Part shown: piece by piece, positions 1 through 64,000 of the stretch | Layout: every line of letters starts with the position of its first letter | How positions within the stretch are numbered: the stretch's first letter is position 1 | NCBI GenBank assembly: GCA_965203355.1 | Contig: OZ241889.1 | Coordinates: 3,872,001-3,936,000 of the forward strand | Length of the DNA stretch: 64,000 nucleotides | Reading direction: 5' to 3' | Source: Candidatus Latescibacterota bacterium | Lineage (GTDB): Bacteria > Latescibacterota > UBA2968 > UBA8231 | Made by a program: the position numbers and the translations under genes | The notes under the pieces: model-generated | Told to the model about the DNA's origin: nothing | Databases searched by the model: none | The model's input: the letters and a program-made list of their open reading frames with translations, nothing else

Positions 1-2
1 CC

Positions 3-2696
3 CTGATCACCGTCCAGCCCGGCGACCTCGAAGTCATCAAGGGCGACGACGCCACCCTGCAAGTGCATTTTGCCGGCGACAAGCCGCGTCGCGCCCACCT
101 CGTGCGCCGCCCGAGCCCAGCAGCACCCTACCAGACCGAAGAACTCGTAGTCGATCGCGCCGACTCGGTCACCTACACCTTTCCCCAAGTCCAGCAGTCC
201 TTCCGCTACGCCATCGCAGTCGGCGACGACCGCTCGCCCGAATACGAGGTGCGCGTCATCAACCCGCCAGCCGTCAAGCGCTTGCGCCTGCACTATCAGT
301 ATCCAGCGTACAGCGAGCTATCCGACCGCATCGAAGAGGAAGGCGGCGACATCGAGGGCCTGCCCGGCACCCGCGTCGCCCTCGAAATCGCGGCCAACAA
401 ACCGCTGTCCAAGGCCACCTTGGTCCTCGACGACACCTTGTCAATTGCCGCTCAACTCGATGGCGCGACAGCGCGCGTCGCCTTCCAAATTGAGCGCCCG
501 GGGGCGTACCACATCGCCCTCGTCGATCGCAAGGGCGCGACAAACCGCGACCCCATCCGCTACGCCATCCAAGTGCGCGAAGACCAAAAACCAGTAGTCG
601 CCCTCGTCGATCCCGGCCGCGATAGCGACCTGCCCGAATCCCTCAAGGTACTGCTCAAGGCCGAGGCCAGCGACGACTTTTCCGTCGAGGAAATCGCCTT
701 GGTCTATCGAGTCAACAGCGGCTCCGAGCAGCGCCTATCTTTGCCCATCAGCCCCCAGCGCGAGGTACTCATCCAGCACATCTGGGATCTCTCAGCCGCC
801 AACCTCTTGCCCGAAGACCGCATCTACTACCACTTAGAAGCCCTCGACAACAATCAAGTGGCCGGTCCGCAACAGGGTCAGAGCCGCCAGTACGTGCTGC
901 GCTTCCCCTCTCTGTACGAACTCTACTCAGAGGCCGACCAAGCCCAAGGCGAACAACTATCCTCCTTGGAGGAACTCGCAGCCAAAGGCCAGGCTCATCA
1001 GGAGTACATCGAGCGGGTGCGCCGCGAATTGCTCAAAAGCGAGGAACTGAGTTGGGAGCAAAAAAAGGAACTCGAAGCAACGCTCAAAGCCGAGGCCGAG
1101 CGCACCCGCGCCGTAGAAGAACTCGCGGCAGAACTGGAGAAAACCGTCCATGCCATGCAGGACGAGGGCACGGGCACCGCAGAACTGCTCGACAAGCTCG
1201 ACCACATCCGCGCACTCATGGGCGACATCGCCACCCCGGAAATGCAGCAAGCCCTCGCCGAGCTGCAAAAAGCCGCCAGCAACCCAGACCCTCGAGTCCT
1301 GGCCGAAGCCCTCAAGCGCTTTAACGAAGACCAGCAAGCCTTCCAGCAACGGCTCGACCGCACCATTGCCCTGCTCGAACAGTTGCGCACCGAGCAACAG
1401 TTGCGCGCCATCGTCGAGCAAGCCGCGGAACTAGCCCGTCGCCAGAGCCAGATCAACCGCGAGTTAGCGGACGGCCAGAGCGGCCTGCGCCAGCAACTAC
1501 AGGAAGGCAGTTTGCAGCGCGACACCGAGCGACTCGCCGACCAACTCCAAGACCTAAGCGCATCCACGTCCGAGCAAAATCCCGCGCTCGCGGACCAGCT
1601 AGCGCGCCGCGCCGAGGACCTAGCGCGCAAAGCACTCCCCGAGCGGATGCGTCAGATGGTGCGTCAAATGCGGGCCAAATCCCCCAGTGCGGCTCAGCAG
1701 AGCGGACAGGCGCTGGCCGCCGACCTCAACGCGCTCGCCGAGGACTTGCAGCAGCTCCAAGACGAATATCTCGCCGCCGAAAAAGACCAACTCAGCCGCA
1801 AGCTGCGCCGCGCCATGCGCGACCTCGTCCAACTATCCCAACGCCAAGAGAACCTGTTCGCCGACGCCCGCGCCCAAGACCAATTCGCGCTCATGCAAGG
1901 CACCAGTCAGGTCGTGGAGCACATCGCTGAAGTGGGTCGGCGCACCCTGGCCCTCGCCCCGGAGTTGAGCGCGACCGTTGGCTACGCTCTGCGCGATATG
2001 CGCGACGCCGCCCAGCACCTCGGCCAGCGCGACGTGCAAGGGGCCCACCATTTCCAGCGCAAGGCCATGCGCTATCTCAATGAGACCGTGCTCCTCCTGC
2101 GCGAGAGCCTCGACAACCTCGCCAAGGCGCAGACCCCTTCGGCCTTTGCCGAGGCCATGCAGCAGCTACTCGACCTCTCCGAGCAGCAAGGCCAGCTCAA
2201 CCAAGCCTCCGAGCAAGCCATGGGCCAGATGCCGGGGTCTGCGCTCCAGCGGCAAATAGCGAGCCTCAGCACCCAACAGCAGGGCCTCATGCAGGCCCTC
2301 GACGAGATCGCCCGCTCGCTGCGCGGGCACCGAGGAGCGCGACAGCGCGTGCAAGCCATCCAAGACGAGATGCGGGACGTGCTCGCCGACTTGCAGCGCG
2401 GGCGACTCTCCCAGCGCACGCGGCAAAATCAGGAGCGCATCTATCAGCGTATGCTCGACGCCAGCCGCTCCATCCACAGCCGCGGTTTTGACGAAAAGCG
2501 GCGCAGCATCACAGCCACCGACCAGCCCTACGCCGGCCCAACTACCCTGCTCACCGATCGCGGCCAGACACCCGACCTGTGGCGCGAGGCCCTGCGCCAA
2601 GCGCTCACCGGCCCCTATCCCGAGGAGTACCGCGCCTTGCTCCGGCACTACTACGACCAAATCTACCAAGACCTGCAAGCACGCGAAGCCCCATGA
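3..2696 (+). CDS. Large DUF4175-like protein (Ig-like repeats plus long coiled coil), 5'-truncated by the window edge
   Basis: Frame is open from position 3 (LITVQPGDLEVIKGDD...). Beta-rich N-terminal part with an A.DDF.V motif, then a long Q/E/L-rich coiled coil ending YPEEYRALLRHYY. Typical neighbour of MoxR/DUF58 clusters. Confidence 0.7.
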   Translation: MITVQPGDLEVIKGDDATLQVHFAGDKPRRAHLVRRPSPAAPYQTEELVVDRADSVTYTFPQVQQSFRYAIAVGDDRSPEYEVRVINPPAVKRLRLHYQYPAYSELSDRIEEEGGDIEGLPGTRVALEIAANKPLSKATLVLDDTLSIAAQLDGATARVAFQIERPGAYHIALVDRKGATNRDPIRYAIQVREDQKPVVALVDPGRDSDLPESLKVLLKAEASDDFSVEEIALVYRVNSGSEQRLSLPISPQREVLIQHIWDLSAANLLPEDRIYYHLEALDNNQVAGPQQGQSRQYVLRFPSLYELYSEADQAQGEQLSSLEELAAKGQAHQEYIERVRRELLKSEELSWEQKKELEATLKAEAERTRAVEELAAELEKTVHAMQDEGTGTAELLDKLDHIRALMGDIATPEMQQALAELQKAASNPDPRVLAEALKRFNEDQQAFQQRLDRTIALLEQLRTEQQLRAIVEQAAELARRQSQINRELADGQSGLRQQLQEGSLQRDTERLADQLQDLSASTSEQNPALADQLARRAEDLARKALPERMRQMVRQMRAKSPSAAQQSGQALAADLNALAEDLQQLQDEYLAAEKDQLSRKLRRAMRDLVQLSQRQENLFADARAQDQFALMQGTSQVVEHIAEVGRRTLALAPELSATVGYALRDMRDAAQHLGQRDVQGAHHFQRKAMRYLNETVLLLRESLDNLAKAQTPSAFAEAMQQLLDLSEQQGQLNQASEQAMGQMPGSALQRQIASLSTQQQGLMQALDEIARSLRGHRGARQRVQAIQDEMRDVLADLQRGRLSQRTRQNQERIYQRMLDASRSIHSRGFDEKRRSITATDQPYAGPTTLLTDRGQTPDLWREALRQALTGPYPEEYRALLRHYYDQIYQDLQAREAP

Positions 2697-3511
2697 AAAT
2701 ACCCGCCCTCATCGGCGCCCTCAGTCTGTGGAGTGCCGCCGCCGCCGCTGATCTGCAAACGCAAGTCGCACAAGCGCGTCTCTTGCTAGCGGACGACGCC
2801 CAAGGTGCTTGCCGCGCCCTGCAAGCAGTAGTCGAAGCGCCGCAGCGCGGGCCGTGGACCGAGCCGGCCCTAACGCTATTTGCCGAGTGCAGCCTGCGTC
2901 TCGGCGCGTTAGACCGGGCCGACCGCTTGTGGGCCGATTTGGCCAAGCGCGGCGGCCCGGCCGCGTACGCCGCGCGCTACCACCGCGCCGAACTGCTCTA
3001 TTTCCGCGGCGACTTTGCGGCGGCCACCGCCGCCTTGGCCGCGCTGGCCGCCGCCGATCCAAGCCATGCTTTCGCCAACGATGCCCTCGCCCTACTCGCG
3101 GTCTGCGAGGAGTACGAAGCGTCCGATGGGCTCGCCGATCTCAGCCGCGCTCAGTTGCTAGAGCGCCAAGGACAGAGCACTGCGGCCGTCGCGCACTGGG
3201 CTGCACTCGAAGATGGGGCTGAGCCAGGGCTCGCCGAGTGGAGCTTGCTCAGCCGCGCCGAGCTACGCGCACGACAAGATCGTCTCGACGAGGCCATGGC
3301 CCTGTACCAGCGGCAAATCGCGCGCTTCCCCCAAGGCGAGCACATCGTCGCCGCCCATCTCGGCCTAGCCGCGCTCTACGAGCACCAAGGCGCGATTGAA
3401 CAAGCTCTCAAAACCTACGAGACCGCGCTCCTCCAGCACCCGCAAGACGCCCGCGCCCCCCAAGTGCGCCTGCACATCGAGCGGCTCCGTCACCTACGCG
3501 AAAGCGGCTGA
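2693..3511 (+). CDS. Exported tetratricopeptide-repeat protein
   Basis: ATG at 2693 overlaps the upstream stop (ATGA). Signal-peptide-like MKIPALIGALSLWSAAAAA, followed by TPR-like helices (ELLYFRGDFAAA, YQRQIARFPQG). Confidence 0.75.
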   Translation: MKIPALIGALSLWSAAAAADLQTQVAQARLLLADDAQGACRALQAVVEAPQRGPWTEPALTLFAECSLRLGALDRADRLWADLAKRGGPAAYAARYHRAELLYFRGDFAAATAALAALAAADPSHAFANDALALLAVCEEYEASDGLADLSRAQLLERQGQSTAAVAHWAALEDGAEPGLAEWSLLSRAELRARQDRLDEAMALYQRQIARFPQGEHIVAAHLGLAALYEHQGAIEQALKTYETALLQHPQDARAPQVRLHIERLRHLRESG

Positions 3512-3515
3512 TCCC

Positions 3516-4775
3516 ATGCCCATCCTCTTTGCCCTAGCCCTGGGTATTCTCGCCCTGCTCCCGGCCCGCGCCGAGCAGATCCTCGTGCCCATGGACACCT
3601 CCCAGCGCGACCATCTCCGAGCCTACGGCCTCGCTTTCTGGACCTTGGAGCGCGGCATTCCGGTCGAGTGGCTGCTCAACTACCGCGGCGGCTCATTCCT
3701 CGTCGCAGCACACGCCCTCATCGCCAGCGAAGCCACCCTGCGCGGCATCAGCACCGAGCGCATCTCCGCGGGCCAAGCCGCCCAGCTCTACGCGGAGATC
3801 GACGCCTCCAACATGGAAGTCGTGCGGTTGGAAAAGGTGCCGAAGATCGCCGTGTACACACCTCCCAACAAACAGCCCTGGGACGACGCCGTGACCCTCG
3901 CGCTGGAATACGCCCAAATTGACTACGAAAAAATCTGGGACGACGAAGTGCTCCAAGGCGCACTCGCCGACTACGATTGGCTACACTTGCACCACGAGGA
4001 TTTCACCGGCCAGTACGGCAAGTTCTATGGCTCCTACAGCAATCAGGCTTGGTACCGCGAGCAGCAAGCCTCGTACGAGCAGATGGCACGCCGCCTCGGC
4101 TACGCCAAGGTCTCCGAACAAAAGAAGGCCGTAGTCGTCAAAATCTACGAGTACATGGCCGCGGGCGGCTTCCTCTTCGCCATGTGCTCGGCCACCGACA
4201 CCTTTGACATCGCCCTCGCCGCGCTCAACGTGGATATTTGCCATGCCGTCTTCGACGGCGACCCCGCCGACCCCGACGCCCAAGCCAAACTCGACTTCAG
4301 CCGCACCGTGGCCTTTGAAAACTTCGTCCTCAAAACCAATCCGCTCGTGTACGAATTCTCAACCATCGACACCACGCCAGACGACATGCGCCGGGTCCGC
4401 ACGGCCGAGGCCGAGTATTTCACGCTGTTTGAGTTTTCTGCCAAATACGACCCGGTGCCGACGATGCTCACTCAGTGCCACACCAACATCGTCGATGGCT
4501 TCCTCGGCCAGACCACGGCCTTCCGCCAGGCACTGATCAAGGACTCGGTCATCCTCCTCGGCCAAGAAGAAGGCACCGACAGCGTCAAGTACATCCACGG
4601 CCGCGTCGGCAAGGGCACCTTCACCTTCTACGCCGGCCACGACCCAGAAGACCACAAGCACCACGTCCACGACCCGCCGACCAACCTCGCCCTGCATCCC
4701 AACTCGCCTGGTTATCGGCTCATTCTGAACAACGTGCTCTTCCCAGCGGCCAAGAAAAAGGAGCGCAAGACCTGA
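3516..4775 (+). CDS. Conserved exported protein of the family often mis-annotated 'asparagine synthetase B' (class I glutamine-amidotransferase-like)
   Basis: ATG at 3516 with signal peptide. Motifs WLLNYRGGSF, QPWDDAVT, DWLHLHHEDFTGQYGKFY, FAMCSATD, HPNSPGYRLILNNVLFPAAKKK. Confidence 0.75.
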   Translation: MPILFALALGILALLPARAEQILVPMDTSQRDHLRAYGLAFWTLERGIPVEWLLNYRGGSFLVAAHALIASEATLRGISTERISAGQAAQLYAEIDASNMEVVRLEKVPKIAVYTPPNKQPWDDAVTLALEYAQIDYEKIWDDEVLQGALADYDWLHLHHEDFTGQYGKFYGSYSNQAWYREQQASYEQMARRLGYAKVSEQKKAVVVKIYEYMAAGGFLFAMCSATDTFDIALAALNVDICHAVFDGDPADPDAQAKLDFSRTVAFENFVLKTNPLVYEFSTIDTTPDDMRRVRTAEAEYFTLFEFSAKYDPVPTMLTQCHTNIVDGFLGQTTAFRQALIKDSVILLGQEEGTDSVKYIHGRVGKGTFTFYAGHDPEDHKHHVHDPPTNLALHPNSPGYRLILNNVLFPAAKKKERKT

Positions 4776-4831
4776 GATGGTCGAAGCGCTGTTATTCACC
4801 TTCAGCAACCCATCCTCCTGAAAGGAAGTAC

Positions 4832-5821
4832 ATGTCAGACACCGAGGCTGTCGAACAACTCGGCCCAATCAGGGACCGCATCTACGGCGAGATCGGCCAA
4901 GTCGTTATCGGCCAGAAGCAGGTCGTCGAGGAACTGCTCATCGCCTTGCTCGCTGGCGGCCACTGCCTGCTGGTAGGCGTGCCTGGCTTGGCCAAAACCA
5001 CGCTCATTCAAACCCTCGCCCGCACCCTGGATCTTTCCTTTGGCCGCATCCAGTTCACCCCGGACCTGATGCCCTCGGACATCACCGGCACTGAAGTACT
5101 CGAAGAGGACATCGACACGGGCCGCAAAGCCTTTCGCTTCATCCGCGGCCCCCTATTTGCCAACGTCATCCTCGCCGACGAAATCAACCGCACACCGCCC
5201 AAGACTCAAGCAGCCCTGCTCCAAGCCATGCAGGAACACGCGGTCACGGCGGCTGGCGAGACGATGCGGCTCAGCGAGCCATTCTTCGTCCTGGCCACCC
5301 AAAACCCCATCGAGCAGGAAGGAACCTACCCCCTCCCCGAAGCCCAGCTCGACCGCTTTATCTTCGAGCTGTGGATCGACTATCCGAGCGACCGCGAGGA
5401 AGAAGACATCGTCCGCGCCACCACCAGCGTCGCCCAAGCCACCATCAGCCAAGTCGTCAATGCCGAGCAGATCATTGAGCTGCAACAGCTCGTGCGGCGA
5501 GTACCTGTGGCCGATCACTGCGTCCGCTACGCCGTCTCGCTGGTGCGCTCCTCCCGGCCCGGGGATGCCCAAGCACCGGATTACATCCGCGAAATGGTCC
5601 GTTGGGGCGCTGGGCCGCGTGCCTCCCAGTACTTGGTCTTGGCGGCCAAAGCGCGGGCCATTCTCGCCGGCCGGCACTCAGTCGCCATTGAGGACATCCG
5701 CGCCGTAGCCCGGCCCGTGATGCGTCACCGCCTGGTCGTCAACTTCCACGCCGAAGCGCAAAACATCAGCGCGGTCGGCCTGATCCAACGCCTACTCGCC
5801 GACGTGGAGCCCGCATCCTGA
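4832..5821 (+). CDS. moxR: MoxR-family AAA+ ATPase
   Basis: SD AAGGA before the ATG at 4832. Motifs GVPGLAKT, RIQFTPDLMPSDITG, LADEINRTPPKTQAALL, ATQNPIEQEGTYPLPEAQLDRF. Confidence 0.93.
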   Translation: MSDTEAVEQLGPIRDRIYGEIGQVVIGQKQVVEELLIALLAGGHCLLVGVPGLAKTTLIQTLARTLDLSFGRIQFTPDLMPSDITGTEVLEEDIDTGRKAFRFIRGPLFANVILADEINRTPPKTQAALLQAMQEHAVTAAGETMRLSEPFFVLATQNPIEQEGTYPLPEAQLDRFIFELWIDYPSDREEEDIVRATTSVAQATISQVVNAEQIIELQQLVRRVPVADHCVRYAVSLVRSSRPGDAQAPDYIREMVRWGAGPRASQYLVLAAKARAILAGRHSVAIEDIRAVARPVMRHRLVVNFHAEAQNISAVGLIQRLLADVEPAS

Positions 5822-5822
5822 C

Positions 5823-6722
5823 GTGAGCGAAACCGCCTCCTACCTCCAGCCAGAAACCATTTCGCGCCTCGCGCGCCTCGACCTGATTGCGCGCCTCGTG
5901 GTCGAAGGCTTTATCACGGGCTTGCACCGCAGCCCGTACCACGGCTTCTCGGTCGAATTTTCCGAGCACCGTCCCTATATGCCGGGCGATCCCCTGCGCG
6001 ACCTCGATTGGAAGGCCTACGCCAAATCCGACCGCCTGTACGTCAAACAGTACGAAGAAGAAACCAATCTCAAAGCCTATCTGCTGCTCGACGTGTCCGG
6101 CTCCATGGACTTTGCGGCCGGCGCACCGCTGAGCAAGTTTCGCTACGCCGCCTCTTTGGCGGCCGCGCTAGCTTACCTCGCGCTCAAGCAGCGCGACGCA
6201 GTCGGCCTGCTGCTCTATCACCACCAGACCGAGGCGTACGTGCCGCCGCGCTCGGTGCAAAGCCACCTCCAAGTGCTCCTCAAGACCATCGACCAAGCGA
6301 GGCCGCACCACGAGACGAGCATGGCCCCGGCCTTCCACGATCTCGCCGAGCGCATCCGCCGCCGCGGCCTCGTCATCGTGCTCTCCGACCTACTCGACGC
6401 GCCCGACCAAGTACTCGAAGGGCTGCGCCACTTCCGCCACTTGCGGCACGAAGTGATCGTCTTCCACCTGCTCGACCCCCGCGAGCGCGATCTCGCTTTC
6501 CGCGACCAGACCCGCTTTTACGACCTCGAGGACCCAGACCAAACCCTCACCACCCAACCTTGGCACATCCAGCACGAATACCGCGCGCTGATGGACGAGC
6601 TGATCCAAACCTATCGGCTCGGGTGCGCCGAGGCCGGCATCGACTACGCCCTGCTCGACACGGCGACCCGGTTTGACGTGGCCCTATCGCGCTACTTAGC
6701 ACAGCGCAAAAAAATGGGCTAA
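5823..6722 (+). CDS. DUF58 (vWA-like) MoxR-associated protein
   Basis: G.HRSPYHGFSVEFSEHRPYMPGD, DWKAYAKSDRLYVKQYEEETN and DVSGSM motifs; directly follows moxR. Confidence 0.92.
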   Translation: MSETASYLQPETISRLARLDLIARLVVEGFITGLHRSPYHGFSVEFSEHRPYMPGDPLRDLDWKAYAKSDRLYVKQYEEETNLKAYLLLDVSGSMDFAAGAPLSKFRYAASLAAALAYLALKQRDAVGLLLYHHQTEAYVPPRSVQSHLQVLLKTIDQARPHHETSMAPAFHDLAERIRRRGLVIVLSDLLDAPDQVLEGLRHFRHLRHEVIVFHLLDPRERDLAFRDQTRFYDLEDPDQTLTTQPWHIQHEYRALMDELIQTYRLGCAEAGIDYALLDTATRFDVALSRYLAQRKKMG

Positions 6723-6738
6723 TCGCCGCCCGTCCCGA

Positions 6739-6797
6739 AACTTGACTTTTTTGTACAGATTCCTAAGTTCTTGAAGTTATACTTATATACAAGGAGC
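6739..6797 (+). promoter_or_regulatory. AT-rich promoter region and SD of the suf operon
   Basis: TTGACT -35-like hexamer in an AT-rich tract, with AAGGAG just before the sufB ATG. The -10 element is not unambiguous. Confidence 0.45.
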
Positions 6798-6801
6798 CAA
6801 C

Positions 6802-8265
6802 ATGAGCGAAAGCACTCAAACCCTAGAGCAATTTGCCCAGCGCGATTACGAGTGGGGATTCGTCACCGACGTGGAAGCCGACGAGGCCCCGCCCGGCCTC
6901 AACGAGGAGATCATCCGCTTCATCTCCGCCAAAAAGAACGAGCCTGAGTTCATGCTCGAATGGCGGCTCAAAGCCTATCGCCGCTGGCTCACCATGGAGG
7001 ATCCAACGCGCCGCAAACAGAGCCAGCGCTGGGCCATGGTCCACTACCCCGACATCAACTACCAAGACATCGTGTACTACTCGGCCCCCAAGAAGAAACA
7101 GCTCGACAGCCTCGACGAGGTCGATCCCGAAATTCTGGCCACGTACCAAAAGCTGGGCATCCCGCTCGAAGAGCAGAAAATGCTCGCTGGTGTGGCCGTA
7201 GATGCCGTCTTCGACAGCGTCTCGGTGGCCACCACATTCAAGGATAAGCTGGCCGCCTTGGGCATCGTCTTCTGCTCCATGTCCGAAGCCATCCACAATC
7301 ACCCTGAGCTCGTGCAAAAGTACCTCGGCTCGGTCGTGCCCTACACCGACAATTTCTTCGCCACCCTCAACTCCGCGGTTTTTACCGACGGCTCTTTCGT
7401 GTACGTGCCGCCGGGCGTGCGTTGCCCCATGGAGCTATCGACGTATTTCCGCATCAACGCGGCGAACACCGGCCAATTCGAGCGCACCTTGGTCATCGCC
7501 GACGAGGGGGCGTATGTCAGCTATCTCGAAGGCTGCACAGCGCCCATGCGCGACGAAAACCAGCTCCACGCGGCCGTCGTCGAACTCGTGGCCCTCGGCG
7601 ACGCCCAGATCAAGTACTCCACTGTGCAGAACTGGTATCCCGGCGACGACGAGGGCAAAGGCGGAATCTACAACTTCGTCACCAAGCGCGGCGCGTGTCG
7701 CGGCGACCGCTCCAAGATCTCGTGGACCCAAGTCGAGACCGGCTCGGCCATCACCTGGAAGTACCCTAGCTGCATCCTCCAGGGCGATCACTCGGTCGGC
7801 GAATTTTACTCGGTGGCCGTCACCGCCAAGCGGCAGCAGGCCGACACCGGCACCAAGATGCATCACATCGGCAAAAACACCCGCAGCACCATTGTCTCCA
7901 AAGGCATTTCGGCCCAGCGCGGCCAAAACACCTATCGCGGCAAGGTGCAGGTGCTCAAAAACGCGACCGGCGCGCGCAATTTCACTCAGTGCGATTCCAT
8001 GCTCATCGGCGACCAATGCGGCGCGCATACCTTTCCCTACATCGAGGTCCGCAATCCCACCGCCCACGTCGAGCACGAGGCATCCACCTCCAAAATCGGC
8101 GAGGACCAGATTTTCTACTGCAACCAGCGCGGGCTTTCCACGGAAGACGCCATCTCCATGATCGTCAACGGCTTCTGCAAGGAAGTCCTCGCCGAGCTGC
8201 CGATGGAGTTCGCCGTCGAAGCGCAAAAGCTGCTCGGCATCAGCCTAGAGGGCAGCGTCGGGTAG
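6802..8265 (+). CDS. sufB: Fe-S cluster assembly protein SufB
   Basis: [68 protein letters not shown]. Confidence 0.98.
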
Positions 8266-8324
8266 ATGAGTCAGACTTAATTCGTTGTGGATCGCCCTTG
8301 ACCAACGCCATAAGAGGTTGAACC

Positions 8325-9326
8325 ATGTCCAGCACCATCCCATACCAAGAGCACACCACCGAACCGGTCGATCTAGCGGAAGAAGAGGTGCCCACCATTG
8401 TGTTGCCCAATGGCGATCGGTTGGAGTTCCCCGGCTGCCGCGCCTACAAAATGTCCCGGTCCGAATTAGAAGAGTACGAGGGCCGCTATGAGTATTGGTA
8501 TGGTCCAACCGAAACCCTCATCGTCGTGGCCGACGAGCCCAGAGTCAGCGGGGACCACGAACTGCCCGCGCCCTATCTGATGCAACTAGTGCAACAAATT
8601 GCCGACGAGTGCGGGGCGCACTTTGTCCCCTTTGGCACGGTCAGCATCTGGAGTGCAAATGTCGAAGGCGTCCCTCGGGTCGCCATGCGTCCAGATCAGT
8701 GTCTTTACTTGCGTCCCCAGTCGGCGCGATTGCCCGACAAGAACGGGTTGAAGTTGGGCTTTCACACCTTGCCCGATGTGGTGTTGGAAGTCGATCACAC
8801 GACCGACATTCGGCGAGGAAAGCTGCATCAGTATGCGTTGTGGGGCTTTCCCGAAGTGTGGGTCGAAGTCCCCGAGGCGTACACGCCTAGCCGACGGGCC
8901 GGCAAGCCTCGATTGACGATCTATGTATTGGAAGGCAGTCAATACCGCGAAGCAGAAGCGAGCCGGGCGTTGGCGGGTTGGACGGCTAAAGAAATACACC
9001 GGGCACTCAACGAGCGGTTGAGGTGTTCGCCTGAGACGATAGCGGCACTGTTGCGGGTGGCGCGGGCACTAACGGCGCGTTTAGGCACGGCTGGTCCTGA
9101 AGGTACGCTGCGCTTGCGAATGCACCGTGAAGAAGGGCGTGAAGAAGGCAAACGAGATTTGTTGTGTCAGCAAGCGGCGTTGCGTTTCGGCGAGGATGTG
9201 GCCAAGGATCTGGCGGTGTTGCTCGCAGCCGTGTCGGGTGAAAACCTGACGCACGTGGGCGGCTGGATCGTAACGTCCCACAACGGAGATGAACTGCTCG
9301 GCCGAGTGCGCGAGAATGGGGCCTAG
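8325..9326 (+). CDS. Uma2 (DUF820)-like PD-(D/E)xK endonuclease-fold protein with an Rpn/DUF4351-like C-terminal tail
   Basis: PDQCLYL...LPDVVLEVDHTTD...KLHQYALWGFPEVWV is the Uma2 pattern; the tail reads REEGREEG...RFG. Codon style differs from the flanking suf genes. Confidence 0.75.
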   Translation: MSSTIPYQEHTTEPVDLAEEEVPTIVLPNGDRLEFPGCRAYKMSRSELEEYEGRYEYWYGPTETLIVVADEPRVSGDHELPAPYLMQLVQQIADECGAHFVPFGTVSIWSANVEGVPRVAMRPDQCLYLRPQSARLPDKNGLKLGFHTLPDVVLEVDHTTDIRRGKLHQYALWGFPEVWVEVPEAYTPSRRAGKPRLTIYVLEGSQYREAEASRALAGWTAKEIHRALNERLRCSPETIAALLRVARALTARLGTAGPEGTLRLRMHREEGREEGKRDLLCQQAALRFGEDVAKDLAVLLAAVSGENLTHVGGWIVTSHNGDELLGRVRENGA

Positions 9327-9446
9327 CTTGGCATTGATTTTGAATAAAATGTGGCCACCTACATAAACTTGACAAGTCCATCAACTTAGGCTCAAAGAAG
9401 AGCTACATTTATCCGCCCAACAATCAACTCTAACCGAAAGTGCCCT

Positions 9447-10196
9447 ATGCTCCACATCGAAAACCTCCACGTCGCCGTTGAAGACACCCCCATCCTGCGC
9501 GGTGTCACGCTGGCAGTACAACCCGGCCAAGTCCACGCCATTATGGGCCCCAACGGCTCGGGCAAAAGCACCCTCGCGCAAGTCCTCGCGGGCCGCGAAG
9601 GCTACGACATCACCGCCGGATCGGTCACCTACTGCGGCCAAGACCTGCTCGAACTCGCGCCGGAAGAACGGGCGTGTGCCGGGCTGTTTCTCGCCTTTCA
9701 GTACCCAGTGGAAATTCCCGGCGTCAACTCCACGTATTTCCTCCGCCAGAGCTACAACGAACTGCGCAAGCAACGCGGCGAGGAAGAACTCGACGCCATC
9801 GACTTTCTCGGCCTAATCCGCGAAAAGCTCGCCTTAGTGGAAATGGACGAGAGCTTCCTCAAGCGGTCGGTCAACGAAGGCTTTTCTGGCGGCGAAAAAA
9901 AGCGCCACGAAATTTTGCAAATGGCCGTATTGGAACCCAAGCTGTCGATCCTCGACGAGACCGACTCCGGCCTCGACATTGACGCGCTGCGGATCGTCGC
10001 CCAAGGCGTCAATCAGCTTCACACCCCGGACAAAGCCGTCGTCGTCGTCACCCACTACCAGCGCCTGCTCAACCACATAGTCCCGGACTTCGTCCACGTG
10101 CTCTACGAGGGGCGCATCGTTCAGTCGGGCGGCAAAGAGTTGGCGCTGACGCTTGAGGAAAAGGGGTACGACTGGGTCAAGGAGCAAGCAGCATGA
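9447..10196 (+). CDS. sufC: Fe-S assembly ATPase SufC
   Basis: GPNGSGKST, FLAFQYPVEIPGV, NEGFSGGEKKR, LDETDSGLDIDAL. Confidence 0.98.
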   Translation: MLHIENLHVAVEDTPILRGVTLAVQPGQVHAIMGPNGSGKSTLAQVLAGREGYDITAGSVTYCGQDLLELAPEERACAGLFLAFQYPVEIPGVNSTYFLRQSYNELRKQRGEEELDAIDFLGLIREKLALVEMDESFLKRSVNEGFSGGEKKRHEILQMAVLEPKLSILDETDSGLDIDALRIVAQGVNQLHTPDKAVVVVTHYQRLLNHIVPDFVHVLYEGRIVQSGGKELALTLEEKGYDWVKEQAA

Positions 10197-11485
10197 ACGG
10201 CGTCGCTCACTATCAGTCTTGCTTTAACCATCTCGTCGGCCCCGGGGCACTGCGGGCACTGCGGCAAAAGGCCATTGAGCACTTTGCCGACGCGGGCTTT
10301 CCCACGACCAAAGACGAGGAATGGGCTTTTACCAACATCGCCCCATTAACTCGAACCGACTTCGAGCTAGCCCCGTCCGCGCCCGCCCCGGCCGCTCTCG
10401 ACGACTACCACTACGGCCTCAACGGGCTGGTCTTTGTCGATGGTCACTTTGCGCCCGCGCATTCTCATCTCAACGGCCTATCGGCCGGGGTGCGCGTGGC
10501 GTGCTTGGGCGATGCCATTGCCGCAAACGGCGACTTGGTTTCGAGCGCCCTAGGCCAAGCCGCCGCCACCGAGAACGAGGCTTTCACCGCGCTCAACACC
10601 GCCTTCCTGCAAGACGGTGCGGTCGTCTATCTGCCTCGGGGTGCGGTCGTCGAGCAACCCATCCACTTGCTGTTTGTATCCACCGGCCAACGCGCCAACG
10701 TCATCTCCCATCCGCGCATCCTCGTGGTCGCCGAAGCCAACGCCCAAGCGACCCTAGTCGAAAGCTACGTCGGCTTGGGGGCGCAACCGTATCTGACCAA
10801 CAGCGTCAGCGAATTCTTCGTCGGCCCCAACGCCGTGCTCGACCACTACCGGATCCAGCGCGAGTCGGCCGCCGCCTTCCACATCGCGGCGACCCACGTC
10901 CGCGAGGAACGCGCCGCTCAATTCCGTTCGACCGCCATCGCGCTCGGCGGACGCCTCACCCGCCATCACGTCCACACTTCCTTAGTGGGCGAAGGCGTTG
11001 ACTCCACGCTCAACGGCCTCTACATCGAAGACGGAGCGCAACACGTCGATAACCACACGCTCATTGAACACGCCCAGCCTCATTGCCAGAGCCACGAGTT
11101 CTACAAGGGCATCCTCGGCGGCCGGGCCACCGGTGTCTTCCGCGGCAAAATCCACGTTCACCAAGCCGCGCAAAAAACCGACGCCTATCAAGCCAATCAG
11201 AATCTCCTGCTCTCCGAGACAGCGCAAATCAACACCAAGCCCCAACTCGAAATCTACGCCGATGACGTCAAGTGTTCGCACGGAGCTACCATCGGCCAAC
11301 TCGACGAAGACGCCCTCTTTTACCTGCGCTCTCGTGGCATGGGCCACCGCGAGGCCGTCCGAGTGCTGACGCGGGCCTTTGCGGGCGAAATCCTCGACCG
11401 CGTGCGCGTCCCCGCCCTCAAAGACCCACTCGACCGCCTAGTGGACCGCCGGCTGGAGCAAGCCACCGCTGAAGTTGCCCGATGA
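10193..11485 (+). CDS. sufD: Fe-S assembly protein SufD
   Basis: FPTTKDEEW, FTALNTAF, AQKTDAYQ, KPQLEIYADDVKCSHGATIGQLD, FYLRSRG. Confidence 0.96.
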   Translation: MNGVAHYQSCFNHLVGPGALRALRQKAIEHFADAGFPTTKDEEWAFTNIAPLTRTDFELAPSAPAPAALDDYHYGLNGLVFVDGHFAPAHSHLNGLSAGVRVACLGDAIAANGDLVSSALGQAAATENEAFTALNTAFLQDGAVVYLPRGAVVEQPIHLLFVSTGQRANVISHPRILVVAEANAQATLVESYVGLGAQPYLTNSVSEFFVGPNAVLDHYRIQRESAAAFHIAATHVREERAAQFRSTAIALGGRLTRHHVHTSLVGEGVDSTLNGLYIEDGAQHVDNHTLIEHAQPHCQSHEFYKGILGGRATGVFRGKIHVHQAAQKTDAYQANQNLLLSETAQINTKPQLEIYADDVKCSHGATIGQLDEDALFYLRSRGMGHREAVRVLTRAFAGEILDRVRVPALKDPLDRLVDRRLEQATAEVAR

Positions 11486-12711
11486 CCGCTTCCTTTGACA
11501 TTGCCAAGGTTCGCCGCGACTTCCCGGTCCTCGGCGAGAAAATCCGCGGCAAGGACCTCGTCTATTTCGACAACGGCGCGACCACCCAAAAGCCGCTGAC
11601 GGTCCTCTACGCACTCCAACGCTACTACGCCCGCGAAAACGCCAACATCCATCGCGGCGTCCACTTCCTCAGCCAGCAAGCGACCTTTGCCTACGAGCGC
11701 GGCCGCGGCCGCGTCGGCCAGTTTATCAACGCCCGCGAGAGCAGCGAGATCGTCTTTGTGCGCGGCACCACCGAGGCCCTCAATCTCGTCGCCCACAGCT
11801 ACGGCCGACCGCAGCTAGGCCCGGACGACGAGATCATCGTCTCCCAGCTAGAGCACCACTCCAACATCGTGCCGTGGCAAATGCTGTGCGCGGAAAAGGG
11901 CGCACACCTGCGGGTCGTGCCCATTAGCGATGCGGGTGAGTTCCTCTTCGACGAATACGAAAAGCTACTGTCCGAGCGCACCCGCATCGTCGCCATCGCC
12001 CACGCTTCCAACGCCCTCGGCACCATTCTGCCGGTAAAGGAAATCGCGGCCGCAGCCCATCGGCACGGCGCAGTCGTCGTGGTCGATGGGGCGCAAGGAG
12101 TGCCCCACCTGCCAGTCGATGTGCAAGACCTCGACTGCGACTTCTACGCCTTTTCCGCGCACAAGCTCTTCGGCCCCACCGGCATCGGCGTACTCTACGG
12201 CAAGCAGGCCCTGTTACGCGCCATGCCGCCCTACGAAGGCGGCGGCTCCATGATCGAAAAGGTGAGCTTTGCCGGCACCACGTATGCTCCCCCGCCGACG
12301 CGCTTTGAGGCCGGCACACCGCACATCGCTGGCGTCGTTGGCTTGGAGACCGCCATTGATTACGTCAACGCCGTGGGCCGCGAGCAGATCGCCGCGTACG
12401 AAGCCGACTTGCTCGCGTATGCAGACGCCGCTCTCGCCGCCATCCCGGGGCTGCGCCTGATTGGCACGGCCCGCGAGCGAGTGGCCGTGATCTCCTTCAC
12501 CCTCAGCGACATCCACCCACACGACATCGGCACCATCCTCGACGCCGAGGGCATTGCCGTGCGCGCCGGCCACCACTGCGCCCAGCCGACCATGCAGTTT
12601 TACCAAGTGCCCGCTACGGTGCGCGCCTCGTTGGCTTTTTACAACACGTACGCGGAAATTGACGCCTTGGTCGCGGCGTTGCACAAGGTCAAGAAGGTGT
12701 TTGATGAATAA
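11482..12711 (+). CDS. sufS: Cysteine desulfurase SufS
   Basis: YFDNGATTQKP, NIHRGVH, EHHSNIVPW, FSAHKLFGPTG (PLP lysine), RAGHHCAQP (catalytic Cys). Confidence 0.97.
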   Translation: MTASFDIAKVRRDFPVLGEKIRGKDLVYFDNGATTQKPLTVLYALQRYYARENANIHRGVHFLSQQATFAYERGRGRVGQFINARESSEIVFVRGTTEALNLVAHSYGRPQLGPDDEIIVSQLEHHSNIVPWQMLCAEKGAHLRVVPISDAGEFLFDEYEKLLSERTRIVAIAHASNALGTILPVKEIAAAAHRHGAVVVVDGAQGVPHLPVDVQDLDCDFYAFSAHKLFGPTGIGVLYGKQALLRAMPPYEGGGSMIEKVSFAGTTYAPPPTRFEAGTPHIAGVVGLETAIDYVNAVGREQIAAYEADLLAYADAALAAIPGLRLIGTARERVAVISFTLSDIHPHDIGTILDAEGIAVRAGHHCAQPTMQFYQVPATVRASLAFYNTYAEIDALVAALHKVKKVFDE

Positions 12712-12732
12712 AAAGAATGAGGCATTTCAACC

Positions 12733-13185
12733 ATGACTGAGCTTCGCGAACTGTACCAGCAGGTCATCCTCGATCACAACAAAAATCCGCGCAACTTTGG
12801 CAAGCTGCCCGCGGCCAATCGCATGCAGGAGGGCTACAATCCCCTGTGCGGCGATCACCTGCACATCTATCTCCACGTGGCCGACGAGCGGATTGACGAC
12901 ATTCGCTTTGACGGGTCGGGTTGCGCCATTTCCAAAGCCTCGGCTTCCCTGATGACCACCGCCCTCAAGGGCAAGCGTCCCGACGAGGCGGTTGCCCTGT
13001 TTGAGCAGTTCCACCAGATGGTGACCGCCCAGCCGGATGCGCCCGTCGATCACCAAGCCTTGGGCAAGATGGCCGTCTTCGCTGGGGTGCGCGAGTTTCC
13101 CATGCGCGTCAAGTGCGCGACCTTGGCTTGGCACGCCGCCAAAGCGGCCCTAGCACAAGACCCGTCGCCCGCATCCACCGAATAG
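12733..13185 (+). CDS. sufU: SUF system NifU-family scaffold/sulfur-transfer protein SufU
   Basis: LYQQVILDH, NPLCGD, GCAISKASAS, RVKCATLAW. Confidence 0.95.
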   Translation: MTELRELYQQVILDHNKNPRNFGKLPAANRMQEGYNPLCGDHLHIYLHVADERIDDIRFDGSGCAISKASASLMTTALKGKRPDEAVALFEQFHQMVTAQPDAPVDHQALGKMAVFAGVREFPMRVKCATLAWHAAKAALAQDPSPASTE

Positions 13186-13200
13186 CAAAGGAACCTTCCC

Positions 13201-13539
13201 ATGGAACTGTTGCACGAAAAAACCTTTCCTTCCGGCTCGACCGAGGCCCAAGTGGTGGCCGTGCTCAAGACCTGTTACGACCCTGAGATTCCGGTCGATA
13301 TTTTTGCCCTCGGCCTGATCTACGACATTGAGGTCAGCGACGCGCAGGATGTCCACGTGACCATGACCTTGACCTCGCCCGCCTGTCCGGTGGCCGGTAC
13401 GCTGCCGCCGGAAATCGAGCACAAGATCAAGGCCCATGTCCCGGGCATCGCCACGGCCCGGGTCGAGGTGGTGTGGGATCCGCCGTGGACGATCGACATG
13501 ATGACCGAAGGTGCCAAACTCGAACTAGGCATGATGTAA
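13201..13539 (+). CDS. sufT: DUF59/SufT-like Fe-S assembly protein
   Basis: YDPEIPVDIFALGLIY, MTLTSPACPVA, VWDPPW. Confidence 0.9.
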   Translation: MELLHEKTFPSGSTEAQVVAVLKTCYDPEIPVDIFALGLIYDIEVSDAQDVHVTMTLTSPACPVAGTLPPEIEHKIKAHVPGIATARVEVVWDPPWTIDMMTEGAKLELGMM

Positions 13540-13540
13540 C

Positions 13541-14011
13541 ATGAAACTCAGCTCAAGCGAAGAATACGGCTTGCGCTGCCTCTTGCAACTGGCTCGCCAA
13601 ACCCCGGGCAGCCTGACCATTCCGGAGATCAGCCAAGCCGAGGGGATCACCCATCACAACGTCGCCAAGCTCTTGCGCATTCTCCGGCAGGGCGGCTTTG
13701 TGGCCAGTGCCCGCGGCCAGCAAGGCGGCTACGCCCTCGCCAAGCCCCCGGACCAAATCGCCGTGGCCGACGCGGTCGCCGCGTTGGGCGGTCGCCTCTT
13801 CGACGCCGGTTTCTGCGATCACTTCGCCGGCAGCGCGGATTGCTGCACACACTCGCTGACGGCGTGTTCGGTGCGTGCGCTGTGGGAGCAAGTCCAGCAG
13901 GCCGTCGATCGCATTTTATCGCGCACCACCCTCGCCGACCTGCTCGAACAGGGCTACGCCCTCGCCGACGAAGAGGCGTTGCTCGATATATCGGAGAGTA
14001 CGCTGCGATGA
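13541..14011 (+). CDS. Rrf2-family transcriptional regulator (IscR/SufR-like, Cys-containing)
   Basis: EYGLRCLLQLA, wHTH with SARGQQGGYALA, and a C-terminal Cys cluster (FCDHF..DCC.H...CSVRALW); last gene of the suf cluster. Confidence 0.9.
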   Translation: MKLSSSEEYGLRCLLQLARQTPGSLTIPEISQAEGITHHNVAKLLRILRQGGFVASARGQQGGYALAKPPDQIAVADAVAALGGRLFDAGFCDHFAGSADCCTHSLTACSVRALWEQVQQAVDRILSRTTLADLLEQGYALADEEALLDISESTLR

Positions 14012-15513
14012 AAAAGGTCTTGCTGTGCTGGATCGGTGGAAAAGATTTGGATGCCTCACAAGGAAAAGATGTTGGCGAGGGTCCTATTGCACAGGCCGTA
14101 GAAAAACGCGGGTTTGACGAAGTATTTTTGATTTCAGACTACTCGCCCGACCGTGTAACTGCGTATGTCGAATGGGCTAAGAAAAGGAGCTCGACGCCGT
14201 ACCAACTACGCAGGGTGAAACTTTCAAGCCCGACTCACTTTGGCGAAATCTATGAGGCCGCGAGGGATGTGTGCAAAAAGGCTTTGGGCGACCAACCTGA
14301 TCAAGTCAAATTGACTTTTCACCTTAGTCCTGGTACGCCGGCGATGGCGGCGGTGTGGATCCTCCTAACGAAAATGGGCTTTCCCGCTAAATTAATCGAA
14401 TCTTCAAGAGAGCACGGCGTTCAAACGACGTCTGTTCCCTTTGAGATTCAGGCAAAATATCTGTCCGATCTACTGGCCAAACCCGACGCACAACTCCGCT
14501 CGGCCAGCGCAGGAAAACCCGCAGAAACGGCAGCTTTTGGCGACATAATCTACCGCAGTCAGAAGATGGCGGATTTGGTCGAAAAAGCGAAGCGAGTCGC
14601 AGTGCGGAACGTTCCCGTTTTGCTCGAAGGCGAGTCCGGCACTGGGAAGGAACTTTTTGCCCGCGCCATCCACAAACATAGCCTAAGAAAGGATAAGCCA
14701 TTTATCGCGGTGAATTGCGGTGCAATACCGCGCGATCTGGTGGAAGCCGAACTGTTTGGACACAAAAAAGGCGCGTTTACCGACGCACATGCTGAGCGTA
14801 AAGGTCATTTTGAACAGGCCAATGGCGGTACGCTCTTTTTGGATGAAATCGGCGAGTTACCCAAAAATATGCAGGTGAAATTGTTGCGCGTCCTCCAAGA
14901 AGGCGAGTTCCTCCCCCTCGGTGCATCCACACCCACCAAAGTAGATGTACGCATTGTGGCGGCGACAAATCGGAATCTCGTTGAAGAAGTACGCGAAGGA
15001 CGATTTCGAGAGGACTTGTTTTATCGGATTGTAGTGGCTTACCTCAAACTGCCGCCTTTGCGGGGCCGCGAGGGCGATTTGGGCATGCTGATCCGCCATT
15101 TTATTGATAAAATCAATCAGGAATACGAAAAGGAATACGAAGGACAGCCCGGTTACAAACGTAAAGAAATTTCCCCTAACGGAAAAAATGTTCTCATAAA
15201 CCATTCTTGGCCGGGCAATATACGCGAGTTGGAAAACACCCTGAACCGCGCCATGCTGGCCGACAGCAAAATTCTCGACGAACAAGATATTGAAGATGCA
15301 CTCTTACGCATCGACCATAAGGGCGGCAAAGATATACTGAATCGCCAGTTAGGTGGGGATTTTAACCTAAAGAAACTCATTAGCGAGGTCGCAAGGCACT
15401 ATCTTAAGCGAGCCGACAAAGAATCTCAAAACAACAGAACAGAAGCCGCAAGACTGTTAGGACTTCCCTCTCGTCAGACGTTTGACAACTGGAAGGAGAA
15501 GCACCAAGCATAG
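14008..15513 (+). CDS. Sigma54-dependent enhancer-binding protein with an N-terminal CARF/RtcR-like sensor domain
   Basis: ATG at 14008 overlaps the rrf2 stop. N-terminal VLLCWIGGKD...LTFHLSPGTPAMAAVWILL is RtcR/CARF-like. AAA+ motifs GESGTGKE, GAFTDA, LFLDEIG, RFREDLFYR, WPGNIRELEN. Fis-type HTH NRTEAARLLGL. Confidence 0.88.
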   Translation: MKKVLLCWIGGKDLDASQGKDVGEGPIAQAVEKRGFDEVFLISDYSPDRVTAYVEWAKKRSSTPYQLRRVKLSSPTHFGEIYEAARDVCKKALGDQPDQVKLTFHLSPGTPAMAAVWILLTKMGFPAKLIESSREHGVQTTSVPFEIQAKYLSDLLAKPDAQLRSASAGKPAETAAFGDIIYRSQKMADLVEKAKRVAVRNVPVLLEGESGTGKELFARAIHKHSLRKDKPFIAVNCGAIPRDLVEAELFGHKKGAFTDAHAERKGHFEQANGGTLFLDEIGELPKNMQVKLLRVLQEGEFLPLGASTPTKVDVRIVAATNRNLVEEVREGRFREDLFYRIVVAYLKLPPLRGREGDLGMLIRHFIDKINQEYEKEYEGQPGYKRKEISPNGKNVLINHSWPGNIRELENTLNRAMLADSKILDEQDIEDALLRIDHKGGKDILNRQLGGDFNLKKLISEVARHYLKRADKESQNNRTEAARLLGLPSRQTFDNWKEKHQA

Positions 15514-15527
15514 ACATTTGGCAAAGC

Positions 15528-15543
15528 TGGCACGGAATTTGCT
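15528..15543 (+). promoter_or_regulatory. Sigma54 (-24/-12) promoter
   Basis: TGGCAC-GGAAT-TTGCT matches TGGCAC-N5-TTGCW exactly, with GG-N10-GC spacing, 14 nt after the stop of the enhancer-binding protein gene. Confidence 0.85.
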
Positions 15544-15611
15544 TCTCTTCTATCAAGGATATGAAGCGAGGCTCAAATCACCCACCACCCGAAAGAGAAA
15601 GGAGAAATCTA

Positions 15612-15698
15612 ATGCAAAATGTGCTGCCAGCCATACTAGTTTCATTGGCTATATATGCCGGTCAACGCATCATTGATAAGATCGTTGATGGGCTTTAG
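15612..15698 (+). CDS. Small hydrophobic peptide 1, 28 aa (MQNVLPAILVSLAIYAGQRIIDKIVDGL)
   Basis: AAGGAG 7 nt before the ATG; frame conserved with its paralog at 15779. An in-frame upstream ATG at 15561 is an alternative start. Confidence 0.65.
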   Translation: MQNVLPAILVSLAIYAGQRIIDKIVDGL

Positions 15699-15778
15699 CA
15701 CGTAGCTCAACAGCTCGCTGGGCAGCGTCAATTCGTTGCCCAATCACCCATCACCCCAAAGAGAAAGGAGGTAATCTA

Positions 15779-15856
15779 ATGTTGCCAGCGATATTAATTC
15801 CACTGGCTATATATGCCGGTCAATGCATCATTGATAAGATCATTGATGAGCTTTAG
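15779..15856 (+). CDS. Small hydrophobic peptide 2, 25 aa (MLPAILIPLAIYAGQCIIDKIIDEL)
   Basis: AAGGAGGT SD; paralog of peptide 1 with frame and stop codon preserved. Confidence 0.65.
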   Translation: MLPAILIPLAIYAGQCIIDKIIDEL

Positions 15857-15869
15857 CATATAGCCAATA

Positions 15870-15905
15870 TCTCGCTGGGCAGCGTCAACTCGTTGCCCAG
15901 CGAGA
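15870..15905 (+). other. Stable RNA hairpin after peptide 2
   Basis: TCTCGCTGGGCAGCG-TCAACT-CGTTGCCCAGCGAGA forms a 15-bp stem with one G:U pair. There is no U-tract, so it is not a classical intrinsic terminator. Confidence 0.7.
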
Positions 15906-15940
15906 GTGCCTTCGTCTAAACCAAACAGAAAGGACTGATT

Positions 15941-16099
15941 ATGGCGCGAAGAACACGCGACGACGCACGGATAAGAACAGTCGAGAAAAAGCTGGGAATC
16001 GGGAACAGCCTCACGAATCCCAACGGACGCAATGCCCGTTCCGATAAAAAACTGGGGAATCTCCGTAAGAGTTGGGAAAAGTCTGGTAAGAAGAAATGA
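15941..16099 (+). CDS. Small basic protein, 52 aa (MARRTRDDARIRTVEKKLGIGNSLTNPNGRNARSDKKLGNLRKSWEKSGKKK)
   Basis: AAAGGA SD before the ATG. Internal repeat RDDARIRTVEK / RSDKKLGNLRK. Below the size cut-off of the ORF track. Confidence 0.65.
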   Translation: MARRTRDDARIRTVEKKLGIGNSLTNPNGRNARSDKKLGNLRKSWEKSGKKK

Positions 16100-16135
16100 A
16101 GTGTCGCAAAATCTATAATGAAAGGAGGTGATTCT

Positions 16136-16219
16136 ATGATAATATGGCAACCGACAGGCCCTTATATCGCTCTTGCCATCTTAAAATCATTATACAAATG
16201 GCTGGCGAAGCGGCGATAG
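16136..16219 (+). CDS. Small Fst/Ldr-like membrane peptide, 27 aa (MIIWQPTGPYIALAILKSLYKWLAKRR)
   Basis: Very strong SD AAGGAGGTG. A Pro-led hydrophobic helix is followed by W-L and a basic tail, as in type I toxin peptides. Confidence 0.62.
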   Translation: MIIWQPTGPYIALAILKSLYKWLAKRR

Positions 16220-16229
16220 CAGTTTGTGA

Positions 16230-16271
16230 TTCTATCAGGGGGTGGAGATTTACCTTCGTCTCCTGATAGAA
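16230..16271 (+). terminator. Hairpin closing the small-gene array (possible terminator)
   Basis: TTCTATCAGGGGGTGGAG ... CTTCGTCTCCTGATAGAA pairs fully on the + strand if G:U is allowed; followed by ATTTCTT. Confidence 0.55.
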
Positions 16272-16276
16272 ATTTC

Positions 16277-16305
16277 TTGACATGTCTTCTTGACACACGT
16301 AGGTT
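16277..16305 (+). promoter_or_regulatory. Sigma70-type promoter for the ATPase gene
   Basis: TTGACA-N17-TAGGTT, 34 nt before the ATG at 16340. TTCTTGACA is directly repeated within it. Confidence 0.55.
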
Positions 16306-16339
16306 TTCAACGTTCTTCCACTTAACTCGTGAGAAAATC

Positions 16340-17935
16340 ATGGCTATTAAATCTATAACCATAGAAAATTTCAAGGGCATCGGTGACGCCGTGACCATTC
16401 CGATTCGCCCGATCACTTTGCTGTTTGGTAAAAACAGCTCGGGTAAGTCAACAGTGTTGCAGGCCCTGTTATACATGTCACACGTAATAAAATACGAGGA
16501 TCCAGATCCATATAGTACAGATATAGATCGAGGTTATATTGATCTAGGTGGTTTTTATTCTTTAGTACATCGTCATGAATTGGATCGGAATATTCGCATC
16601 CGTATTGAATTCGGCGGTCAAGACCTTGAAAGATTTTATGAAGCTGAAGGTCCTTTTTTAAAGGGGTTACGAGACCCTATCCGTCGTGACTTGTACGGAT
16701 ATCTAAAATCCGTGTGGATAGAAGTTGTAACAGGTTGGAATGCTGAAAAAGATTATACCGAGGTGCTGTCGCTCAGCTTGGGCTTGAATGGAATAGAGTG
16801 GTATTGTAAAACAAATAAAAGACCGGAGATATTTCCTTCTATAAATACAATTGGATCGAATCGCACACAATGGGTTAGTAACCACGGTAGATACGACGGT
16901 ACCAATTATTATAATATTGAGCACCCCATCATTATCGATAATGTAGACAATAAAATGAAGCAAAACATTTTATTAGCACTCACCACTAGGAAGCTAGCCA
17001 AAGATCTTGATCCTCTGTTAGCATCTATACGTCACTCGTATTATAGTATCAGAGATAAGCTGATAAAAATTGGAGTAAGCGTATCGACCAGTATAAGATA
17101 TTTGGGACCAATCCGAAAATTACCCCCTCGCAACTTTGCCCCACAAAAGACACCTAATGAATCAAAATGGGCAACAGGACTAGAGGCATGGAACATACTT
17201 GGTAGAGAAAGAAAATCTCTGATGATCGAAAGTATAAACTACTATATGAAAGATATTTTGAAGCTCGGTTACACTATTAAAAGAAAAGAATACATCTTGC
17301 TGGATATAGATAGCAAGATCATGAAAAACATGGAAGAATCTGACAGCATTAACCGATTAAAAGAGTTACCTCGCCAAGTTAGACTGAAGCTCCACAGCGA
17401 AAAGAATGACGTTGATTTAGATCCCTTAGATGTCGGTTTGGGAATTTCCCAAGTTATTCCCGTTTTGGTGGGAATTAAAAATTTTGCTACGAAGAATATT
17501 TTTGCTGTCGAAAATCCAGAGATTCATCTTCACCCTGCCGCCCAAGTCGCTCTAGGCGACGTGTTTATTGATAGCAAAAATCCAAACAATACTTTACTCA
17601 TTGAGACGCATTCTGAACATCTGTTGTTGAGATTACTTCGACGTGTGCGCGAGACCAATGTTCGTATCTCAGAAAAGTATGATAAGCTGGTAAGGGAAAG
17701 GCGACAAAATTCAATAAATCCTATAGATGAAGATGAGATGCTAGAGCTGGATATTCGTTCTAGGGAATCTGAGCATCCATATCACCACTTAGAGCCAGAC
17801 GATTTATCAATAGTCTATGTCATGCCAACATCAGAGGAAGTCAAGTTAACTCTATTTACTGTAACAGGTGACGGCGACTTCGAAGAACTTTGGCCAGAAG
17901 GCTTTTTTGAAGAACGTATGGAGGAGCTTTTCTAA
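16340..17935 (+). CDS. ABC-type (AAA_15/AAA_21-like) ATPase with a C-terminal DUF3696-like segment
   Basis: IKSITIENFKGI; Walker A GKNSSGKS; YLGPIR; signature DVGLGISQV; Walker B VENPEIHLHP; H-loop IETHSEHLLLR; C-terminal WPEGFFEE. AT-rich. Confidence 0.88.
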   Translation: MAIKSITIENFKGIGDAVTIPIRPITLLFGKNSSGKSTVLQALLYMSHVIKYEDPDPYSTDIDRGYIDLGGFYSLVHRHELDRNIRIRIEFGGQDLERFYEAEGPFLKGLRDPIRRDLYGYLKSVWIEVVTGWNAEKDYTEVLSLSLGLNGIEWYCKTNKRPEIFPSINTIGSNRTQWVSNHGRYDGTNYYNIEHPIIIDNVDNKMKQNILLALTTRKLAKDLDPLLASIRHSYYSIRDKLIKIGVSVSTSIRYLGPIRKLPPRNFAPQKTPNESKWATGLEAWNILGRERKSLMIESINYYMKDILKLGYTIKRKEYILLDIDSKIMKNMEESDSINRLKELPRQVRLKLHSEKNDVDLDPLDVGLGISQVIPVLVGIKNFATKNIFAVENPEIHLHPAAQVALGDVFIDSKNPNNTLLIETHSEHLLLRLLRRVRETNVRISEKYDKLVRERRQNSINPIDEDEMLELDIRSRESEHPYHHLEPDDLSIVYVMPTSEEVKLTLFTVTGDGDFEELWPEGFFEERMEELF

Positions 17936-17937
17936 CA

Positions 17938-18945
17938 ATGATCTATGAATATGCACTGGATCCCGAACTTGTTGTAACATGGAGTTCTGAAGATTGTGAC
18001 TACTTCATCGACAAGTTTGGCTTTGATAGGGATGGCAACGCAACAGGTCGCATAATATCTAAATATCCATATCCTAATAATAACCGCGACATAAGTTGGG
18101 ATAATATAGTTAGCAAAACGCTCAAAAGAACTTGTCGTACTAGTAAAGAAAAAAAAATCATAGACGTGTTATTGGAAGAAATAAAAAAGGAAAAAAGGAG
18201 TATCACTCGTTCTATTACATCTAGGGATTGGGATCCGAATAAATCATGGCTTGAAAACGCCGAGGCTGAGCAGGAAGCAAATATTAACCGTCCTTTTCGT
18301 GCGATTCTTGCCCGTGAAAACCCAAGAAAAAAAGACTACGTGATTACTAATACAAGGCCTGCGTCCCTCAAAGATCAATCGCCTTGTCTTTGGCGTGTAT
18401 CGAGAGGAATAACCATAGCTCGAAGCACAAAGGTAATGGCAGAGTGCTTTGGTCCAATACTGAGATGTGCAACTTTAATCCTTTTTATAGATCCAAATTT
18501 CGATCCAAAAAAGTCTAAATGGAGAAAACCGTTGAGAAAATTCCTAGAAATTATTTATGATTCAAAGCATCGTGGTGTCATAGTTCAATACCTTACCTCT
18601 AAGAAAATATTTAGTAGCCAAAATGTATGTCAATGTGAATGGAATCTTTTTTGCAAAAAATGCAAATCCCTCAAGGAATACGTTGGCTCTGGATGTGATC
18701 TAATCGTCTGCTGTCTTAACAAAAGAAATAGTGATCAAGAACTCCATGACCGATTTATCCTTACTAACATTGGTGGGGTAACGATAACTTACGGTTTAGA
18801 TATTGGTAGAGGTAAGAATAACATCCATCTTATGGACAGAGAATCCTACAATACTCATTTTAAGCTGTATCGTACACATGTTGAGAAGGAATTTGAGTGT
18901 AAAAAGTGGATGGACGACTCGCGACACTCGAAATCGACATCCTAA
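17938..18945 (+). CDS. Hypothetical ATPase partner with a C-terminal HDRFILT motif (PLD-like nuclease fold candidate)
   Basis: 335-aa AT-rich ORF starting 2 nt after the ATPase stop. FIDPNFDP and LHDRFILT...G...GLD motifs resemble single-motif PLD-like domains. Confidence 0.65.
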   Translation: MIYEYALDPELVVTWSSEDCDYFIDKFGFDRDGNATGRIISKYPYPNNNRDISWDNIVSKTLKRTCRTSKEKKIIDVLLEEIKKEKRSITRSITSRDWDPNKSWLENAEAEQEANINRPFRAILARENPRKKDYVITNTRPASLKDQSPCLWRVSRGITIARSTKVMAECFGPILRCATLILFIDPNFDPKKSKWRKPLRKFLEIIYDSKHRGVIVQYLTSKKIFSSQNVCQCEWNLFCKKCKSLKEYVGSGCDLIVCCLNKRNSDQELHDRFILTNIGGVTITYGLDIGRGKNNIHLMDRESYNTHFKLYRTHVEKEFECKKWMDDSRHSKSTS

Positions 18946-19439
18946 TTCCGGGGCGCGGCGAGGTCCCTTTCAGCGATCTCCACACTAGCCCCAACCCCGA
19001 TAGCCGCGGATCGCTCCTTCGCCCTTGCCTGCTGCCCTTTTTCAGTGTATTTATAATCCACTTTTGTATTCGTCTTGGCTGAGCAAAAACAAACCCAACT
19101 CATGGCTGAACATTACTATCGATCACTAGCAAAAAATCGCGCTGGGAGGTTTTGATGGGCACTTGGGCACGAGCATGGACACCAACTTTGACCGAGCGAG
19201 AAACCGTGCTTTTCGTTTTGAATGAGGACGAGCTAAATGCACGCTCGCCAGAGCACCGTTGATTTTTCAACGAAGTGTATCATCCGCAATTTGACAGAGA
19301 TCGCTGGAAAAGCACCTAACCCAGCATTTGCATTGGACAACATGGCCAATTTGGCGCGAGTTAATGAACCGATGAAATACAACGCGCATTTTGGGGGCCA
19401 AAAAATGGGTCGTAGAGCATTCACAAAGGCTGAATAGCA

Positions 19440-20435
19440 ATGGGAGATTCAGGTAGTACAGTGGCAGTGACCGGTGCTGCGGGCTTTCTCGGCAGCCACA
19501 TATGCCGCGCCTTGTTGCACGGCGGATATGCGGTGCGCGCTGTCGCGCACGAGGGCAGCAATCGCAAACTTCCCGCGGACCTGAGCGATCAGGTCGAATG
19601 GCGACTGGCCGATGTCCGCAATCCCGAGTCGTTAAACCAAGCATTCCAACACGCCCACGCCATCGTTCACAGTGCTGAAATTGCGACAGTTGACGCCGAT
19701 CCCAAAGGGTTGGCAGATGCAATCAACTTGACGGGTACTCGCAACGTGATTCAAGCATGTATTAGCACCGGCGTCCACCGACTGATACACATCAGTTCCA
19801 TACACGCATTCAGCCCGCTACGCGGAACGATTCTGAGTGTCAGTTCAAAACTGGGCCAAGACTCCAAGATCCCCTACACGGCCACCAAAGCCGAAGCGCA
19901 CGTAAGCGTACTCGATGCGGCGAGAAGCGGTTGGCTCAATGCATCTATCGTCTGTCCGGCAAACCTCATAGGTCCCGGCGACAGCGAGCCGACCCGCGCC
20001 GGTCGCATCCTGCTGGCCATAGCGCACAAGCGACTCCCGTGGCTCATCAACGGAGGGGGCTGGTGGAGCGACGTGCGAGATGTGGCAAATGCCATCGCCC
20101 ATGCGGTGGGAGCCAACGAATACGGGGGCGAGGTTCACTTTACGGCCGGGCGATACGCAAAAATCCGCGGACTAGCGCACCTGTGTTCTCAGGTTTTGGG
20201 ACATAGCGTGATGCGCCCGGTCATACCCTACTTTCTAGCGCGGACAGGTTTGCCCTTGATCAAGCGGAACCCACCGTTTTTTTACTCCCGCCATTCACTC
20301 AAACTCCTGCGCGACAGCCCGCTATCCGTTGATGAATCCTCGGCGCGGAATCAACTCGGATACGAACCGCGGCCCCTTAACGAATCGGTCCGCGACGCCC
20401 TCGATTGGTTCGCCGCGCAGGGAACGCGCTTGTAA
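19440..20435 (+). CDS. NAD-dependent epimerase/dehydratase (dihydroflavonol-reductase/HpnA-like)
   Basis: VTGAAGFLG, HISSIHA, YTATK (YxxxK), DVRDVA. Confidence 0.85.
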   Translation: MGDSGSTVAVTGAAGFLGSHICRALLHGGYAVRAVAHEGSNRKLPADLSDQVEWRLADVRNPESLNQAFQHAHAIVHSAEIATVDADPKGLADAINLTGTRNVIQACISTGVHRLIHISSIHAFSPLRGTILSVSSKLGQDSKIPYTATKAEAHVSVLDAARSGWLNASIVCPANLIGPGDSEPTRAGRILLAIAHKRLPWLINGGGWWSDVRDVANAIAHAVGANEYGGEVHFTAGRYAKIRGLAHLCSQVLGHSVMRPVIPYFLARTGLPLIKRNPPFFYSRHSLKLLRDSPLSVDESSARNQLGYEPRPLNESVRDALDWFAAQGTRL

Positions 20436-20447
20436 CCGGGCAGGTTT

Positions 20448-21860
20448 TCACCCCGGCAGCGGATCTTCGCCCGCGTATGGCTGGTCGCCCACTTTTTCCT
20501 GTAGGCGGCGCAATTCCCCGCGCAACTGGCGCACCACTCCGGCATAGGCCGGGTCGCGGTACACATTGACCAGTTCGCACGGATCTTTTTCCAAATCGAA
20601 CAACTCCCATTCCGGCTCTTTGGGATCATTTAGGGCACCGGGCTGGCCCAAGGCATCGGCATAGTAGTAGATGAGCTTGTAACGCAAGGTGCGGACTCCG
20701 TAGTGCGCGTACACGTGGTGGTGCGCCAAGTGCATCCAGTAGCGATAGTACATCACCGTCTGCCAGTCGTCCGGGGTCCGGCCCGCTAGCACCGGGCGCA
20801 TGGAGCGGCCTTGGAACGAATCGGGTATGGCGACGCCGGCGTAGTCGAGGAAGGTGGGCGCAAAGTCCACGTTGAGGATCATGTCGGCGCTGACGCTGCC
20901 GGCGGCAATGGCGCGGGGATAGCGGATGAGGAAGGGCATGCGCAGCGATTCCTCGTACATGAAGCGCTTGTCGTACCAGCCGTGATCGCCGAGGAAAAAG
21001 CCCTGATCCGAAGTATAGACGACGATGGTGTCGTCGGCTATGCCCTCGGCGTCGAGATAATCGAGTACGCGGCCCACGTTGTCATCGACTGCGGCGACGC
21101 AGCGCAGATAGTCTTTTATATAGCACTGGTACTTCCACTTTTTCTCCTCTTCCGGGGACAGTCCTGTGGGTACGGGCCGCTTGAGATCGGTGGCGTTGAG
21201 GTCGCGATCAACGCGCATTTTGGCCGCTCCGGCGGCCGCCGCTCGATTCTGATAGTCGTCGGCAAAAGTCGCTGGCTCGGGCAGGTCTTCGCCTTCGTAA
21301 AGATGAGCGTGTTTTTCGTCCGGCTCCCACGGGCGATGCGGGGCCTTGTGGTGGTACATCAGGCAAAAGGGCCGCTCCTTGTCGCGTGCCCTAAGCCAGT
21401 CGAGCGACAAGTCGGTGATAATGTCGGTAGTATAGCCCTCGTATTGGACCTTGTCGCCGTTGCACACCATCTCCGGGTCGAAGTACGGGCCTTGTCCCTG
21501 GAGGATGTTGTAGTAGTCAAAGCCGGTGGGCCAGTGGGCCGGCCCCTCGCCTAGGTGCCATTTGCCGACGATCGCGGTCTGATAACCAACGCCCTGCAAG
21601 AGCTTGGCGAAGTTGAGCTGGCGGTTGTCGTGGCGCGAGTCCAAAGTGGTCATGCCGTTGACGTGATTGTACGTGCCGGTGAGGATGGTGGCGCGGGAGG
21701 GGCCGCAAATCGAATTGGTGCAAAAGCAGTTGTCAAAGCGCATGCCACCTTGGGCAATGCGATCGAGGTTGGGCGTGGTGTTGATGCGGCTGCCGTAGCA
21801 ACTCATGGCGTGGGCCGCGTGATCGTCAGTCATAATGAAGAGAATATTGGGACGAGACAT
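20448..21860 (-). CDS. Formylglycine-dependent sulfatase
   Basis: MSRPNILFIMTDDH, CGPSRATILTG (CxPxR), GKWHLG, YTSDQG, DKRFMYEES. SD AAGGAG upstream of the ATG at 21860. Confidence 0.95.
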   Translation of the reverse strand: MSRPNILFIMTDDHAAHAMSCYGSRINTTPNLDRIAQGGMRFDNCFCTNSICGPSRATILTGTYNHVNGMTTLDSRHDNRQLNFAKLLQGVGYQTAIVGKWHLGEGPAHWPTGFDYYNILQGQGPYFDPEMVCNGDKVQYEGYTTDIITDLSLDWLRARDKERPFCLMYHHKAPHRPWEPDEKHAHLYEGEDLPEPATFADDYQNRAAAAGAAKMRVDRDLNATDLKRPVPTGLSPEEEKKWKYQCYIKDYLRCVAAVDDNVGRVLDYLDAEGIADDTIVVYTSDQGFFLGDHGWYDKRFMYEESLRMPFLIRYPRAIAAGSVSADMILNVDFAPTFLDYAGVAIPDSFQGRSMRPVLAGRTPDDWQTVMYYRYWMHLAHHHVYAHYGVRTLRYKLIYYYADALGQPGALNDPKEPEWELFDLEKDPCELVNVYRDPAYAGVVRQLRGELRRLQEKVGDQPYAGEDPLPG

Positions 21861-22072
21861 AGAACTCCTTGCGAAAGGGTCAGTAGATGAGCACAGCCCC
21901 ACCCTCACCGGCGGCACCGAGCGCAAGGTCTGTCCATCGGTGCGCAGACCATCACGCCCTCCTGTTGAACGGCGCTCAATATAATGCAATGCACAACGGC
22001 CAGCTATTGACGCGAGCCCGTCTGGCTCCCTTTATATGCCAGTCTTCCAACCCCAACAAGGAGCTTTCCCAC

Positions 22073-22798
22073 ATGGGCAAATTAGGGTACGACGATACCC
22101 CGCTATTACCCAACTCCCCCTATTGCGTCCACGATCACCGGCGACCCGCCCCGGCGGTCGTAACGCCCGGCCACCACAACAGCCCCCCTTCAGACGCGGT
22201 CATCCTCTTCGACGGCACCCATCTCGACGGCTGGCAGAGCACCAACGGCGGCGACGCCCCTTGGCAAGTAGCCGACGGCTACATGGAGGTCGTGCCCCGG
22301 TCCGGCGATATGGTCAGCACAGCGCGCTTTGGCGACGTCCAGTACCATCTCGAATTTGCCTGCCCCAGCGAGGTCAAGGGCGAGAGCCAAGGGCGCGGCA
22401 ACAGCGGCGTCTTCCTCATGAGCCTGTACGAGATCCAGGTCCTCGACGGATACGACAACCCCACGTATGCCGACGGCACCACAGCCGCCGTCTATGGCGA
22501 GTATCCGCCGCTGGTCAACGCCTGCCTCCCGCCCGGCCAGTGGCAGACCTACGACATCTTCTGGACGGCCCCGCGCTTCAACGGCGCCGAGTTAGTCAGC
22601 CCAGCCTATCTCACTTTGGTCCACAACGGCGTCTTGGTCCACCACCACGTCGAGGTTTTAGGCCCCACCGGCCATCGCGGCCTCTATCGCTACGAAGTGC
22701 ATCCTCCCACCGGCCCGCTCCGCTTGCAAGATCACGGCGACTTAGTGCGCTATCGCAATATCTGGGCGCGGCCCGTGCAGGGATACGACGAAGGCTGA
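22073..22798 (+). CDS. DUF1080 (3-keto-disaccharide hydrolase-like) protein
   Basis: PPSDAVILFDG, GQ.RGNSGVF, YEIQVLD, WQTYDI, LQDHGD.VRYRNIW; AAGGAG SD. Confidence 0.9.
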   Translation: MGKLGYDDTPLLPNSPYCVHDHRRPAPAVVTPGHHNSPPSDAVILFDGTHLDGWQSTNGGDAPWQVADGYMEVVPRSGDMVSTARFGDVQYHLEFACPSEVKGESQGRGNSGVFLMSLYEIQVLDGYDNPTYADGTTAAVYGEYPPLVNACLPPGQWQTYDIFWTAPRFNGAELVSPAYLTLVHNGVLVHHHVEVLGPTGHRGLYRYEVHPPTGPLRLQDHGDLVRYRNIWARPVQGYDEG

Positions 22799-22862
22799 GG
22801 TGCTAAGGGCTGCGAGTACAATCTCGCAGCCCTTATTGCGCTCAACGTACGCAATCGCAGGA

Positions 22863-24764
22863 TCACCCCACCAAAACCCGCACATCCCCCTGCCGCACCG
22901 TCAGCCCCTCAGCATCAAAATAACCCAAAAGCGCCATCGCGCATTTGCGATTGCTGCCAATCAACGTGCGAAATTCAGCTACTGTAATCTCGCCATCGCG
23001 CTCGAGAAAATCGCGCAGCAGCGTCCGCGCCCGGGCCAGGGCCTCGCCATGAATCAACAACCCCCCTTCCAACGCGGTCACCGTCCCCAGTGCTTGCAGC
23101 ACTTGCACCAGGTCCGTCGCCTGCGGCAATGGGGCGTCGAGGATTTGGGCCAGCCCGGCCATCGTCGGCAAGTTGGCGAAATCCTCCATGTTAAGTTGCG
23201 TCTCCACAGCCGTCTTTAGCTCCGCTTGCTCCGAGGTGAAGCGGATGCGGTGCGACGCGGCCCGCACCACAGCCTCGTCCAGCGCGATCCGCCCCGCTTC
23301 CGCCAAGTAGTGTAACACGCAGTCGAACAATTCGGGCTGGATGTAGCGCGCGCTCAAATTGCGTAACTCCTCGCGTGGCAAGCCCAACTTGAGTGGCTGG
23401 GCGCGGTGAAAGCGCGCCAGCACGGCCTCGATCTCCGCACCCCAGCGCTCGCACACATCCAAATGCAAAACGTGCGTTTGCCCCTCGGACACCACGCGCC
23501 TGGCCCGGCCAGCCGCTACGAGCGCGTCCGTCAAACCCGTCAACCGCTCCACGCCAACGCCCAGCTCGCCGGCCAACGCCTGCTGGCTCTTGAGCCGGTC
23601 GTCCGCGCAGCCGAGCCAGCGCGCTACTACTGCGGGCAGATCGCCATCGGCCAACGCCTGCAAATGCGCCAGCAACGCTGGCTCAAAGCGCCGGTGCTTG
23701 GCCGGGTGCGGGTTGAGCACGCGGCCGCCGCCAATGGTCAGGGCCGGCGAGTACCGGCGCAGCACAAAACGGTCGCCCCATGCCGCAACTACGGGCACCT
23801 CCAAGCGAAGCTGCGCGAAACCCACCTGCCCGGGCATCAAGGGCTTGCCAGCGGGCAGCACGACCCGCGCCATAATCTCCCGCGTACCCAAGTGCAAGCG
23901 GACGCGCGTGCGCGACGCCATGGTCATCGGGCTTGAAGCGAGGAGTTGCACCTCGGCGTCTAGCATCTGCGTGGGGCGAAAAAATCCGGGCGCACCCAGC
24001 GAATGCCCGCGCACAACTTGGCCCTGCTCCACGCCGGCCAAATTGATCGCGGCGCGGTCGCCAGCCCGCACCTCTGGTACCGTCGCGCCGTGCTGTTGCA
24101 ACCGACGTACGCGCGCCAACCGCCCCTCGGGCGCGATCTCCACCCGATCGCCCTCGGCCAATACACCGGCCTGCACCGTGCCCGTACAGACGAGGCCAAA
24201 CCCCTTGACCCCAAAGGCCCGATCTACGGGCAAGCGGAACGGCGCGTCCGTGCGTTTGACCGCCGTGTCCTCAACCATGGCCAACAGCCGCTGACGCAGC
24301 GGGTCAATACCCTCGCCGCTGAGCGCGGAGACGCGAAAGAACTCGGCTTCGGCCAAAAAAGTACCACATACAAACTCCCGCACCTCCTCTTCCACTAAGT
24401 CCAGCCACTCCTCTTCCACCAAGTCGGCCTTGTTGATCACCACCACCCCGCGCTCGACCCCCAAAAGCCGCAGCACGTCGAGATGCTCCCGCGACTGCGG
24501 CATCACGCCATCGTCCGCGGCAATGACCAGCATGGCCACGTCAATGGTGCTGACGCCAGCTACCATGGTCTTGACGAAACGCTCGTGCCCGGGCACGTCA
24601 ATGATCGTGGCCTGATCGCCCAAAAAGGCAAAGCCGAGTTCAATGGTAATCCCCCGCGCCTGCTCTTCCGGGGCTTGGTCGGTATCCATGCCGGTCAGGG
24701 CCTTGACCAACAGCGTCTTGCCGTGGTCGATGTGTCCAGCCGTGCCAATAACGGTATGCGCCAT
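22863..24764 (-). CDS. selB: Selenocysteine-specific translation elongation factor
   Basis: [41 protein letters not shown]; C-terminal winged helices with [14 protein letters not shown]. Confidence 0.95.
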
Positions 24765-24843
24765 CTGCTCAATGTCCTAGGTTGACGTGCTCTTCCTAGC
24801 CTATATTATGTCCAATTTTACGCACACAACAAGGAACTTCTCC

Positions 24844-25578
24844 ATGCAGCTCAAGCACCTGCGTCCCTACCAACTCACCGATGCAGTGGCCCAAGGGCAC
24901 CCCTTGCTCGTGCCGGCCGGCTGCATCGAAACCCACGGCCCGCACATGGCCATCGGCCACGACACCCTCATCGTCGAAGAAATATGCGCCCGCGTGGCCG
25001 CACGCACCGCTTGCGTCATTGCTCCGTCGTTTGACTACGGTCCCACCGGCTACGCCCTCGGCGGCCCCGCCGACGGGACCATCGACCCGGACTACGACGC
25101 CTTTGGCCGCTTGGCCAAAAGCATCCTGCGCAACTTCCTCGAAATGGGCTTCCGCAAGACCTACGTCATCATCATGCACCAAGGCATGGGCGGCCCCCTC
25201 GCCTTGGCCTTCAGCAAGGCCGCGGCCGAGCTGGCGTTTGAAAAGGTGCTCGCCGAGGGACATCCTCGCGGCTGGTGGGGCGACCGCGACGCGCTCGAGC
25301 GGGCTGGCTCTTGGGGCGGTCGCATCGAGGTGCAGCCCATGATCCTCCCGCCATCAAGTCCTCCGGCTGGAGGTGATCACGCCGGATACAACGAGACCTC
25401 TTTCCTGATGGCCGTCCGTCCCGAACTAGTCGAACAGGAGCACCTCGGCGACGACGCGCCTTGGTACTGCCGTCAAGACGAAGAAAAAAACAGTTGGACC
25501 GCCAACGCCCAACACGGCCAAGCCATGGTCGACGCTGTCGTCGAAGCCTGGGTGACAAAAATCGACAAGGAGCGTTAA
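24844..25578 (+). CDS. Creatininase/mycofactocin peptidase-family amidohydrolase
   Basis: PAGCIETHGPHMAIGHD and DHAGYNETS metal-binding motifs. Confidence 0.85.
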   Translation: MQLKHLRPYQLTDAVAQGHPLLVPAGCIETHGPHMAIGHDTLIVEEICARVAARTACVIAPSFDYGPTGYALGGPADGTIDPDYDAFGRLAKSILRNFLEMGFRKTYVIIMHQGMGGPLALAFSKAAAELAFEKVLAEGHPRGWWGDRDALERAGSWGGRIEVQPMILPPSSPPAGGDHAGYNETSFLMAVRPELVEQEHLGDDAPWYCRQDEEKNSWTANAQHGQAMVDAVVEAWVTKIDKER

Positions 25579-25579
25579 A

Positions 25580-26203
25580 ATGCCCCAAGTACTGACCGTT
25601 TATCCCGACCGCCTCAAAGGCCGCCACATCCAACGCGCCGCTGACGTGCTGCGCCAAGGCGGCGTCATCGTCTATCCCACGGACACCATCTACGGCCTGG
25701 GCTGCGACATTACCAATAAGCAGGCGATTGAGCGCGTACAGCGCATCAAGGGCCGCAACCGCAAAAAGCCCATGTCCTTTGTCTGCGCTGACCTGACCCA
25801 CATCAGCGACTACGCCCACGTCTCCAACTTTGCCCACCGCATCCTCAAGCAATGCCTGCCGGGCGCGTACACCTTCGTGTTGCCGGCTACCCGCCAAACG
25901 CCGCGCATCCTGCAAACCAAACAAAAGACCGTCGGCCTGCGGATTCCCGATCACCCGGTGCCGCTGGCCTTAGTCCAAGCCCTCGGCCAACCCATCCTGA
26001 GCACCAGTGCCAACTACGCCGATCAAGAAGTGATAACCGAACCGTGGGCTTTGGAGGAAAAGTTAGGGCCACAAGTGGATTTGATCTTGGAGTGCGGGCC
26101 GCTACCCGTAGAGGCTTCGAGCGTGGTGTCGCTGGTCGGAGATCAGGCCGAGGTGCTGCGGAAGGGCAAAGGGGATTTGAGCTTGTTTATCGAGGAAGGG
26201 TAG
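25580..26203 (+). CDS. Sua5/YciO/YrdC family protein (threonylcarbamoyl-AMP synthase-like)
   Basis: YPTDTIYGLGC, KGRNRKKP, LPGAYTFVL, VGLRIPD, STSAN. Confidence 0.92.
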   Translation: MPQVLTVYPDRLKGRHIQRAADVLRQGGVIVYPTDTIYGLGCDITNKQAIERVQRIKGRNRKKPMSFVCADLTHISDYAHVSNFAHRILKQCLPGAYTFVLPATRQTPRILQTKQKTVGLRIPDHPVPLALVQALGQPILSTSANYADQEVITEPWALEEKLGPQVDLILECGPLPVEASSVVSLVGDQAEVLRKGKGDLSLFIEEG

Positions 26204-26293
26204 CAGTCCGTCCTTTGGAGAAACTTCAGGATTGCATTTTGAGGAACTGATTTTTCGGACAACCACTCAACCATTACCAGAAAGGCTATTCAT

Positions 26294-27418
26294 ATGAGCG
26301 AGGAAGCCCGCGCCTTGTACGCGGATATGGGCGCGACGCCCGTGATCAATGCCCTCGGCAACCGCACCCTTTTAGGCGGATCGGCCCCCCACCCAGACAT
26401 CACCGCCGCTATGGAACTGGCCGGCCGCTACTACGTTGACATGGACGCTTTCTTGGCGAGCACCGGGCGGATCGTCGCCGACCTGCTCGGTGCCGAGGCC
26501 GCGCTGATTACCCCAGGCTGCGCCGCCGCATTGGTCCTCGGTACGGCCGCCTGCGTCACCGGCACAGACCCAGAGAAAATGGCCCGCCTGCCCGATACAA
26601 CCGGCATGACCAACCAAGTGGTCATCCAAAAGGCCCAGCGCTACAAATACGACCGCGTGGTGCGCCTGCCCGGCGTCACCCTCGTGGAGGCCGGCACCGA
26701 GCAAGGCACCACAGCCGACGAACTCGCGGCCGCGATCGGCCCCCAAACCGCCGCCCTGCTCTATCCGGCCATCGACAACGAAGCCGCCATCGTCCCGCTG
26801 GACGCAGCCCTTGACATCGCCCATGCCCACGACATCCCGGTCTTCGTTGATGCAGCCTTCCGCGTCTATCCCCTAGACGGCTTGACCCGCTACATCGCGG
26901 CCGGGGCCGACCTAGTCGGCTACGGTGCTAAGTACGTGGGCGCGCCTAACTCTTCGGGCATTCTCTGCGGGCGCGCCGACTTAATCGAAGCAGCCCATTT
27001 GCACAGCTTCGCCTGCTTTGAGACCCGCGACTTAGCCGGGATTGGCCGCCCGCTCAAGATCGACCGCCAAGAGGTCGTCGGCGTGGTCGTGGCCCTGCGC
27101 CGCTGGCTAGCCATGGACCACGACGCCCGCCACCAAAGCGACGCCCGCCGCGCCGAGACCGTGCGTCAGCATCTCGGCGAATGGCCTCACGTGCAAAGCT
27201 CGGTCCATGGCCCGTCCTTGACCTTGACCTTAGACGAACAAGCACTCGGCCAAACCGCCGCCGCCCTAGCAGAAGCCCTGCGCAACGGCAATCCCGCAGT
27301 CTGGCTCTCAGCGACCCCAAGCCAGCTTCACTTGTCCATGCCCACGGTCGCCGATGGCGATGAGGCCCTTTTGGCAGCACGGCTTAGGGCAGTCGTCGCG
27401 CCCAAACTCACACCGTAG
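26294..27418 (+). CDS. SelA-like/DgaE-like PLP-dependent enzyme
   Basis: PVINALGNRTLLGGS, VDAA, GADLV.YGAKYVGAP (PLP Lys), IGRPLKIDRQ. Lacks the N-terminal tRNA-binding domain of true SelA. Confidence 0.8.
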   Translation: MSEEARALYADMGATPVINALGNRTLLGGSAPHPDITAAMELAGRYYVDMDAFLASTGRIVADLLGAEAALITPGCAAALVLGTAACVTGTDPEKMARLPDTTGMTNQVVIQKAQRYKYDRVVRLPGVTLVEAGTEQGTTADELAAAIGPQTAALLYPAIDNEAAIVPLDAALDIAHAHDIPVFVDAAFRVYPLDGLTRYIAAGADLVGYGAKYVGAPNSSGILCGRADLIEAAHLHSFACFETRDLAGIGRPLKIDRQEVVGVVVALRRWLAMDHDARHQSDARRAETVRQHLGEWPHVQSSVHGPSLTLTLDEQALGQTAAALAEALRNGNPAVWLSATPSQLHLSMPTVADGDEALLAARLRAVVAPKLTP

Positions 27419-27434
27419 AGCCGTTCGAGCACTG

Positions 27435-29189
27435 ATGAACACGGCACAACAACAGGCCGAGGCCCTATCCGCCGGGCTATATGCCCATCAGGTCGAGGGC
27501 ATTGCCTTTTTGTTGGGTCGCCAGCGGGCGATCCTCGCCGACGACATGGGGCTGGGCAAGACGCGGCAATCCGTGCTGGCTATGCGCCAAGCCCGACCCG
27601 AGGGTCCCTATCTGGTCGTCTGTCCGGCAGCGGTCAAAACCAACTGGGTACGCGAGATCGAGTTGGTGCTGCCAACGGCAGCAATCGCCATCGTCGGCCC
27701 CGCACCTCCGCCCGCACCCGGCTACACGGGCTGGGCCATCATCAACTACGACATCCTGGCCAAACACCCGCTGGCAGCACACGCTTGGAGTGGCCTAATT
27801 TTCGACGAGGCCCACTATCTCAAAAACTATCGCAGCCAACGGCAACGCCTGTCGATGAGCTTGGTCAAGGCCGTGGCCGACGAGGCGGTGATCCACCTTT
27901 TGACCGGCACCCCATTGACGAGTCGGCCGCGCGACCTCTTCCCCCTGTTGCAGTTGGCGCGCCACGCGCTCGGACGTTCATTCGTCTCATTCGCCAAGCG
28001 CTATTGCGACGCCTACAAGGGCGAGTACGGCTGGGTCGCCGACGGGGCCTCCAACATCGCAGAGCTAACTGTGCAACTACACGGCATCATGCTGCGTCGC
28101 ACCAAGGCCGAGGTCCTCGACCTGCCGCCCAAGATCCGCAGTTGGCTCGACGTGGAGGTCGCCAGCCGGGTGGCGCACGCGCTGAGCGAGGCCGTGACCG
28201 AACTGTTGCAGACCATCTCGCGCCGAGGCCAAGCCAAGCGCGCCGACGAGACCGAGGCCGAGCGTCGCGCGCGCCAAGGCCGGATCATGGGCCAGCTAAC
28301 TACCGCGCGCAACCGCTTGGCCATAGCCAAGGTCCGCAGCACGATTCCCTTTGTCGAAAACGCCTTAGAACAGGGTGAAAAAGTCTTGGTCTTCTCGTGT
28401 TTTCTAGCCCCCATCAACACGCTGTGCAAGCACTTCGGCCAGAAGGCCGTCGCCATCACCGGCGAAGTGCCAGCGAGTGAGCGGCAACAACGGGCCGACC
28501 GCTTTCAGGAGGACGACTCGGTGCGGGTGCTGGCCGCGCAGATCGCGGCTGGGGGCGTCGGGCTCAACCTCACCGCGGCGCGGCAGGTGGTCTTCAACGA
28601 TCTCGACTGGGTTCCGGTCAATCACTGGCAGGCCGAGGACCGGGCCTACCGCATCGGGCAACAGCAAGCGGTCAACGTCACCTACATGGTCGGCAGCAAC
28701 ACGATCGACGAATTCGTCAAGACGGTCCTCGAAACCAAGTCAGCGCTGATCGACCAGCTCGTCGAGGGCCGCGCCTTGCCCGAAAATTTCCAGCGCGACG
28801 TAATGGACGAGTTGCGGCGGGTGATGGAGGTGCTGCCCGCGCCGCCCTCGGGCGGGATAAACGAGCGGCAAGTGGTGGAACTGTTGCGCGAGGCCGGGGC
28901 GGCTTTTGTCGCCGCGCAGCCTGCGGTTGAGTCCGCGGCCAAGTCGCGCTTGCCGTCGGCCGAGGCCGTGCGCGTGTTGGCGCGGGTGTTAGCCGGGCCA
29001 AAGCGATCGCTATACCGGGTGGACAGTTCGTCGAAGCCGGGGACGCGCTACGAATTGGAGGTGGAGGGAAACGACATCAGTTGCAGTTGTAAGGGATTTT
29101 CCTATCGGGGAATTTGCCAACATGCGCGGGTATTGAAGGAAGCGTTGGTCAAGGGAGACGAGTTGCCGGAGGGATTCGTCGAAATTTGA
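27435..29189 (+). CDS. SNF2/HARP-like helicase with a C-terminal SWIM zinc finger
   Basis: LADDMGLGKT, DEAH, LTGTP, GVGLNLT, QAEDRAYRIGQ; C-terminal CSCKGFSYRGICQH (CxC-xn-CxH). Confidence 0.9.
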   Translation: MNTAQQQAEALSAGLYAHQVEGIAFLLGRQRAILADDMGLGKTRQSVLAMRQARPEGPYLVVCPAAVKTNWVREIELVLPTAAIAIVGPAPPPAPGYTGWAIINYDILAKHPLAAHAWSGLIFDEAHYLKNYRSQRQRLSMSLVKAVADEAVIHLLTGTPLTSRPRDLFPLLQLARHALGRSFVSFAKRYCDAYKGEYGWVADGASNIAELTVQLHGIMLRRTKAEVLDLPPKIRSWLDVEVASRVAHALSEAVTELLQTISRRGQAKRADETEAERRARQGRIMGQLTTARNRLAIAKVRSTIPFVENALEQGEKVLVFSCFLAPINTLCKHFGQKAVAITGEVPASERQQRADRFQEDDSVRVLAAQIAAGGVGLNLTAARQVVFNDLDWVPVNHWQAEDRAYRIGQQQAVNVTYMVGSNTIDEFVKTVLETKSALIDQLVEGRALPENFQRDVMDELRRVMEVLPAPPSGGINERQVVELLREAGAAFVAAQPAVESAAKSRLPSAEAVRVLARVLAGPKRSLYRVDSSSKPGTRYELEVEGNDISCSCKGFSYRGICQHARVLKEALVKGDELPEGFVEI

Positions 29190-29309
29190 CGGTTGCGCCC
29201 ATACACTTGTAGTTAGGTGTGTTGCAGCATAGCTCGCTAGCCGCTCACTTCCAGTCGATTTGAGTCCACCGCGTTGCAAATGGACCTTTAGCTTTACTGC
29301 GAAACCACC

Positions 29310-30434
29310 ATGCCCTACGACATATCACCCGAAAAAAGAGACTGGTACCGGGCCATTTCGGCGCGATCCAGACAGCGAAAAAAAGCGGCGGTCCGCGGTG
29401 CGTTCCAATGCGATCCAAGCGGAATTAATGAGCCAGTCTTGAACCCAAAGGGACTAATGCCCCAACAGCGACAACAGGGTTTGAGAGCGATGTCCCTGTT
29501 TTCAGGAGGTGGCGGTCTGGACCTCGGTTTTGAGCAGGCCGGTTTTGAGCATATTGCCAGTTTCGACGCGCTGGAGATTTGCGGTGCTACGCTGCGGCGA
29601 AACCGATCGCAATGGAAGGTTTTTTCTGGTCCACATGGCGATGTAACAAAGGTCGATTGGACGGCCTATAAAGGTGCCGTCGATCTCATCCACGGAGGCC
29701 CGCCATGCCAGCCTTTCTCAGTTGCCGGAAGACAAAATGGGAGTGAGGATACTAGGGATATGTGGCCGGCGTTTATTGACGCCGTGATGACTGTCAAACC
29801 CGATGCGTTCGTAGCTGAAAACGTTCCGGGCTTACTCGATCCCAAGTTCAATAAATATGTACATAAGGTGATTATAGAGCCGCTAGAACCAAGTTATCAC
29901 ATCGCCAAATTCAAAGCTGTTGCCTCCGATTTTGGCGTTCCTCAGGTACGCAAGCGGATCATTTTCGTCGGCTTTAGATCGCCCAAAGCAGCTAGTGAAT
30001 TCGAGGTTCCGCAGGCAACGCATTTTCCCAACGATAGTCTGTTTTCATCGGGCCGATGTACGTTGGGAGCGAGGGCGGCTTTAGGTCTAGACGATATGGG
30101 CTTCGATTGCTTTGCGCCGACGCTCCGCTCTGGTTTTACTGGTCCGAGAAAGACGACTAGCATTCTAAATAGTAAGGCTGGTCAAAAAGTCTGGCAGAGG
30201 CTACAGATTTGGCCGAATGGCGTACAAAAATCGAGAGAGGAAGCCGTTATGTTCCCACCAGAAAATGGACATTTTAGGCTTTCCGTCCAAGACTGTGCTC
30301 TGCTACAAGGGTTTCCGGCAGATTGGCTCTTTGAGGGTGCTGTGTACCAGATTCTTGGGCAGATTGGCAATTCCGTTTGTCCGCCGGTGAGCTATGCTAT
30401 CGCAAAATCAGTCGCGAACGCATTGAGGGCCTAA
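29310..30434 (+). CDS. DNA (cytosine-5)-methyltransferase
   Basis: SLFSGGGGLDLG, GGPPCQPFS, ENVPG, PQVRKRIIFVG, LQGFP, QIGNSV. Confidence 0.95.
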   Translation: MPYDISPEKRDWYRAISARSRQRKKAAVRGAFQCDPSGINEPVLNPKGLMPQQRQQGLRAMSLFSGGGGLDLGFEQAGFEHIASFDALEICGATLRRNRSQWKVFSGPHGDVTKVDWTAYKGAVDLIHGGPPCQPFSVAGRQNGSEDTRDMWPAFIDAVMTVKPDAFVAENVPGLLDPKFNKYVHKVIIEPLEPSYHIAKFKAVASDFGVPQVRKRIIFVGFRSPKAASEFEVPQATHFPNDSLFSSGRCTLGARAALGLDDMGFDCFAPTLRSGFTGPRKTTSILNSKAGQKVWQRLQIWPNGVQKSREEAVMFPPENGHFRLSVQDCALLQGFPADWLFEGAVYQILGQIGNSVCPPVSYAIAKSVANALRA

Positions 30435-31135
30435 TGACTGTCCAAGACGATAGCCGAGAAAAGGAAATGTGTCAGCTATTGGGCTTGAAAGAGGGGGCAG
30501 GCCGTTCCGGGGTGGACGCGTTCTTTGAATTTGTAGCGAATGGGGCACTTTACTCTGTACCGATTGAGCTTAAATCAACGACGACAGGTTCTGTTTCAAC
30601 TGCAAGGGATGTAGGACCTACCCATATAGCAAAGTGGCGCTCCCGAATATGGGTTTTCGGTTTTTACAACTCTTCGGGAACCTCCCTACAGAAATTGCTC
30701 GTACTTGGGCCGAATGAGATGGAAAGTTGGATAGGGGAAAAAGAGCAATACATTAAACCTGATTTTGTGATAGGAGAGCGCGTTGCGGAGAAGCTTGATT
30801 TTGAAGACTTATACTTTATATGCTCAGAAAAGAGCAAGTACAGTTTAGAGGATGCTAGGTCTCTTCACAAAAAACAGTGGAACCAAGAGAAGTATCGTTC
30901 AGAAATGGATGATGCCGATGGTTATACTCCTGCGAAAATGCTCGAAATTCTCAAGTCGCGAGCCATTTATCTTAATCAACGCGGTTCAACCCTAAACAAC
31001 CCACACATCCCAAAGTCGTTCTTTGCACAATTCAGGGACCGGATGATCGACGTTGTACATATCGACGCAGATGATCGTGCCACTATCCACCAAACGCTAC
31101 GCAACATAACGCTGGCTAACAAAACCGGGCAGTGA
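30434..31135 (+). CDS. Putative type II restriction endonuclease, partner of the C5 methyltransferase
   Basis: TAATG translational coupling to the methyltransferase. VDAF...IELKSTT is PD-(D/E)xK-like. AT-richer than the flanks. Confidence 0.7.
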   Translation: MTVQDDSREKEMCQLLGLKEGAGRSGVDAFFEFVANGALYSVPIELKSTTTGSVSTARDVGPTHIAKWRSRIWVFGFYNSSGTSLQKLLVLGPNEMESWIGEKEQYIKPDFVIGERVAEKLDFEDLYFICSEKSKYSLEDARSLHKKQWNQEKYRSEMDDADGYTPAKMLEILKSRAIYLNQRGSTLNNPHIPKSFFAQFRDRMIDVVHIDADDRATIHQTLRNITLANKTGQ

Positions 31136-31174
31136 ACCTTTCACCCCTGCCAATTTTCGTAAAGGAGCTTATTC

Positions 31175-31807
31175 ATGGCCTTTGAAATTTTCGATTTCCG
31201 CCGAGAAGAACACATCAAAAACCTCCTCGTCACGCCGCACATCCGCGCCCGCTTCCTGCGCATGCAGCCGGGCGACGTGGCCGACTTGCACAGCCACGAT
31301 CTCGGCCACGAGATTTTTCTCATCCTGCAAGGCCGCTGCGTCTTCCACATCGCCGGCAGCCAACAGGAGCTATGCGCGGGCCAGCTCTGCATCGCCCGCG
31401 CCGACGAAATCCATCAGGTGCGAGCCATCGGCGATGAGCCTATGATGATGTACTTGTCGGTAACGCCCCACATCCAGCCGACCCACACCGGCCGCGACCC
31501 CGACGGCACCCGCCACCCAACCCGCTTCCAGCCCTCCAGCGCATACGACGCGGAGACGGATACCGACACGCCCATCGACGAACTCATCGACAAATTTACG
31601 ACCGCGTCAGCCGACTTAGCCCGCGCCGCCAGCAAGCAAGCAGCACGCAGCGAGCAACTCAAGGCGACCCTAGCGGCGGGAGACGAAGCACAGGCCACCG
31701 AGCTACGCGAAGCCATGTGGCAAGACGTGTACCAGAGCTTCAAGCGCGCCTACGAACTGGCCGATGTGTGGAACGATTTGACGCCGCGCGTCGGAAAGGT
31801 GGGGTAG
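31175..31807 (+). CDS. Cupin-domain protein
   Basis: LHSHDLGHEIFLILQG...DEIH metal-binding cupin motifs; AAGGAG SD. Confidence 0.85.
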   Translation: MAFEIFDFRREEHIKNLLVTPHIRARFLRMQPGDVADLHSHDLGHEIFLILQGRCVFHIAGSQQELCAGQLCIARADEIHQVRAIGDEPMMMYLSVTPHIQPTHTGRDPDGTRHPTRFQPSSAYDAETDTDTPIDELIDKFTTASADLARAASKQAARSEQLKATLAAGDEAQATELREAMWQDVYQSFKRAYELADVWNDLTPRVGKVG

Positions 31808-31808
31808 A

Positions 31809-32050
31809 TTAGGCGGAATCTTCTTTTTTCTTTGCGCGCCTGTGCTCCCGGCACACCAGCACCAAAGCCCCGACCAGCAAGACCCCACTGAGCGCGACGA
31901 AGCGCTTCCGCAGCGGCGAAAGACGCGCCTCGATCACAATGTCGTGTTCGCCGGCCTCCAACGGTAGGGCCATAAAGCGGCCAGCCGTTTCCAGCGGCTA
32001 CACCGGCACCCCATTGACGGAGACGTGTAGATAGGGAAAGTAATGGAAAA
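31809..32050 (-). pseudogene. Orphan C-terminal fragment of a YfhO-like membrane protein, with an internal stop
   Basis: Reads FHYFPYLHVSVNGVPV*PLETAGRFMALPLEAGEHDIVIEARLSPLRKRFVALSGVLLVGALVLVCREHRRAKKKEDSA*, with TAG at 31998-32000 and no N-terminal part. Confidence 0.55.
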
Positions 32051-32192
32051 TTGGTAGTAGGGTCTCGGTACGTTTTCGGGGGCATTCGTCATCAAACGTT
32101 TGTTAGTACATGATTCGTCAAACACAAAAATGCAGCCGACATTCGTACATCTGGCCTTGTAGCAAAGAGGTATCCGCGCTATGTTCTGCCGC

Positions 32193-33275
32193 ATGAACAG
32201 CCCAGCCCCCATTCGCGTCGGCTGCGTCGGCTGCGGAGCCGTCGCCCAAGTCCAGCACCTGCCCAACCTCACCGCGCTCAAGGACCTGTTTTCCGTCGAG
32301 ATGGTCTGCGACCTTTCGCCGAGCTTGGCGCAGACCGTAGCGCGAGAATTTCACGTGCCGCACCACACCGACGACTGGCGGACGCTGCTGGCTGCCGACA
32401 TCGACGCCGTACTCCTGTGCCACACCGATCCCAAGACCGAGATTGCCGTCGCCGCCTTTGAAGCCGACAAACACGTATTCATTGAAAAGCCGATCTGCTT
32501 CTCGCTACAAGAGGCCGACCGGATCATCGCCGCCCAGCAGGCGGCTGGCACCGTTGGCTTAGCTGGCTACATGAAGGTGTACGACCCGGCCTTTGAGACC
32601 GCGGCCCGTGCGGCCGCTGACATGGCTGCCATCCGCTTCGTCCAGATCCATCATCTGCACACCAACAACTCGCATCATGTGGCCCACTTCCGCTTGCACC
32701 GCACAGACGACATACCCGCTGCTGCCGCCGAGCAGACGCGGGCAGCGCGTACAGCGGCCGTGCGCGAGGCCATCGGCGAAGTCCCGGCCGACGTGCAGAC
32801 TGCCTTTGGCCACCTTGCCGGCAGCATGATCCACGATCTCTACGGCCTACGCGCCATAATGGGCGTACCCGAAAAAGTCTCCAACACTGAAATCTGGTAC
32901 GAAGGCTGGGGCGTCAGCACCATGCTCGCTTATGCCAACGGCGCACGCGGTGCGGCAACCTGGGTCGAACTAAAGGACGTGCGCGACTTCAAAGAGACGC
33001 TCGAAGTCTGCGGCGACGACCGCCGCGTATTGCTCTCTTATCCGACCGGCTTCTCGCGGGGCATCCTCTCCACCTTGGAGATTCAGACCCTCGACGAGGC
33101 CGGCGAGGCTATCACCCACCGCCCAGCCATCGCGTGGGAAGGCCCTTTCGTCCGCGAGCTGAAGCACTTCCACGCTTGCATCACTGAGGGGGTGCCGCCG
33201 CGTACTCCCTTGGCAGAGGCCCGCTGCGACATCGCCCTAATCATCGACATCATCAAAGCCTATCTAGACCGCTGA
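32193..33275 (+). CDS. Gfo/Idh/MocA oxidoreductase
   Basis: IRVGCVGCGAVA, HVFIEKP, GYMKVYDP, GSMIHD. Alternative start at 32181. Confidence 0.9.
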   Translation: MNSPAPIRVGCVGCGAVAQVQHLPNLTALKDLFSVEMVCDLSPSLAQTVAREFHVPHHTDDWRTLLAADIDAVLLCHTDPKTEIAVAAFEADKHVFIEKPICFSLQEADRIIAAQQAAGTVGLAGYMKVYDPAFETAARAAADMAAIRFVQIHHLHTNNSHHVAHFRLHRTDDIPAAAAEQTRAARTAAVREAIGEVPADVQTAFGHLAGSMIHDLYGLRAIMGVPEKVSNTEIWYEGWGVSTMLAYANGARGAATWVELKDVRDFKETLEVCGDDRRVLLSYPTGFSRGILSTLEIQTLDEAGEAITHRPAIAWEGPFVRELKHFHACITEGVPPRTPLAEARCDIALIIDIIKAYLDR

Positions 33276-33454
33276 CATGGCCCCGCCCATCATCTGTACC
33301 GACGATGGCTGGACTTTCACGGGGAAAGGGAACTTGCAGTGGATGGTTCTTTTTTGTGGCCGATTACCAACGAGATCGTGGTGCGGCTAGTGGTCGGGCA
33401 AAAAGATCGCCGCAAGCAAGTAATACTGACCGGCGTCGAATCGATTATGGTTCA

Positions 33455-34408
33455 CTAATCGGCGTCTTGTTGGGCTTTATATTGCTCTTCTTGTTCGAGT
33501 AATGTCATTTGTGTAGGTCCTTTTGATTGATCTGGATAAAGGGCCTCAACAGACCTTTCAAAATCACTAAGAGCATTCTCATGGCCACGCAGAAACCAAT
33601 GTTTATGATTTTCAAGATACGCCTTTCTAATAGGCTCGTTACGCAAATCAAGAGGGACACGTTCCATTCTTGGATCTATACTATCGAATCCTACAAACTC
33701 TTTTTGCAAGCGTTTTTTCGCCATTTTTACATAGTCTGGGTTTAATTCAATTCCGACGCCGACTCGATTGAGTTGTTGACATACTCTGAGCGTCGTTCCA
33801 CTGCCTAAGAATGGATCGAGAACTAGTGATCCTTCACTGCTTGAAGCTAATATCATCCGCTCCATTAGCCCTTCCGGTTTTTGAGTCGGGTGATTCTGTC
33901 TATTATAACTACAGTAATGAACGTGCGAAAATTCCCAAACATCTCCTGGATTTGCTCCTCGCATATTGTTACGCTCGCGGTAATATTTTTGAGGTACGCG
34001 AATATCATCTAAGTTAAAAGTGAAATCTCTTGTTTTTGTGAACATTATAATATCGTCGTGTCGAGGGGAAAAGCCTCTCTTTTTTCCTATTCCCTGCGTA
34101 TAGTGCCACACTATCCAGCTATTGAAAAGCATTCCAAGATCTCTAGCTAAGAGGTCATACAGAGAAGAAATAAATCGGAATCCCATAAAAACATAAATCG
34201 TTCCATCGGCCTTTAGAAGACGATGAGCTTCTTTGATCCAATCCTTCGAGAATGCTGAATATTCTTCAAAATCTTTAGTGTCACGATTATTACCATAGTC
34301 TTTCCCTAGATTGTAAGGAGGATCGGCAATGATAAGATCAAAGACCTCGGAGTCGATCTTTTGCATCTCAGAGACGGCGTCTCCCAAGATTATTTTTTGT
34401 TCAATCAT
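33455..34408 (-). CDS. DNA N6-adenine/N4-cytosine methyltransferase (beta class)
   Basis: ADPPYN precedes HPTQKP and VLDPFLGSGTT; AT-rich. Confidence 0.93.
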   Translation of the reverse strand: MIEQKIILGDAVSEMQKIDSEVFDLIIADPPYNLGKDYGNNRDTKDFEEYSAFSKDWIKEAHRLLKADGTIYVFMGFRFISSLYDLLARDLGMLFNSWIVWHYTQGIGKKRGFSPRHDDIIMFTKTRDFTFNLDDIRVPQKYYRERNNMRGANPGDVWEFSHVHYCSYNRQNHPTQKPEGLMERMILASSSEGSLVLDPFLGSGTTLRVCQQLNRVGVGIELNPDYVKMAKKRLQKEFVGFDSIDPRMERVPLDLRNEPIRKAYLENHKHWFLRGHENALSDFERSVEALYPDQSKGPTQMTLLEQEEQYKAQQDAD

Positions 34409-35126
34409 CGGACTTTATCCATCCATTTTTATTAGCCAGTTCAAGCCATTGATCGAATGATCGTCGACCAGACTGAAGATATTTCTGATCAAGTAACTGA
34501 CAAAACTCCCATGTGGTTCTTGCTTCAAGTTCAACGTAGTGAATATCTCGTACTTGGACTTGTCCCGTTCCAAGCGCAGGATTATAGTTTATATCCCTTG
34601 AAGACAAATATTTGAGATCATAAGCATTATACGAAATAACCTCCATAATTCCGTCCATTAACCCTGTAGTTTTGCTACGCTTCGAATATACGCGGTGTTT
34701 TAGAGAAAGAATGACGAATATGTAATCGGGATCTTCAACATAGGCAGTGCGAATACGAGCGTATGAAGTGATATTCGGGGACTTTCCACTAGATTCTATA
34801 TCCTCTGATGTTGCCTTAACATCAACTTCTGCTGTCACGCCACTTTCAAATTTTCTCTGCTTTTGAAATTGTAGTATGATATCCGCCATATTTAGACGCT
34901 CAACTGCTTCCACATTAATCAATTGATATTTATTATTATTATCTTCAAGGACATAATGAAACGTTTGAGCAGCCCATGCTTCAATAAATGGTCCAGCGAT
35001 CTTATTGATATTCTCCATCGGGAGACCGAACTTTAGATTTGTATTGATAAGAATTTTATTTTTCCCCTGTTCAATAGCTTCTTTGAGGAAGGTGTCGAGT
35101 ATGTACGCCGCGTCGTCACGCGACAC
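34401..35126 (-). CDS. Putative type II restriction endonuclease
   Basis: Overlaps the methyltransferase start by 8 nt. MADII...EVDVKAT is PD-(D/E)xK-like. AT-rich; GTG start. Confidence 0.72.
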   Translation of the reverse strand: MSRDDAAYILDTFLKEAIEQGKNKILINTNLKFGLPMENINKIAGPFIEAWAAQTFHYVLEDNNNKYQLINVEAVERLNMADIILQFQKQRKFESGVTAEVDVKATSEDIESSGKSPNITSYARIRTAYVEDPDYIFVILSLKHRVYSKRSKTTGLMDGIMEVISYNAYDLKYLSSRDINYNPALGTGQVQVRDIHYVELEARTTWEFCQLLDQKYLQSGRRSFDQWLELANKNGWIKSDD

Positions 35127-35177
35127 ACCGTAGAAGTAGTGCGTGTCTAGGCGGCGGAAAGATATAGCCCCTCCCCC

Positions 35178-35966
35178 TCACTCCTCAACCTCAGCCCACG
35201 CCCCTTTAGCCATCAGCCCCCCATCGACGCAGACATTCTCGCCAGTCATAAACGATGCCTTGTCGCTAGCCAAGAACAGCATGGCGTTGGCAATGTCCTC
35301 CGGCTGCCCATAGCGTCCAATTGGATGGAGCTTGGCGTAATCCTTGAAGAATTGCGTGCGCTCGTGGCCGAATGCCTCGATCACTTCATCGACTAGCGGC
35401 GTCTGAATGCCTCCTGGATTGACCGCCAAGACCCGAATCCCATACTTGGCGTAGTCGAGCGCGAGCTGTCTCGTCATAGAAATAATCCCGCCCTTGCTTG
35501 CAGCATAAGCCGAAACCATCGACGCCGATTGCAAGCCCTGGACGCTGGCCGTGTTGATGATGACCCCCTTGCGCTGCTCCATCATCTGCGGCAAGCAGTG
35601 CCTAGCCATCAGGAAGAAACTCCTTAGATTGACGTCAATGATCCGGTCCCACATTGCTAGCGGCAGCTCATGGGCCAGCTTATAGCTAGGCACGGGTTGG
35701 ATGCCAACGTTGTTGCACAACACGTCAACGCGGCCCCAATCCTCAATGATCTGCCCCACGGTTTGAGCGCAGACTTCGTCGCTGGCCACGTCGGCTTCAA
35801 AAAAGCGGATCAGGCCCTCTGCTGCGGCCAAGGCTGCACCAGCTTCTGCGTCTATGTCCAACGCGGCAACCTGCGCCCCGGCACCTGCGAACGCCCGCGA
35901 AATCCCCGCGCCAATCCCCTTAGCCCCGCCGGTGACGATAACTACTTGACCCGTAAAATCAGCCAT
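35178..35966 (-). CDS. SDR family oxidoreductase
   Basis: TGGAKGIG, NNVG, YAASKGG, VDGG. Confidence 0.93.
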   Translation of the reverse strand: MADFTGQVVIVTGGAKGIGAGISRAFAGAGAQVAALDIDAEAGAALAAAEGLIRFFEADVASDEVCAQTVGQIIEDWGRVDVLCNNVGIQPVPSYKLAHELPLAMWDRIIDVNLRSFFLMARHCLPQMMEQRKGVIINTASVQGLQSASMVSAYAASKGGIISMTRQLALDYAKYGIRVLAVNPGGIQTPLVDEVIEAFGHERTQFFKDYAKLHPIGRYGQPEDIANAMLFLASDKASFMTGENVCVDGGLMAKGAWAEVEE

Positions 35967-36008
35967 GACAATCTCCTGGTGTTTGTAGTGTAATTTTTGT
36001 GCGCCGTT

Positions 36009-37067
36009 CTAACACTCAGCGCGCTTCTTCAATTTACAACAAAACGCCTGCTGCCCCAGCACCTCGACCGGGAACACGCGCTCCATGTACAGTTTCGGCC
36101 ACGCGCCGAATGCCTCAGTCAGCAGAGTGCGTGCGCTGGTCAAACACACAGCCACGCCACCGGCCTTTAGCACTCTTGCCACCTCGCTGGCAAAATCTTT
36201 GTAGAGCGAGCGCAGTGCTTGGGGCTCGCCGATCTTTTTGCCAAAGGGCAGGTTGCACACCACCCGATCGACGCTGCCGTCGGCCAAGGGCAAATCCCGT
36301 GCATCCCATTGGCGGATGGCGATCGGCTTGTAGCGCGGTCCGACATTTGTGCGAGTAGCAGCCACGGCTTCCGAGCGAATGTCGCCGCCTAAAAGCTGAG
36401 CGTAGCGGCTGTGCATCCCCCGCTCGATGAGGATAGTTCCAGCCCCGCACATGGGATCGAGAAAGACGTCGCCAGGCAAGGGCTCGGATAGCATCACCAA
36501 GGCCCGCGCCACCGTCGGCCGCAGGGAAGCCTCCACTTGCGCGACCTTGTACGTGCGGTGGCGCATGGTTTCGTCGGAAAGGCGCACCCCGCAGAGCAAC
36601 TCGCCCGCGGCCTCCAAACCCCACACCTCCAACAGCGCCCGCTCAGCCACGTGCTTCCAGCGCGGGAAACGCCACGCCACGGCCTGCTGCAAAGCGCGGC
36701 GCATCTCTTGACGCACATAGCGCTGCCGCCCGCCACGGCGCTGGGCCACGATCCGATAGGTGATCCGCTTGATCCGCTTGGGGCGCGTACGGCGGTGCGC
36801 ACCCACGGCCCTTTCAAAAAGCGGCGACTCGGCGACGAGGGCGCCGGCCTGTGCCAAACCCTCGTACGCCGCGGCTACCGGACCGCGCGCCACCAATGCG
36901 AACACATCCTCGGTCGTCCCCAATCCGAGCAAGTCTTGCGGCGGGGCATCCGTCGCAAAAAACACCACGCCGCGCTGCTGGCCCTGCCGCTCGGCTCCCA
37001 AGCGCACCGCAATCTCTCGTTGGGCGATCTCCTCTAGCCCGGGGGCGACGAACGCGTAGAACTGCAC
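36009..37067 (-). CDS. THUMP-like class I SAM-dependent RNA methyltransferase (Trm14/RlmL-like)
   Basis: PGLEEIA, HRTYK..ASLRPTVA, LDPMCGAGTILIE, CNLPFGKK. Confidence 0.85.
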   Translation of the reverse strand: MQFYAFVAPGLEEIAQREIAVRLGAERQGQQRGVVFFATDAPPQDLLGLGTTEDVFALVARGPVAAAYEGLAQAGALVAESPLFERAVGAHRRTRPKRIKRITYRIVAQRRGGRQRYVRQEMRRALQQAVAWRFPRWKHVAERALLEVWGLEAAGELLCGVRLSDETMRHRTYKVAQVEASLRPTVARALVMLSEPLPGDVFLDPMCGAGTILIERGMHSRYAQLLGGDIRSEAVAATRTNVGPRYKPIAIRQWDARDLPLADGSVDRVVCNLPFGKKIGEPQALRSLYKDFASEVARVLKAGGVAVCLTSARTLLTEAFGAWPKLYMERVFPVEVLGQQAFCCKLKKRAEC

Positions 37068-37071
37068 GGCT

Positions 37072-37833
37072 CTACTCGTAGAGATCGTCTAGGTCGGCGG
37101 CGGCCAGCTCGACCAAAAACTCGGCGAGTTGTGCTGCCACTTGCTCCAAGCAGCGGCGGCCCTTTTCTGGCGTAGCTTGGCGCGGGTCGCCGATGCCCGT
37201 GTCGTCGGTCGCCTGCGTCCAGTCGCGCTGGGTCCAGACCCAACCTTCCCGCAGCGCGGCGATCTTAAACTTGTGCTCGCGGCCCCTGCCGGCCTCCGTC
37301 AGCGGCAACACCCAATCCGGCCGCAAGTATTGCATGAGACTGGTTTCCATCTCATTGGCGTGGTCGCCGCCTTCGGCGAAAAGCTCCTTATCGGCGATGC
37401 GGTACCAATCCATGCAGCAAACAAAAACCGCATAGCGCGGCAACAGCTCCCGCACCATTTGTTTGAAGTCGTTGCCGCCGTGGCCATTCACAATGAGCAA
37501 CTTGGGAATGGCCTGATGGGCGAGCACTTCGACCAAATCTTGCAGGATGGCGAACTGAGTCGAGGGATTGAGATTGAGGTCTAGCTTGATGTCGAGCTGG
37601 CCGGTGTTGACGCCAAAAGGCACGGTCGGCAAGACGATGACTTTGGCGTCTTGCTCCCAAGCAATGCGGGCCGCAGCCGCGACGATCTCGTCGCACTGCA
37701 CCACATCGGTCGAATACGGCAGGTGAAAATTGTGCGCTTCTGTCGCCCCCCACGGCAGGATCGCCACCTCGTACCGGGTGTGCTCAACGGTCTGCCAATT
37801 GGTCTCGGCGAGGATGTAAGGTCGGCCGGGCAT
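37072..37833 (-). CDS. Creatininase-family amidohydrolase
   Basis: PWGATEAHNFHLPYSTD, NGHGGN, DHANEMETS, GIGDP. Confidence 0.9.
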   Translation of the reverse strand: MPGRPYILAETNWQTVEHTRYEVAILPWGATEAHNFHLPYSTDVVQCDEIVAAAARIAWEQDAKVIVLPTVPFGVNTGQLDIKLDLNLNPSTQFAILQDLVEVLAHQAIPKLLIVNGHGGNDFKQMVRELLPRYAVFVCCMDWYRIADKELFAEGGDHANEMETSLMQYLRPDWVLPLTEAGRGREHKFKIAALREGWVWTQRDWTQATDDTGIGDPRQATPEKGRRCLEQVAAQLAEFLVELAAADLDDLYE

Positions 37834-37850
37834 ATAAATTCCTTTTGTAA

Positions 37851-37962
37851 TCAGTGGTCAGTGGTCAGTGGTCAGTGAGCAGTGAGCAGTCTCGACCCGG
37901 CCTTACCCCAAAAGGGACGGGAAAATGGGGGACTGGCCACGGGCCACCGCCCACTGACCACT
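37851..37962. repeat. Inverted heptamer tandem arrays (TCAGTGG)n ... (CCACTGA-like)n
   Basis: TCAGTGG x3, TCAGTGA, GCAGTGA, GCAGT at 37851-37890. Complementary degenerate array ACTGGCC ACGGGCC ACCGCCC ACTGACC ACT at 37932-37962. Confidence 0.8.
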
Positions 37963-37966
37963 ATCT

Positions 37967-38515
37967 TTATATAAGCACTGCTCGGCACAAGGTCCGGTAC
38001 TCGGCTCTGGATGGCTTGAGCATGCTTTCGATCAGTTCCACCGCTTTCACCGGAACCTGCAACCGAGGCAACTCGCCGCTCCACTTGCTGCCTGGCGACG
38101 GCCCCCTCGCTCGCACTCGACCCAACGTCACGTGCGGGCGAAAGCCCCGTTCCTCTGGTGCCCAACCAGCGGCGCACACCACTTCTTCAACATCCCGTTG
38201 CAACGCACTCAACCGTCCGTCCGCGTCCGCCACACCCGCCCAAATAACCTTCGGCCGGCGGCGATTGGGAAAGCAGCCGCTCTGCTCTATAGCCGCAGTA
38301 AAACGCTCGTGCCGGGCGGCAATAGCGGTCAATCCTTCTCGCAGCGCAGCGATTTGCAGGTCCTCGGCCGCGCCGAGAAAGCGCAGCGTCAAATGGAGAT
38401 TTTCGGGGCGCACCCAACTCACGCCCGGCACCGGCCACAACGGTCGCATCGCGTCGCTCAGCTTGCCCAAGGCCGCCGGCACGCGGATAGCGACGAAGGC
38501 TCGACTAACGGGCAC
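37967..38515 (-). CDS. thpR: RNA 2',3'-cyclic phosphodiesterase (2H family)
   Basis: RAFVAI, NLHLTLRFLG and FRPHVTLGR provide the two HxT motifs. Confidence 0.92.
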   Translation of the reverse strand: MPVSRAFVAIRVPAALGKLSDAMRPLWPVPGVSWVRPENLHLTLRFLGAAEDLQIAALREGLTAIAARHERFTAAIEQSGCFPNRRRPKVIWAGVADADGRLSALQRDVEEVVCAAGWAPEERGFRPHVTLGRVRARGPSPGSKWSGELPRLQVPVKAVELIESMLKPSRAEYRTLCRAVLI

Positions 38516-39305
38516 CGCAAGCCCGCAAGCAGGCGTTCAAGTACCCCCGGCTCTCGGCTGCAATCGTCGCCACCTGTCCCAGATCGCACTCCTTGGCGCC
38601 GATCACTTCCAAGTTGGCCGCCACGTCTAGCCCGGATTCGTGCAGCACCTTGACGTACCCGAACAAATCGACATCGCCCCGCCCACACGCCTGCAACTCC
38701 GGCGCACCCGGCCCGCCTGCTGCCACCGCGCAATCCCGGATATGCACGTGCTTGACCCGAGAGATAACCGCCGCCAGTGCCTCGACCGTATTCTCTCCCG
38801 CCCGATGGATGTGACTCGGATCCATATCCACGCCAAACCCCGGCGAGTCGATCCATGCCATCGCCCGTAACGTGGTTGGCGTGTCGTAGATGCACTGCCC
38901 CACGTGCGCCTTGACGCACAGCGTCATACCGTGTTCGTGGGCCCTATCGGCCATTTTGTCCAGCCGCGCAATCTGCCGATCGAAATCCTCCTCCACATCG
39001 CTTTTGCCCCCCGGACCAACGTTGACGACGGGAATGCCGATCTCAGCACCAGCCGCAAACGCCAGCATCAGCCGCTCTTCATCGAGCGCGGCTTCTTCCA
39101 TAGCCAGCAATTTTAGTTCGTATTTTTCCGCCAACTCTTTGATTTGGTTGGCCTGCGCTGGCCAATTGTCCAACTCCAAGTGCTCGCACATGCCCTTGAT
39201 CGCCGAAAGCTCGACGCCGTCGTAGCCAGCAAGGTGGATGTGGCGCATCGCCGTTTCCAGATCAAAGCCGGCAAATAGCACTGAATTAGCCCCTAAATGA
39301 ATCAT
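38505..39305 (-). CDS. Sugar-phosphate isomerase/epimerase (xylose-isomerase-like TIM barrel)
   Basis: AGYDGVEL, DMDPSH, HVHIRD, G.GDVD, NLE. Confidence 0.85.
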   Translation of the reverse strand: MIHLGANSVLFAGFDLETAMRHIHLAGYDGVELSAIKGMCEHLELDNWPAQANQIKELAEKYELKLLAMEEAALDEERLMLAFAAGAEIGIPVVNVGPGGKSDVEEDFDRQIARLDKMADRAHEHGMTLCVKAHVGQCIYDTPTTLRAMAWIDSPGFGVDMDPSHIHRAGENTVEALAAVISRVKHVHIRDCAVAAGGPGAPELQACGRGDVDLFGYVKVLHESGLDVAANLEVIGAKECDLGQVATIAAESRGYLNACLRACGAR

Positions 39306-39361
39306 TTTCGCAACTCCTCTTGGGTGATAAGCAATTGATTTTACTGGATTACCGAGCGTTT

Positions 39362-39390
39362 AGTATAGGGAGGGAAAAAGGGGGTGTCAA
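39362..39390 (-). promoter_or_regulatory. Sigma70 promoter for the isomerase-thpR-creatininase-methyltransferase run
   Basis: Minus strand reads TTGACA-N17-TATACT. Confidence 0.7.
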
Positions 39391-39475
39391 ACGGCTACGC
39401 GATTGACGGAGTTGCGCTCGCGCACCTACATTACGATGCTAAAAATCGCAAATTAAAAGGATAAAGAGGCGATTC

Positions 39476-40270
39476 ATGGCCGACGAATTGACACAGTTAG
39501 AGGCTTATCGGACGGAAGTCGAAAGAGCACTTAATGAGGACAAAACGCGACTAGGCGATGTATGGAAGCTCAGTCAGCAGGGCCTAGAGCCGGAAAAAAT
39601 CGCCGCAGAGTTGAATGTTTCCACCTCGGGATTTGTCTCCTCTTATAAGACTTATATAAAAGCAATTAAGGACGGTAATCTACCAGGCGCTCCATGGCCT
39701 GCTAAACACTGCACAAGGGCTATCCGAAGTTTTGCAAAACGCCATAAGGCATCCCTCTCCCCTGCAACCCACTCGGAACTTCAGAATAGGGCAGATAGAT
39801 GTGACCTTAATGCGGCTGATTCGGTAAAATTAAAAGAGGAGGAACAAAAACTTGAGCATCAAACGAGTGTTGCCGAGAAAGAAGGGGTTCCGGGAATATA
39901 CGTGTACACGCTGCCGCATTATCTCCGTCATCCAGTCGAGAATTCCGAAAACGATGAAACGGACGACCGAACATACTTGAAAGTGGGCATGTCCGAAAAA
40001 GACGCTATCAAACGCTTCCGACAGCAGCAAGGAAGTACGGCCCTACCCGAATCGCCCATTTTGCTAAGGATCTATGTCGGTTCAAACGGCATAGACATAG
40101 CCGACGTTGAAAAGAAAGTGCATCGCCATTTGAATGCCGCTGACCACGTCAAGAATTCAGAACGCGGTGCCGGGCAAGAATGGTTCCTCACTCATCTGAA
40201 GTTCCTCGACTCGACTGCCGAACTCCTCGGCCTCCAGACACACTTTGCATTCGACAAAAATGAAGCATAG
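39476..40270 (+). CDS. GIY-YIG-like (T5orf172/MUG113-type) nuclease-domain protein with an N-terminal HTH-like region
   Basis: GIYVYT...YLKVGMS...KRF...E..VHRHL...G.EWF motif set; AT-richer than the flanks. Confidence 0.78.
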   Translation: MADELTQLEAYRTEVERALNEDKTRLGDVWKLSQQGLEPEKIAAELNVSTSGFVSSYKTYIKAIKDGNLPGAPWPAKHCTRAIRSFAKRHKASLSPATHSELQNRADRCDLNAADSVKLKEEEQKLEHQTSVAEKEGVPGIYVYTLPHYLRHPVENSENDETDDRTYLKVGMSEKDAIKRFRQQQGSTALPESPILLRIYVGSNGIDIADVEKKVHRHLNAADHVKNSERGAGQEWFLTHLKFLDSTAELLGLQTHFAFDKNEA

Positions 40271-40305
40271 GCTATGTGGTATAGCCCAACGAGGTAATAG
40301 ACCTT

Positions 40306-40334
40306 TTGCCCGCTGCACATTCGTACAGTATATT
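40306..40334 (+). promoter_or_regulatory. uvrA sigma70 promoter with a candidate SOS box in the spacer
   Basis: TTGCCC-N17-TATATT; the spacer contains CTGCACATTCGTACAG (40313-40328). Confidence 0.65.
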
Positions 40335-40376
40335 TTCTGATTTCCGTTCTCCACTCCTCGCGCCCTACACGAAGTC

Positions 40377-46042
<5,666 letters not shown>

Positions 46043-46046
<4 letters not shown>

Positions 46047-46696
46047 GCGAATTGAACCTGCCTCAACGGGCCTTTTTCGAGTTTTCCTTTCGCTGCTCGC
46101 GGCGGCCAAAGCCGCCCAAAATCGACGGCAACTTGCGCGATTGGGACGACGACGCGCGCGTACCCGACCTGATGGCCGTCGATGGCCACCAGCCCTTTGC
46201 CTCGGTCTATATGGCCTACGACGACAGCGGCCTGTACTTCGCCTGCGAGGTCAAGAACAAGACCACCTACAAGCTGAATCCGCTCCAACCGGCCGCTGGC
46301 GACAGCCTCGAACTCTTCATCGACACCCGCGACGTCAAGGAGCACCGCGCCAATCGCTTCTGCCATCGGTTTTACGTTTTGCCCGGCGGCAGCGGCAAGG
46401 ACGGCAAGCAACCCATCGCCCGCCAGACCTCCATTGAGGAAGCCCGCGAACAAGCACCGCCCTGCCCAGAGGACTCGATTCAGACCGGCCTGCGCCGACT
46501 CAAGCGGAGCTATCAACTAGAAATTAAATTGCCGGCCGCCGGTCTCAATGGTTTTGCACCGCGAGAGTTTGGCCGGGTGGGATTGGCGTATCTGTTGCAC
46601 GACACCCAGCACGGCACCCAGTCTTGGTCGTCGATCTCAGATCTGGGCGTAGAGCGCGATCCGAGCACTTGGGGCACGGCCGAACTGGTGGACTAG
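46043..46696 (+). CDS. CBM9/DOMON-like domain protein
   Basis: ATGA overlap with uvrA. PPKIDGNLRDW, MAYDDSGLYFA, GDSLELFID, YQLEIKLP. Confidence 0.75.
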
Positions 46697-46752
46697 GGCT
46701 TGTAGTTGACGCGCTAAACGTCCTCTTGGAATTTCTAACGAAAGGAACGGAC

Positions 46753-47115
46753 ATGGGAGCCACGCACGTCACCGTAACTATTCGCAATCCGGCTGCGCTG
46801 CACCGCACTTGGGAAGGGCTGTTTCTGGTCGATACGGGAGCGACGGATTGCCTCGTCCCAAGGCCGCATCTCGAAGCCATCGGCCTTGAGCCGAAAGGTC
46901 AGCGGACGTATGAGTTGGCCAATGGCCCTGAAATCAAGCTCGACATCACGACCGCGGACATCGAATTCATGGGCGAAATCGTCGGCGACGCGGAAGCCGA
47001 GCCGCTGCTGGGGGTGACGGCCCTCGAATCCGTGGGGATTGAAGTGGACCCGCTCAATCAGCGGCTTAAAAGATGGCCTGCGGTACGGCTTAAAAGAGCG
47101 GGCGTGGAAACCTGA
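46753..47115 (+). CDS. Clan AA (retropepsin-like) aspartic protease
   Basis: FLVDTGA and PLLGVTALES motifs; AAAGGA SD. Confidence 0.85.
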   Translation: MGATHVTVTIRNPAALHRTWEGLFLVDTGATDCLVPRPHLEAIGLEPKGQRTYELANGPEIKLDITTADIEFMGEIVGDAEAEPLLGVTALESVGIEVDPLNQRLKRWPAVRLKRAGVET

Positions 47116-47119
47116 AAAT

Positions 47120-47242
47120 GGGTAGTGGTACATTTTGAAATGTAGCTTTACTCCCGTTAAACGGGTCGCCCCGCTCCGCCTGAACCCCGGCACCCCAACC
47201 GTACCGCGACAATTGGAGATTGCAAAGTGTTCCATGACCGAA
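47120..47242 (+). mobile_element. ~120-bp MITE-like dispersed repeat, copy 1
   Basis: Homologous to 56132-56249 in inverted orientation. Imperfect 16-bp inverted repeats TGGTACATTTTGAAAT (47126) and ATTGCAAAGTGTTCCA (47219). Confidence 0.7.
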
Positions 47243-47380
47243 GAAACGCACTATGAGCGCAGTGCTTTACCGCGCCTTTCGGCGAGACGGCATTTTACAC
47301 TTCTCTACTGTCGCGTACTTAAGTAGTTATATTAATTAGTTCAGCTAGTTCATCCGCGCATTCACCTAAGACCATTGCCA

Positions 47381-49951
47381 ATGCCTAATTCTGCTGTAAT
47401 CCACCGGGTTTTCGGGGTGGGGATTTTTGTGCTGACCCTGGGGATGTACGTGAAAACCCTCGCGCCGACCGTGTCGTTTTGGGACTGCGGCGAGTTTATC
47501 GCCACGTCCTATATCCTCGGCGTCCCCCATCCTCCGGGTGCTCCGTTGTACGTGCTGTTAGGGCGCGTCTTCACCTTGTTCCCCATCGGCGACGTAGCCA
47601 TTCGCGTCAATTTTATGTCCGCCCTGACCTCGGCACTGGCGATTTGGTGCGTCTATCTATCGACCGTCGCGCTGGGGCGGCGGGCCTTGGGCGGTCGGCC
47701 CCTGCAACCGCTGGGCGACGCGCGCGACATCGGCGTCCTCGCCGGTGGAGCCGTGGCCGCGCTGACGCTGGCGTTCTCCTACACGCAGTGGTACAATGCC
47801 TCCGAAGCCGAGGTGTACGGCTACTCCATTTTGTTCACGTGTCTGGGGCTGTGGCTGATCCTCTACTGGGAGGGCAGCGGTGCAGGCGCAGCCAACGACC
47901 GCTGGCTGTTGGTGCTGGCGTATTTGTTCGGCCTCGGCGGCGGCGTCCACCTGCTGTGTTTGTTGACGATTCCATCGCTCATGCTGTTGGCGTGGTTTGC
48001 CGACCGCCCGTTGCAACGGCTGATCCTGCTGCTGATTGGCTGGGGCGCAGTCGGTGGGCTGGGGCTGGTGATACTGGGTCCGGGGGCGCAGTCGAATGGG
48101 GTGATGGTGCTGGGGCTGGCCGGGCTGCTGGCGTACCTATACGGACAAGACCGGCGGCTGTTTGTCTTGCTGCTGGGCGTCCTCGTGCTGTTCGCGCTGG
48201 GCTATTCTACCTATGGCGCGCTGTACATCCGCTCCGGCCTGGATCCGGCCATTGACGAGAACGATCCAGAGACTTGGGCGGCCTTTTTGGCATTTCTCAA
48301 CCGCGAGCAATACGGCACTGAGAGCATGCTTACTACCATGCTGACGGCGCGGGCAAGCCGCACCTATCAGTTCTGGGACCTGCAGATGAAGTACTTCTTT
48401 CAGCAGTTCCCCTTTCCGCTGTTGGAGCGGGTTGAAGTGTTCCGCAAGGCCACCGTCAACCTGCCGGATCCCGTGTCCATTTCGCTGGTGCCGTACGGGC
48501 TGGGGCTGGGGGGGCTGTTGTGGCACTGCTACAAGGACTGGCGGCGATTCGCCGGGGTGTTGCTGTTGTTCTTGGTGATGGGGTTTGGGCTGTCGCTGTA
48601 CTTGAATATGCCCGATCCGCAGCCGCGCGAGCGGCACTACGTGTTCGGCGGGATGTACTTGGCCTTTGCGCTGTGGATCGGATTGGGCTGGCTGGGCATA
48701 GTCGAGGCGGTGCGGCAGCAGTGGGAAAAGCATCGGGCGGTCGTGCTAGCGGTGGCCGCGGCCGGGTTGCTGCTGCCAGCCGGTATCGCCGCGCAGCTCT
48801 ATCACGTGCAAGACCGCACCGGCGACTTTATCGCCTACGACTACGCGTACAACATGCTGGCCAGTTGCGACGAAGGCTCCATCCTGTTCACCAACGGGGA
48901 CAACGACACCTTTCCGCTGTGGTTCTTGCAAGAAGTGGAAGGATTGCGGCGCGATGTGCGGGTGGTCAACTTGAGCCTGTTGAACACCAACTGGTACATC
49001 AAACAACTGCGCGACCGCGAGCCGCGCGTCGACATCCGCTACACCGACGACTTCATCGACTCAGTGCTCACCGACACGCAGGCGGTTGATTTCTACAAGC
49101 GGTACTGGCCCGAGCCCAAGGTGCCGCCAGAGCTAAAGAAACTGGGAATCAACGTGGAAGTAAGCGCGCCTCCTGAGTACCCGATTCTCCGCGTCCAAGA
49201 CGTCATGGTCATCAAAATTTTGGCCTGGAACGAGTGGAAAAAACCCATCCACTTTGCCATCACCGTTCCCAGCAGCAACCTGCTCAACCTCGACCCCTAT
49301 CTGACGATGGTCGGCATGAGCGTAAAAGTCTCACCCGAACCTACAGACGGCGTCGATGAAGCGGCCTTAGAGCGCAATCTGCTCGAAAAATACCGCTTCC
49401 GCGGCCTCACCGATCCAGCCTTATACAAGGACGAAAACTCCGAGCGGCTCTTGGGCAACTACTGGGCTTGTGTCTTGCAACTGGCCCGCAGCTACGAGGC
49501 GCAAGGGCGCCGAGCCGAGGTACCGCAACTGATGCAGTGGGCACGCGACAACATCTACATAAGTTGGGAAAACCACTATGCAGCGGCCGATTACTTCAGC
49601 GAACTCGGCCAGCACGATATCGCAGTTGAGCATATTCACGACGCCGTGCTGTTATTCATTGAGCGCGTCAATGTTGATCCAGCCGCCACCTACGACAATA
49701 TCATCGCGCTGACCGGCCTGATGCTCCAAGAACCCTACTCGGCCTACGACCGCGCCGTGGACCTCTATCACCAAGCCATCGCCCTCGCGCCGCAACGCTG
49801 GGAGGCCTACTACGAGCTGGCTGCCGCCCTTCAAGCCAAGGGCGATGCGGCCGGAGCACTGGCCATTCTCCGGCAATACAAAGAGCAGTACGGCGAGCAG
49901 CCAGAGTTGGTTGAGGCCGAGCGCATCCTCCGCCAATCCACCGTTCCATGA
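47381..49951 (+). CDS. DUF2723 (TMEM260-like GT-C) membrane glycosyltransferase with a C-terminal TPR
   Basis: TLAPTVSFWDCGEFI, GVPHPPGAPLY, EAEVY, LNREQYG, PRERHY, LFTNGDNDTFPLW; many transmembrane segments. Confidence 0.9.
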   Translation: MPNSAVIHRVFGVGIFVLTLGMYVKTLAPTVSFWDCGEFIATSYILGVPHPPGAPLYVLLGRVFTLFPIGDVAIRVNFMSALTSALAIWCVYLSTVALGRRALGGRPLQPLGDARDIGVLAGGAVAALTLAFSYTQWYNASEAEVYGYSILFTCLGLWLILYWEGSGAGAANDRWLLVLAYLFGLGGGVHLLCLLTIPSLMLLAWFADRPLQRLILLLIGWGAVGGLGLVILGPGAQSNGVMVLGLAGLLAYLYGQDRRLFVLLLGVLVLFALGYSTYGALYIRSGLDPAIDENDPETWAAFLAFLNREQYGTESMLTTMLTARASRTYQFWDLQMKYFFQQFPFPLLERVEVFRKATVNLPDPVSISLVPYGLGLGGLLWHCYKDWRRFAGVLLLFLVMGFGLSLYLNMPDPQPRERHYVFGGMYLAFALWIGLGWLGIVEAVRQQWEKHRAVVLAVAAAGLLLPAGIAAQLYHVQDRTGDFIAYDYAYNMLASCDEGSILFTNGDNDTFPLWFLQEVEGLRRDVRVVNLSLLNTNWYIKQLRDREPRVDIRYTDDFIDSVLTDTQAVDFYKRYWPEPKVPPELKKLGINVEVSAPPEYPILRVQDVMVIKILAWNEWKKPIHFAITVPSSNLLNLDPYLTMVGMSVKVSPEPTDGVDEAALERNLLEKYRFRGLTDPALYKDENSERLLGNYWACVLQLARSYEAQGRRAEVPQLMQWARDNIYISWENHYAAADYFSELGQHDIAVEHIHDAVLLFIERVNVDPAATYDNIIALTGLMLQEPYSAYDRAVDLYHQAIALAPQRWEAYYELAAALQAKGDAAGALAILRQYKEQYGEQPELVEAERILRQSTVP

Positions 49952-50988
49952 CCGAGGCCGTCACCGTCGTTATACCGCACTACCGCGCCGATGTGCTCTA
50001 CGACTGCGTGGCCTCGGTTTATGCACACAGCAATGTACCAGTCTGTGTGCTCGTGGTTGACGACGGCGGCAACGCGCCTAGCTTGCAGCGGGCCAAAGCC
50101 GCCTTTCCCGCGCTAGCGGTCTTACCCAACGAGCGCAATCTCGGGTTTGCCGCCGCCTGCAATCGCGGCTTGGCAGCCGCCCACACCCGCTACGCCGTGC
50201 TGCTCAACGACGACACCCGCGTCGAGCCAGACTGGCTCGCTCCCCTTGTCGCCATGGCCGACAGCGATCCGCGAATTGCCGCCTGCCAGCCCAAGCTGCG
50301 CTCGGCCAGCGCGCCCGACCGCTTTGATTACGGCGGTGGAGCCGGCGGCTATATCGACGCTTTGGGCTACGCCTTTTGTCGGGGGCGGCTCTTCGACCAC
50401 TGCGAGCGCGACGAGGGCCAATACGACGCATCCGTGCCGCTGTTTTGGGCCTGCGGCGCAGCCCTTTTTCTTCGCGTCGCCGCCGCCCGCCAAGTCGGGT
50501 TTTTCGACCCCGATTACTTCATGCACTTTGAAGAAATCGACTTGTGCTGGCGTCTCCAACTCGCTGGCTACCAAATCCGCGCCGTGCCGCAATCCGTGGT
50601 CTTTCACCACTCGGGCTTTTCCCAGCCTCCGGCCACTTTCCGCAAGACGTACTTCAACCACCGCAACAGCCTCATCACACTGTGCAAAAACGGAGGGCTG
50701 CGCCGCCTGCTGTGGCTGCTGCCCGTGCGCCTATGGCTGGAAGTGGTGGCCGTGTTCTACTACCTTCGCCGAGGCCGATGGTCCAGTGCCTTGGCCCCTT
50801 GTGCGACCTTGCTTTGGTGCCTTGTGCATCCGCGCAACATCTACCGCCGCCGCCGCCAGAGCCAAGCCATCCGCTGCGCCGCGGTCGCGCACGACGGCGT
50901 CTATGCGGGCAGCATCCTCTACCAGTACTTTGCTCGCCGCGTCCAGCGCACCTCCGCGCTCGTGCCCGAGCCGGGCGCAGCCCAATGA
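49948..50988 (+). CDS. GT2 family glycosyltransferase
   Basis: VVDDGG, NLGFAAACN, LLNDD, FMHFEEIDLCWR. Confidence 0.93.
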   Translation: MTEAVTVVIPHYRADVLYDCVASVYAHSNVPVCVLVVDDGGNAPSLQRAKAAFPALAVLPNERNLGFAAACNRGLAAAHTRYAVLLNDDTRVEPDWLAPLVAMADSDPRIAACQPKLRSASAPDRFDYGGGAGGYIDALGYAFCRGRLFDHCERDEGQYDASVPLFWACGAALFLRVAAARQVGFFDPDYFMHFEEIDLCWRLQLAGYQIRAVPQSVVFHHSGFSQPPATFRKTYFNHRNSLITLCKNGGLRRLLWLLPVRLWLEVVAVFYYLRRGRWSSALAPCATLLWCLVHPRNIYRRRRQSQAIRCAAVAHDGVYAGSILYQYFARRVQRTSALVPEPGAAQ

Positions 50989-52142
50989 GTCGCGTCGTCC
51001 TCGGCTGCGAACGCCTACTGGCGCAAGCTGGCTTGATCCGCGACCGGCGCGTTGGCCTGATCACCAATCACTCGGGGGTCGATGCGTGCTTACAGTCCAC
51101 CGCCGATCGCCTGCACCAGTCCGGTCTCTGTACGCTCGTCGCCTTGTACGGGCCAGAACACGGGATTCGCGGTGCCGCGCAGGACGGCGAACCCATCGCC
51201 CATTCCACCGACGAGCGCACTGGCGTACCAACCTACAGCCTCTACGGCCCGGTGCGCGCACCAGACGCGGCCATGCTCGCTGGTGTCGAGTTGATGCTCT
51301 TTGACATCCAAGACGTCGGCGCGCGCTTTTACACCTATCTCTACACCATGAGCCTGACCATGTCCGCTTGCGCCCAAGCGGGCATTCCCTTCGTCGTCCT
51401 CGACCGCCCCAATCCCATTGGCGGCCAAGCCATTGCTGGAAATTGCCTCGATCCAGCGTTTGCCTCTTTTGTCGGACAGTACCCAATTCCAGTGCGCTAC
51501 GGCCTGAGCATCGGCGAACTCGCTCGGCTCTTCAACGAGGAATACGGAATCGGCGCGGACCTGCACATCGTCGCTATGGAGGGCTGGCAACGCTCCTTTT
51601 ACTGGGAGGACACCGGCCTGCCGTGGGTGCCACCGTCGCCCAACATGCCCAGCCCAGAGACGGCCGTGATCTATCCGGGAACCTGCTTCTTTGAGGGAAC
51701 CAACATATCGGAAGGTCGGGGGACGGCCAAGCCTTTTGAGCAGTTCGGTGCGCCGTTTATCGACGGTGCGCGCCTAGCCGACACGCTCAACAGCCGCGCA
51801 CTGCCCGGGGTGGGCTTTCGCCCGGTGTTTTTTCAGCCGACGGCTAGCAAGTACGCGGGCGAAATCTGCGAAGGCGTCCAAGTCCACGCCCTCGACCGCG
51901 CGGCCTTCGAGCCGGTCGGAATTGGCTTTGAGGCACTCGCGGCCGTGCGTCGGCTTTATCCATGCGAATTCGCTTGGCGCGTACCGGCCGGCGGCATCCA
52001 CAACTTCGACCGCCTCGCCGGCACCGACCAGATCCGCCGCGCACTCGACGCGGGCGCAGAAGTTGCCGAGTTGCTCGCCGCTTGGGACGAGGCGTGCCAA
52101 GCCTTTGACGCTATCCGCCGCCGCTACTGGGCGTATCCTTAA
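50985..52142 (+). CDS. namZ: Exo-beta-N-acetylmuramidase NamZ / DUF1343 (YbbC) family
   Basis: GLITNHSG, PEHGIRG, FDIQDVGARFYTY, LDRPNPIGG, PPSPNMP, SEGRGT. Confidence 0.9.
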   Translation: MSRVVLGCERLLAQAGLIRDRRVGLITNHSGVDACLQSTADRLHQSGLCTLVALYGPEHGIRGAAQDGEPIAHSTDERTGVPTYSLYGPVRAPDAAMLAGVELMLFDIQDVGARFYTYLYTMSLTMSACAQAGIPFVVLDRPNPIGGQAIAGNCLDPAFASFVGQYPIPVRYGLSIGELARLFNEEYGIGADLHIVAMEGWQRSFYWEDTGLPWVPPSPNMPSPETAVIYPGTCFFEGTNISEGRGTAKPFEQFGAPFIDGARLADTLNSRALPGVGFRPVFFQPTASKYAGEICEGVQVHALDRAAFEPVGIGFEALAAVRRLYPCEFAWRVPAGGIHNFDRLAGTDQIRRALDAGAEVAELLAAWDEACQAFDAIRRRYWAYP

Positions 52143-52264
52143 TTACCCACTCGCAACAGACATCACCATGGGCTTGCAAGCGAATCCAGCGCTATGCGAC
52201 TGATGCTCTGCGACAACTCGCAGGCGGAGTGGGGCGGATATTCTATCAGGGGTCCGTCGACGAA

Positions 52265-53248
52265 TCAACACACCATGCCCCGCTTGGCGCGGATGCCGTG
52301 CGCGGGCGGATCGTCGCCGATCCAACGCTCATCTACTGGCTCGTGGGACCGCTGGTAGCGCGTATCGGCAGACAGGCGAATGCGGTCCGTCTGGTTGTCT
52401 GAGCTGGCGTGCAACAGGTACATGCAGAAGACCAGCAAATCTCCCATCTGGTATTCGGCCGTCAGCCAGCGGCCCTGTAGCTCATCGCGCACGGCAATCG
52501 CGTCGTGCGAGTAAGCCCCGGACGAGTTCCAGCGAATTTGTGCGCGTTCTTCTTGGGTCAGTTCGCGGCCCTGCTGCTGCGCGGCCTCGACGATTTGGCG
52601 CGCGGTGGGACCGTCGTTTTCGCAAAACGCATCCACATCGGTCTGGCCGTAGCCTTGTTTCAGCGCTTCGTTCTTGTGCGACCCCTCTAACACCATCAGC
52701 CCCCCCATCTCGCAGGGTACGTCGCTGAAAGGAGTCCACGACGTATAGAGCGCCTTGGTGCCTCGGCCCATATAGACAATGTCGCAGTGAGGAGTCGTCG
52801 CCGTGTGTGTGCCCGGCTGCTTGGCGCGAAACCAAGTGTAGTCGTAATGCCGAACCGGGCCGCCTAAGAAGAACTCGTAAAAATCCATCATCGGACCGTC
52901 GTAGAGGACCTTGTCCAGCGGCGGATTGTTGTGCGCTAAAACTGGCATAAAAGGGCCCGTGGCCGCCGAATTGATCGGCTTGCCCGTGGCCACTACGCCT
53001 TCTAGGGGCGGTCGCGCTGGGTCTAGCACCCCAGACTTGAAGAGCCGAGCGCACAATTCGGCCCGCGCTGCCAACACGTCGTGCCGATCCAAATACCCCG
53101 GCAAAAACAAATACCCATCTTCCACCATCCGCTCCCAGAGTGCGGCCCGATCGCCGACTATATCATCTGAGCGGCGGAGTTCGCCAACCTGATCCATGGC
53201 GATCGGCCTGCCGCTATACGTGAGCTGAGGTATGGTTGCCGTAATCAT
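52265..53248 (-). CDS. Phytanoyl-CoA dioxygenase (PhyH) family Fe(II)/2OG enzyme
   Basis: EDGYLFL, PHCD (HxD), WTP, GGLMVLEGSH, LHAS..N...RLS.D.RY. Confidence 0.9.
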   Translation of the reverse strand: MITATIPQLTYSGRPIAMDQVGELRRSDDIVGDRAALWERMVEDGYLFLPGYLDRHDVLAARAELCARLFKSGVLDPARPPLEGVVATGKPINSAATGPFMPVLAHNNPPLDKVLYDGPMMDFYEFFLGGPVRHYDYTWFRAKQPGTHTATTPHCDIVYMGRGTKALYTSWTPFSDVPCEMGGLMVLEGSHKNEALKQGYGQTDVDAFCENDGPTARQIVEAAQQQGRELTQEERAQIRWNSSGAYSHDAIAVRDELQGRWLTAEYQMGDLLVFCMYLLHASSDNQTDRIRLSADTRYQRSHEPVDERWIGDDPPAHGIRAKRGMVC

Positions 53249-53316
53249 AGGTAGCCCTTTCTGGAGCTAAAATTACGCTGTTGGCCCTCATAAGCAAATG
53301 ACCACCCGGGCGGCGA

Positions 53317-53345
53317 TTGACCTACAGAAGTTTACCCATTACATT
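53317..53345 (+). promoter_or_regulatory. Sigma70 promoter of the D,D-carboxypeptidase gene
   Basis: TTGACC-N17-TACATT. Confidence 0.55.
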
Positions 53346-53401
53346 AGAAAACCCCGTTTTGCCATCCCCATCATCCCCGTCCGCTTTTTGATCGAGAGAA
53401 C

Positions 53402-54532
53402 ATGTACCTTCGTTTGCTGTGCGTCGCCCTATGTTTGTCTTGTGTACCGCTGCAAGCCGCCGTCTTCGACCCCGGCCCAAAGCCACCGTATGCCGCTGCC
53501 ATCTTGCTCGAAGCCGAAAGCGGCACCGTCCTTTTTGCCCACCACCCAGATAGACAGCGCTCGCCGGCCAGTACCCAAAAGCTGGTTCTCGAACTCGTGG
53601 TCTTGGAATTGGCCAAAGCCGGCAAAATCTCGCTAGAAGACTCGGTCTCGGTCTCGCATCGCGCCGCGCGCACCGGCGGCTCTCAGGTTTTCTTGAAGCA
53701 AGGCGAAGTCTTTACCCTGAGGGAACTGATGGAGGCTGCGGCCATTGCCTCGGCCAACGATGCTTGCGTCGCCATTGCCGAGCACGTCAGCGGATCGACC
53801 GCCGGCTTTGTCAAGCTGATGAACGAGCGCATCCAAAGCCTCGGAATGCACAACACCCGGGTTGTCAATGTCCACGGCCTCGACGACACGCCACGTGGCC
53901 GGGGCAACCTAAGCACGGCCCACGACCTCTCCAAAATCGCCCGTGCGCTCATATTGGACCACCCGGAGGTCCTTCAATGGTCGTCCATCCGCCGCAAGCC
54001 TTTCCGCAACGGCAAGTTCATGCTCTACGCCACCAACAGGCTGCTAGGGCGGTTCCGGGGGCTTGACGGGCTAAAAACCGGCTATACGCGCCGCGCCGGC
54101 TCCTGCCTCGTTTCCACGGCCATGCGCCGCGATATGCGCCTAATCTCTGTGATCTTGGGGGCTTCCTCTGCGCGCGTTCGCAACCGCGAGACTCGCCGCC
54201 TGCTAACTTGGGGCTTTGATAATTTCTCGCGCGTACCCATCGTCGAAACCGGCGAGTTGATGGGCAAGGTCGCGCTCAACTGGGGCATAGAGCCAGAGGT
54301 GCGCGTCTTAGCCCAAGACACTATAATCGCCGTGCTTACCTCCGAACAGCAGCAGCGGCTCGTCCGCGACCTAGAGCTACCCGAGGCATGTACCGCACCG
54401 GTCGCTGCCGGAACTGAACTGGGCAAACTGCGAGTCTCGCTGGGCGACAGCCTACTGGCCGTGGTGCCCATCCACGCTGAAAAAAGCATCGACCGCATGG
54501 GGCTGTGGGACAAGCTAATGACGTATTTTTGA
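53402..54532 (+). CDS. dacA: D-alanyl-D-alanine carboxypeptidase (peptidase S11, PBP5/6-like)
   Basis: Signal peptide; PASTQK (SxxK), SAND (SxN), HGL, GLKTGYT (KTG). Confidence 0.93.
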   Translation: MYLRLLCVALCLSCVPLQAAVFDPGPKPPYAAAILLEAESGTVLFAHHPDRQRSPASTQKLVLELVVLELAKAGKISLEDSVSVSHRAARTGGSQVFLKQGEVFTLRELMEAAAIASANDACVAIAEHVSGSTAGFVKLMNERIQSLGMHNTRVVNVHGLDDTPRGRGNLSTAHDLSKIARALILDHPEVLQWSSIRRKPFRNGKFMLYATNRLLGRFRGLDGLKTGYTRRAGSCLVSTAMRRDMRLISVILGASSARVRNRETRRLLTWGFDNFSRVPIVETGELMGKVALNWGIEPEVRVLAQDTIIAVLTSEQQQRLVRDLELPEACTAPVAAGTELGKLRVSLGDSLLAVVPIHAEKSIDRMGLWDKLMTYF

Positions 54533-54538
54533 GCGCGG

Positions 54539-54967
54539 CTATTTGTGGTACCGTCCGCCGTTTAGAATGTCAAAGGACCGATACAAGGCTTCCAACAACA
54601 GCAGGCGCGCCAACTGGTGAGAAAAAGTCAGCGGCGACAGCGACCATCGCTCTTGTATGTGGGATTTTACCCCTGCTGGCATTCCTTCAGCCCCGCCTAT
54701 TACCAACACTAGGTGCGAACGGCTTTGGTTCATCAGCCGCTGGAGCCGTTGCGCCAACTGCTCAGAAGTAAACGGCTCTCCTTCCGCGTACAGCCCGACG
54801 ACATACGTCCCTTGCAATAGTTGGTCCGGTAGGTCGCCCCGCGCCTTGCCTCGGCAGAGCGCGACCCGTGCCTGCCGCGAGAGCCGCTTGATATATTCCT
54901 GCTCGGCAGTGGCTAGTGCTGCGTTGCGGTGTTTCTCGTAGGAGACAATGCTGATCTGCATCGGCAC
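54539..54967 (-). CDS. rlmH: 23S rRNA m3-pseudouridine1915 methyltransferase RlmH
   Basis: EYIKRL, VIGGAEG, SLSPLTFSHQLARLLLLEALYRS...YHK. Confidence 0.92.
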   Translation of the reverse strand: MPMQISIVSYEKHRNAALATAEQEYIKRLSRQARVALCRGKARGDLPDQLLQGTYVVGLYAEGEPFTSEQLAQRLQRLMNQSRSHLVLVIGGAEGMPAGVKSHIQERWSLSPLTFSHQLARLLLLEALYRSFDILNGGRYHK

Positions 54968-56019
54968 TAGTAGTGATCGGGCGCAATCGACAGGGCCCGG
55001 TTCTCCAGCGGCAAGGATACCCGCGCTCCGCCTTGCCGATGCGACTCGACGATCGCGAAAATCAGCTCTTGGCTGCGACAGGCGAGCGGCAGATTGCCTT
55101 GAGTATCGCCGTCCTCGTCGAGTGCCCGAACGATGTCCTCCATCCCGCGCAGCGTACCGCTCTCAATGATAGCCTCGGGCGCATCCATTGGGCGCAATGC
55201 TCCGTGCTCGTCTTTCTTGCGCAGGCTATAACCTATCCCATTGCTCAGGGTGCGTAGCGTACCCTCGGTGCCGCTGATTTCAAATTCCCAGCCGGGCGCC
55301 CCTACCAGATAGGCGTGGATCCCGTTTTTGAATTTTGCGTATCCATTGCTTATCGGCGGATCTATGGTCAGCCGGTCGCCCGCCCAATCTGCGGCCTCGG
55401 CCTGTACCGTCCCTTGGGCGAATTCTGCCTCCGAGTCCAGCGCGAAAAAGAGCATCATGTCGGCCGCGTGCGTATGCCCCCATTGCGCCGCGCTGATCCC
55501 GCAGTTTGCCACGACCGCCTGTACCGCGCCGATCTCGCCGCGCTCGATCATGGAGCGCGCATTGCGATAGAGCGCGGCGTAACGCCGCTGCGTACCGTAG
55601 TTGAATTTGACGCCCCGCGGCATACAGGCTTGCAGCATGGCATCCATTTCGCGTACGGCGTTGCACAGCGACTTTTCGCAGTAGATGCCTTTGACGCCGG
55701 CTTCAGCGGCAAAAATCACCTGCTCGGCGTGCGGCCCCGGTCGGGTGGCAATGCTGACCACGTCGAGATTTTCGCGCTCGATCATTGCCCGGTAGTCGGC
55801 ATAGGCTCGCTGAGCACCGTAGCGGTCGCGGATGCGTTCGGCCTTCTCCGCGATCGGGTCGCAGACAGCGACCAATTCCATGCGCTCGCAGGCGACGATG
55901 GCAGCCGCGTGCGAATACGGCAGGTAGAGCCGGGCATGGGGGTGGCCTTTGACTTCGTCGTCAATAGTGGCACCCATGCGCCCGCAGCCGATGAGTCCAA
56001 CTCGGTAGGTAGAGGGCAT
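54967..56019 (-). CDS. Gfo/Idh/MocA oxidoreductase
   Basis: VGLIGCGRMG, LDVVSIAT, IYCEKSL, GTQRRY. Confidence 0.88.
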   Translation of the reverse strand: MPSTYRVGLIGCGRMGATIDDEVKGHPHARLYLPYSHAAAIVACERMELVAVCDPIAEKAERIRDRYGAQRAYADYRAMIERENLDVVSIATRPGPHAEQVIFAAEAGVKGIYCEKSLCNAVREMDAMLQACMPRGVKFNYGTQRRYAALYRNARSMIERGEIGAVQAVVANCGISAAQWGHTHAADMMLFFALDSEAEFAQGTVQAEAADWAGDRLTIDPPISNGYAKFKNGIHAYLVGAPGWEFEISGTEGTLRTLSNGIGYSLRKKDEHGALRPMDAPEAIIESGTLRGMEDIVRALDEDGDTQGNLPLACRSQELIFAIVESHRQGGARVSLPLENRALSIAPDHY

Positions 56020-56131
56020 TGTGCTCTCCTTTCTGGGTAGTGGATCGCTTTTTGTCTCTTTATTAAAGAGCTAGAATTTTCAAAGCGACCGACTACCAAT
56101 AAGAAAAAGTGGCGGCGGACGCTATTGAAAA

Positions 56132-56249
56132 TTCGATCATGGTACATTTTGCAATCTCCAATTGTCGCGGTGCGGTTGAGGTCGGGCTTGGGGTTGAACC
56201 GGGGCGATCCAACGGGAGTAAAGCTAAATTTCAAACTGTACCACTACCC
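56132..56249 (-). mobile_element. ~120-bp MITE-like dispersed repeat, copy 2
   Basis: Reverse complement aligns with 47120-47242. Inverted repeats TGGTACATTTTGCAAT (56140) and ATTTCAAACTGTACCA (56228). Confidence 0.7.
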
Positions 56250-56263
56250 CTTTCGGCGCAATC

Positions 56264-56292
56264 TTGACGCAGTTTGTACGCTGGGATATATT
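56264..56292 (+). promoter_or_regulatory. Sigma70 promoter of the tRNA gene
   Basis: TTGACG-N17-TATATT, 25 nt before the tRNA. Confidence 0.65.
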
Positions 56293-56317
56293 AATCGTTT
56301 GCAATTAGGCAACACGA

Positions 56318-56394
56318 GGGCGATTAGCTCAGCTGGCTAGAGCGCCTGCTTGACATGCAGGAGGTCACTAGTTCAAGTCTAGTATCGCCCACCA
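56318..56394 (+). tRNA. tRNA-Val (GAC)
   Basis: GGGCGAT/ATCGCCC acceptor stem, AGCTCAGCTGG D-arm, CCTGC-TTGACAT-GCAGG anticodon arm, GTTCAAGT T-loop, encoded CCA. Confidence 0.97.
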
Positions 56395-56400
56395 TCTTCT

Positions 56401-56430
56401 AAGCCCCTGATTTTTCAGGGGCTTTTTTTT
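56401..56430 (+). terminator. Rho-independent terminator
   Basis: AAGCCCCTGA-TTTT-TCAGGGGCTT followed by a T run. Confidence 0.9.
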
Positions 56431-56852
56431 ATGGGAATTATATTCCAAGCGCGCCAACTAAGAAGCCTTTTTAAGATTATTCTTATTGTTTTTTGAGCCT
56501 CCAAAAAAGCCTGGTAGTACTGGAGTCTCGCCCGCGGAAAACGCCCGATCGAGGAACCGCTCGACCGCCCGTTGAAGTAGTCCGACGAGAATTTTAAAAA
56601 CGCTTCTTAGGAGAAATAGGCGGGAGTGCCGATAAAGGCTATTGACCAGCCTCCAGCGTCCTCACGCATCGCCGATACGCCCGGCCAAGTTCTCCTGCTG
56701 GACCGAGTTGCGCGGCACGGCTATCGGGAACAAGTAGCGGATTACACATCTGGCCAGCATCAGCTTGGAGACCCCTTCTGTGCGGCGATCGATTTCGTCC
56801 AGCCCGATCTCGCAGAGCCTCCGGCGCGGAAATCCCCGCGCTTTCGCAATCA

Positions 56853-57407
56853 TCAGGGCTTGGCGAGCCTGAAAGACGCGAAAAATCGCTCGATGTCGGC
56901 GGAATCGTCAAACGCGGACGGTGCTCCGACCACCATCAAGCTATAGAGCCGCTGGTCCACTTGTAGGCTCTGCACTCGCAACAGGCTTTGGTCGGCAGCT
57001 TGTATCTGCGTCTGCCAAGCGGGGTACCCGTCTATCTCAATGGCGACCTCCGACCGGATCGTCCCCTGCACCTTCTGCAAGATGGCATCCCGACGTGCAG
57101 CGATCGCGCTATCGGCTTGGACGGCCTCGGGCACATCTCCGTAGGCAATGGCGTACTGCACGTCGGCGCGTTCGAACATCAGGTACTGGAACTCTACCTC
57201 GCCAAAGGACAACGGCTCGCGCAGCTTGCGCAGATTGGGCCGACCGGCTGTCTGCACTGCGAAAGCTCCTTGCTCGTGGAGCCGCTCCTCCCATTCCGGC
57301 TCGCCGCGCACCCAATTGACCACATTGTAGGCGACAATAGCCCCGAGCACGACGAAGAACAGCTTGACGGACCACAGGTCCGTTTTGGTCTTAGGTTCTC
57401 GGCCCAT
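56853..57407 (-). CDS. Hypothetical membrane-anchored protein (PsbP-like fold possible)
   Basis: 184 aa with one N-terminal transmembrane segment; IEIDGYPA, RLYSLMVV, ERFFASFRL pattern. Confidence 0.7.
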   Translation of the reverse strand: MGREPKTKTDLWSVKLFFVVLGAIVAYNVVNWVRGEPEWEERLHEQGAFAVQTAGRPNLRKLREPLSFGEVEFQYLMFERADVQYAIAYGDVPEAVQADSAIAARRDAILQKVQGTIRSEVAIEIDGYPAWQTQIQAADQSLLRVQSLQVDQRLYSLMVVGAPSAFDDSADIERFFASFRLAKP

Positions 57408-57413
57408 TTTGGC

Positions 57414-58232
57414 TCAGGCCAGCCCTAACTTCTCTTCGGCACTGTCTGCGGGGATATAGCCCAAGACTTGGCGCGGATGGTCGATATCGACCCAGCGCCA
57501 GCGGTTGTTGGACACTCCGTAAAAAATATCGAAGCGCAAGTCCGCAGGTGCTTCAATGGCGCACTGCACGAGCTGAACCACGTCGCGCTGGCTACACCAA
57601 ATGGCCCCGCCCCGCTCGTCGCGCGGATGGTCTTCGGCATTGACCCAGCCAATGCGCAGACAAGGCACCGACATATTGTGCACGTCAGCGTAGTAGCGCG
57701 CTAGGGCTTCGCCCCAGATCTTGGTCGCTGGATACAGGCCAGTGGGCCGATACGGCCACTCGTGCGTCACGGCCTGTATATGACCCGCATCGACCGCGTC
57801 GAAGCGCCCTTCGGAAATGGCCTTGTACGGGTCCTCCTGCTGGTAGCCCCAAGACACCATGATCGAACTGGCGAAGACCACGCGCCGGACGCCAGAGCGA
57901 CACGCAGCCTCCAGCACATTGCGCGCCCCAACGATATTGCTGCCGAGCAGACTCTCCCAACTAGCATCTGGCCGCGGATCGGCCGCCAGTTGCACGACCA
58001 CGTCCATGCCCGCGACAGCCTTGGCTATCGCGTTGTAGTCGGTCAAGTCTGCGAGGATGAATTTTTCCTCGGGAATTCCCAACGCTGCGTCCTTGGGCGT
58101 CCGTTCCGAAAGTTGGGACCGCCGCGCCAGACCATAGAGATCATAGCGGGCAGGTTGAGTGCGCAAATGCCGATATACGACCCCGGCGATCAATCCGCAG
58201 ACGCCGGTGATTAAGACTTTCTTGGGGGCCAT
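57414..58232 (-). CDS. NAD-dependent epimerase/dehydrogenase (uronate-dehydrogenase-like)
   Basis: VLITGVCGLIA, VFASS, YPATKIWGE, CLRIG, FYGVSNN; GAGGAG SD before the ATG at 58232. Confidence 0.88.
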   Translation of the reverse strand: MAPKKVLITGVCGLIAGVVYRHLRTQPARYDLYGLARRSQLSERTPKDAALGIPEEKFILADLTDYNAIAKAVAGMDVVVQLAADPRPDASWESLLGSNIVGARNVLEAACRSGVRRVVFASSIMVSWGYQQEDPYKAISEGRFDAVDAGHIQAVTHEWPYRPTGLYPATKIWGEALARYYADVHNMSVPCLRIGWVNAEDHPRDERGGAIWCSQRDVVQLVQCAIEAPADLRFDIFYGVSNNRWRWVDIDHPRQVLGYIPADSAEEKLGLA

Positions 58233-58798
58233 TGCTCTGGTTCTCCTCTGGGGTGTTCGATTGTGGTAATGTGGCGCAGGGCGCGGTAGCGCTGGTCGCA
58301 ATCCATGCCGTAGCCAACGACGAACGCGTCTTCAATCTCAAAACCACAGTAATCTATCGGCAATGGAAACTCCCGGCGGACGCGTTTGTTCAGTAGCGCA
58401 CATGTTCTGAGTGAAAGCGGTTGCTGCGACTTTATCTTGGCCAGCACAAAATCTAGGGATCGGCCCCTATCGACGATGCCGTCGACGATTAGTACGTCCC
58501 GTCCGGCCACTGCGACAACGAGGTCCTTGGTCAACTTGAGCTGCCCGGTACTCTCCGTGCCCTGATAGCTCGAAACACCGATGAAGTCGTAGTCCAACCG
58601 CGCCAACAGTTCCTCGGGCAAGCGATCTATCAGGGCCATCATAAACTGCACTGCTCCGTTGAGGAGGCCGATAAATAAGGGAGACGACCCAGCGTAGTCG
58701 GCGGCTAGTTCCTGGACCAACTCGCCGACGCGCCTTTCTACTTGCTGGCGCTCGATCAGCACTTTTAAGATAGGGGGTTCCAACGGACTGCGGGGCAT
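58211..58798 (-). CDS. hpt: Hypoxanthine phosphoribosyltransferase-like protein
   Basis: VSSYQG, VLIVDGIVDRGRSL, DYCGFEIEDAFVVGYGMD. The PRPP motif is atypical. Confidence 0.82.
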   Translation of the reverse strand: MPRSPLEPPILKVLIERQQVERRVGELVQELAADYAGSSPLFIGLLNGAVQFMMALIDRLPEELLARLDYDFIGVSSYQGTESTGQLKLTKDLVVAVAGRDVLIVDGIVDRGRSLDFVLAKIKSQQPLSLRTCALLNKRVRREFPLPIDYCGFEIEDAFVVGYGMDCDQRYRALRHITTIEHPRGEPEQWPPRKS

Positions 58799-58906
58799 GC
58801 CTTTGATTATATGGCATGGGCTGTTTTTTGCAAACAAAAGGCACCGAAGCAAAAGCTCCGATGCCCATGTTGGCCCGTCCTAAAGGCGGGCTGTGTCGCG
58901 GCCTGC

Positions 58907-59170
58907 TCAGGCGGCTTGACGGGTATTGTGCGGCATGTCCGGCTCCCGACCTAAGAGCACCTCAGCCGGGATGCTCGGTTGCTCGGGCACCTTCAGGGCG
59001 GTAGCTGCAACCAAGGCACTCAGTTGGTCGGCACTGGACATATCCAACTCGCCGCGCTGATAGGCCGCGTCAATGTGATCGCACAACAACTCCAAGTCGG
59101 CCCAAGAACGGGCTTGCCCAATGCGCGCCTGCAAGGGGATGGCCGCGGGGCTTAGTATGGTAGTCTGCAT
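58907..59170 (-). CDS. Small hypothetical protein (87 aa) downstream of recA
   Basis: Very strong SD AAGGAGGTG; plausible helical protein. Confidence 0.7.
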   Translation of the reverse strand: MQTTILSPAAIPLQARIGQARSWADLELLCDHIDAAYQRGELDMSSADQLSALVAATALKVPEQPSIPAEVLLGREPDMPHNTRQAA

Positions 59171-59285
59171 GGTTCACCTCCTTGGGGGAGTTAAGGAGTA
59201 CGCGCGGGTGCGAGGCACTGTAGGTGCCTTGGGGTGGGGTCTCCAGAGCGGCCTTGGCACCTCGACCCGCGAGCGCACAGAGGCT

Positions 59286-60368
<1,083 letters not shown>

Positions 60369-60433
60369 GATTTCCTCCTCGCGTGTTCCATAAGAAATGG
60401 TTATTGCACCGCCACCTGAACGACCTGAACAAA

Positions 60434-60462
60434 AAGATAGTGAATCAATGTTCAGGTGTCAA
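60434..60462 (-). promoter_or_regulatory. recA sigma70 promoter with a candidate SOS box in the spacer
   Basis: Minus strand reads TTGACA-CCTGAACATTGATTCAC-TATCTT (N17). Confidence 0.72.
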
Positions 60463-60634
60463 GTGTTTTTTCATTGAAGCAGATTAAACTGCGCTAGCTA
60501 CTTGTAACAAATGCCGTGCCAAACGGCAAAAATACGCGCAATTTATTGTTTAATAATGGGTTAGAAAAAGAATGAAAAGGGTGCAAAAAGCAAAAACTGG
60601 CAACTACGCGAAACAACACTGTGAAGAAAAGGGG

Positions 60635-62008
60635 CTAGCTTGAGCCAAAGGCGAGCGCTTCGGCGGCCTCCATCCCCCCCACCCCAACCACCTCCATCCT
60701 CGCGGGTCGCTTCCACCCCTGTAAGTTACTCCGCGCTACCAAACACCGCTCAAAACCCAAACTCCGCGCCTCGGCCACCCGCCGGTCAATTTGGTTCACC
60801 GGCCGGATCTCCCCGCCCAACCCAATCTCGCCAATGGCCACGGTCTTTGCGTCAATGGGCTTGTTGCAGAAGCTCGAGACAATGGCCAGCCCCACCCCCA
60901 TATCCACCGACGGCTCGTCGAGGCGAATGCCCCCTACTACATTGACGAAAATGTCCTCGCTCGACAGATCGTGGCCGCAGCGCTTTTCGAGCACCGCGAT
61001 AATAATCGAGAGCCGCTTGGCGTCGATGCCGGTGGCAACCCGTTGTGGATAACCAAAACTAGAGCGCGAGACGAGAGCTTGAATTTCGATCAAGAGCGGC
61101 CGCGTACCCTCCATGCTACAGACAATGGCCGAACCCGACACGCCCTCGGCGCGCTCGGCCAGCAGAATTTTGGAGGGATTGGCGACCTCGATTAGCCCTT
61201 GGTCCCGCATCTCAAAAATCCCGATCTCGTTGGTCGAACCAAAGCGGTTTTTGGCGGCACGCAGAATGCGGAAGTGGTGATGCCGCTCGCCCTCTAAATA
61301 GAGCACAGTATCGACTAAGTGCTCCAACACTCGCGGCCCGGCGACCGTGCCCTCTTTGGTCACGTGCCCGACCAAAAACGTGGGAATACCGCTCTCTTTG
61401 GCCAAATAGACCAGCAGCGCAGCGCACTCGCGCACTTGAGTTACGCTGCCGGGTGCGCTCTCTAACTCGGGCCGGTAAATGGTCTGGATCGAGTCGATGA
61501 TGATGGCCAGCGGGTCGGCCGATTGCAACTGGTCGAGAATGGCCGCGAGGCTAGTCTCGGCCATTACGTGCAGACTTTCGCACAACGCCCCTAAGCGCCC
61601 GGCACGCAGGCGGATCTGTGCGGCCGACTCCTCGGCAGAAATGTATGCGATGCGAACATCAGAGGCCGCTAGCTGTCCGGCCATCTGCAACAGGAGCGTC
61701 GATTTGCCAATGCCGGGGTCGCCGCCAACTAAGACGACTGAACCGGGCATGATGCCGCCGCCCAAGACCCGATCGAACTCGGAGATGCCGACTTTCAGCC
61801 GCTCGTGGTCTTGGTCATCAACTTGGGTAATGGGCTGCAATTGGGAGCGCGGCGAGACCGTCAGATGTTCGCGCCGACTGTCAGGTGCTTGAAGCTGCTC
61901 TTCGACGCAGGCGTTCCACTCGCCGCAGGCCACACAGCGGCCAAACCAGCGTGCGGCACTGTGGCCGCAGGACTGGCAGACGTAAGCGGAGCGATTCTTT
62001 TTGGCCAT
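60635..62008 (-). CDS. radA: DNA repair protein RadA/Sms
   Basis: CQSCG...CVAC zinc finger, GDPGIGKST, KNRFG, Lon-like C-terminus. Confidence 0.98.
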   Translation of the reverse strand: MAKKNRSAYVCQSCGHSAARWFGRCVACGEWNACVEEQLQAPDSRREHLTVSPRSQLQPITQVDDQDHERLKVGISEFDRVLGGGIMPGSVVLVGGDPGIGKSTLLLQMAGQLAASDVRIAYISAEESAAQIRLRAGRLGALCESLHVMAETSLAAILDQLQSADPLAIIIDSIQTIYRPELESAPGSVTQVRECAALLVYLAKESGIPTFLVGHVTKEGTVAGPRVLEHLVDTVLYLEGERHHHFRILRAAKNRFGSTNEIGIFEMRDQGLIEVANPSKILLAERAEGVSGSAIVCSMEGTRPLLIEIQALVSRSSFGYPQRVATGIDAKRLSIIIAVLEKRCGHDLSSEDIFVNVVGGIRLDEPSVDMGVGLAIVSSFCNKPIDAKTVAIGEIGLGGEIRPVNQIDRRVAEARSLGFERCLVARSNLQGWKRPARMEVVGVGGMEAAEALAFGSS

Positions 62009-62011
62009 GCC

Positions 62012-62884
62012 TCAACTCGTCTGAGTACTTGCACGCGCGACGACGACTCGGGGGATCTGGTTTAAGTCCGGTCTTATCTGAACCTCAGTCAAGCGTGCAG
62101 ACCGCGCAAGCAGGTCCTCCACGGCCGCGCTTTGGCCGTCTCCCACCTCTAGTAGTAGATGGCCTCCGGGGCGAATAAAGTCGGCCGCCTCCTCTGCGAT
62201 TCGGCGGAAGTATGCCAACCCGTCTTCGCCCCCATCCAACGCGAGATGCGGCTCGTAGTCGCGAACTTCCGGTGCCAGTTGCGCCAAATCGCTGCGGCGC
62301 ACATACGGCGGATTAGCCGCGACGAGGTCAAAAGGCTCGATGCCACGGAGGGGCGCGAACAGATCGCCGCAGTGCCACTCGACGCGCCCGGCTAGCCCGC
62401 AGTGCTGGCCGTTGGCCTTCGCCACGGCCAAAGCATCAGCCGATACGTCAGTCGCTACCACCGCGACCGCTGTCGCTTCTTGGGCCAGCGACAGGGCGAC
62501 CGCGCCTGAGCCGCAACACAAGTCGAGGGCCCGGCCCCCCGCGGGCAAAAGCTCCAAGGCCACATCGACGAGCACCTCGGTTTCGGGGCGCGGGATCAAC
62601 ACCGCCGGCGTCACGGCCAGATCTAGATGGCGAAAGGCCGCCACGCCCGTGATGTACTGCACGGGCACGCGCCGCAACCGCTGCCGCACGTATTCTCGGT
62701 AGCGATCTACTTCGCTGCGGTACAAGGGGCGTTCAAATTGCAGGTAGAGATCGAGGCGGTTGACGCCGAGCACGGCGGCGAGCAGCAACTCGGCTTGCAG
62801 GCGGGCGTTATCCAACCCCTTTGACGCAAAAAACCGGCTCGTGTTTTCGAGGATGTCGAGCAGCCGCCAAGAGCGTCCACTCAT
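62012..62884 (-). CDS. prmC: Release factor glutamine methyltransferase
   Basis: LIPRPETE, DLCCGSG, NPPY, ALDGGEDGL; the ATG at 62884 overlaps the prfA stop. Confidence 0.96.
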   Translation of the reverse strand: MSGRSWRLLDILENTSRFFASKGLDNARLQAELLLAAVLGVNRLDLYLQFERPLYRSEVDRYREYVRQRLRRVPVQYITGVAAFRHLDLAVTPAVLIPRPETEVLVDVALELLPAGGRALDLCCGSGAVALSLAQEATAVAVVATDVSADALAVAKANGQHCGLAGRVEWHCGDLFAPLRGIEPFDLVAANPPYVRRSDLAQLAPEVRDYEPHLALDGGEDGLAYFRRIAEEAADFIRPGGHLLLEVGDGQSAAVEDLLARSARLTEVQIRPDLNQIPRVVVARASTQTS

Positions 62885-63948
62885 CGGTCTAACGCCAGCG
62901 CGTCCTGCTGAGATGCGAGGGCCAACTGCTCCACGAATTGTCCAAAATCGCCATCGAGAATTTCCTCCAGGCGATAGAGGGACAAGCCAATGCGGTGATC
63001 GGTGACCCGGCCCTGCGGGAAGTTGTAGGTGCGAATTTTCGCGCTGCGGTCGCCCGAGCCGATCTGGCCAGCACGGGCGGCGTCGCGCTCGGCCTTTTGC
63101 TCGGCCTGCAATTTGTCGTAGAGCCGGGCGCGCAGGACCTTCAATGCCTTGTTCTTGTTTTTTAGCTGCGACTTCTCGTCTTGGCAAGAGACGACAATGC
63201 CCGTTGGGGTATGCGTGATTTTCACGGCCGAATCCGTGGTGTTGACGCTCTGGCCACCCGGTCCGCTAGAGCGGTACACTTCGATCTTCAAATCGTCGGG
63301 GGCAATTTCCACCTCTACCTCCTCGGCTTCGGGTAGAACCGCGACCGAGGCCGCCGAGGTGTGAATCCGGCCCGAGGCCTCAGTTTTGGGAACCCGCTGT
63401 ACGCGGTGGACCCCGCTCTCGAACTTGAGTTGACCGAAGGCGTCCGCACCCGAAACCACGAATACTACCTCCTTAAAGCCACCGGCTGGATTGTGACTGG
63501 ACGAAAGCTCCTCGGTTTTCAACCCCTTGCGTTCGGCAAAGCGATGGTACATGCGGTACAGATCGCTGGCGAAGAGCCCGGCTTCGTCGCCACCGGTGCC
63601 GGCGCGAATCTCGACGATGGCATTGCGGCTGTCGTTGGGGTCGTTGGGAATCAGCAGCACTTTGAGTGTTTCCTCTAGCTGCGCTACTTTTCCTTTCAGT
63701 TGGTCTCGCTCAGCCTCAGCCAATTCGACTAGCTCGGCATCGCTGCCATCGGAGATGATCTCCTCGGCCTCTGCGAACTGTTCCAGCGTGGCGCGGTACT
63801 GGCCCGCTAAACTCACCACTTCTTGCAAGTCGCCCATTTCCCGCGCCAGCTTCTGGTACTGAGTCGGGTTTTGGCTGGCGGCCTGATCAGCCATAAGCGC
63901 GCTTAGTTCCTCGTAGCGCAGTTCGTATTCGTTCAATTTATCTAACAC
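62881..63948 (-). CDS. prfA: Peptide chain release factor 1
   Basis: EIRAGTGGDEA, ESGVHRVQRVPKTE (PxT), GPGGQSVN, IRTYNFPQGRVTDHRI; adjacent to prmC. Confidence 0.98.
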   Translation of the reverse strand: MLDKLNEYELRYEELSALMADQAASQNPTQYQKLAREMGDLQEVVSLAGQYRATLEQFAEAEEIISDGSDAELVELAEAERDQLKGKVAQLEETLKVLLIPNDPNDSRNAIVEIRAGTGGDEAGLFASDLYRMYHRFAERKGLKTEELSSSHNPAGGFKEVVFVVSGADAFGQLKFESGVHRVQRVPKTEASGRIHTSAASVAVLPEAEEVEVEIAPDDLKIEVYRSSGPGGQSVNTTDSAVKITHTPTGIVVSCQDEKSQLKNKNKALKVLRARLYDKLQAEQKAERDAARAGQIGSGDRSAKIRTYNFPQGRVTDHRIGLSLYRLEEILDGDFGQFVEQLALASQQDALALDR

Positions 63949-64000
63949 GGATTGGCCTCAACTTCTTCATTTAGGGCGCGGCACAGCGCATATAGAGCGA

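Follow-up and report, generated by a model that had tools for sequence, protein, structure and literature searches.

We describe a ~5-kb cassette, within a 64-kb stretch of DNA analysed here as a whole (the window), in which an RtcR-like CARF enhancer-binding protein is followed by a predicted sigma-54 promoter, four small ORFs and a two-gene ATPase module. With a probability of roughly 60%, we read it as a low-GC, horizontally mobile defence cassette whose expression is gated by the regulator via the sigma-54 promoter behind its own gene. As a whole, the cassette looks like inducible bacterial immunity. Comparison of related sequences indicates that the cassette is real and that its recurring, constrained parts are not due to chance, because the position of the promoter is kept in 24 of 36 distinct loci and the peptide families are recurrent and under purifying selection.

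Results

Apart from the regulator and the small ORFs, the cassette contains just the ATPase gene and its partner gene (Table 1). All genes are co-directional, with the defence genes 3' of the regulator. GC content across positions 14000-19000 is 0.37-0.53, compared to 0.59-0.66 in the flanks, which agrees with the AT-richer island described in the first-pass annotation of this DNA; every element that the annotation had named was found in the place it had been given. All 11 loci compared that come from high-GC hosts show the same compositional drop (0.40-0.48 in the cassette and 0.53-0.64 in the flanks). A search of positions 13900-19600 against Rfam gave no match at E<=1.

Table 1. Features of the cassette, in window coordinates
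Feature	Position	Strand	Basis or remark
Regulator, 501 aa	14008..15513	+	PADLOC, Pfam, hhalign; stop codon at 15511-15513
Sigma-54 (-24/-12) promoter, TGGCAC-N5-TTGC, TGGCACggaatTTGC	15528-15542	+	exact consensus; predicted from sequence
pepA copy 1, 28 aa	15612..15698	+	own SD; hydrophobic, with acidic/amphipathic tail
GC-rich hairpin after pepA copy 1	15714..15742	+	folding; without T-run
pepA copy 2, 25 aa	15779..15856	+	own SD; part of tandem duplication
Hairpin after pepA copy 2	15870..15905	+	folding; 15-nt arms, 93% complementary
pepB, 52 aa	15941..16099	+	strongly basic; conserved motif containing two RSD boxes
pepC, 27 aa	16136..16219	+	cationic hydrophobic; divergent member of a 24-25-aa family
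Terminator-like hairpin	16230..16271	+	18 pairs, T-rich tail; starts 10 nt after pepC stop
TTGACA hexamer, candidate -35 box	16277..16282	+	3' of the hairpin in 9/11 regions
NsnB-type ABC ATPase, 531 aa	16340..17935	+	PADLOC NsnB, AAA_15/AAA_21
Partner, 335 aa	17938..18945	+	starts 2 nt past ATPase stop

The regulator consists of an RtcR-like CARF domain (residues ~1-170), a sigma-54-interaction AAA+ domain (180-345), a lid and a C-terminal Fis-type HTH (464-497). It matches the PADLOC profile PDLC01995 RtcR_PspF2--CARF_AAA_HTH at 3.6e-195 over profile positions 1-479 of 481, residues 1-134 also match the PADLOC CARF4 (1.1e-11) and Csx1/Csm6 (4.3e-7) profiles, and Pfam Sigma54_activat is found at 1.9e-72. 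The RtcR_PspF names reportedly come from Makarova 2020 (NAR). When the regulator-family alignment was compared to E. coli RtcR with hhalign, the match had a probability of 100 and an E of 1e-41 (349 aligned columns, 31% identity), beginning at residue 65 of the regulator and residue 72 of RtcR. Together with the PADLOC CARF profiles, this match points to the CARF/RtcR-like N-terminal domain that had been proposed for this protein. A PDB sequence search with the first 175 residues returned nothing at E<=1. The Pfam RtcR profile matches at no better than E 0.0013, short of its cut-off, and in only 1 of 15 family members, and the NCBIfam RNA_repair_RtcR score is 353 bits, where the cut-off is 650; because both scores fall below their cut-offs, we call the protein RtcR-like, not RtcR. 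RtcR proper, the regulator of rtcBA, was rejected on the NCBIfam score and on the absence of rtc genes; no rtcA, rtcB or psp gene was found in the cassette.

Walker A, Walker B and the sigma-54 contact loop are invariant across the regulator-family alignment. The loop, at residues 255-260, reads GAFTDA and not the canonical GAFTGA, a variant common to the whole family. Pfam matches to the HTH in the window regulator are HTH_8 at 0.011 and HTH_28 at 0.0038, and HTH_8 is detected in 7 of 15 family members, at best with 3.6e-6. Homologues of the regulator at 58-75% identity are known from many phyla. All five relatives searched carry rpoN, and matches resembling bacterial enhancer-binding proteins number 9-25 per genome.

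The predicted promoter lies 14 nt past the regulator stop, as had been noted from a first inspection of the sequence, and its GG and GC doublets are 10 nt apart. It is the sole exact match to TGGCAC-N5-TTGC on both strands of the window; shuffled sequence gives a mean of 0.21 exact matches per 64-kb window. In related loci we searched for TGG[CT]A[CT]-N5-NTGC within -10 to +150 nt of the regulator stop and found the motif in 25 of 37 rows, corresponding to the 24 of 36 distinct loci given above, compared to a frequency of 0.0063 per 160 nt elsewhere in the same loci. Two loci (L011 and L146) have the promoter, but shifted away by insertions. In five loci (L134, L135, L139, L143 and L146), further promoters of the same sequence stand before a second or third ATPase module or before the small genes at its head. 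The extra promoters of L135, L139 and L143, the three that were aligned, carry a remnant of the 3' coding end of the regulator. Where the peptides are missing, the sigma-54 promoter lies immediately 5' of the ATPase gene. Six loci with a homologous regulator have metabolic downstream genes and lack the promoter motif. The scan of homologues indicates that both the promoter and small ORFs recur behind related regulators.

Comparative analysis indicates that all four small ORFs are conserved protein-coding genes. They encode 25-52 aa, and an AAAGGA(G)(G) box precedes each of them at a distance of 6-7 nt. The products of pepA1, pepA2 and pepC are hydrophobic, with best 15-residue Kyte-Doolittle windows of 1.3-2.1, and that of pepB has a net charge of +12; the description of four tiny SD-led genes, three of them hydrophobic, was accurate. 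The hairpins said to separate them were found after ORFs 1, 2 and 4, and none lies between ORFs 3 and 4. A tandem duplication unit of 157-166 nt comprises leader, SD, ORF and hairpin, and its direct repeats (D1-D3) share 87-93% identity. The post-pepA hairpin is also present in five related loci; in L011, one of its pairs differs by a compensatory change. Selection was estimated as the NG86 ratio of means on codon-aligned copies. The dN/dS of pepA is 0.30 (seven aligned copies from six loci), and that of pepC is 0.43 over nine copies, the weakest constraint among the peptides. Members of the pepC family were found directly 5' of the ATPase gene in ten loci, and variants stand before second ATPase genes in L135, L139 and L146.

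Constraint is strongest in pepB, which occurs in nine distinct loci with a dN/dS of 0.15; codon differences at positions 1, 2 and 3 number 184, 159 and 463, respectively. A search of 1.84 billion proteins with pepB returned 55 cluster representatives at E<=1e-3; at least one of these, a surface protein with a Rib domain, is a spurious match. No pepB family was found in Pfam, NCBIfam or PADLOC, and the Atlas places it in unnamed clusters only. The AF2 model has a pLDDT of 89.7. A fold search with this model gave a best Z of 4.3 and many ubiquitin-like/beta-grasp rows at Z 2.8-3.8, values too weak for naming a fold.

Between pepC and the ATPase gene, a GC-rich hairpin follows the last small ORF in 11 of 11 intergenic regions folded. 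Its sequence matches in nine of these; L002 and L003 carry a different hairpin, and these same two regions lack the TTGACA hexamer. The -10 candidates are weak. TTGACA could serve as the -35 box in an internal promoter of sigma-70 type that drives the ATPase module. With a terminator-like hairpin and this conserved hexamer between them, peptides and ATPase could belong to one transcript or two, and the ATPase pair could be a separate, constitutive unit.

The first gene of this pair encodes an ABC-type ATPase and the second its coupled partner with an HDR motif, as the first-pass annotation had stated. Motifs in the ATPase include Walker A (residues 30-38), a GxG signature (G366-x-G368), Walker B ending in E391-N392, an H-loop (H424) and a WPEGFF tail. 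Its best PADLOC match is NsnB (2.8e-44, residues 3-528 against positions 2-337 of 345); PADLOC AriA profiles match at 6.3e-31, and Pfam AAA_15 and AAA_21 at 1.1e-27 and 1.1e-20. DUF3696 is found in 18 of 22 family members and not at E<=0.01 in the window copy, which shares the invariant tail residues of the family.

The partner is predicted from its AF2 model (pLDDT 81.9, pTM 0.83) to combine a PIN-like N-domain (1-150) with a PLD-fold C-domain (153-325). Its LHDRF sequence lies at 269-273, and H270 and R272 of the HDR motif are invariant in the family. Foldseek retrieved PLD-fold proteins at 1.6e-5 and weaker, and VIA-align of residues 153-325 gave Z of 9-11.6 (SauUSI, NucT, Nuc and MITD1, the last at 21% identity). 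These structural comparisons are consistent with the PLD-like partner proposed earlier. Residues 1-150 match PIN domains at only Z 5.2-7.0. The partner matches no Pfam or PADLOC family, including the PADLOC NsnC, AriB, PtuB and GajB profiles. For PLD-fold proteins in which HDR replaces HxK, MITD1 among them, we know of no demonstrated nuclease activity. A complex prediction for the ATPase and partner scored 0.00 and has no bearing either way.

The ATPase and partner stand behind homologous regulators in 20 of 35 rows. Other cargo includes type I R-M in six loci, a PDC-M09A-like protein with a methylase/specificity fusion in one, and, on two plasmids, either type I R-M or vWA/PP2C/kinase genes. 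The defence setting suggested for the cassette is also seen behind related regulators. The ATPase-partner pair is found without this regulator beside type I R-M/SIR2-HerA genes and, on plasmids, beside a Piwi-like gene. A metagenome scan that used AAA+-core patterns returned 80 loci, of which 78 were generic sigma-54 activators without the N-terminal domain and were dropped; the two that were kept (L012 and L013) are among those with type I R-M.

Discussion

To our knowledge, RtcR-like CARF regulators have been predicted as defence switches with no promoter, target or output pinned down. In the defence reading that we favour, a nucleotide or RNA-end ligand from infection or RNA damage would bind the CARF domain, freeing the AAA+ domain to open the sigma-54 promoter. 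The transcript would yield the putative membrane peptides of pepA and pepC together with the basic pepB product, and read-through of the hairpin behind pepC would provide more ATPase and partner. By analogy with what has been proposed for NsnB-NsnC, Septu and PARIS, the ATPase may hold and control the PLD-type nuclease. The peptides would probably form a second, growth-arresting arm acting on the membrane, and products cleaved by the nuclease may in turn act on the CARF sensor. The points against this explanation are the GAFTDA loop, the sub-cut-off RtcR scores, the hairpin with TTGACA, the six metabolic loci without the promoter and HDR in the place of HxK.

A bolder interpretation, which we offer tentatively and regard as doubtful, is an undescribed two-tier immune circuit in which the NsnBC pair acts first and a CARF-triggered sigma-54 burst of membrane-active pepA and pepC and nucleic-acid-binding pepB then shuts the cell down, the system being silent without an antitoxin. 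The CARF domain would read the cleavage products of the NsnBC-type pair or other infection-born nucleotides, one or several sigma-54 units would fire, each with its enhancer inside a copy of the 3' end of the regulator, and the activator-dependent promoter alone would keep the toxins silent. Alternatively, the small ORFs could be mainly regulatory leaders whose translation melts or permits the following hairpins and so sets read-through into the ATPase genes, with the peptides not acting as effectors. The hairpins close behind pepA1, pepA2 and pepC, the conservation of the pepC-ATPase hairpin, the invariable position of pepC directly 5' of an ATPase gene, second modules included, and its weak constraint would all fit such leaders. 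We consider them unlikely given the clear purifying selection on pepB and pepA, the membership of pepB in a wider protein family with a confidently modelled fold, the strong SD of every small ORF, and a comparable leader that is kept in loci without peptides. That these ORFs are merely chance frames in a long 5' leader, as their very short length and absence from family libraries might suggest, is exceedingly improbable: frames, starts, SD boxes and stops are kept across diverged loci, differences are in excess at third positions, dN/dS is below 0.5, and pepB has homologues in the 1.84-billion-protein library.

The function of the cassette as a whole could also be construed differently. The nearest characterised relatives of the regulator are RtcR and PspF, and the Psp regulon includes small membrane proteins, both of which would suit an RNA-damage or envelope stress response whose role is cell protection or repair and not the restriction of phage. 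The cassette holds no rtcA, rtcB or psp gene, homologous regulators head R-M, NsnBC-type and other defence-type cargo, and low GC with IS insertions is typical of defence islands, making a stress response quite unlikely. An Rtc or Psp operon as such was rejected on the absence of those genes. Finally, the regulator/peptide operon and an ATPase/PLD module driven by a separate sigma-70 promoter may be independent neighbours that share an island and not a function. The terminator-like hairpin and TTGACA between them are compatible with this separation, as is the occurrence of the pair elsewhere without this regulator; it is nevertheless very unlikely, in view of the sigma-54 promoter directly before the ATPase gene in peptide-less loci, the sigma-54 promoters that second modules have of their own and the frequent co-occurrence of regulator and ATPase.

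This cassette of ~5 kb offers a defined test bed, with one regulator, one textbook sigma-54 promoter, four small genes and a two-gene Menshen-type module. It suggests that NsnB and NsnC form a mobile effector unit able to work with different sensors, whether NsnA, R-M operons, a Piwi-like gene or a CARF regulator. It also suggests that such systems can include micropeptide genes as conserved components, which gene callers and defence-finding tools pass over. An enhancer for these promoters may sit inside the coding end of the regulator and move with the promoter upon module duplication.

Comparison with known systems

RtcR-like regulators at the head of defence operons are already known (Makarova 2014; Bell 2024). 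In the portions of these papers that are accessible, RtcR-like CARF-NtrC-HTH regulators are reported to adjoin R-M systems (Makarova et al. 2014, PMC4012209), a CARF-sensed signal is predicted to turn on downstream defence genes via sigma-54, and the cargo comprises R-M, CoCoNuT, Druantia-type and other systems (PMC4012209, PMC11090510). The first-pass claim that no such system had been described was therefore too strong. Our cassette shares with these operons the domain architecture of the regulator and its 5' position before co-directional defence genes. The accessible portions of both papers (PMC4012209, PMC11090510) make no mention of micropeptide arrays, NsnBC-type cargo, the promoter or its duplicated copies, and a literature search, with most subscription journals outside its range, found neither micropeptides nor NsnBC cargo behind such a regulator.

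Nor is the ATPase/PLD pair an unknown one: it resembles the NsnB/NsnC module of Menshen (PMC12065111) and lacks NsnA. Menshen consists of NsnA, NsnB and NsnC, where NsnA, whose gene lies upstream of NsnB, is a sensor of the ParB-DUF262 plus ParBDB type, and NsnC joins an inactive PIN-like N-domain to a polymorphic effector C-domain, including a PB-PLD1/MIT_C kind with HDR (PMC12065111). The ATPase resembles NsnB in its best PADLOC match, in the DUF3696 tail of its family, and in the EN of Walker B and the GxG signature, substitutions that have been reported for NsnB (PMC12065111). The modelled partner may follow the NsnC plan, PIN-like plus PLD with HDR, and is likened to PB-PLD1 by description, not by sequence. 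Where Menshen has NsnA, the cassette has a CARF regulator, a sigma-54 promoter and small genes; no ParB-DUF262 gene was found in the cassette, and the nearest DUF262 is >90 kb from the regulator in 5/5 relatives. Because the Menshen survey began from DUF262 proteins (PMC12065111), NsnA-less loci lay outside its search.

The E. coli RtcR-rtcBA system likewise has a CARF-AAA+-HTH activator beside a sigma-54 promoter. Here, however, rtcA and rtcB are missing, the genes under presumed control follow the regulator in the same orientation and are not divergent, and the contact loop is GAFTDA compared to GAFTGA. PARIS, Septu and Gabija likewise couple an AAA_15/AAA_21 ATPase closely to an effector gene, but neither a Toprim nor an HNH domain is present in the partner in our cassette, and we know of no sigma-54 regulator in these systems. 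Membership in PARIS or Septu was rejected on the different fold of the partner (PIN-like plus PLD-like), which is not the Toprim/DUF4435 effector of AriB. Type I toxin-antitoxin peptides such as TisB, Hok and Ldr have 25-30 aa, one hydrophobic helix and a charged end; the small hydrophobic peptides described here are similar by description only, and their control would be by an activator-dependent promoter. New relative to these systems are an array of micropeptides, cargo of NsnBC type that lacks NsnA and, in related loci, sigma-54 promoter units that have been duplicated.

Gene content and composition of the cassette

The cassette lies within a low-GC stretch at approximately 14000-19400 of the window, where GC content is 0.37-0.53 compared to 0.59-0.66 on both sides, flanked by a suf operon with an Rrf2-family gene and by an epimerase gene. 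Every element listed in the first-pass annotation was found: the regulator (a CARF-AAA+-HTH sigma-54 activator), an exact sigma-54 promoter, four small ORFs with Shine-Dalgarno sequences, an ABC-type ATPase, and its coupled partner protein (see table). The TGA of the Rrf2-family gene (13541-14011) overlaps the regulator ATG as ATGA (14008-14011), which may place the regulator on one transcript with the end of the suf operon; in one related locus, L005, the upstream gene overlaps the regulator start likewise.

Features of the cassette in the window, and secondary promoter regions in related loci (L numbers)
Feature	Position	Description
Regulator	14008-15513	501 aa ORF
Sigma-54 promoter, exact TGGCAC-N5-TTGC	15528-15542	14 nt past regulator stop
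Small ORF 1 (pepA copy 1)	15612-15698	AAAGGA(G)(G) box upstream
Small ORF 2 (pepA copy 2)	15779-15856	AAAGGA(G)(G) box upstream
Small ORF 3 (pepB)	15941-16099	AAAGGA(G)(G) box upstream
Small ORF 4 (pepC)	16136-16219	AAAGGA(G)(G) box upstream
ATPase	16340-17935	531 aa
Partner	17938-18945	335 aa; start 2 nt past ATPase stop
Secondary promoter regions with regulator 3' remnant	L135:7365-7575; L139:6410-6620; L143:6005-6215

Our comparison covered 37 rows: the window, 6 full-length loci from a species-genome collection, 2 metagenome loci, 26 loci from a phylum search, and 2 plasmids. These represent 36 distinct loci because L005 and L124 come from a single contig. The phylum search examined the phylum of the related locus L001, in which 30 of 167 genomes had a full-length regulator match; in the metagenome scan, the 78 matches other than the two loci kept were generic activators and were left out. 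In all 11 cassette loci from high-GC hosts, GC content from promoter to partner is 0.40-0.48 compared to 0.53-0.64 in the flanks, and several cassette copies are broken by IS transposases. Given this composition and these interruptions, the cassette is compatible with a mobile, fast-turning defence island.

The regulator and its promoter

The CARF/RtcR-like N-terminal domain proposed from the sequence is borne out by profile searches. The PADLOC profile RtcR_PspF2--CARF_AAA_HTH matched the regulator end to end (3.6e-195), and the N-terminal 134 residues also match the PADLOC CARF4 (1.1e-11) and Csx1/Csm6 (4.3e-7) profiles. Pfam detects the sigma-54 interaction domain (1.9e-72) together with its lid and gives a weak match to a Fis-type HTH, and the sigma-54 contact loop is GAFTDA across the whole regulator family. 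Homologues of 58-75% identity are spread over many phyla.

The predicted promoter recurs as well. TGGCAC-N5-TTGC has a single exact match in the 64-kb window, counting both strands, compared to 0.21 per window in shuffled sequence. Its relaxed form, TGG[CT]A[CT]-N5-NTGC, occurs at -10 to +150 nt of the regulator stop in 25 of 37 rows (24 of 36 distinct loci), against a background of 0.0063 per 160 nt elsewhere in the same DNA. The 12 rows lacking the motif at this position include L011 and L146, where it lies approximately 370-390 nt further, beyond insertions, L013 and L153, which have a TCGC variant, and six rows with metabolic genes downstream (see below). The gene rpoN was found in all five relatives searched. 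In L011 (6001-7900), the regulator is split across three frames, and an insertion of approximately 390 nt, containing a T-run hairpin, separates it from the promoter, yet the peptide, ATPase, and partner genes remain intact. A comparable insertion is present in L146, together with a transposase-like gene.

Additional promoters of the same sequence precede later modules, or the small genes leading those modules, in the multi-module loci L134, L135, L139, L143, and L146. In the three that were aligned (L135, L139, and L143), the 170 nt upstream of the secondary promoter are a decayed copy of the regulator 3' coding end that has lost approximately 73 nt from its interior. Because the secondary promoters carry this remnant, we infer that an enhancer lies inside the regulator coding end and was copied along with the promoter; the block retained in the remnants, around 15375-15415 in the window, may be this enhancer.

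Small genes and hairpins

As anticipated, small ORFs recur behind homologous regulators, and four families, pepA to pepD, are shared among loci. The pepA product is hydrophobic with an acidic tail; the gene is present twice in the window and also in L001, L005, L011, L142, and L151. The two window copies, with their leaders and hairpins, form a tandem duplication with a period of 157-166 nt and 87-93% identity, and the hairpin 3' of pepA is kept in five further loci, where one compensatory change was seen. The basic, 52-53 aa pepB product is encoded in 9 distinct loci. The pepC product (24-25 aa, with a basic C-terminal end) is found in 10 loci, to which the window adds a divergent copy, and variants lie ahead of second ATPase genes in L135, L139, and L146. 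The fourth family, pepD, is found in L002 and L003. Codon-aligned dN/dS (NG86, ratio of means) is 0.15 for pepB, 0.30 for pepA, and 0.43 for pepC, and pepB differences at codon positions 1, 2, and 3 number 184, 159, and 463.

No family in Pfam, NCBIfam, or PADLOC matches pepB. Among 1.84 billion proteins, 55 cluster representatives matched it at E<=1e-3, at least one of them spurious (a Rib-domain surface protein). Its model is confident (pLDDT 89.7), but the fold matches, with a best Z of 4.3, are too weak to assign it a fold. The domain has an internal repeat around two RSD boxes, and some of its relatives (P0142, P0153, P0145, and P0170) have Lys/Ala-rich, histone-H1-like tails or two domain copies.

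A terminator-like hairpin begins 10 nt past the pepC stop. A GC-rich hairpin was found in 11 of 11 folded intergenic regions and was followed by TTGACA in nine. This arrangement between pepC and the ATPase gene suggests that the ATPase pair may also have its own promoter.

Other small genes were observed in related loci. In L134 and L146, secondary sigma-54 promoters are followed by hydrophobic ORFs of 41-45 aa that are rich in Gly, Ala, and Leu (oriented 7880-8005, 8378-8515, 8706-8831), and thus micropeptides of unrelated sequence recur in this position. Three loci (L135:7575-8006, L139:6702-7049, and L145:5843-6319) encode a small protein of 115-158 aa that combines a GIY-YIG-like motif with a tail rich in Arg and Gly. 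Its gene follows either a secondary promoter or the partner gene, and the L135 copy matched no PADLOC family.

Cargo of related regulators and a proposed mechanism

The ATPase is encoded downstream of the regulator in 20 of 35 rows by tblastn, with two or three copies in eight of those, and 19 rows have a partner belonging to the same broad family. Type I restriction-modification (R-M) genes lie behind the regulator in L012, L013, L128, L129, L137, L141, and an Azotobacter plasmid. The cargo of L130 is a PDC-M09A-like membrane protein and a methylase/specificity fusion, and that of a Rhodoferax plasmid consists of vWA, PP2C, and kinase genes. A sub-branch of regulators (approximately 54% identity; L132, L133, L144, and L147-L149) has metabolic genes downstream and no sigma-54 motif within -10 to +150 nt of the regulator stop. 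When scanned, the downstream genes of L144 encoded a HAD hydrolase, an enolase-like member of the enolase superfamily, a GH3 protein, and a protein of no assigned family.

Our best overall reading, to which we assign a probability of about 0.6, is a CARF-gated sigma-54 cassette delivering peptides and an ATPase-nuclease pair. The parts and their conservation are observed; from them we infer each of the following steps. The CARF domain would sense a nucleotide or RNA end that signals infection or damage, and the AAA+ domain would then open the sigma-54 promoter. The transcript would yield the peptides, with read-through adding more of the ATPase-nuclease pair. The ATPase would control the nuclease, in line with proposals for NsnB-NsnC, Septu, and PARIS, and the peptides would target the membrane.

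Comparison with known systems

A 15-member regulator profile aligned to E. coli RtcR with a probability of 100 (E 1e-41); the aligned part begins at regulator residue 65 and takes in the latter half of the CARF domain together with the AAA+ domain. The regulator is not RtcR proper: it scored 353 bits with the NCBIfam RtcR model, which has a cut-off of 650, and rtc genes are absent. Pfam RtcR is below threshold and was detected in only 1 of 15 members.

According to the excerpts available, Makarova et al. 2014 (PMC4012209) described an RtcR-like family, unlinked to Rtc and often adjoining R-M systems, and proposed sigma-54-dependent activation upon sensing of a phage-related ligand. Bell et al. 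2024 (PMC11090510) found defence "superoperons" headed at the 5' end by RtcR homologues. The regulatory idea has thus already been published, and the initial statement that no system with this architecture had been described was too sweeping. None of the excerpts available describes the promoter or its duplicated copies, micropeptide genes conserved among loci, or NsnBC-type cargo without NsnA.

Menshen has a third gene, NsnA (ParB-DUF262), which the cassette lacks; in five relatives, its nearest match is at least 90 kb away from the regulator. As excerpted, the survey of the 2025 Menshen analysis (PMC12065111) started from DUF262 proteins and so was blind to loci without NsnA. The ATPase-partner pair, with DUF3696 in the ATPase, also occurs without the regulator. 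On a Methylocella tundrae plasmid (L156/L157), the pair follows WYL-hsdR-hsdM-hsdS and precedes SIR2-HerA genes, and on a Deinococcus plasmid (L155) it is preceded by the gene of a 585-aa protein whose Piwi match is sub-threshold. The pair looks like a portable two-gene module.

The ATPase resembles NsnB, and the partner may correspond to NsnC. The top PADLOC match of the ATPase is NsnB (2.8e-44, whole length), followed by PDC-M55A, HEC-03B, and AriA. Two of its motifs, a Walker B ending in EN and a GxG signature, are named as NsnB peculiarities in the Menshen excerpts. DUF3696 was detected in 18 of 22 family members; it was not detected in the window copy at E<=0.01, which nevertheless has the invariant WP-GFF tail. 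Some copies (L135, L139, L150, and L152) have an N-terminal extension of 45-60 aa that the window copy lacks. The partner, like two further subtypes in related loci, matched no PADLOC family, nor did it match Pfam. Its AF2 model (pLDDT 81.9, pTM 0.83) has two domains, with a PIN-like fold predicted for residues 1-150 (Z 5.2-7.0). The PLD-like fold proposed in the first-pass annotation is supported by the model, in which residues 153-325 match SauUSI, NucT, Nuc, Zucchini, and MITD1 (VIA-align Z 9-11.6; Foldseek matches to PLD-fold proteins 1.6e-5 and weaker). Two invariant residues, H270 and R272, belong to the HDR motif of the partner. Partner relatives lie near Atlas clusters that in part carry MIT_C. 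In the Menshen excerpts, NsnC with the "PB-PLD1" effector joins an inactive PIN domain to a PLD-like one whose HDR motif resembles that of MIT_C, and the modelled partner appears to follow the same plan.

Follow-up and report, generated by a model that had tools for sequence, protein, structure and literature searches.

We know of no account of what RtcR-like CARF activators induce first. The question is raised here by the gene of such a regulator, which is followed on the same strand by a gap of 826 bp (regulator stop 15513 to ATPase ATG 16340) and then by an ABC-type ATPase gene (Table 1; the window denotes the whole 64-kb stretch of DNA that was analysed). A first-pass annotation had called this gap empty in the ORF track and had placed in it a sigma-54 operon of four small genes with Shine-Dalgarno sites, with hairpins after the first, second and fourth, forming a modular, expandable array. 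The description of the gap as empty does not strictly hold, mechanical ORFs of 64 aa (plus strand), 118 aa and 104 aa (both minus strand) overlapping it. The open stretches of the minus strand vary in frame and length across related loci, and the codon-position pattern in the gap agrees with the plus-strand frame. The four proposed ORFs of 28, 25, 52 and 27 aa, with their Shine-Dalgarno sites, are all where that annotation had put them. The region 15528-16278 is very probably an unannotated transcription unit, operon and genes together. With less assurance, we consider it fairly probable that the best explanation overall is an operon driven by a CARF activator, encoding membrane-active peptides and a basic protein, beside a defence module.

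Table 1. Features of the regulator-ATPase interval and of the genes that flank it (window coordinates).
Feature	Position	Strand	Description
RtcR-like sigma-54 activator	14008..15513	+	501 aa; CARF sensor, AAA+ and HTH domains
Predicted sigma-54 type -24/-12 promoter, TGGCAC-N5-TTGCT	15528..15543	+	TGGCACGGAATTTGCT; 11/11 consensus positions
ORF1, family A microprotein	15612..15698	+	28 aa; hydrophobic N-half, amphipathic acidic C-half
Hairpin after ORF1	15719..15742	+	-20.6 kcal/mol, z -3.94
ORF2, family A microprotein	15779..15856	+	25 aa; AAGGAGG 7 nt 5' of start
Hairpin after ORF2, conserved	15870..15905	+	-32.7 kcal/mol, z -6.73; without T-run
ORF3, family B	15941..16099	+	52 aa, net charge +12; the most strongly conserved of the four genes
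ORF4, divergent family C microprotein	16136..16219	+	27 aa; hydrophobic core, basic C-terminus
Intrinsic-terminator-like hairpin and TTTCTT run, closing the array	16230..16278	+	-25.8 kcal/mol, z -4.15
Sigma-70-type promoter candidate for the ATPase operon	16277..16305	+	TTGACA, 17 nt, TAGGTT
ABC-type ATPase (AAA_15/AAA_21), NsnB-like	16340..17935	+	531 aa
Partner protein, PLD-fold C-terminal domain	17938..18945	+	335 aa; conserved H270-x-R272

The regulator matches the PADLOC model PDLC01995 (RtcR_PspF2, CARF_AAA_HTH) with an E-value of 3.6e-195, its residues 2-500 lying on model positions 1-479 of 481, and Pfam detects Sigma54_activat (E 1.9e-72) together with AAA_lid_14. The start at 14008 is consistent with homologues that align from residue 1. 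Both Walker A (GESGTGKE) and Walker B are present, along with the motif LFLDEI and the L1 loop GAFTDA. This last one, the sigma-54 contact loop, retains the F-T pair of the canonical GAFTGA; in close relatives it reads GAFTDS, NAYTGA, GTFANA or GAFSNA, and in distant relatives GAFTGA. Within the clade of the regulator, this loop thus departs from the canonical form and varies, which counts against the explanation favored below. No rpoN gene was found within the 64-kb window.

The regulator is not an RtcR equivalog: its score against the NCBIfam model is 353.1 bits, below the 650-bit cut-off, and there is no linkage to rtcA or rtcB. What it shares with the RtcR/rtcBA system is a CARF, AAA+ and HTH activator adjoining the sigma-54 promoter that it presumably opens. 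Sensing would probably likewise be of the nucleotide or RNA-end type, as the sections on RtcR in PMC11090510 describe it. It differs in that the best model here is the separate RtcR_PspF2 family, rtcA and rtcB are absent, and the promoter is co-oriented directly 3' of the regulator gene, with the microproteins as first products. PspF is without a sensor domain and is restrained by PspA. The regulator of the window, in contrast, carries a CARF domain, and homologues of PspA, PspB and PspC were found neither in the neighborhood nor among the small ORFs, so that the locus is not a member of the phage-shock (Psp) system. The resemblance to the psp regulon lies in a PspF-like AAA+ sigma-54 activator that would govern small membrane-associated proteins (in the part of PMC4012209 that treats these activators).

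Moreover, RtcR-like CARF activators are predicted to stand at the head of defence 'superoperons', those of restriction and CoCoNuT among them (Makarova 2014, PMC4012209; Bell 2024, PMC11090510). The regulator family is the same here, and defence cargo likewise lies downstream and co-oriented. In the relevant sections of both papers, the cargo described consists of large annotated defence genes, and there is no mention of promoter-proximal arrays of 22-53-aa genes that have a closing hairpin of their own. Also, homologous regulators on five plasmids and at distant genome loci precede type I R-M, RmuC, HIRAN and VWA-PP2C-kinase cargo.

The predicted promoter begins 15 nt past the regulator stop. 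Its GG and GC dinucleotides are 10 bp apart, as the consensus TGGCAC-N5-TTGCW requires, and no other exact match to this consensus is present on either strand of the window. When one mismatch is allowed, five matches are found against 2.38 expected; because 8 of 100 shuffles also reach five, the number of matches is not significant by itself, and the weight rests on position and conservation. An element matching 9-11 of the 11 positions, located from -18 to +344 nt relative to the regulator stop, is present in 29 of the 36 sources that have a homologous regulator, four of the five plasmid homologues included. Matches of at least 10/11 number 44 among 1,267,326 scanned positions, 27 of them adjacent to a regulator and six more co-oriented inside the same islands, the background being 0.017 per 480 nt. 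The GC at 15541-15542 and textbook -24/-12 geometry would place the transcription start near 15554. A search for an enhancer or upstream activator site gave no clear palindrome, only stretches of raised third-position conservation within the regulator gene. The full-length RtcR_PspF2 match, the Sigma54_activat domain and the recurrence of the element next to homologous regulators all speak for the sigma-54 operon first proposed. An 11-nt repeat at 15548 and 16230 had prompted the idea of 5'-3' pairing or of an insertion footprint; this was dropped because the shared word is unusual in the window alone (2 of 1000 shuffles) and is not so in any of seven other loci.

With regard to the genes, the two strands of the window together have 20 copies of the pattern AAGGA-N5-9-ATG, where 6.08 would be expected, and none of 100 shuffles reaches this count. 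Four of these sites are those of ORF1-ORF4, all on the plus strand and inside 540 nt, in agreement with the earlier argument that four co-oriented Shine-Dalgarno-ATG pairs would hardly arise by chance. ORF1 is preceded by AAGGAG and ORF4 by AAGGAGG, each 7 nt 5' of the start. ORF1 and ORF2 are paralogues (87% identity over 85 nt, their beginnings differing by a 9-nt in-frame indel) and evidently a recent tandem duplicate; ORF1 has orthologues at four loci (L006, L007, L008 and L033), and ORF2 is 80% identical to the L007 peptide. ORF3 has seven orthologues with 75-94% identity and 33 invariant columns. ORF4 can be aligned with seven family C genes, the sole intra-ORF indel being a 9-nt in-frame insertion, and gives an HMM match of E 1.8e-12 to a model that includes ORF4 itself.

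Members of families A and C are peptides of 22-28 aa with a hydrophobic core of 13-14 residues and charged ends. Their best 13-residue Kyte-Doolittle means are 1.3-2.7, and the cores have a mean Eisenberg hydrophobicity of 0.83-0.89. The amphipathic tail of family A reaches a hydrophobic moment of 0.84, and the C-terminus of family C is basic. The uncharged cores, of 13-14 residues and up to 18 in the two A copies of the window, are short for a membrane-spanning helix.

In eight related Latescibacterota-type loci, families A, B and C are found at the corresponding position, in frame and with Shine-Dalgarno sites, all the relatives compared being metagenome-assembled genomes. For family B, pN/pS is 0.21 in frame versus 1.17 and 1.03 off frame, and the variable columns per codon position are 11/14/29. 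Plain pN/pS for families C (0.65) and A (0.58) does not separate the frames and was for this reason replaced by a placement simulation, in which the observed changes are compared with the same changes placed at random (300 simulations; for family C, on the seven members other than ORF4). In frame, the z values are 24.2 for B, 11.9 for C and 6.1 for A, with none of the 300 simulations reaching the observed value; off frame they are 1.1 and -3.6 for B, 1.0 and -3.3 for C, and 3.1 and -2.8 for A. These z values overstate independence because the sequence pairs share ancestry, and family A, with four distinct sequences, is the weakest of the three. Moreover, no premature stop is seen where simulation expects one in 18 of 42, 20 of 42 and 3 of 12 pairs, and indels inside the ORFs are multiples of three only. 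Among family C-like copies, the one at L035 has an internal stop and the one at L016 has lost its stop. Taken by their patterns of substitution, A, B and C appear to be protein-coding and under purifying selection in the annotated frame, least clearly for A. The earlier view that these are real small genes is upheld in this respect, as is the conservation of frame in homologous loci on which it depended.

ORF1-ORF4 have no significant match in Pfam, NCBIfam, PADLOC or PHROGs. The best PHROG matches of the small ORFs, phrog_24383 (E 0.023) and phrog_14140 (E 0.19), are both without an assigned function, and family B has no plasmid or phage match at E<=1. The sole PDB sequence match of family B, ribosomal protein L32e (E 0.34), was taken as chance. 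In the ESM Atlas, unnamed clusters of 44-57 aa were retrieved at 0.91-0.92, weak matches whose recognition value is below the mark, and the AF2 model of family B has low confidence (pLDDT 57.8). E. coli genomes gave no match to the region. A literature search of limited coverage returned no link of RtcR-like or sigma-54 control to small-ORF arrays.

The hairpins reported after ORFs 1, 2 and 4 are recovered, with the z values of Table 1. The one after ORF1 is a truncated copy of the family A hairpin, with the duplication junction in its 3' arm. The one after ORF2, with 14 pairs of which two show compensatory changes (six sequences), is not flagged by the terminator scan and is possibly an element of mRNA stability or processing. 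The terminal hairpin (16230-16271, 18 pairs) is the only one of the three that has a T-run and is flagged as terminator-like. Across eight loci, it keeps 16 pairs, at eight of which compensatory double changes are seen, and TTTCTT comes next without variation. The distance from the stop codon of family C to this hairpin is 10-18 nt. Translation-coupled attenuation at this hairpin was considered and judged unlikely from the spacing.

Downstream of the array, the ATPase matches Pfam AAA_15 (1.1e-27) and AAA_21 (1.1e-20) and, in PADLOC, NsnB (2.8e-44 over residues 3-528) and AriA (6.3e-31). Its partner has no Pfam, PADLOC or PHROG match. The AF2 model of the partner has a mean pLDDT of 56.9, being approximately 70-83 in the C-terminal domain and below 50 in the N-terminal half. 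Foldseek gives 85 matches to the PDB at E<=0.001; among the matches listed, folds of the PLD superfamily predominate in the top ranks (FAM83 DUF1669, bacterial PLD, Nuc, Zucchini, PLD3, MITD1 and NucT), where TrmB-family regulators and one polyphosphate kinase also occur. On this model, the partner is probably a nuclease effector.

A comparison with the Menshen system (NsnABC) shows likeness in the ATPase, which matches NsnB and whose L007 homologue carries the DUF3696 tail, and in the PLD fold and H-x-R of the partner, which resemble the effector domain of PB-PLD1 type NsnC, as far as the parts of PMC12065111 on these domains describe them. In those parts, the NsnA sensor is a ParB-DUF262 protein, and NsnC combines an N-terminal inPIN-like domain with a C-terminal nuclease domain (PMC12065111). 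No NsnA (ParB-DUF262) was found at 8325-22798 or in the first two downstream ORFs of 22 related loci, and DUF3696 was not detected in the ATPase of the window itself. Also, unlike Menshen, the module here is preceded by a sigma-54 microprotein cassette.

The content of the array differs among loci, being A-B-C, B-C or C-D, and the islands of the sister clade contain further cassettes of a sigma-54 promoter and small ORFs, whose families include membrane proteins of 41-45 aa and a GIY-YIG-like protein of 103 aa. This comparison across related genomes, which the first-pass annotation had asked for, agrees with its modular, expandable array, as does the duplication of ORF1 and ORF2; its description of the products as small effectors stays a proposal. 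At seven sister-clade loci, the first promoter runs into the ATPase gene without small ORFs, and the two examples that were folded (z +1.16 and -0.47) indicate that these loci have no stable hairpin at this place. Between syntenic loci, identity is 85-98% for the upstream suf genes, 72-76% for the regulator, 37-63% for the ATPase and 29-38% for the partner. By these identities, the locus is an island of rapid evolution with conserved genes on either side.

In the explanation that we favor, the sigma-54 promoter directly 3' of the gene of its own activator would drive four short cistrons, and the unit would end at the hairpin and T-run. The CARF domain would respond to infection or RNA damage through a nucleotide-type signal, which, if RtcR is a guide, would be RNA ends with 2',3'-cyclic phosphate, and the AAA+ ring would then open the otherwise silent sigma-54 complex, with transcription starting at the predicted site. 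The burst of A and C peptides would insert into the membrane and arrest growth, like stress-induced small membrane toxins; that both families are membrane-active and growth-arresting is a fair possibility, while still short of probable. The same burst would yield the 52-aa family B protein with its net charge of +12. Family B is conserved at least as strongly as the regulator (75-94% versus 72-75%), which suggests a conserved cellular target, e.g. nucleic acid or the translation apparatus. Partial read-through of the terminal hairpin would raise the NsnB-like ATPase and the PLD-fold nuclease, a pair that may otherwise use its own weak promoter. A search of the locus for an antitoxin, an immunity gene or an antisense promoter gave none, and a simple, crude scan of 15550-16300, with a consensus that may not suit the phylum, returned no minus-strand sigma-70-like promoter. 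Because of this, promoter silence is left as the only evident check on a toxic product, a point against the favored explanation.

Families A and C fall within the size of type I toxins (small hydrophobic proteins of less than about 60 aa). In the passages on TisB and DinQ (PMC11575346, PMC3567139), these type I toxins are of similar size (approximately 25-30 aa), have a hydrophobic core between charged ends and are induced by a stress regulator. They differ in being under LexA control instead of a sigma-54 activator, and the present locus yielded neither an antisense nor an sRNA antitoxin. Furthermore, several unrelated peptides would here share one polycistronic unit.

The small proteins could also be sigma-54 induced and protective, as in Psp- or Rtc-like repair, with the envelope stabilized and ribosomes or RNA shielded by the basic protein. 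RtcR and PspF, the closest named relatives of the regulator, control repair and membrane-stress operons, family B is conserved as well as or better than the regulator, as expected if it acts on host machinery, and sigma-54 regulons commonly serve envelope functions (in the sections of PMC4551910 on them). However, homologous regulators head restriction and other defence cargo and not housekeeping repair genes, PspA, RtcA and RtcB are not nearby, the island evolves fast between conserved genes, and the gain, loss and decay of cassettes between close relatives would be unusual for a core protective function; we consider this explanation unlikely, with some weight left to it. It is improbable to a further degree that the ORFs are translated and act in cis only, as uORFs that set the flow past the hairpin into the ATPase-nuclease operon, their peptides being functionless. 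The array is indeed placed between an inducible promoter and this operon, the seven sister-clade loci without small ORFs are also without a stable hairpin, and the family C stop is close to the terminal stem. Nonetheless, constraint in the annotated frame acts on the amino-acid sequences and goes beyond openness of the frame, three or four unrelated families are retained, and, from the spacing, a ribosome that terminates on family C would reach no further into the stem of 16-18 pairs than its first few.

Export of the hydrophobic peptides, as leaderless bacteriocins or phenol-soluble-modulin-like products and not as intracellular effectors, would account for tandem 22-28-aa hydrophobic or amphipathic peptides that each have a ribosome-binding site, an arrangement that presumably resembles the staphylococcal psm-alpha operon. 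The island, however, has no transporter or immunity gene, the adjoining ATPase is without a membrane domain and matches defence ATPases, and the cassettes always accompany ATPase-nuclease modules, which makes export very improbable. The three stable hairpins, the high nucleotide conservation among relatives and the lack of protein-family matches would also suit a non-coding leader or a small RNA, with ORFs arising by chance in structured RNA. This has hardly any probability in view of the third-position variation and low pN/pS of family B, the frame-specific conservative substitution in A, B and C, the strong Shine-Dalgarno sites at fixed spacing and the in-frame indels; Rfam has no match to the region at E<=1.

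The operon with membrane-active peptides remains the preferred reading, and an extension of it can be drawn from the cassettes of the related islands. In this extension, which we regard as doubtful, a dedicated CARF/sigma-54 regulon would consist of recombining promoter-microprotein cassettes, one before each Menshen-like module, in a defence island, that cage membrane-killing peptides and a basic protein that shuts down a core process, e.g. translation. The tight off-state of sigma-54 would hold several unrelated peptides and the conserved 52-aa basic protein, and abortive infection would operate through transcription, its agents being genes whose small size keeps them out of annotation. If true, RtcR-like regulators would command a layer of defence that has yet to be described for them. 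As for the question of the first induced products, the promoter-proximal ones here would be those of four genes missed by annotation pipelines, from at least three unrelated microprotein families. If the peptides are effectors, defence islands may conceal a class of inducible microprotein toxins, and sigma-54 control could be a general means of silencing them. Regulator, promoter and array are compact (approximately 2.3 kb) and directly testable in a laboratory host, and the system would give a defined readout for the ligand of the RtcR-type CARF domain.

Finally, the ATPase operon may have a promoter of its own just 3' of the terminal hairpin. The sigma-70-type candidate there has a poor -10 and is absent from the promoter-scan list, and that it drives the ATPase operon is a weak inference. 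Its conservation is consistent with such a role, TTTCTTGACA being kept in 8/8 aligned loci and also before other ATPase modules.

The gap between the stop codon of the RtcR-like regulator gene (15513) and the start of the next long gene (16340), which encodes an ATPase, spans 826 bp. It contains a sigma-54 type promoter, TGGCACGGAATTTGCT, and four co-oriented small ORFs (ORF1 to ORF4) with Shine-Dalgarno (SD) sites, AAGGAG, AAGGAGG, AAGGA, and AAGGAGG, respectively, located 6-7 nt before their ATG starts, and stable hairpins are found 3' of ORF1, ORF2, and ORF4. The first-pass annotation had described this motif, four SD-led ORFs of 28, 25, 52, and 27 aa, and three hairpins, and since all of them are found in the gap, its observation is accurate; in the terminator scan, only the ORF4 hairpin has a T-run and a terminator-like flag. 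Across the window, AAGGA-N5-9-ATG occurs 20 times against 6.1 expected, four of the 20 being the sites of ORF1-ORF4. ORF1 and ORF2, together with their leaders and hairpins, constitute a tandem duplicate of ~160 bp with 87-93% identity.

Coordinates of the features in the window and in loci with a homologous regulator (L-numbers; positions are those of the locus)
Feature	Source	Position	Strand	Detail
sufB-like gene	window	6802-8265
Uma2-family gene	window	8325-9326
sufC	window	9447-10196
Regulator gene	window	14008-15513	+	501 aa
Sigma-54 contact loop	window	14767-14784		regulator residues 254-259
Conserved stretch in regulator gene	window	15151-15264
TGGCA-like half-site	window	15518-15533		TGGCAAAGCTGGCAC
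Sigma-54 type promoter	window	15528-15543	+	exact fit to TGGCAC-N5-TTGCW
ORF1	window	15612-15698	+	ATG start, 28 aa
ORF2	window	15779-15856	+	ATG start, 25 aa
ORF3	window	15941-16099	+	ATG start, 52 aa
ORF4	window	16136-16219	+	ATG start, 27 aa
ORF4 hairpin	window	16230-16271
Candidate sigma-70 promoter	window	16277-16305	+	TTGACA-17-TAGGTT
Possible second cluster	window	27354-31135
Possible second cluster	window	33455-34408
UvrA-domain ORF	window	40377-46046		1889 aa
Sigma-54-like motif	window	60338-60353	+	one mismatch
Sigma-54-like motif	window	60506-60521	-	one mismatch
Extra promoter cassette	L014	16139-16720
Extra promoter cassette	L015	16055-16850
Extra promoter cassette	L016	16666-17900
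Family C-like copy, no stop	L016	17608-17793
Extra promoter cassette	L017	15101-15900
Interrupted regulator	L033	10001-11900
Extra promoter without small ORF	L035	14695-14905
Extra promoter cassette	L035	17999-18840
Family C-like copy, internal TAG	L035	18568-18640

The regulator matches the PADLOC model RtcR_PspF2 CARF_AAA_HTH over its full length (E 3.6e-195) and contains a Sigma54_activat domain. With 353 bits, it scores under the 650-bit cut-off of true RtcR (NCBIfam). Its sigma-54 contact loop reads GAFTDA, the usual form being GAFTGA, and this atypical loop is among the main weaknesses of the predicted sigma-54 control. Comparing this position in the window and L006-L035, the clade has the variants GAFTDA, GAFTDS, NAYTGA, GTFANA, GVFTGA, and GAFSNA, whereas distant relatives and plasmids keep the canonical form. 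A stretch of the regulator gene containing the palindrome GAAATTTC shows third-position conservation of 0.86-0.93 versus a mean of 0.73 across 16 loci, and could be an embedded DNA signal, for example, the activator's candidate binding site. Three loci (L033, L032, and L034) have a broken regulator frame, with first stops after 72, 82, and 102 codons, which reflects either gene decay to a pseudogene or an error of assembly.

TGGCACGGAATTTGCT is the sole exact match to TGGCAC-N5-TTGCW in a motif scan of the window. By itself, the motif count is not significant, because with one mismatch allowed there are five matches versus 2.4 expected; two one-mismatch motifs within the recA-radA intergenic region or close to it are possibly chance matches. 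Nonetheless, among 36 sources (the window and all 35 related loci), 29 match at 9-11/11 positions, GG and GC included, near the regulator stop, mostly at -18 to +44 nt and in a few cases as far as +344. The exceptions are L005 and L026 (8/11 each), L030 (7/11), L027, whose regulator is truncated by the contig end, and L032, L033, and L034, where the interrupted frame misplaces the regulator stop in the scan; L033, though counted here, has a 10/11 site at 11897. Moreover, a control scan of 1,267,326 positions on both strands gave 44 matches of at least 10/11, 27 being regulator-adjacent, 6 co-oriented and farther inside the same islands, and 11 elsewhere. Both results indicate that the promoter is conserved throughout this family of regulators, in agreement with the prediction in PMC4012209 and PMC11090510 that CARF activators of this type drive downstream defence genes via sigma-54. 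Also, a second TGGCA-like half-site abuts the -24 element, and is kept in the close relatives L006, L007, L008, and L010.

SD-led small ORFs stand in the same place in eight related loci, the frames being conserved. Family A (ORF1, ORF2) is also present in L006, L007, L008, and L033; family B (ORF3) in these four, L010, and L020, with 75-94% identity and 33 of 52 columns invariant; and family C (ORF4, divergent in the window) in L006, L007, L009, L010, L013, L020, and L033; in L008, its first codons are present before the contig ends. A further family, D, with 29-32 aa, is confined to L009 and L013. Family B has a summed Nei-Gojobori pN/pS of 0.21 in frame versus 1.17 and 1.03 in the other frames, and its variable columns per codon position are 11, 14, and 29. 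Plain pN/pS fails to tell the frames apart for C (0.65) and A (0.58), and therefore a placement test was used, in which the observed substitutions were compared, by protein similarity, with identical substitutions at random positions in 300 simulations. In the annotated frame, similarity for A, B, and C lies above all 300 simulations, and stop codons, frequent in simulated pairs, never appear in observed ones. The z values, inflated because the compared pairs share ancestry, are 24.2 in frame for B (off frame 1.1 and -3.6), 11.9 for C (1.0 and -3.3), and 6.1 for A (3.1 and -2.8), the last with 4 distinct sequences only. All indels within the small ORFs are multiples of three, and minus-strand open stretches over the array conserve neither frame nor length across related loci. 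Taken together, the frame-specific constraint, the in-frame indels, and the unconserved minus-strand frames argue with high confidence that families B and C are protein-coding, and that family A probably is.

The content of the array differs across relatives, being A-A-B-C in the window, A-B-C in L006, L007, L033 (intact with its promoter despite the broken regulator frame), and L008 as far as its contig extends, B-C in L010 and L020, and C-hairpin-D in L009 and L013. Along with the tandem duplicate and additional sigma-54 promoters deeper inside sister-clade islands, this bears out the modular, expandable cassette proposed earlier. Except at L035 14695, where no small ORF separates the promoter from a hairpin-like element and the ATPase gene behind it, the extra promoters are followed by other SD-led small ORFs. 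Their predicted products include a basic protein of 103 aa that marginally matches GIY-YIG (E about 1e-4), 41-45-aa proteins of membrane-like character, and family C-like peptides of 28-31 aa. In each case, a hairpin comes next, then the TTTCTTGACA motif and a further ATPase gene. Over ~100 nt 5' of the island-internal promoters, the sequence looks like the regulator gene's 3' end, as though the enhancer had been copied together with the promoter. Two family C-like copies are degraded: one has an internal TAG, and the other lacks its stop and reads on through its hairpin. Either real decay or faulty assembly may be the cause.

The hairpin 3' of the last small ORF is kept in all eight long-gap loci, and 8 of its 16 predicted pairs have compensatory double changes. 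Behind it lies an invariant TTTCTT overlapping a conserved TTGACA; the resulting TTGACA-17-TAGGTT, not among the sites reported by the promoter scan, might tentatively be read as a sigma-70 promoter. In seven sister-clade loci (L011, L012, L014, L015, L017, L018, and L035), the promoter lies 218-242 nt from the ATPase start with no SD-led ORF of at least 15 aa in between, and no stable hairpin precedes the ATPase in the two examples folded. Small ORFs and hairpin are thus gained and lost jointly, while the promoter on one side and the ATPase leader on the other stay fixed.

A plasmid tblastn with the CARF domain gave five homologues, all standing before co-oriented defence-type cargo (type I R-M or VWA-PP2C-kinase-AAA). 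A genome scan gave 30 loci (L006-L035), a set from which the window's own genome is absent; the closest, with a CARF domain 79% identical, is from Latescibacterota-type metagenome-assembled genomes. The downstream ATPase, which with its partner gene occupies 16340-18945, is ABC-type (AAA_15/AAA_21), with NsnB (2.8e-44) and AriA (6.3e-31) as best PADLOC models. For its 335-aa partner no family match was found; its C-terminal domain, modelled with moderate confidence (pLDDT about 70-83, whole-model mean 56.9), matches mainly folds of the phospholipase-D superfamily (for example, Nuc, Zucchini, NucT, PLD3, MITD1), and the protein carries an invariant H-x-R. According to PMC12065111, NsnB is an ABC ATPase that ends in DUF3696, and one type of NsnC effector is PLD-like and bears an H-D-R motif. 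The pair therefore resembles NsnB and NsnC of Menshen, although without an NsnA sensor gene. Related islands hold up to three such pairs in tandem. In syntenic relatives, flanking genes are 85-98% identical, whereas the regulator (72-76%), the ATPase (37-63%), and the partner (29-38%) are far less so, as would be expected if a fast-evolving defence island occupied a fixed site.

The uncharged hydrophobic core of families A and C is 13-14 residues long, reaching up to 18 in the two A copies of the window; the peptides end in a strongly amphipathic acidic segment in A and a basic cluster in C. Family B is hydrophilic with a net charge of +12, and is modelled with low confidence as two helices. 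None of the ORF1-ORF4 proteins matches Pfam, NCBIfam, PADLOC, or PHROGs, and family B has no relatives among PDB sequences, plasmids, or phages. Overall, the comparative data support a real sigma-54 operon of microprotein genes, predicted to be under the RtcR-like CARF activator. The main rival for its function is that the small proteins play a protective Psp- or Rtc-like role. However, we favour inducible membrane-active peptides that would stop the cell, with the basic protein targeting conserved machinery and some read-through of the hairpin boosting the ATPase-nuclease pair, because of the defence context, the physical type of the peptides, and the cassette turnover among close relatives. 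Sigma-54 promoters are well known to be silent without an activator, which also favours the arrest peptides. Both the regulator family and its connection with defence cargo have been published (PMC4012209, PMC11090510); no account of promoter-proximal microprotein arrays for RtcR-like regulators was found in the literature searched.

Farther upstream of the regulator lies a suf operon, with a Uma2-family putative endonuclease gene between the sufB-like gene and sufC, an insertion also present in L008 and L013. The remaining window is ordinary chromosome, for example, recA, radA, prfA, and selB. A second restriction or defence cluster may be formed by an SNF2-type helicase, a C5 cytosine methylase, and several ORFs of no assigned family, together with an N6/N4 DNA methylase that stands apart but close by. 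Finally, a single 1889-aa ORF contains two sets of UvrA domains plus more P-loop matches, to ABC_tran and, more weakly, of STAND and NACHT type.
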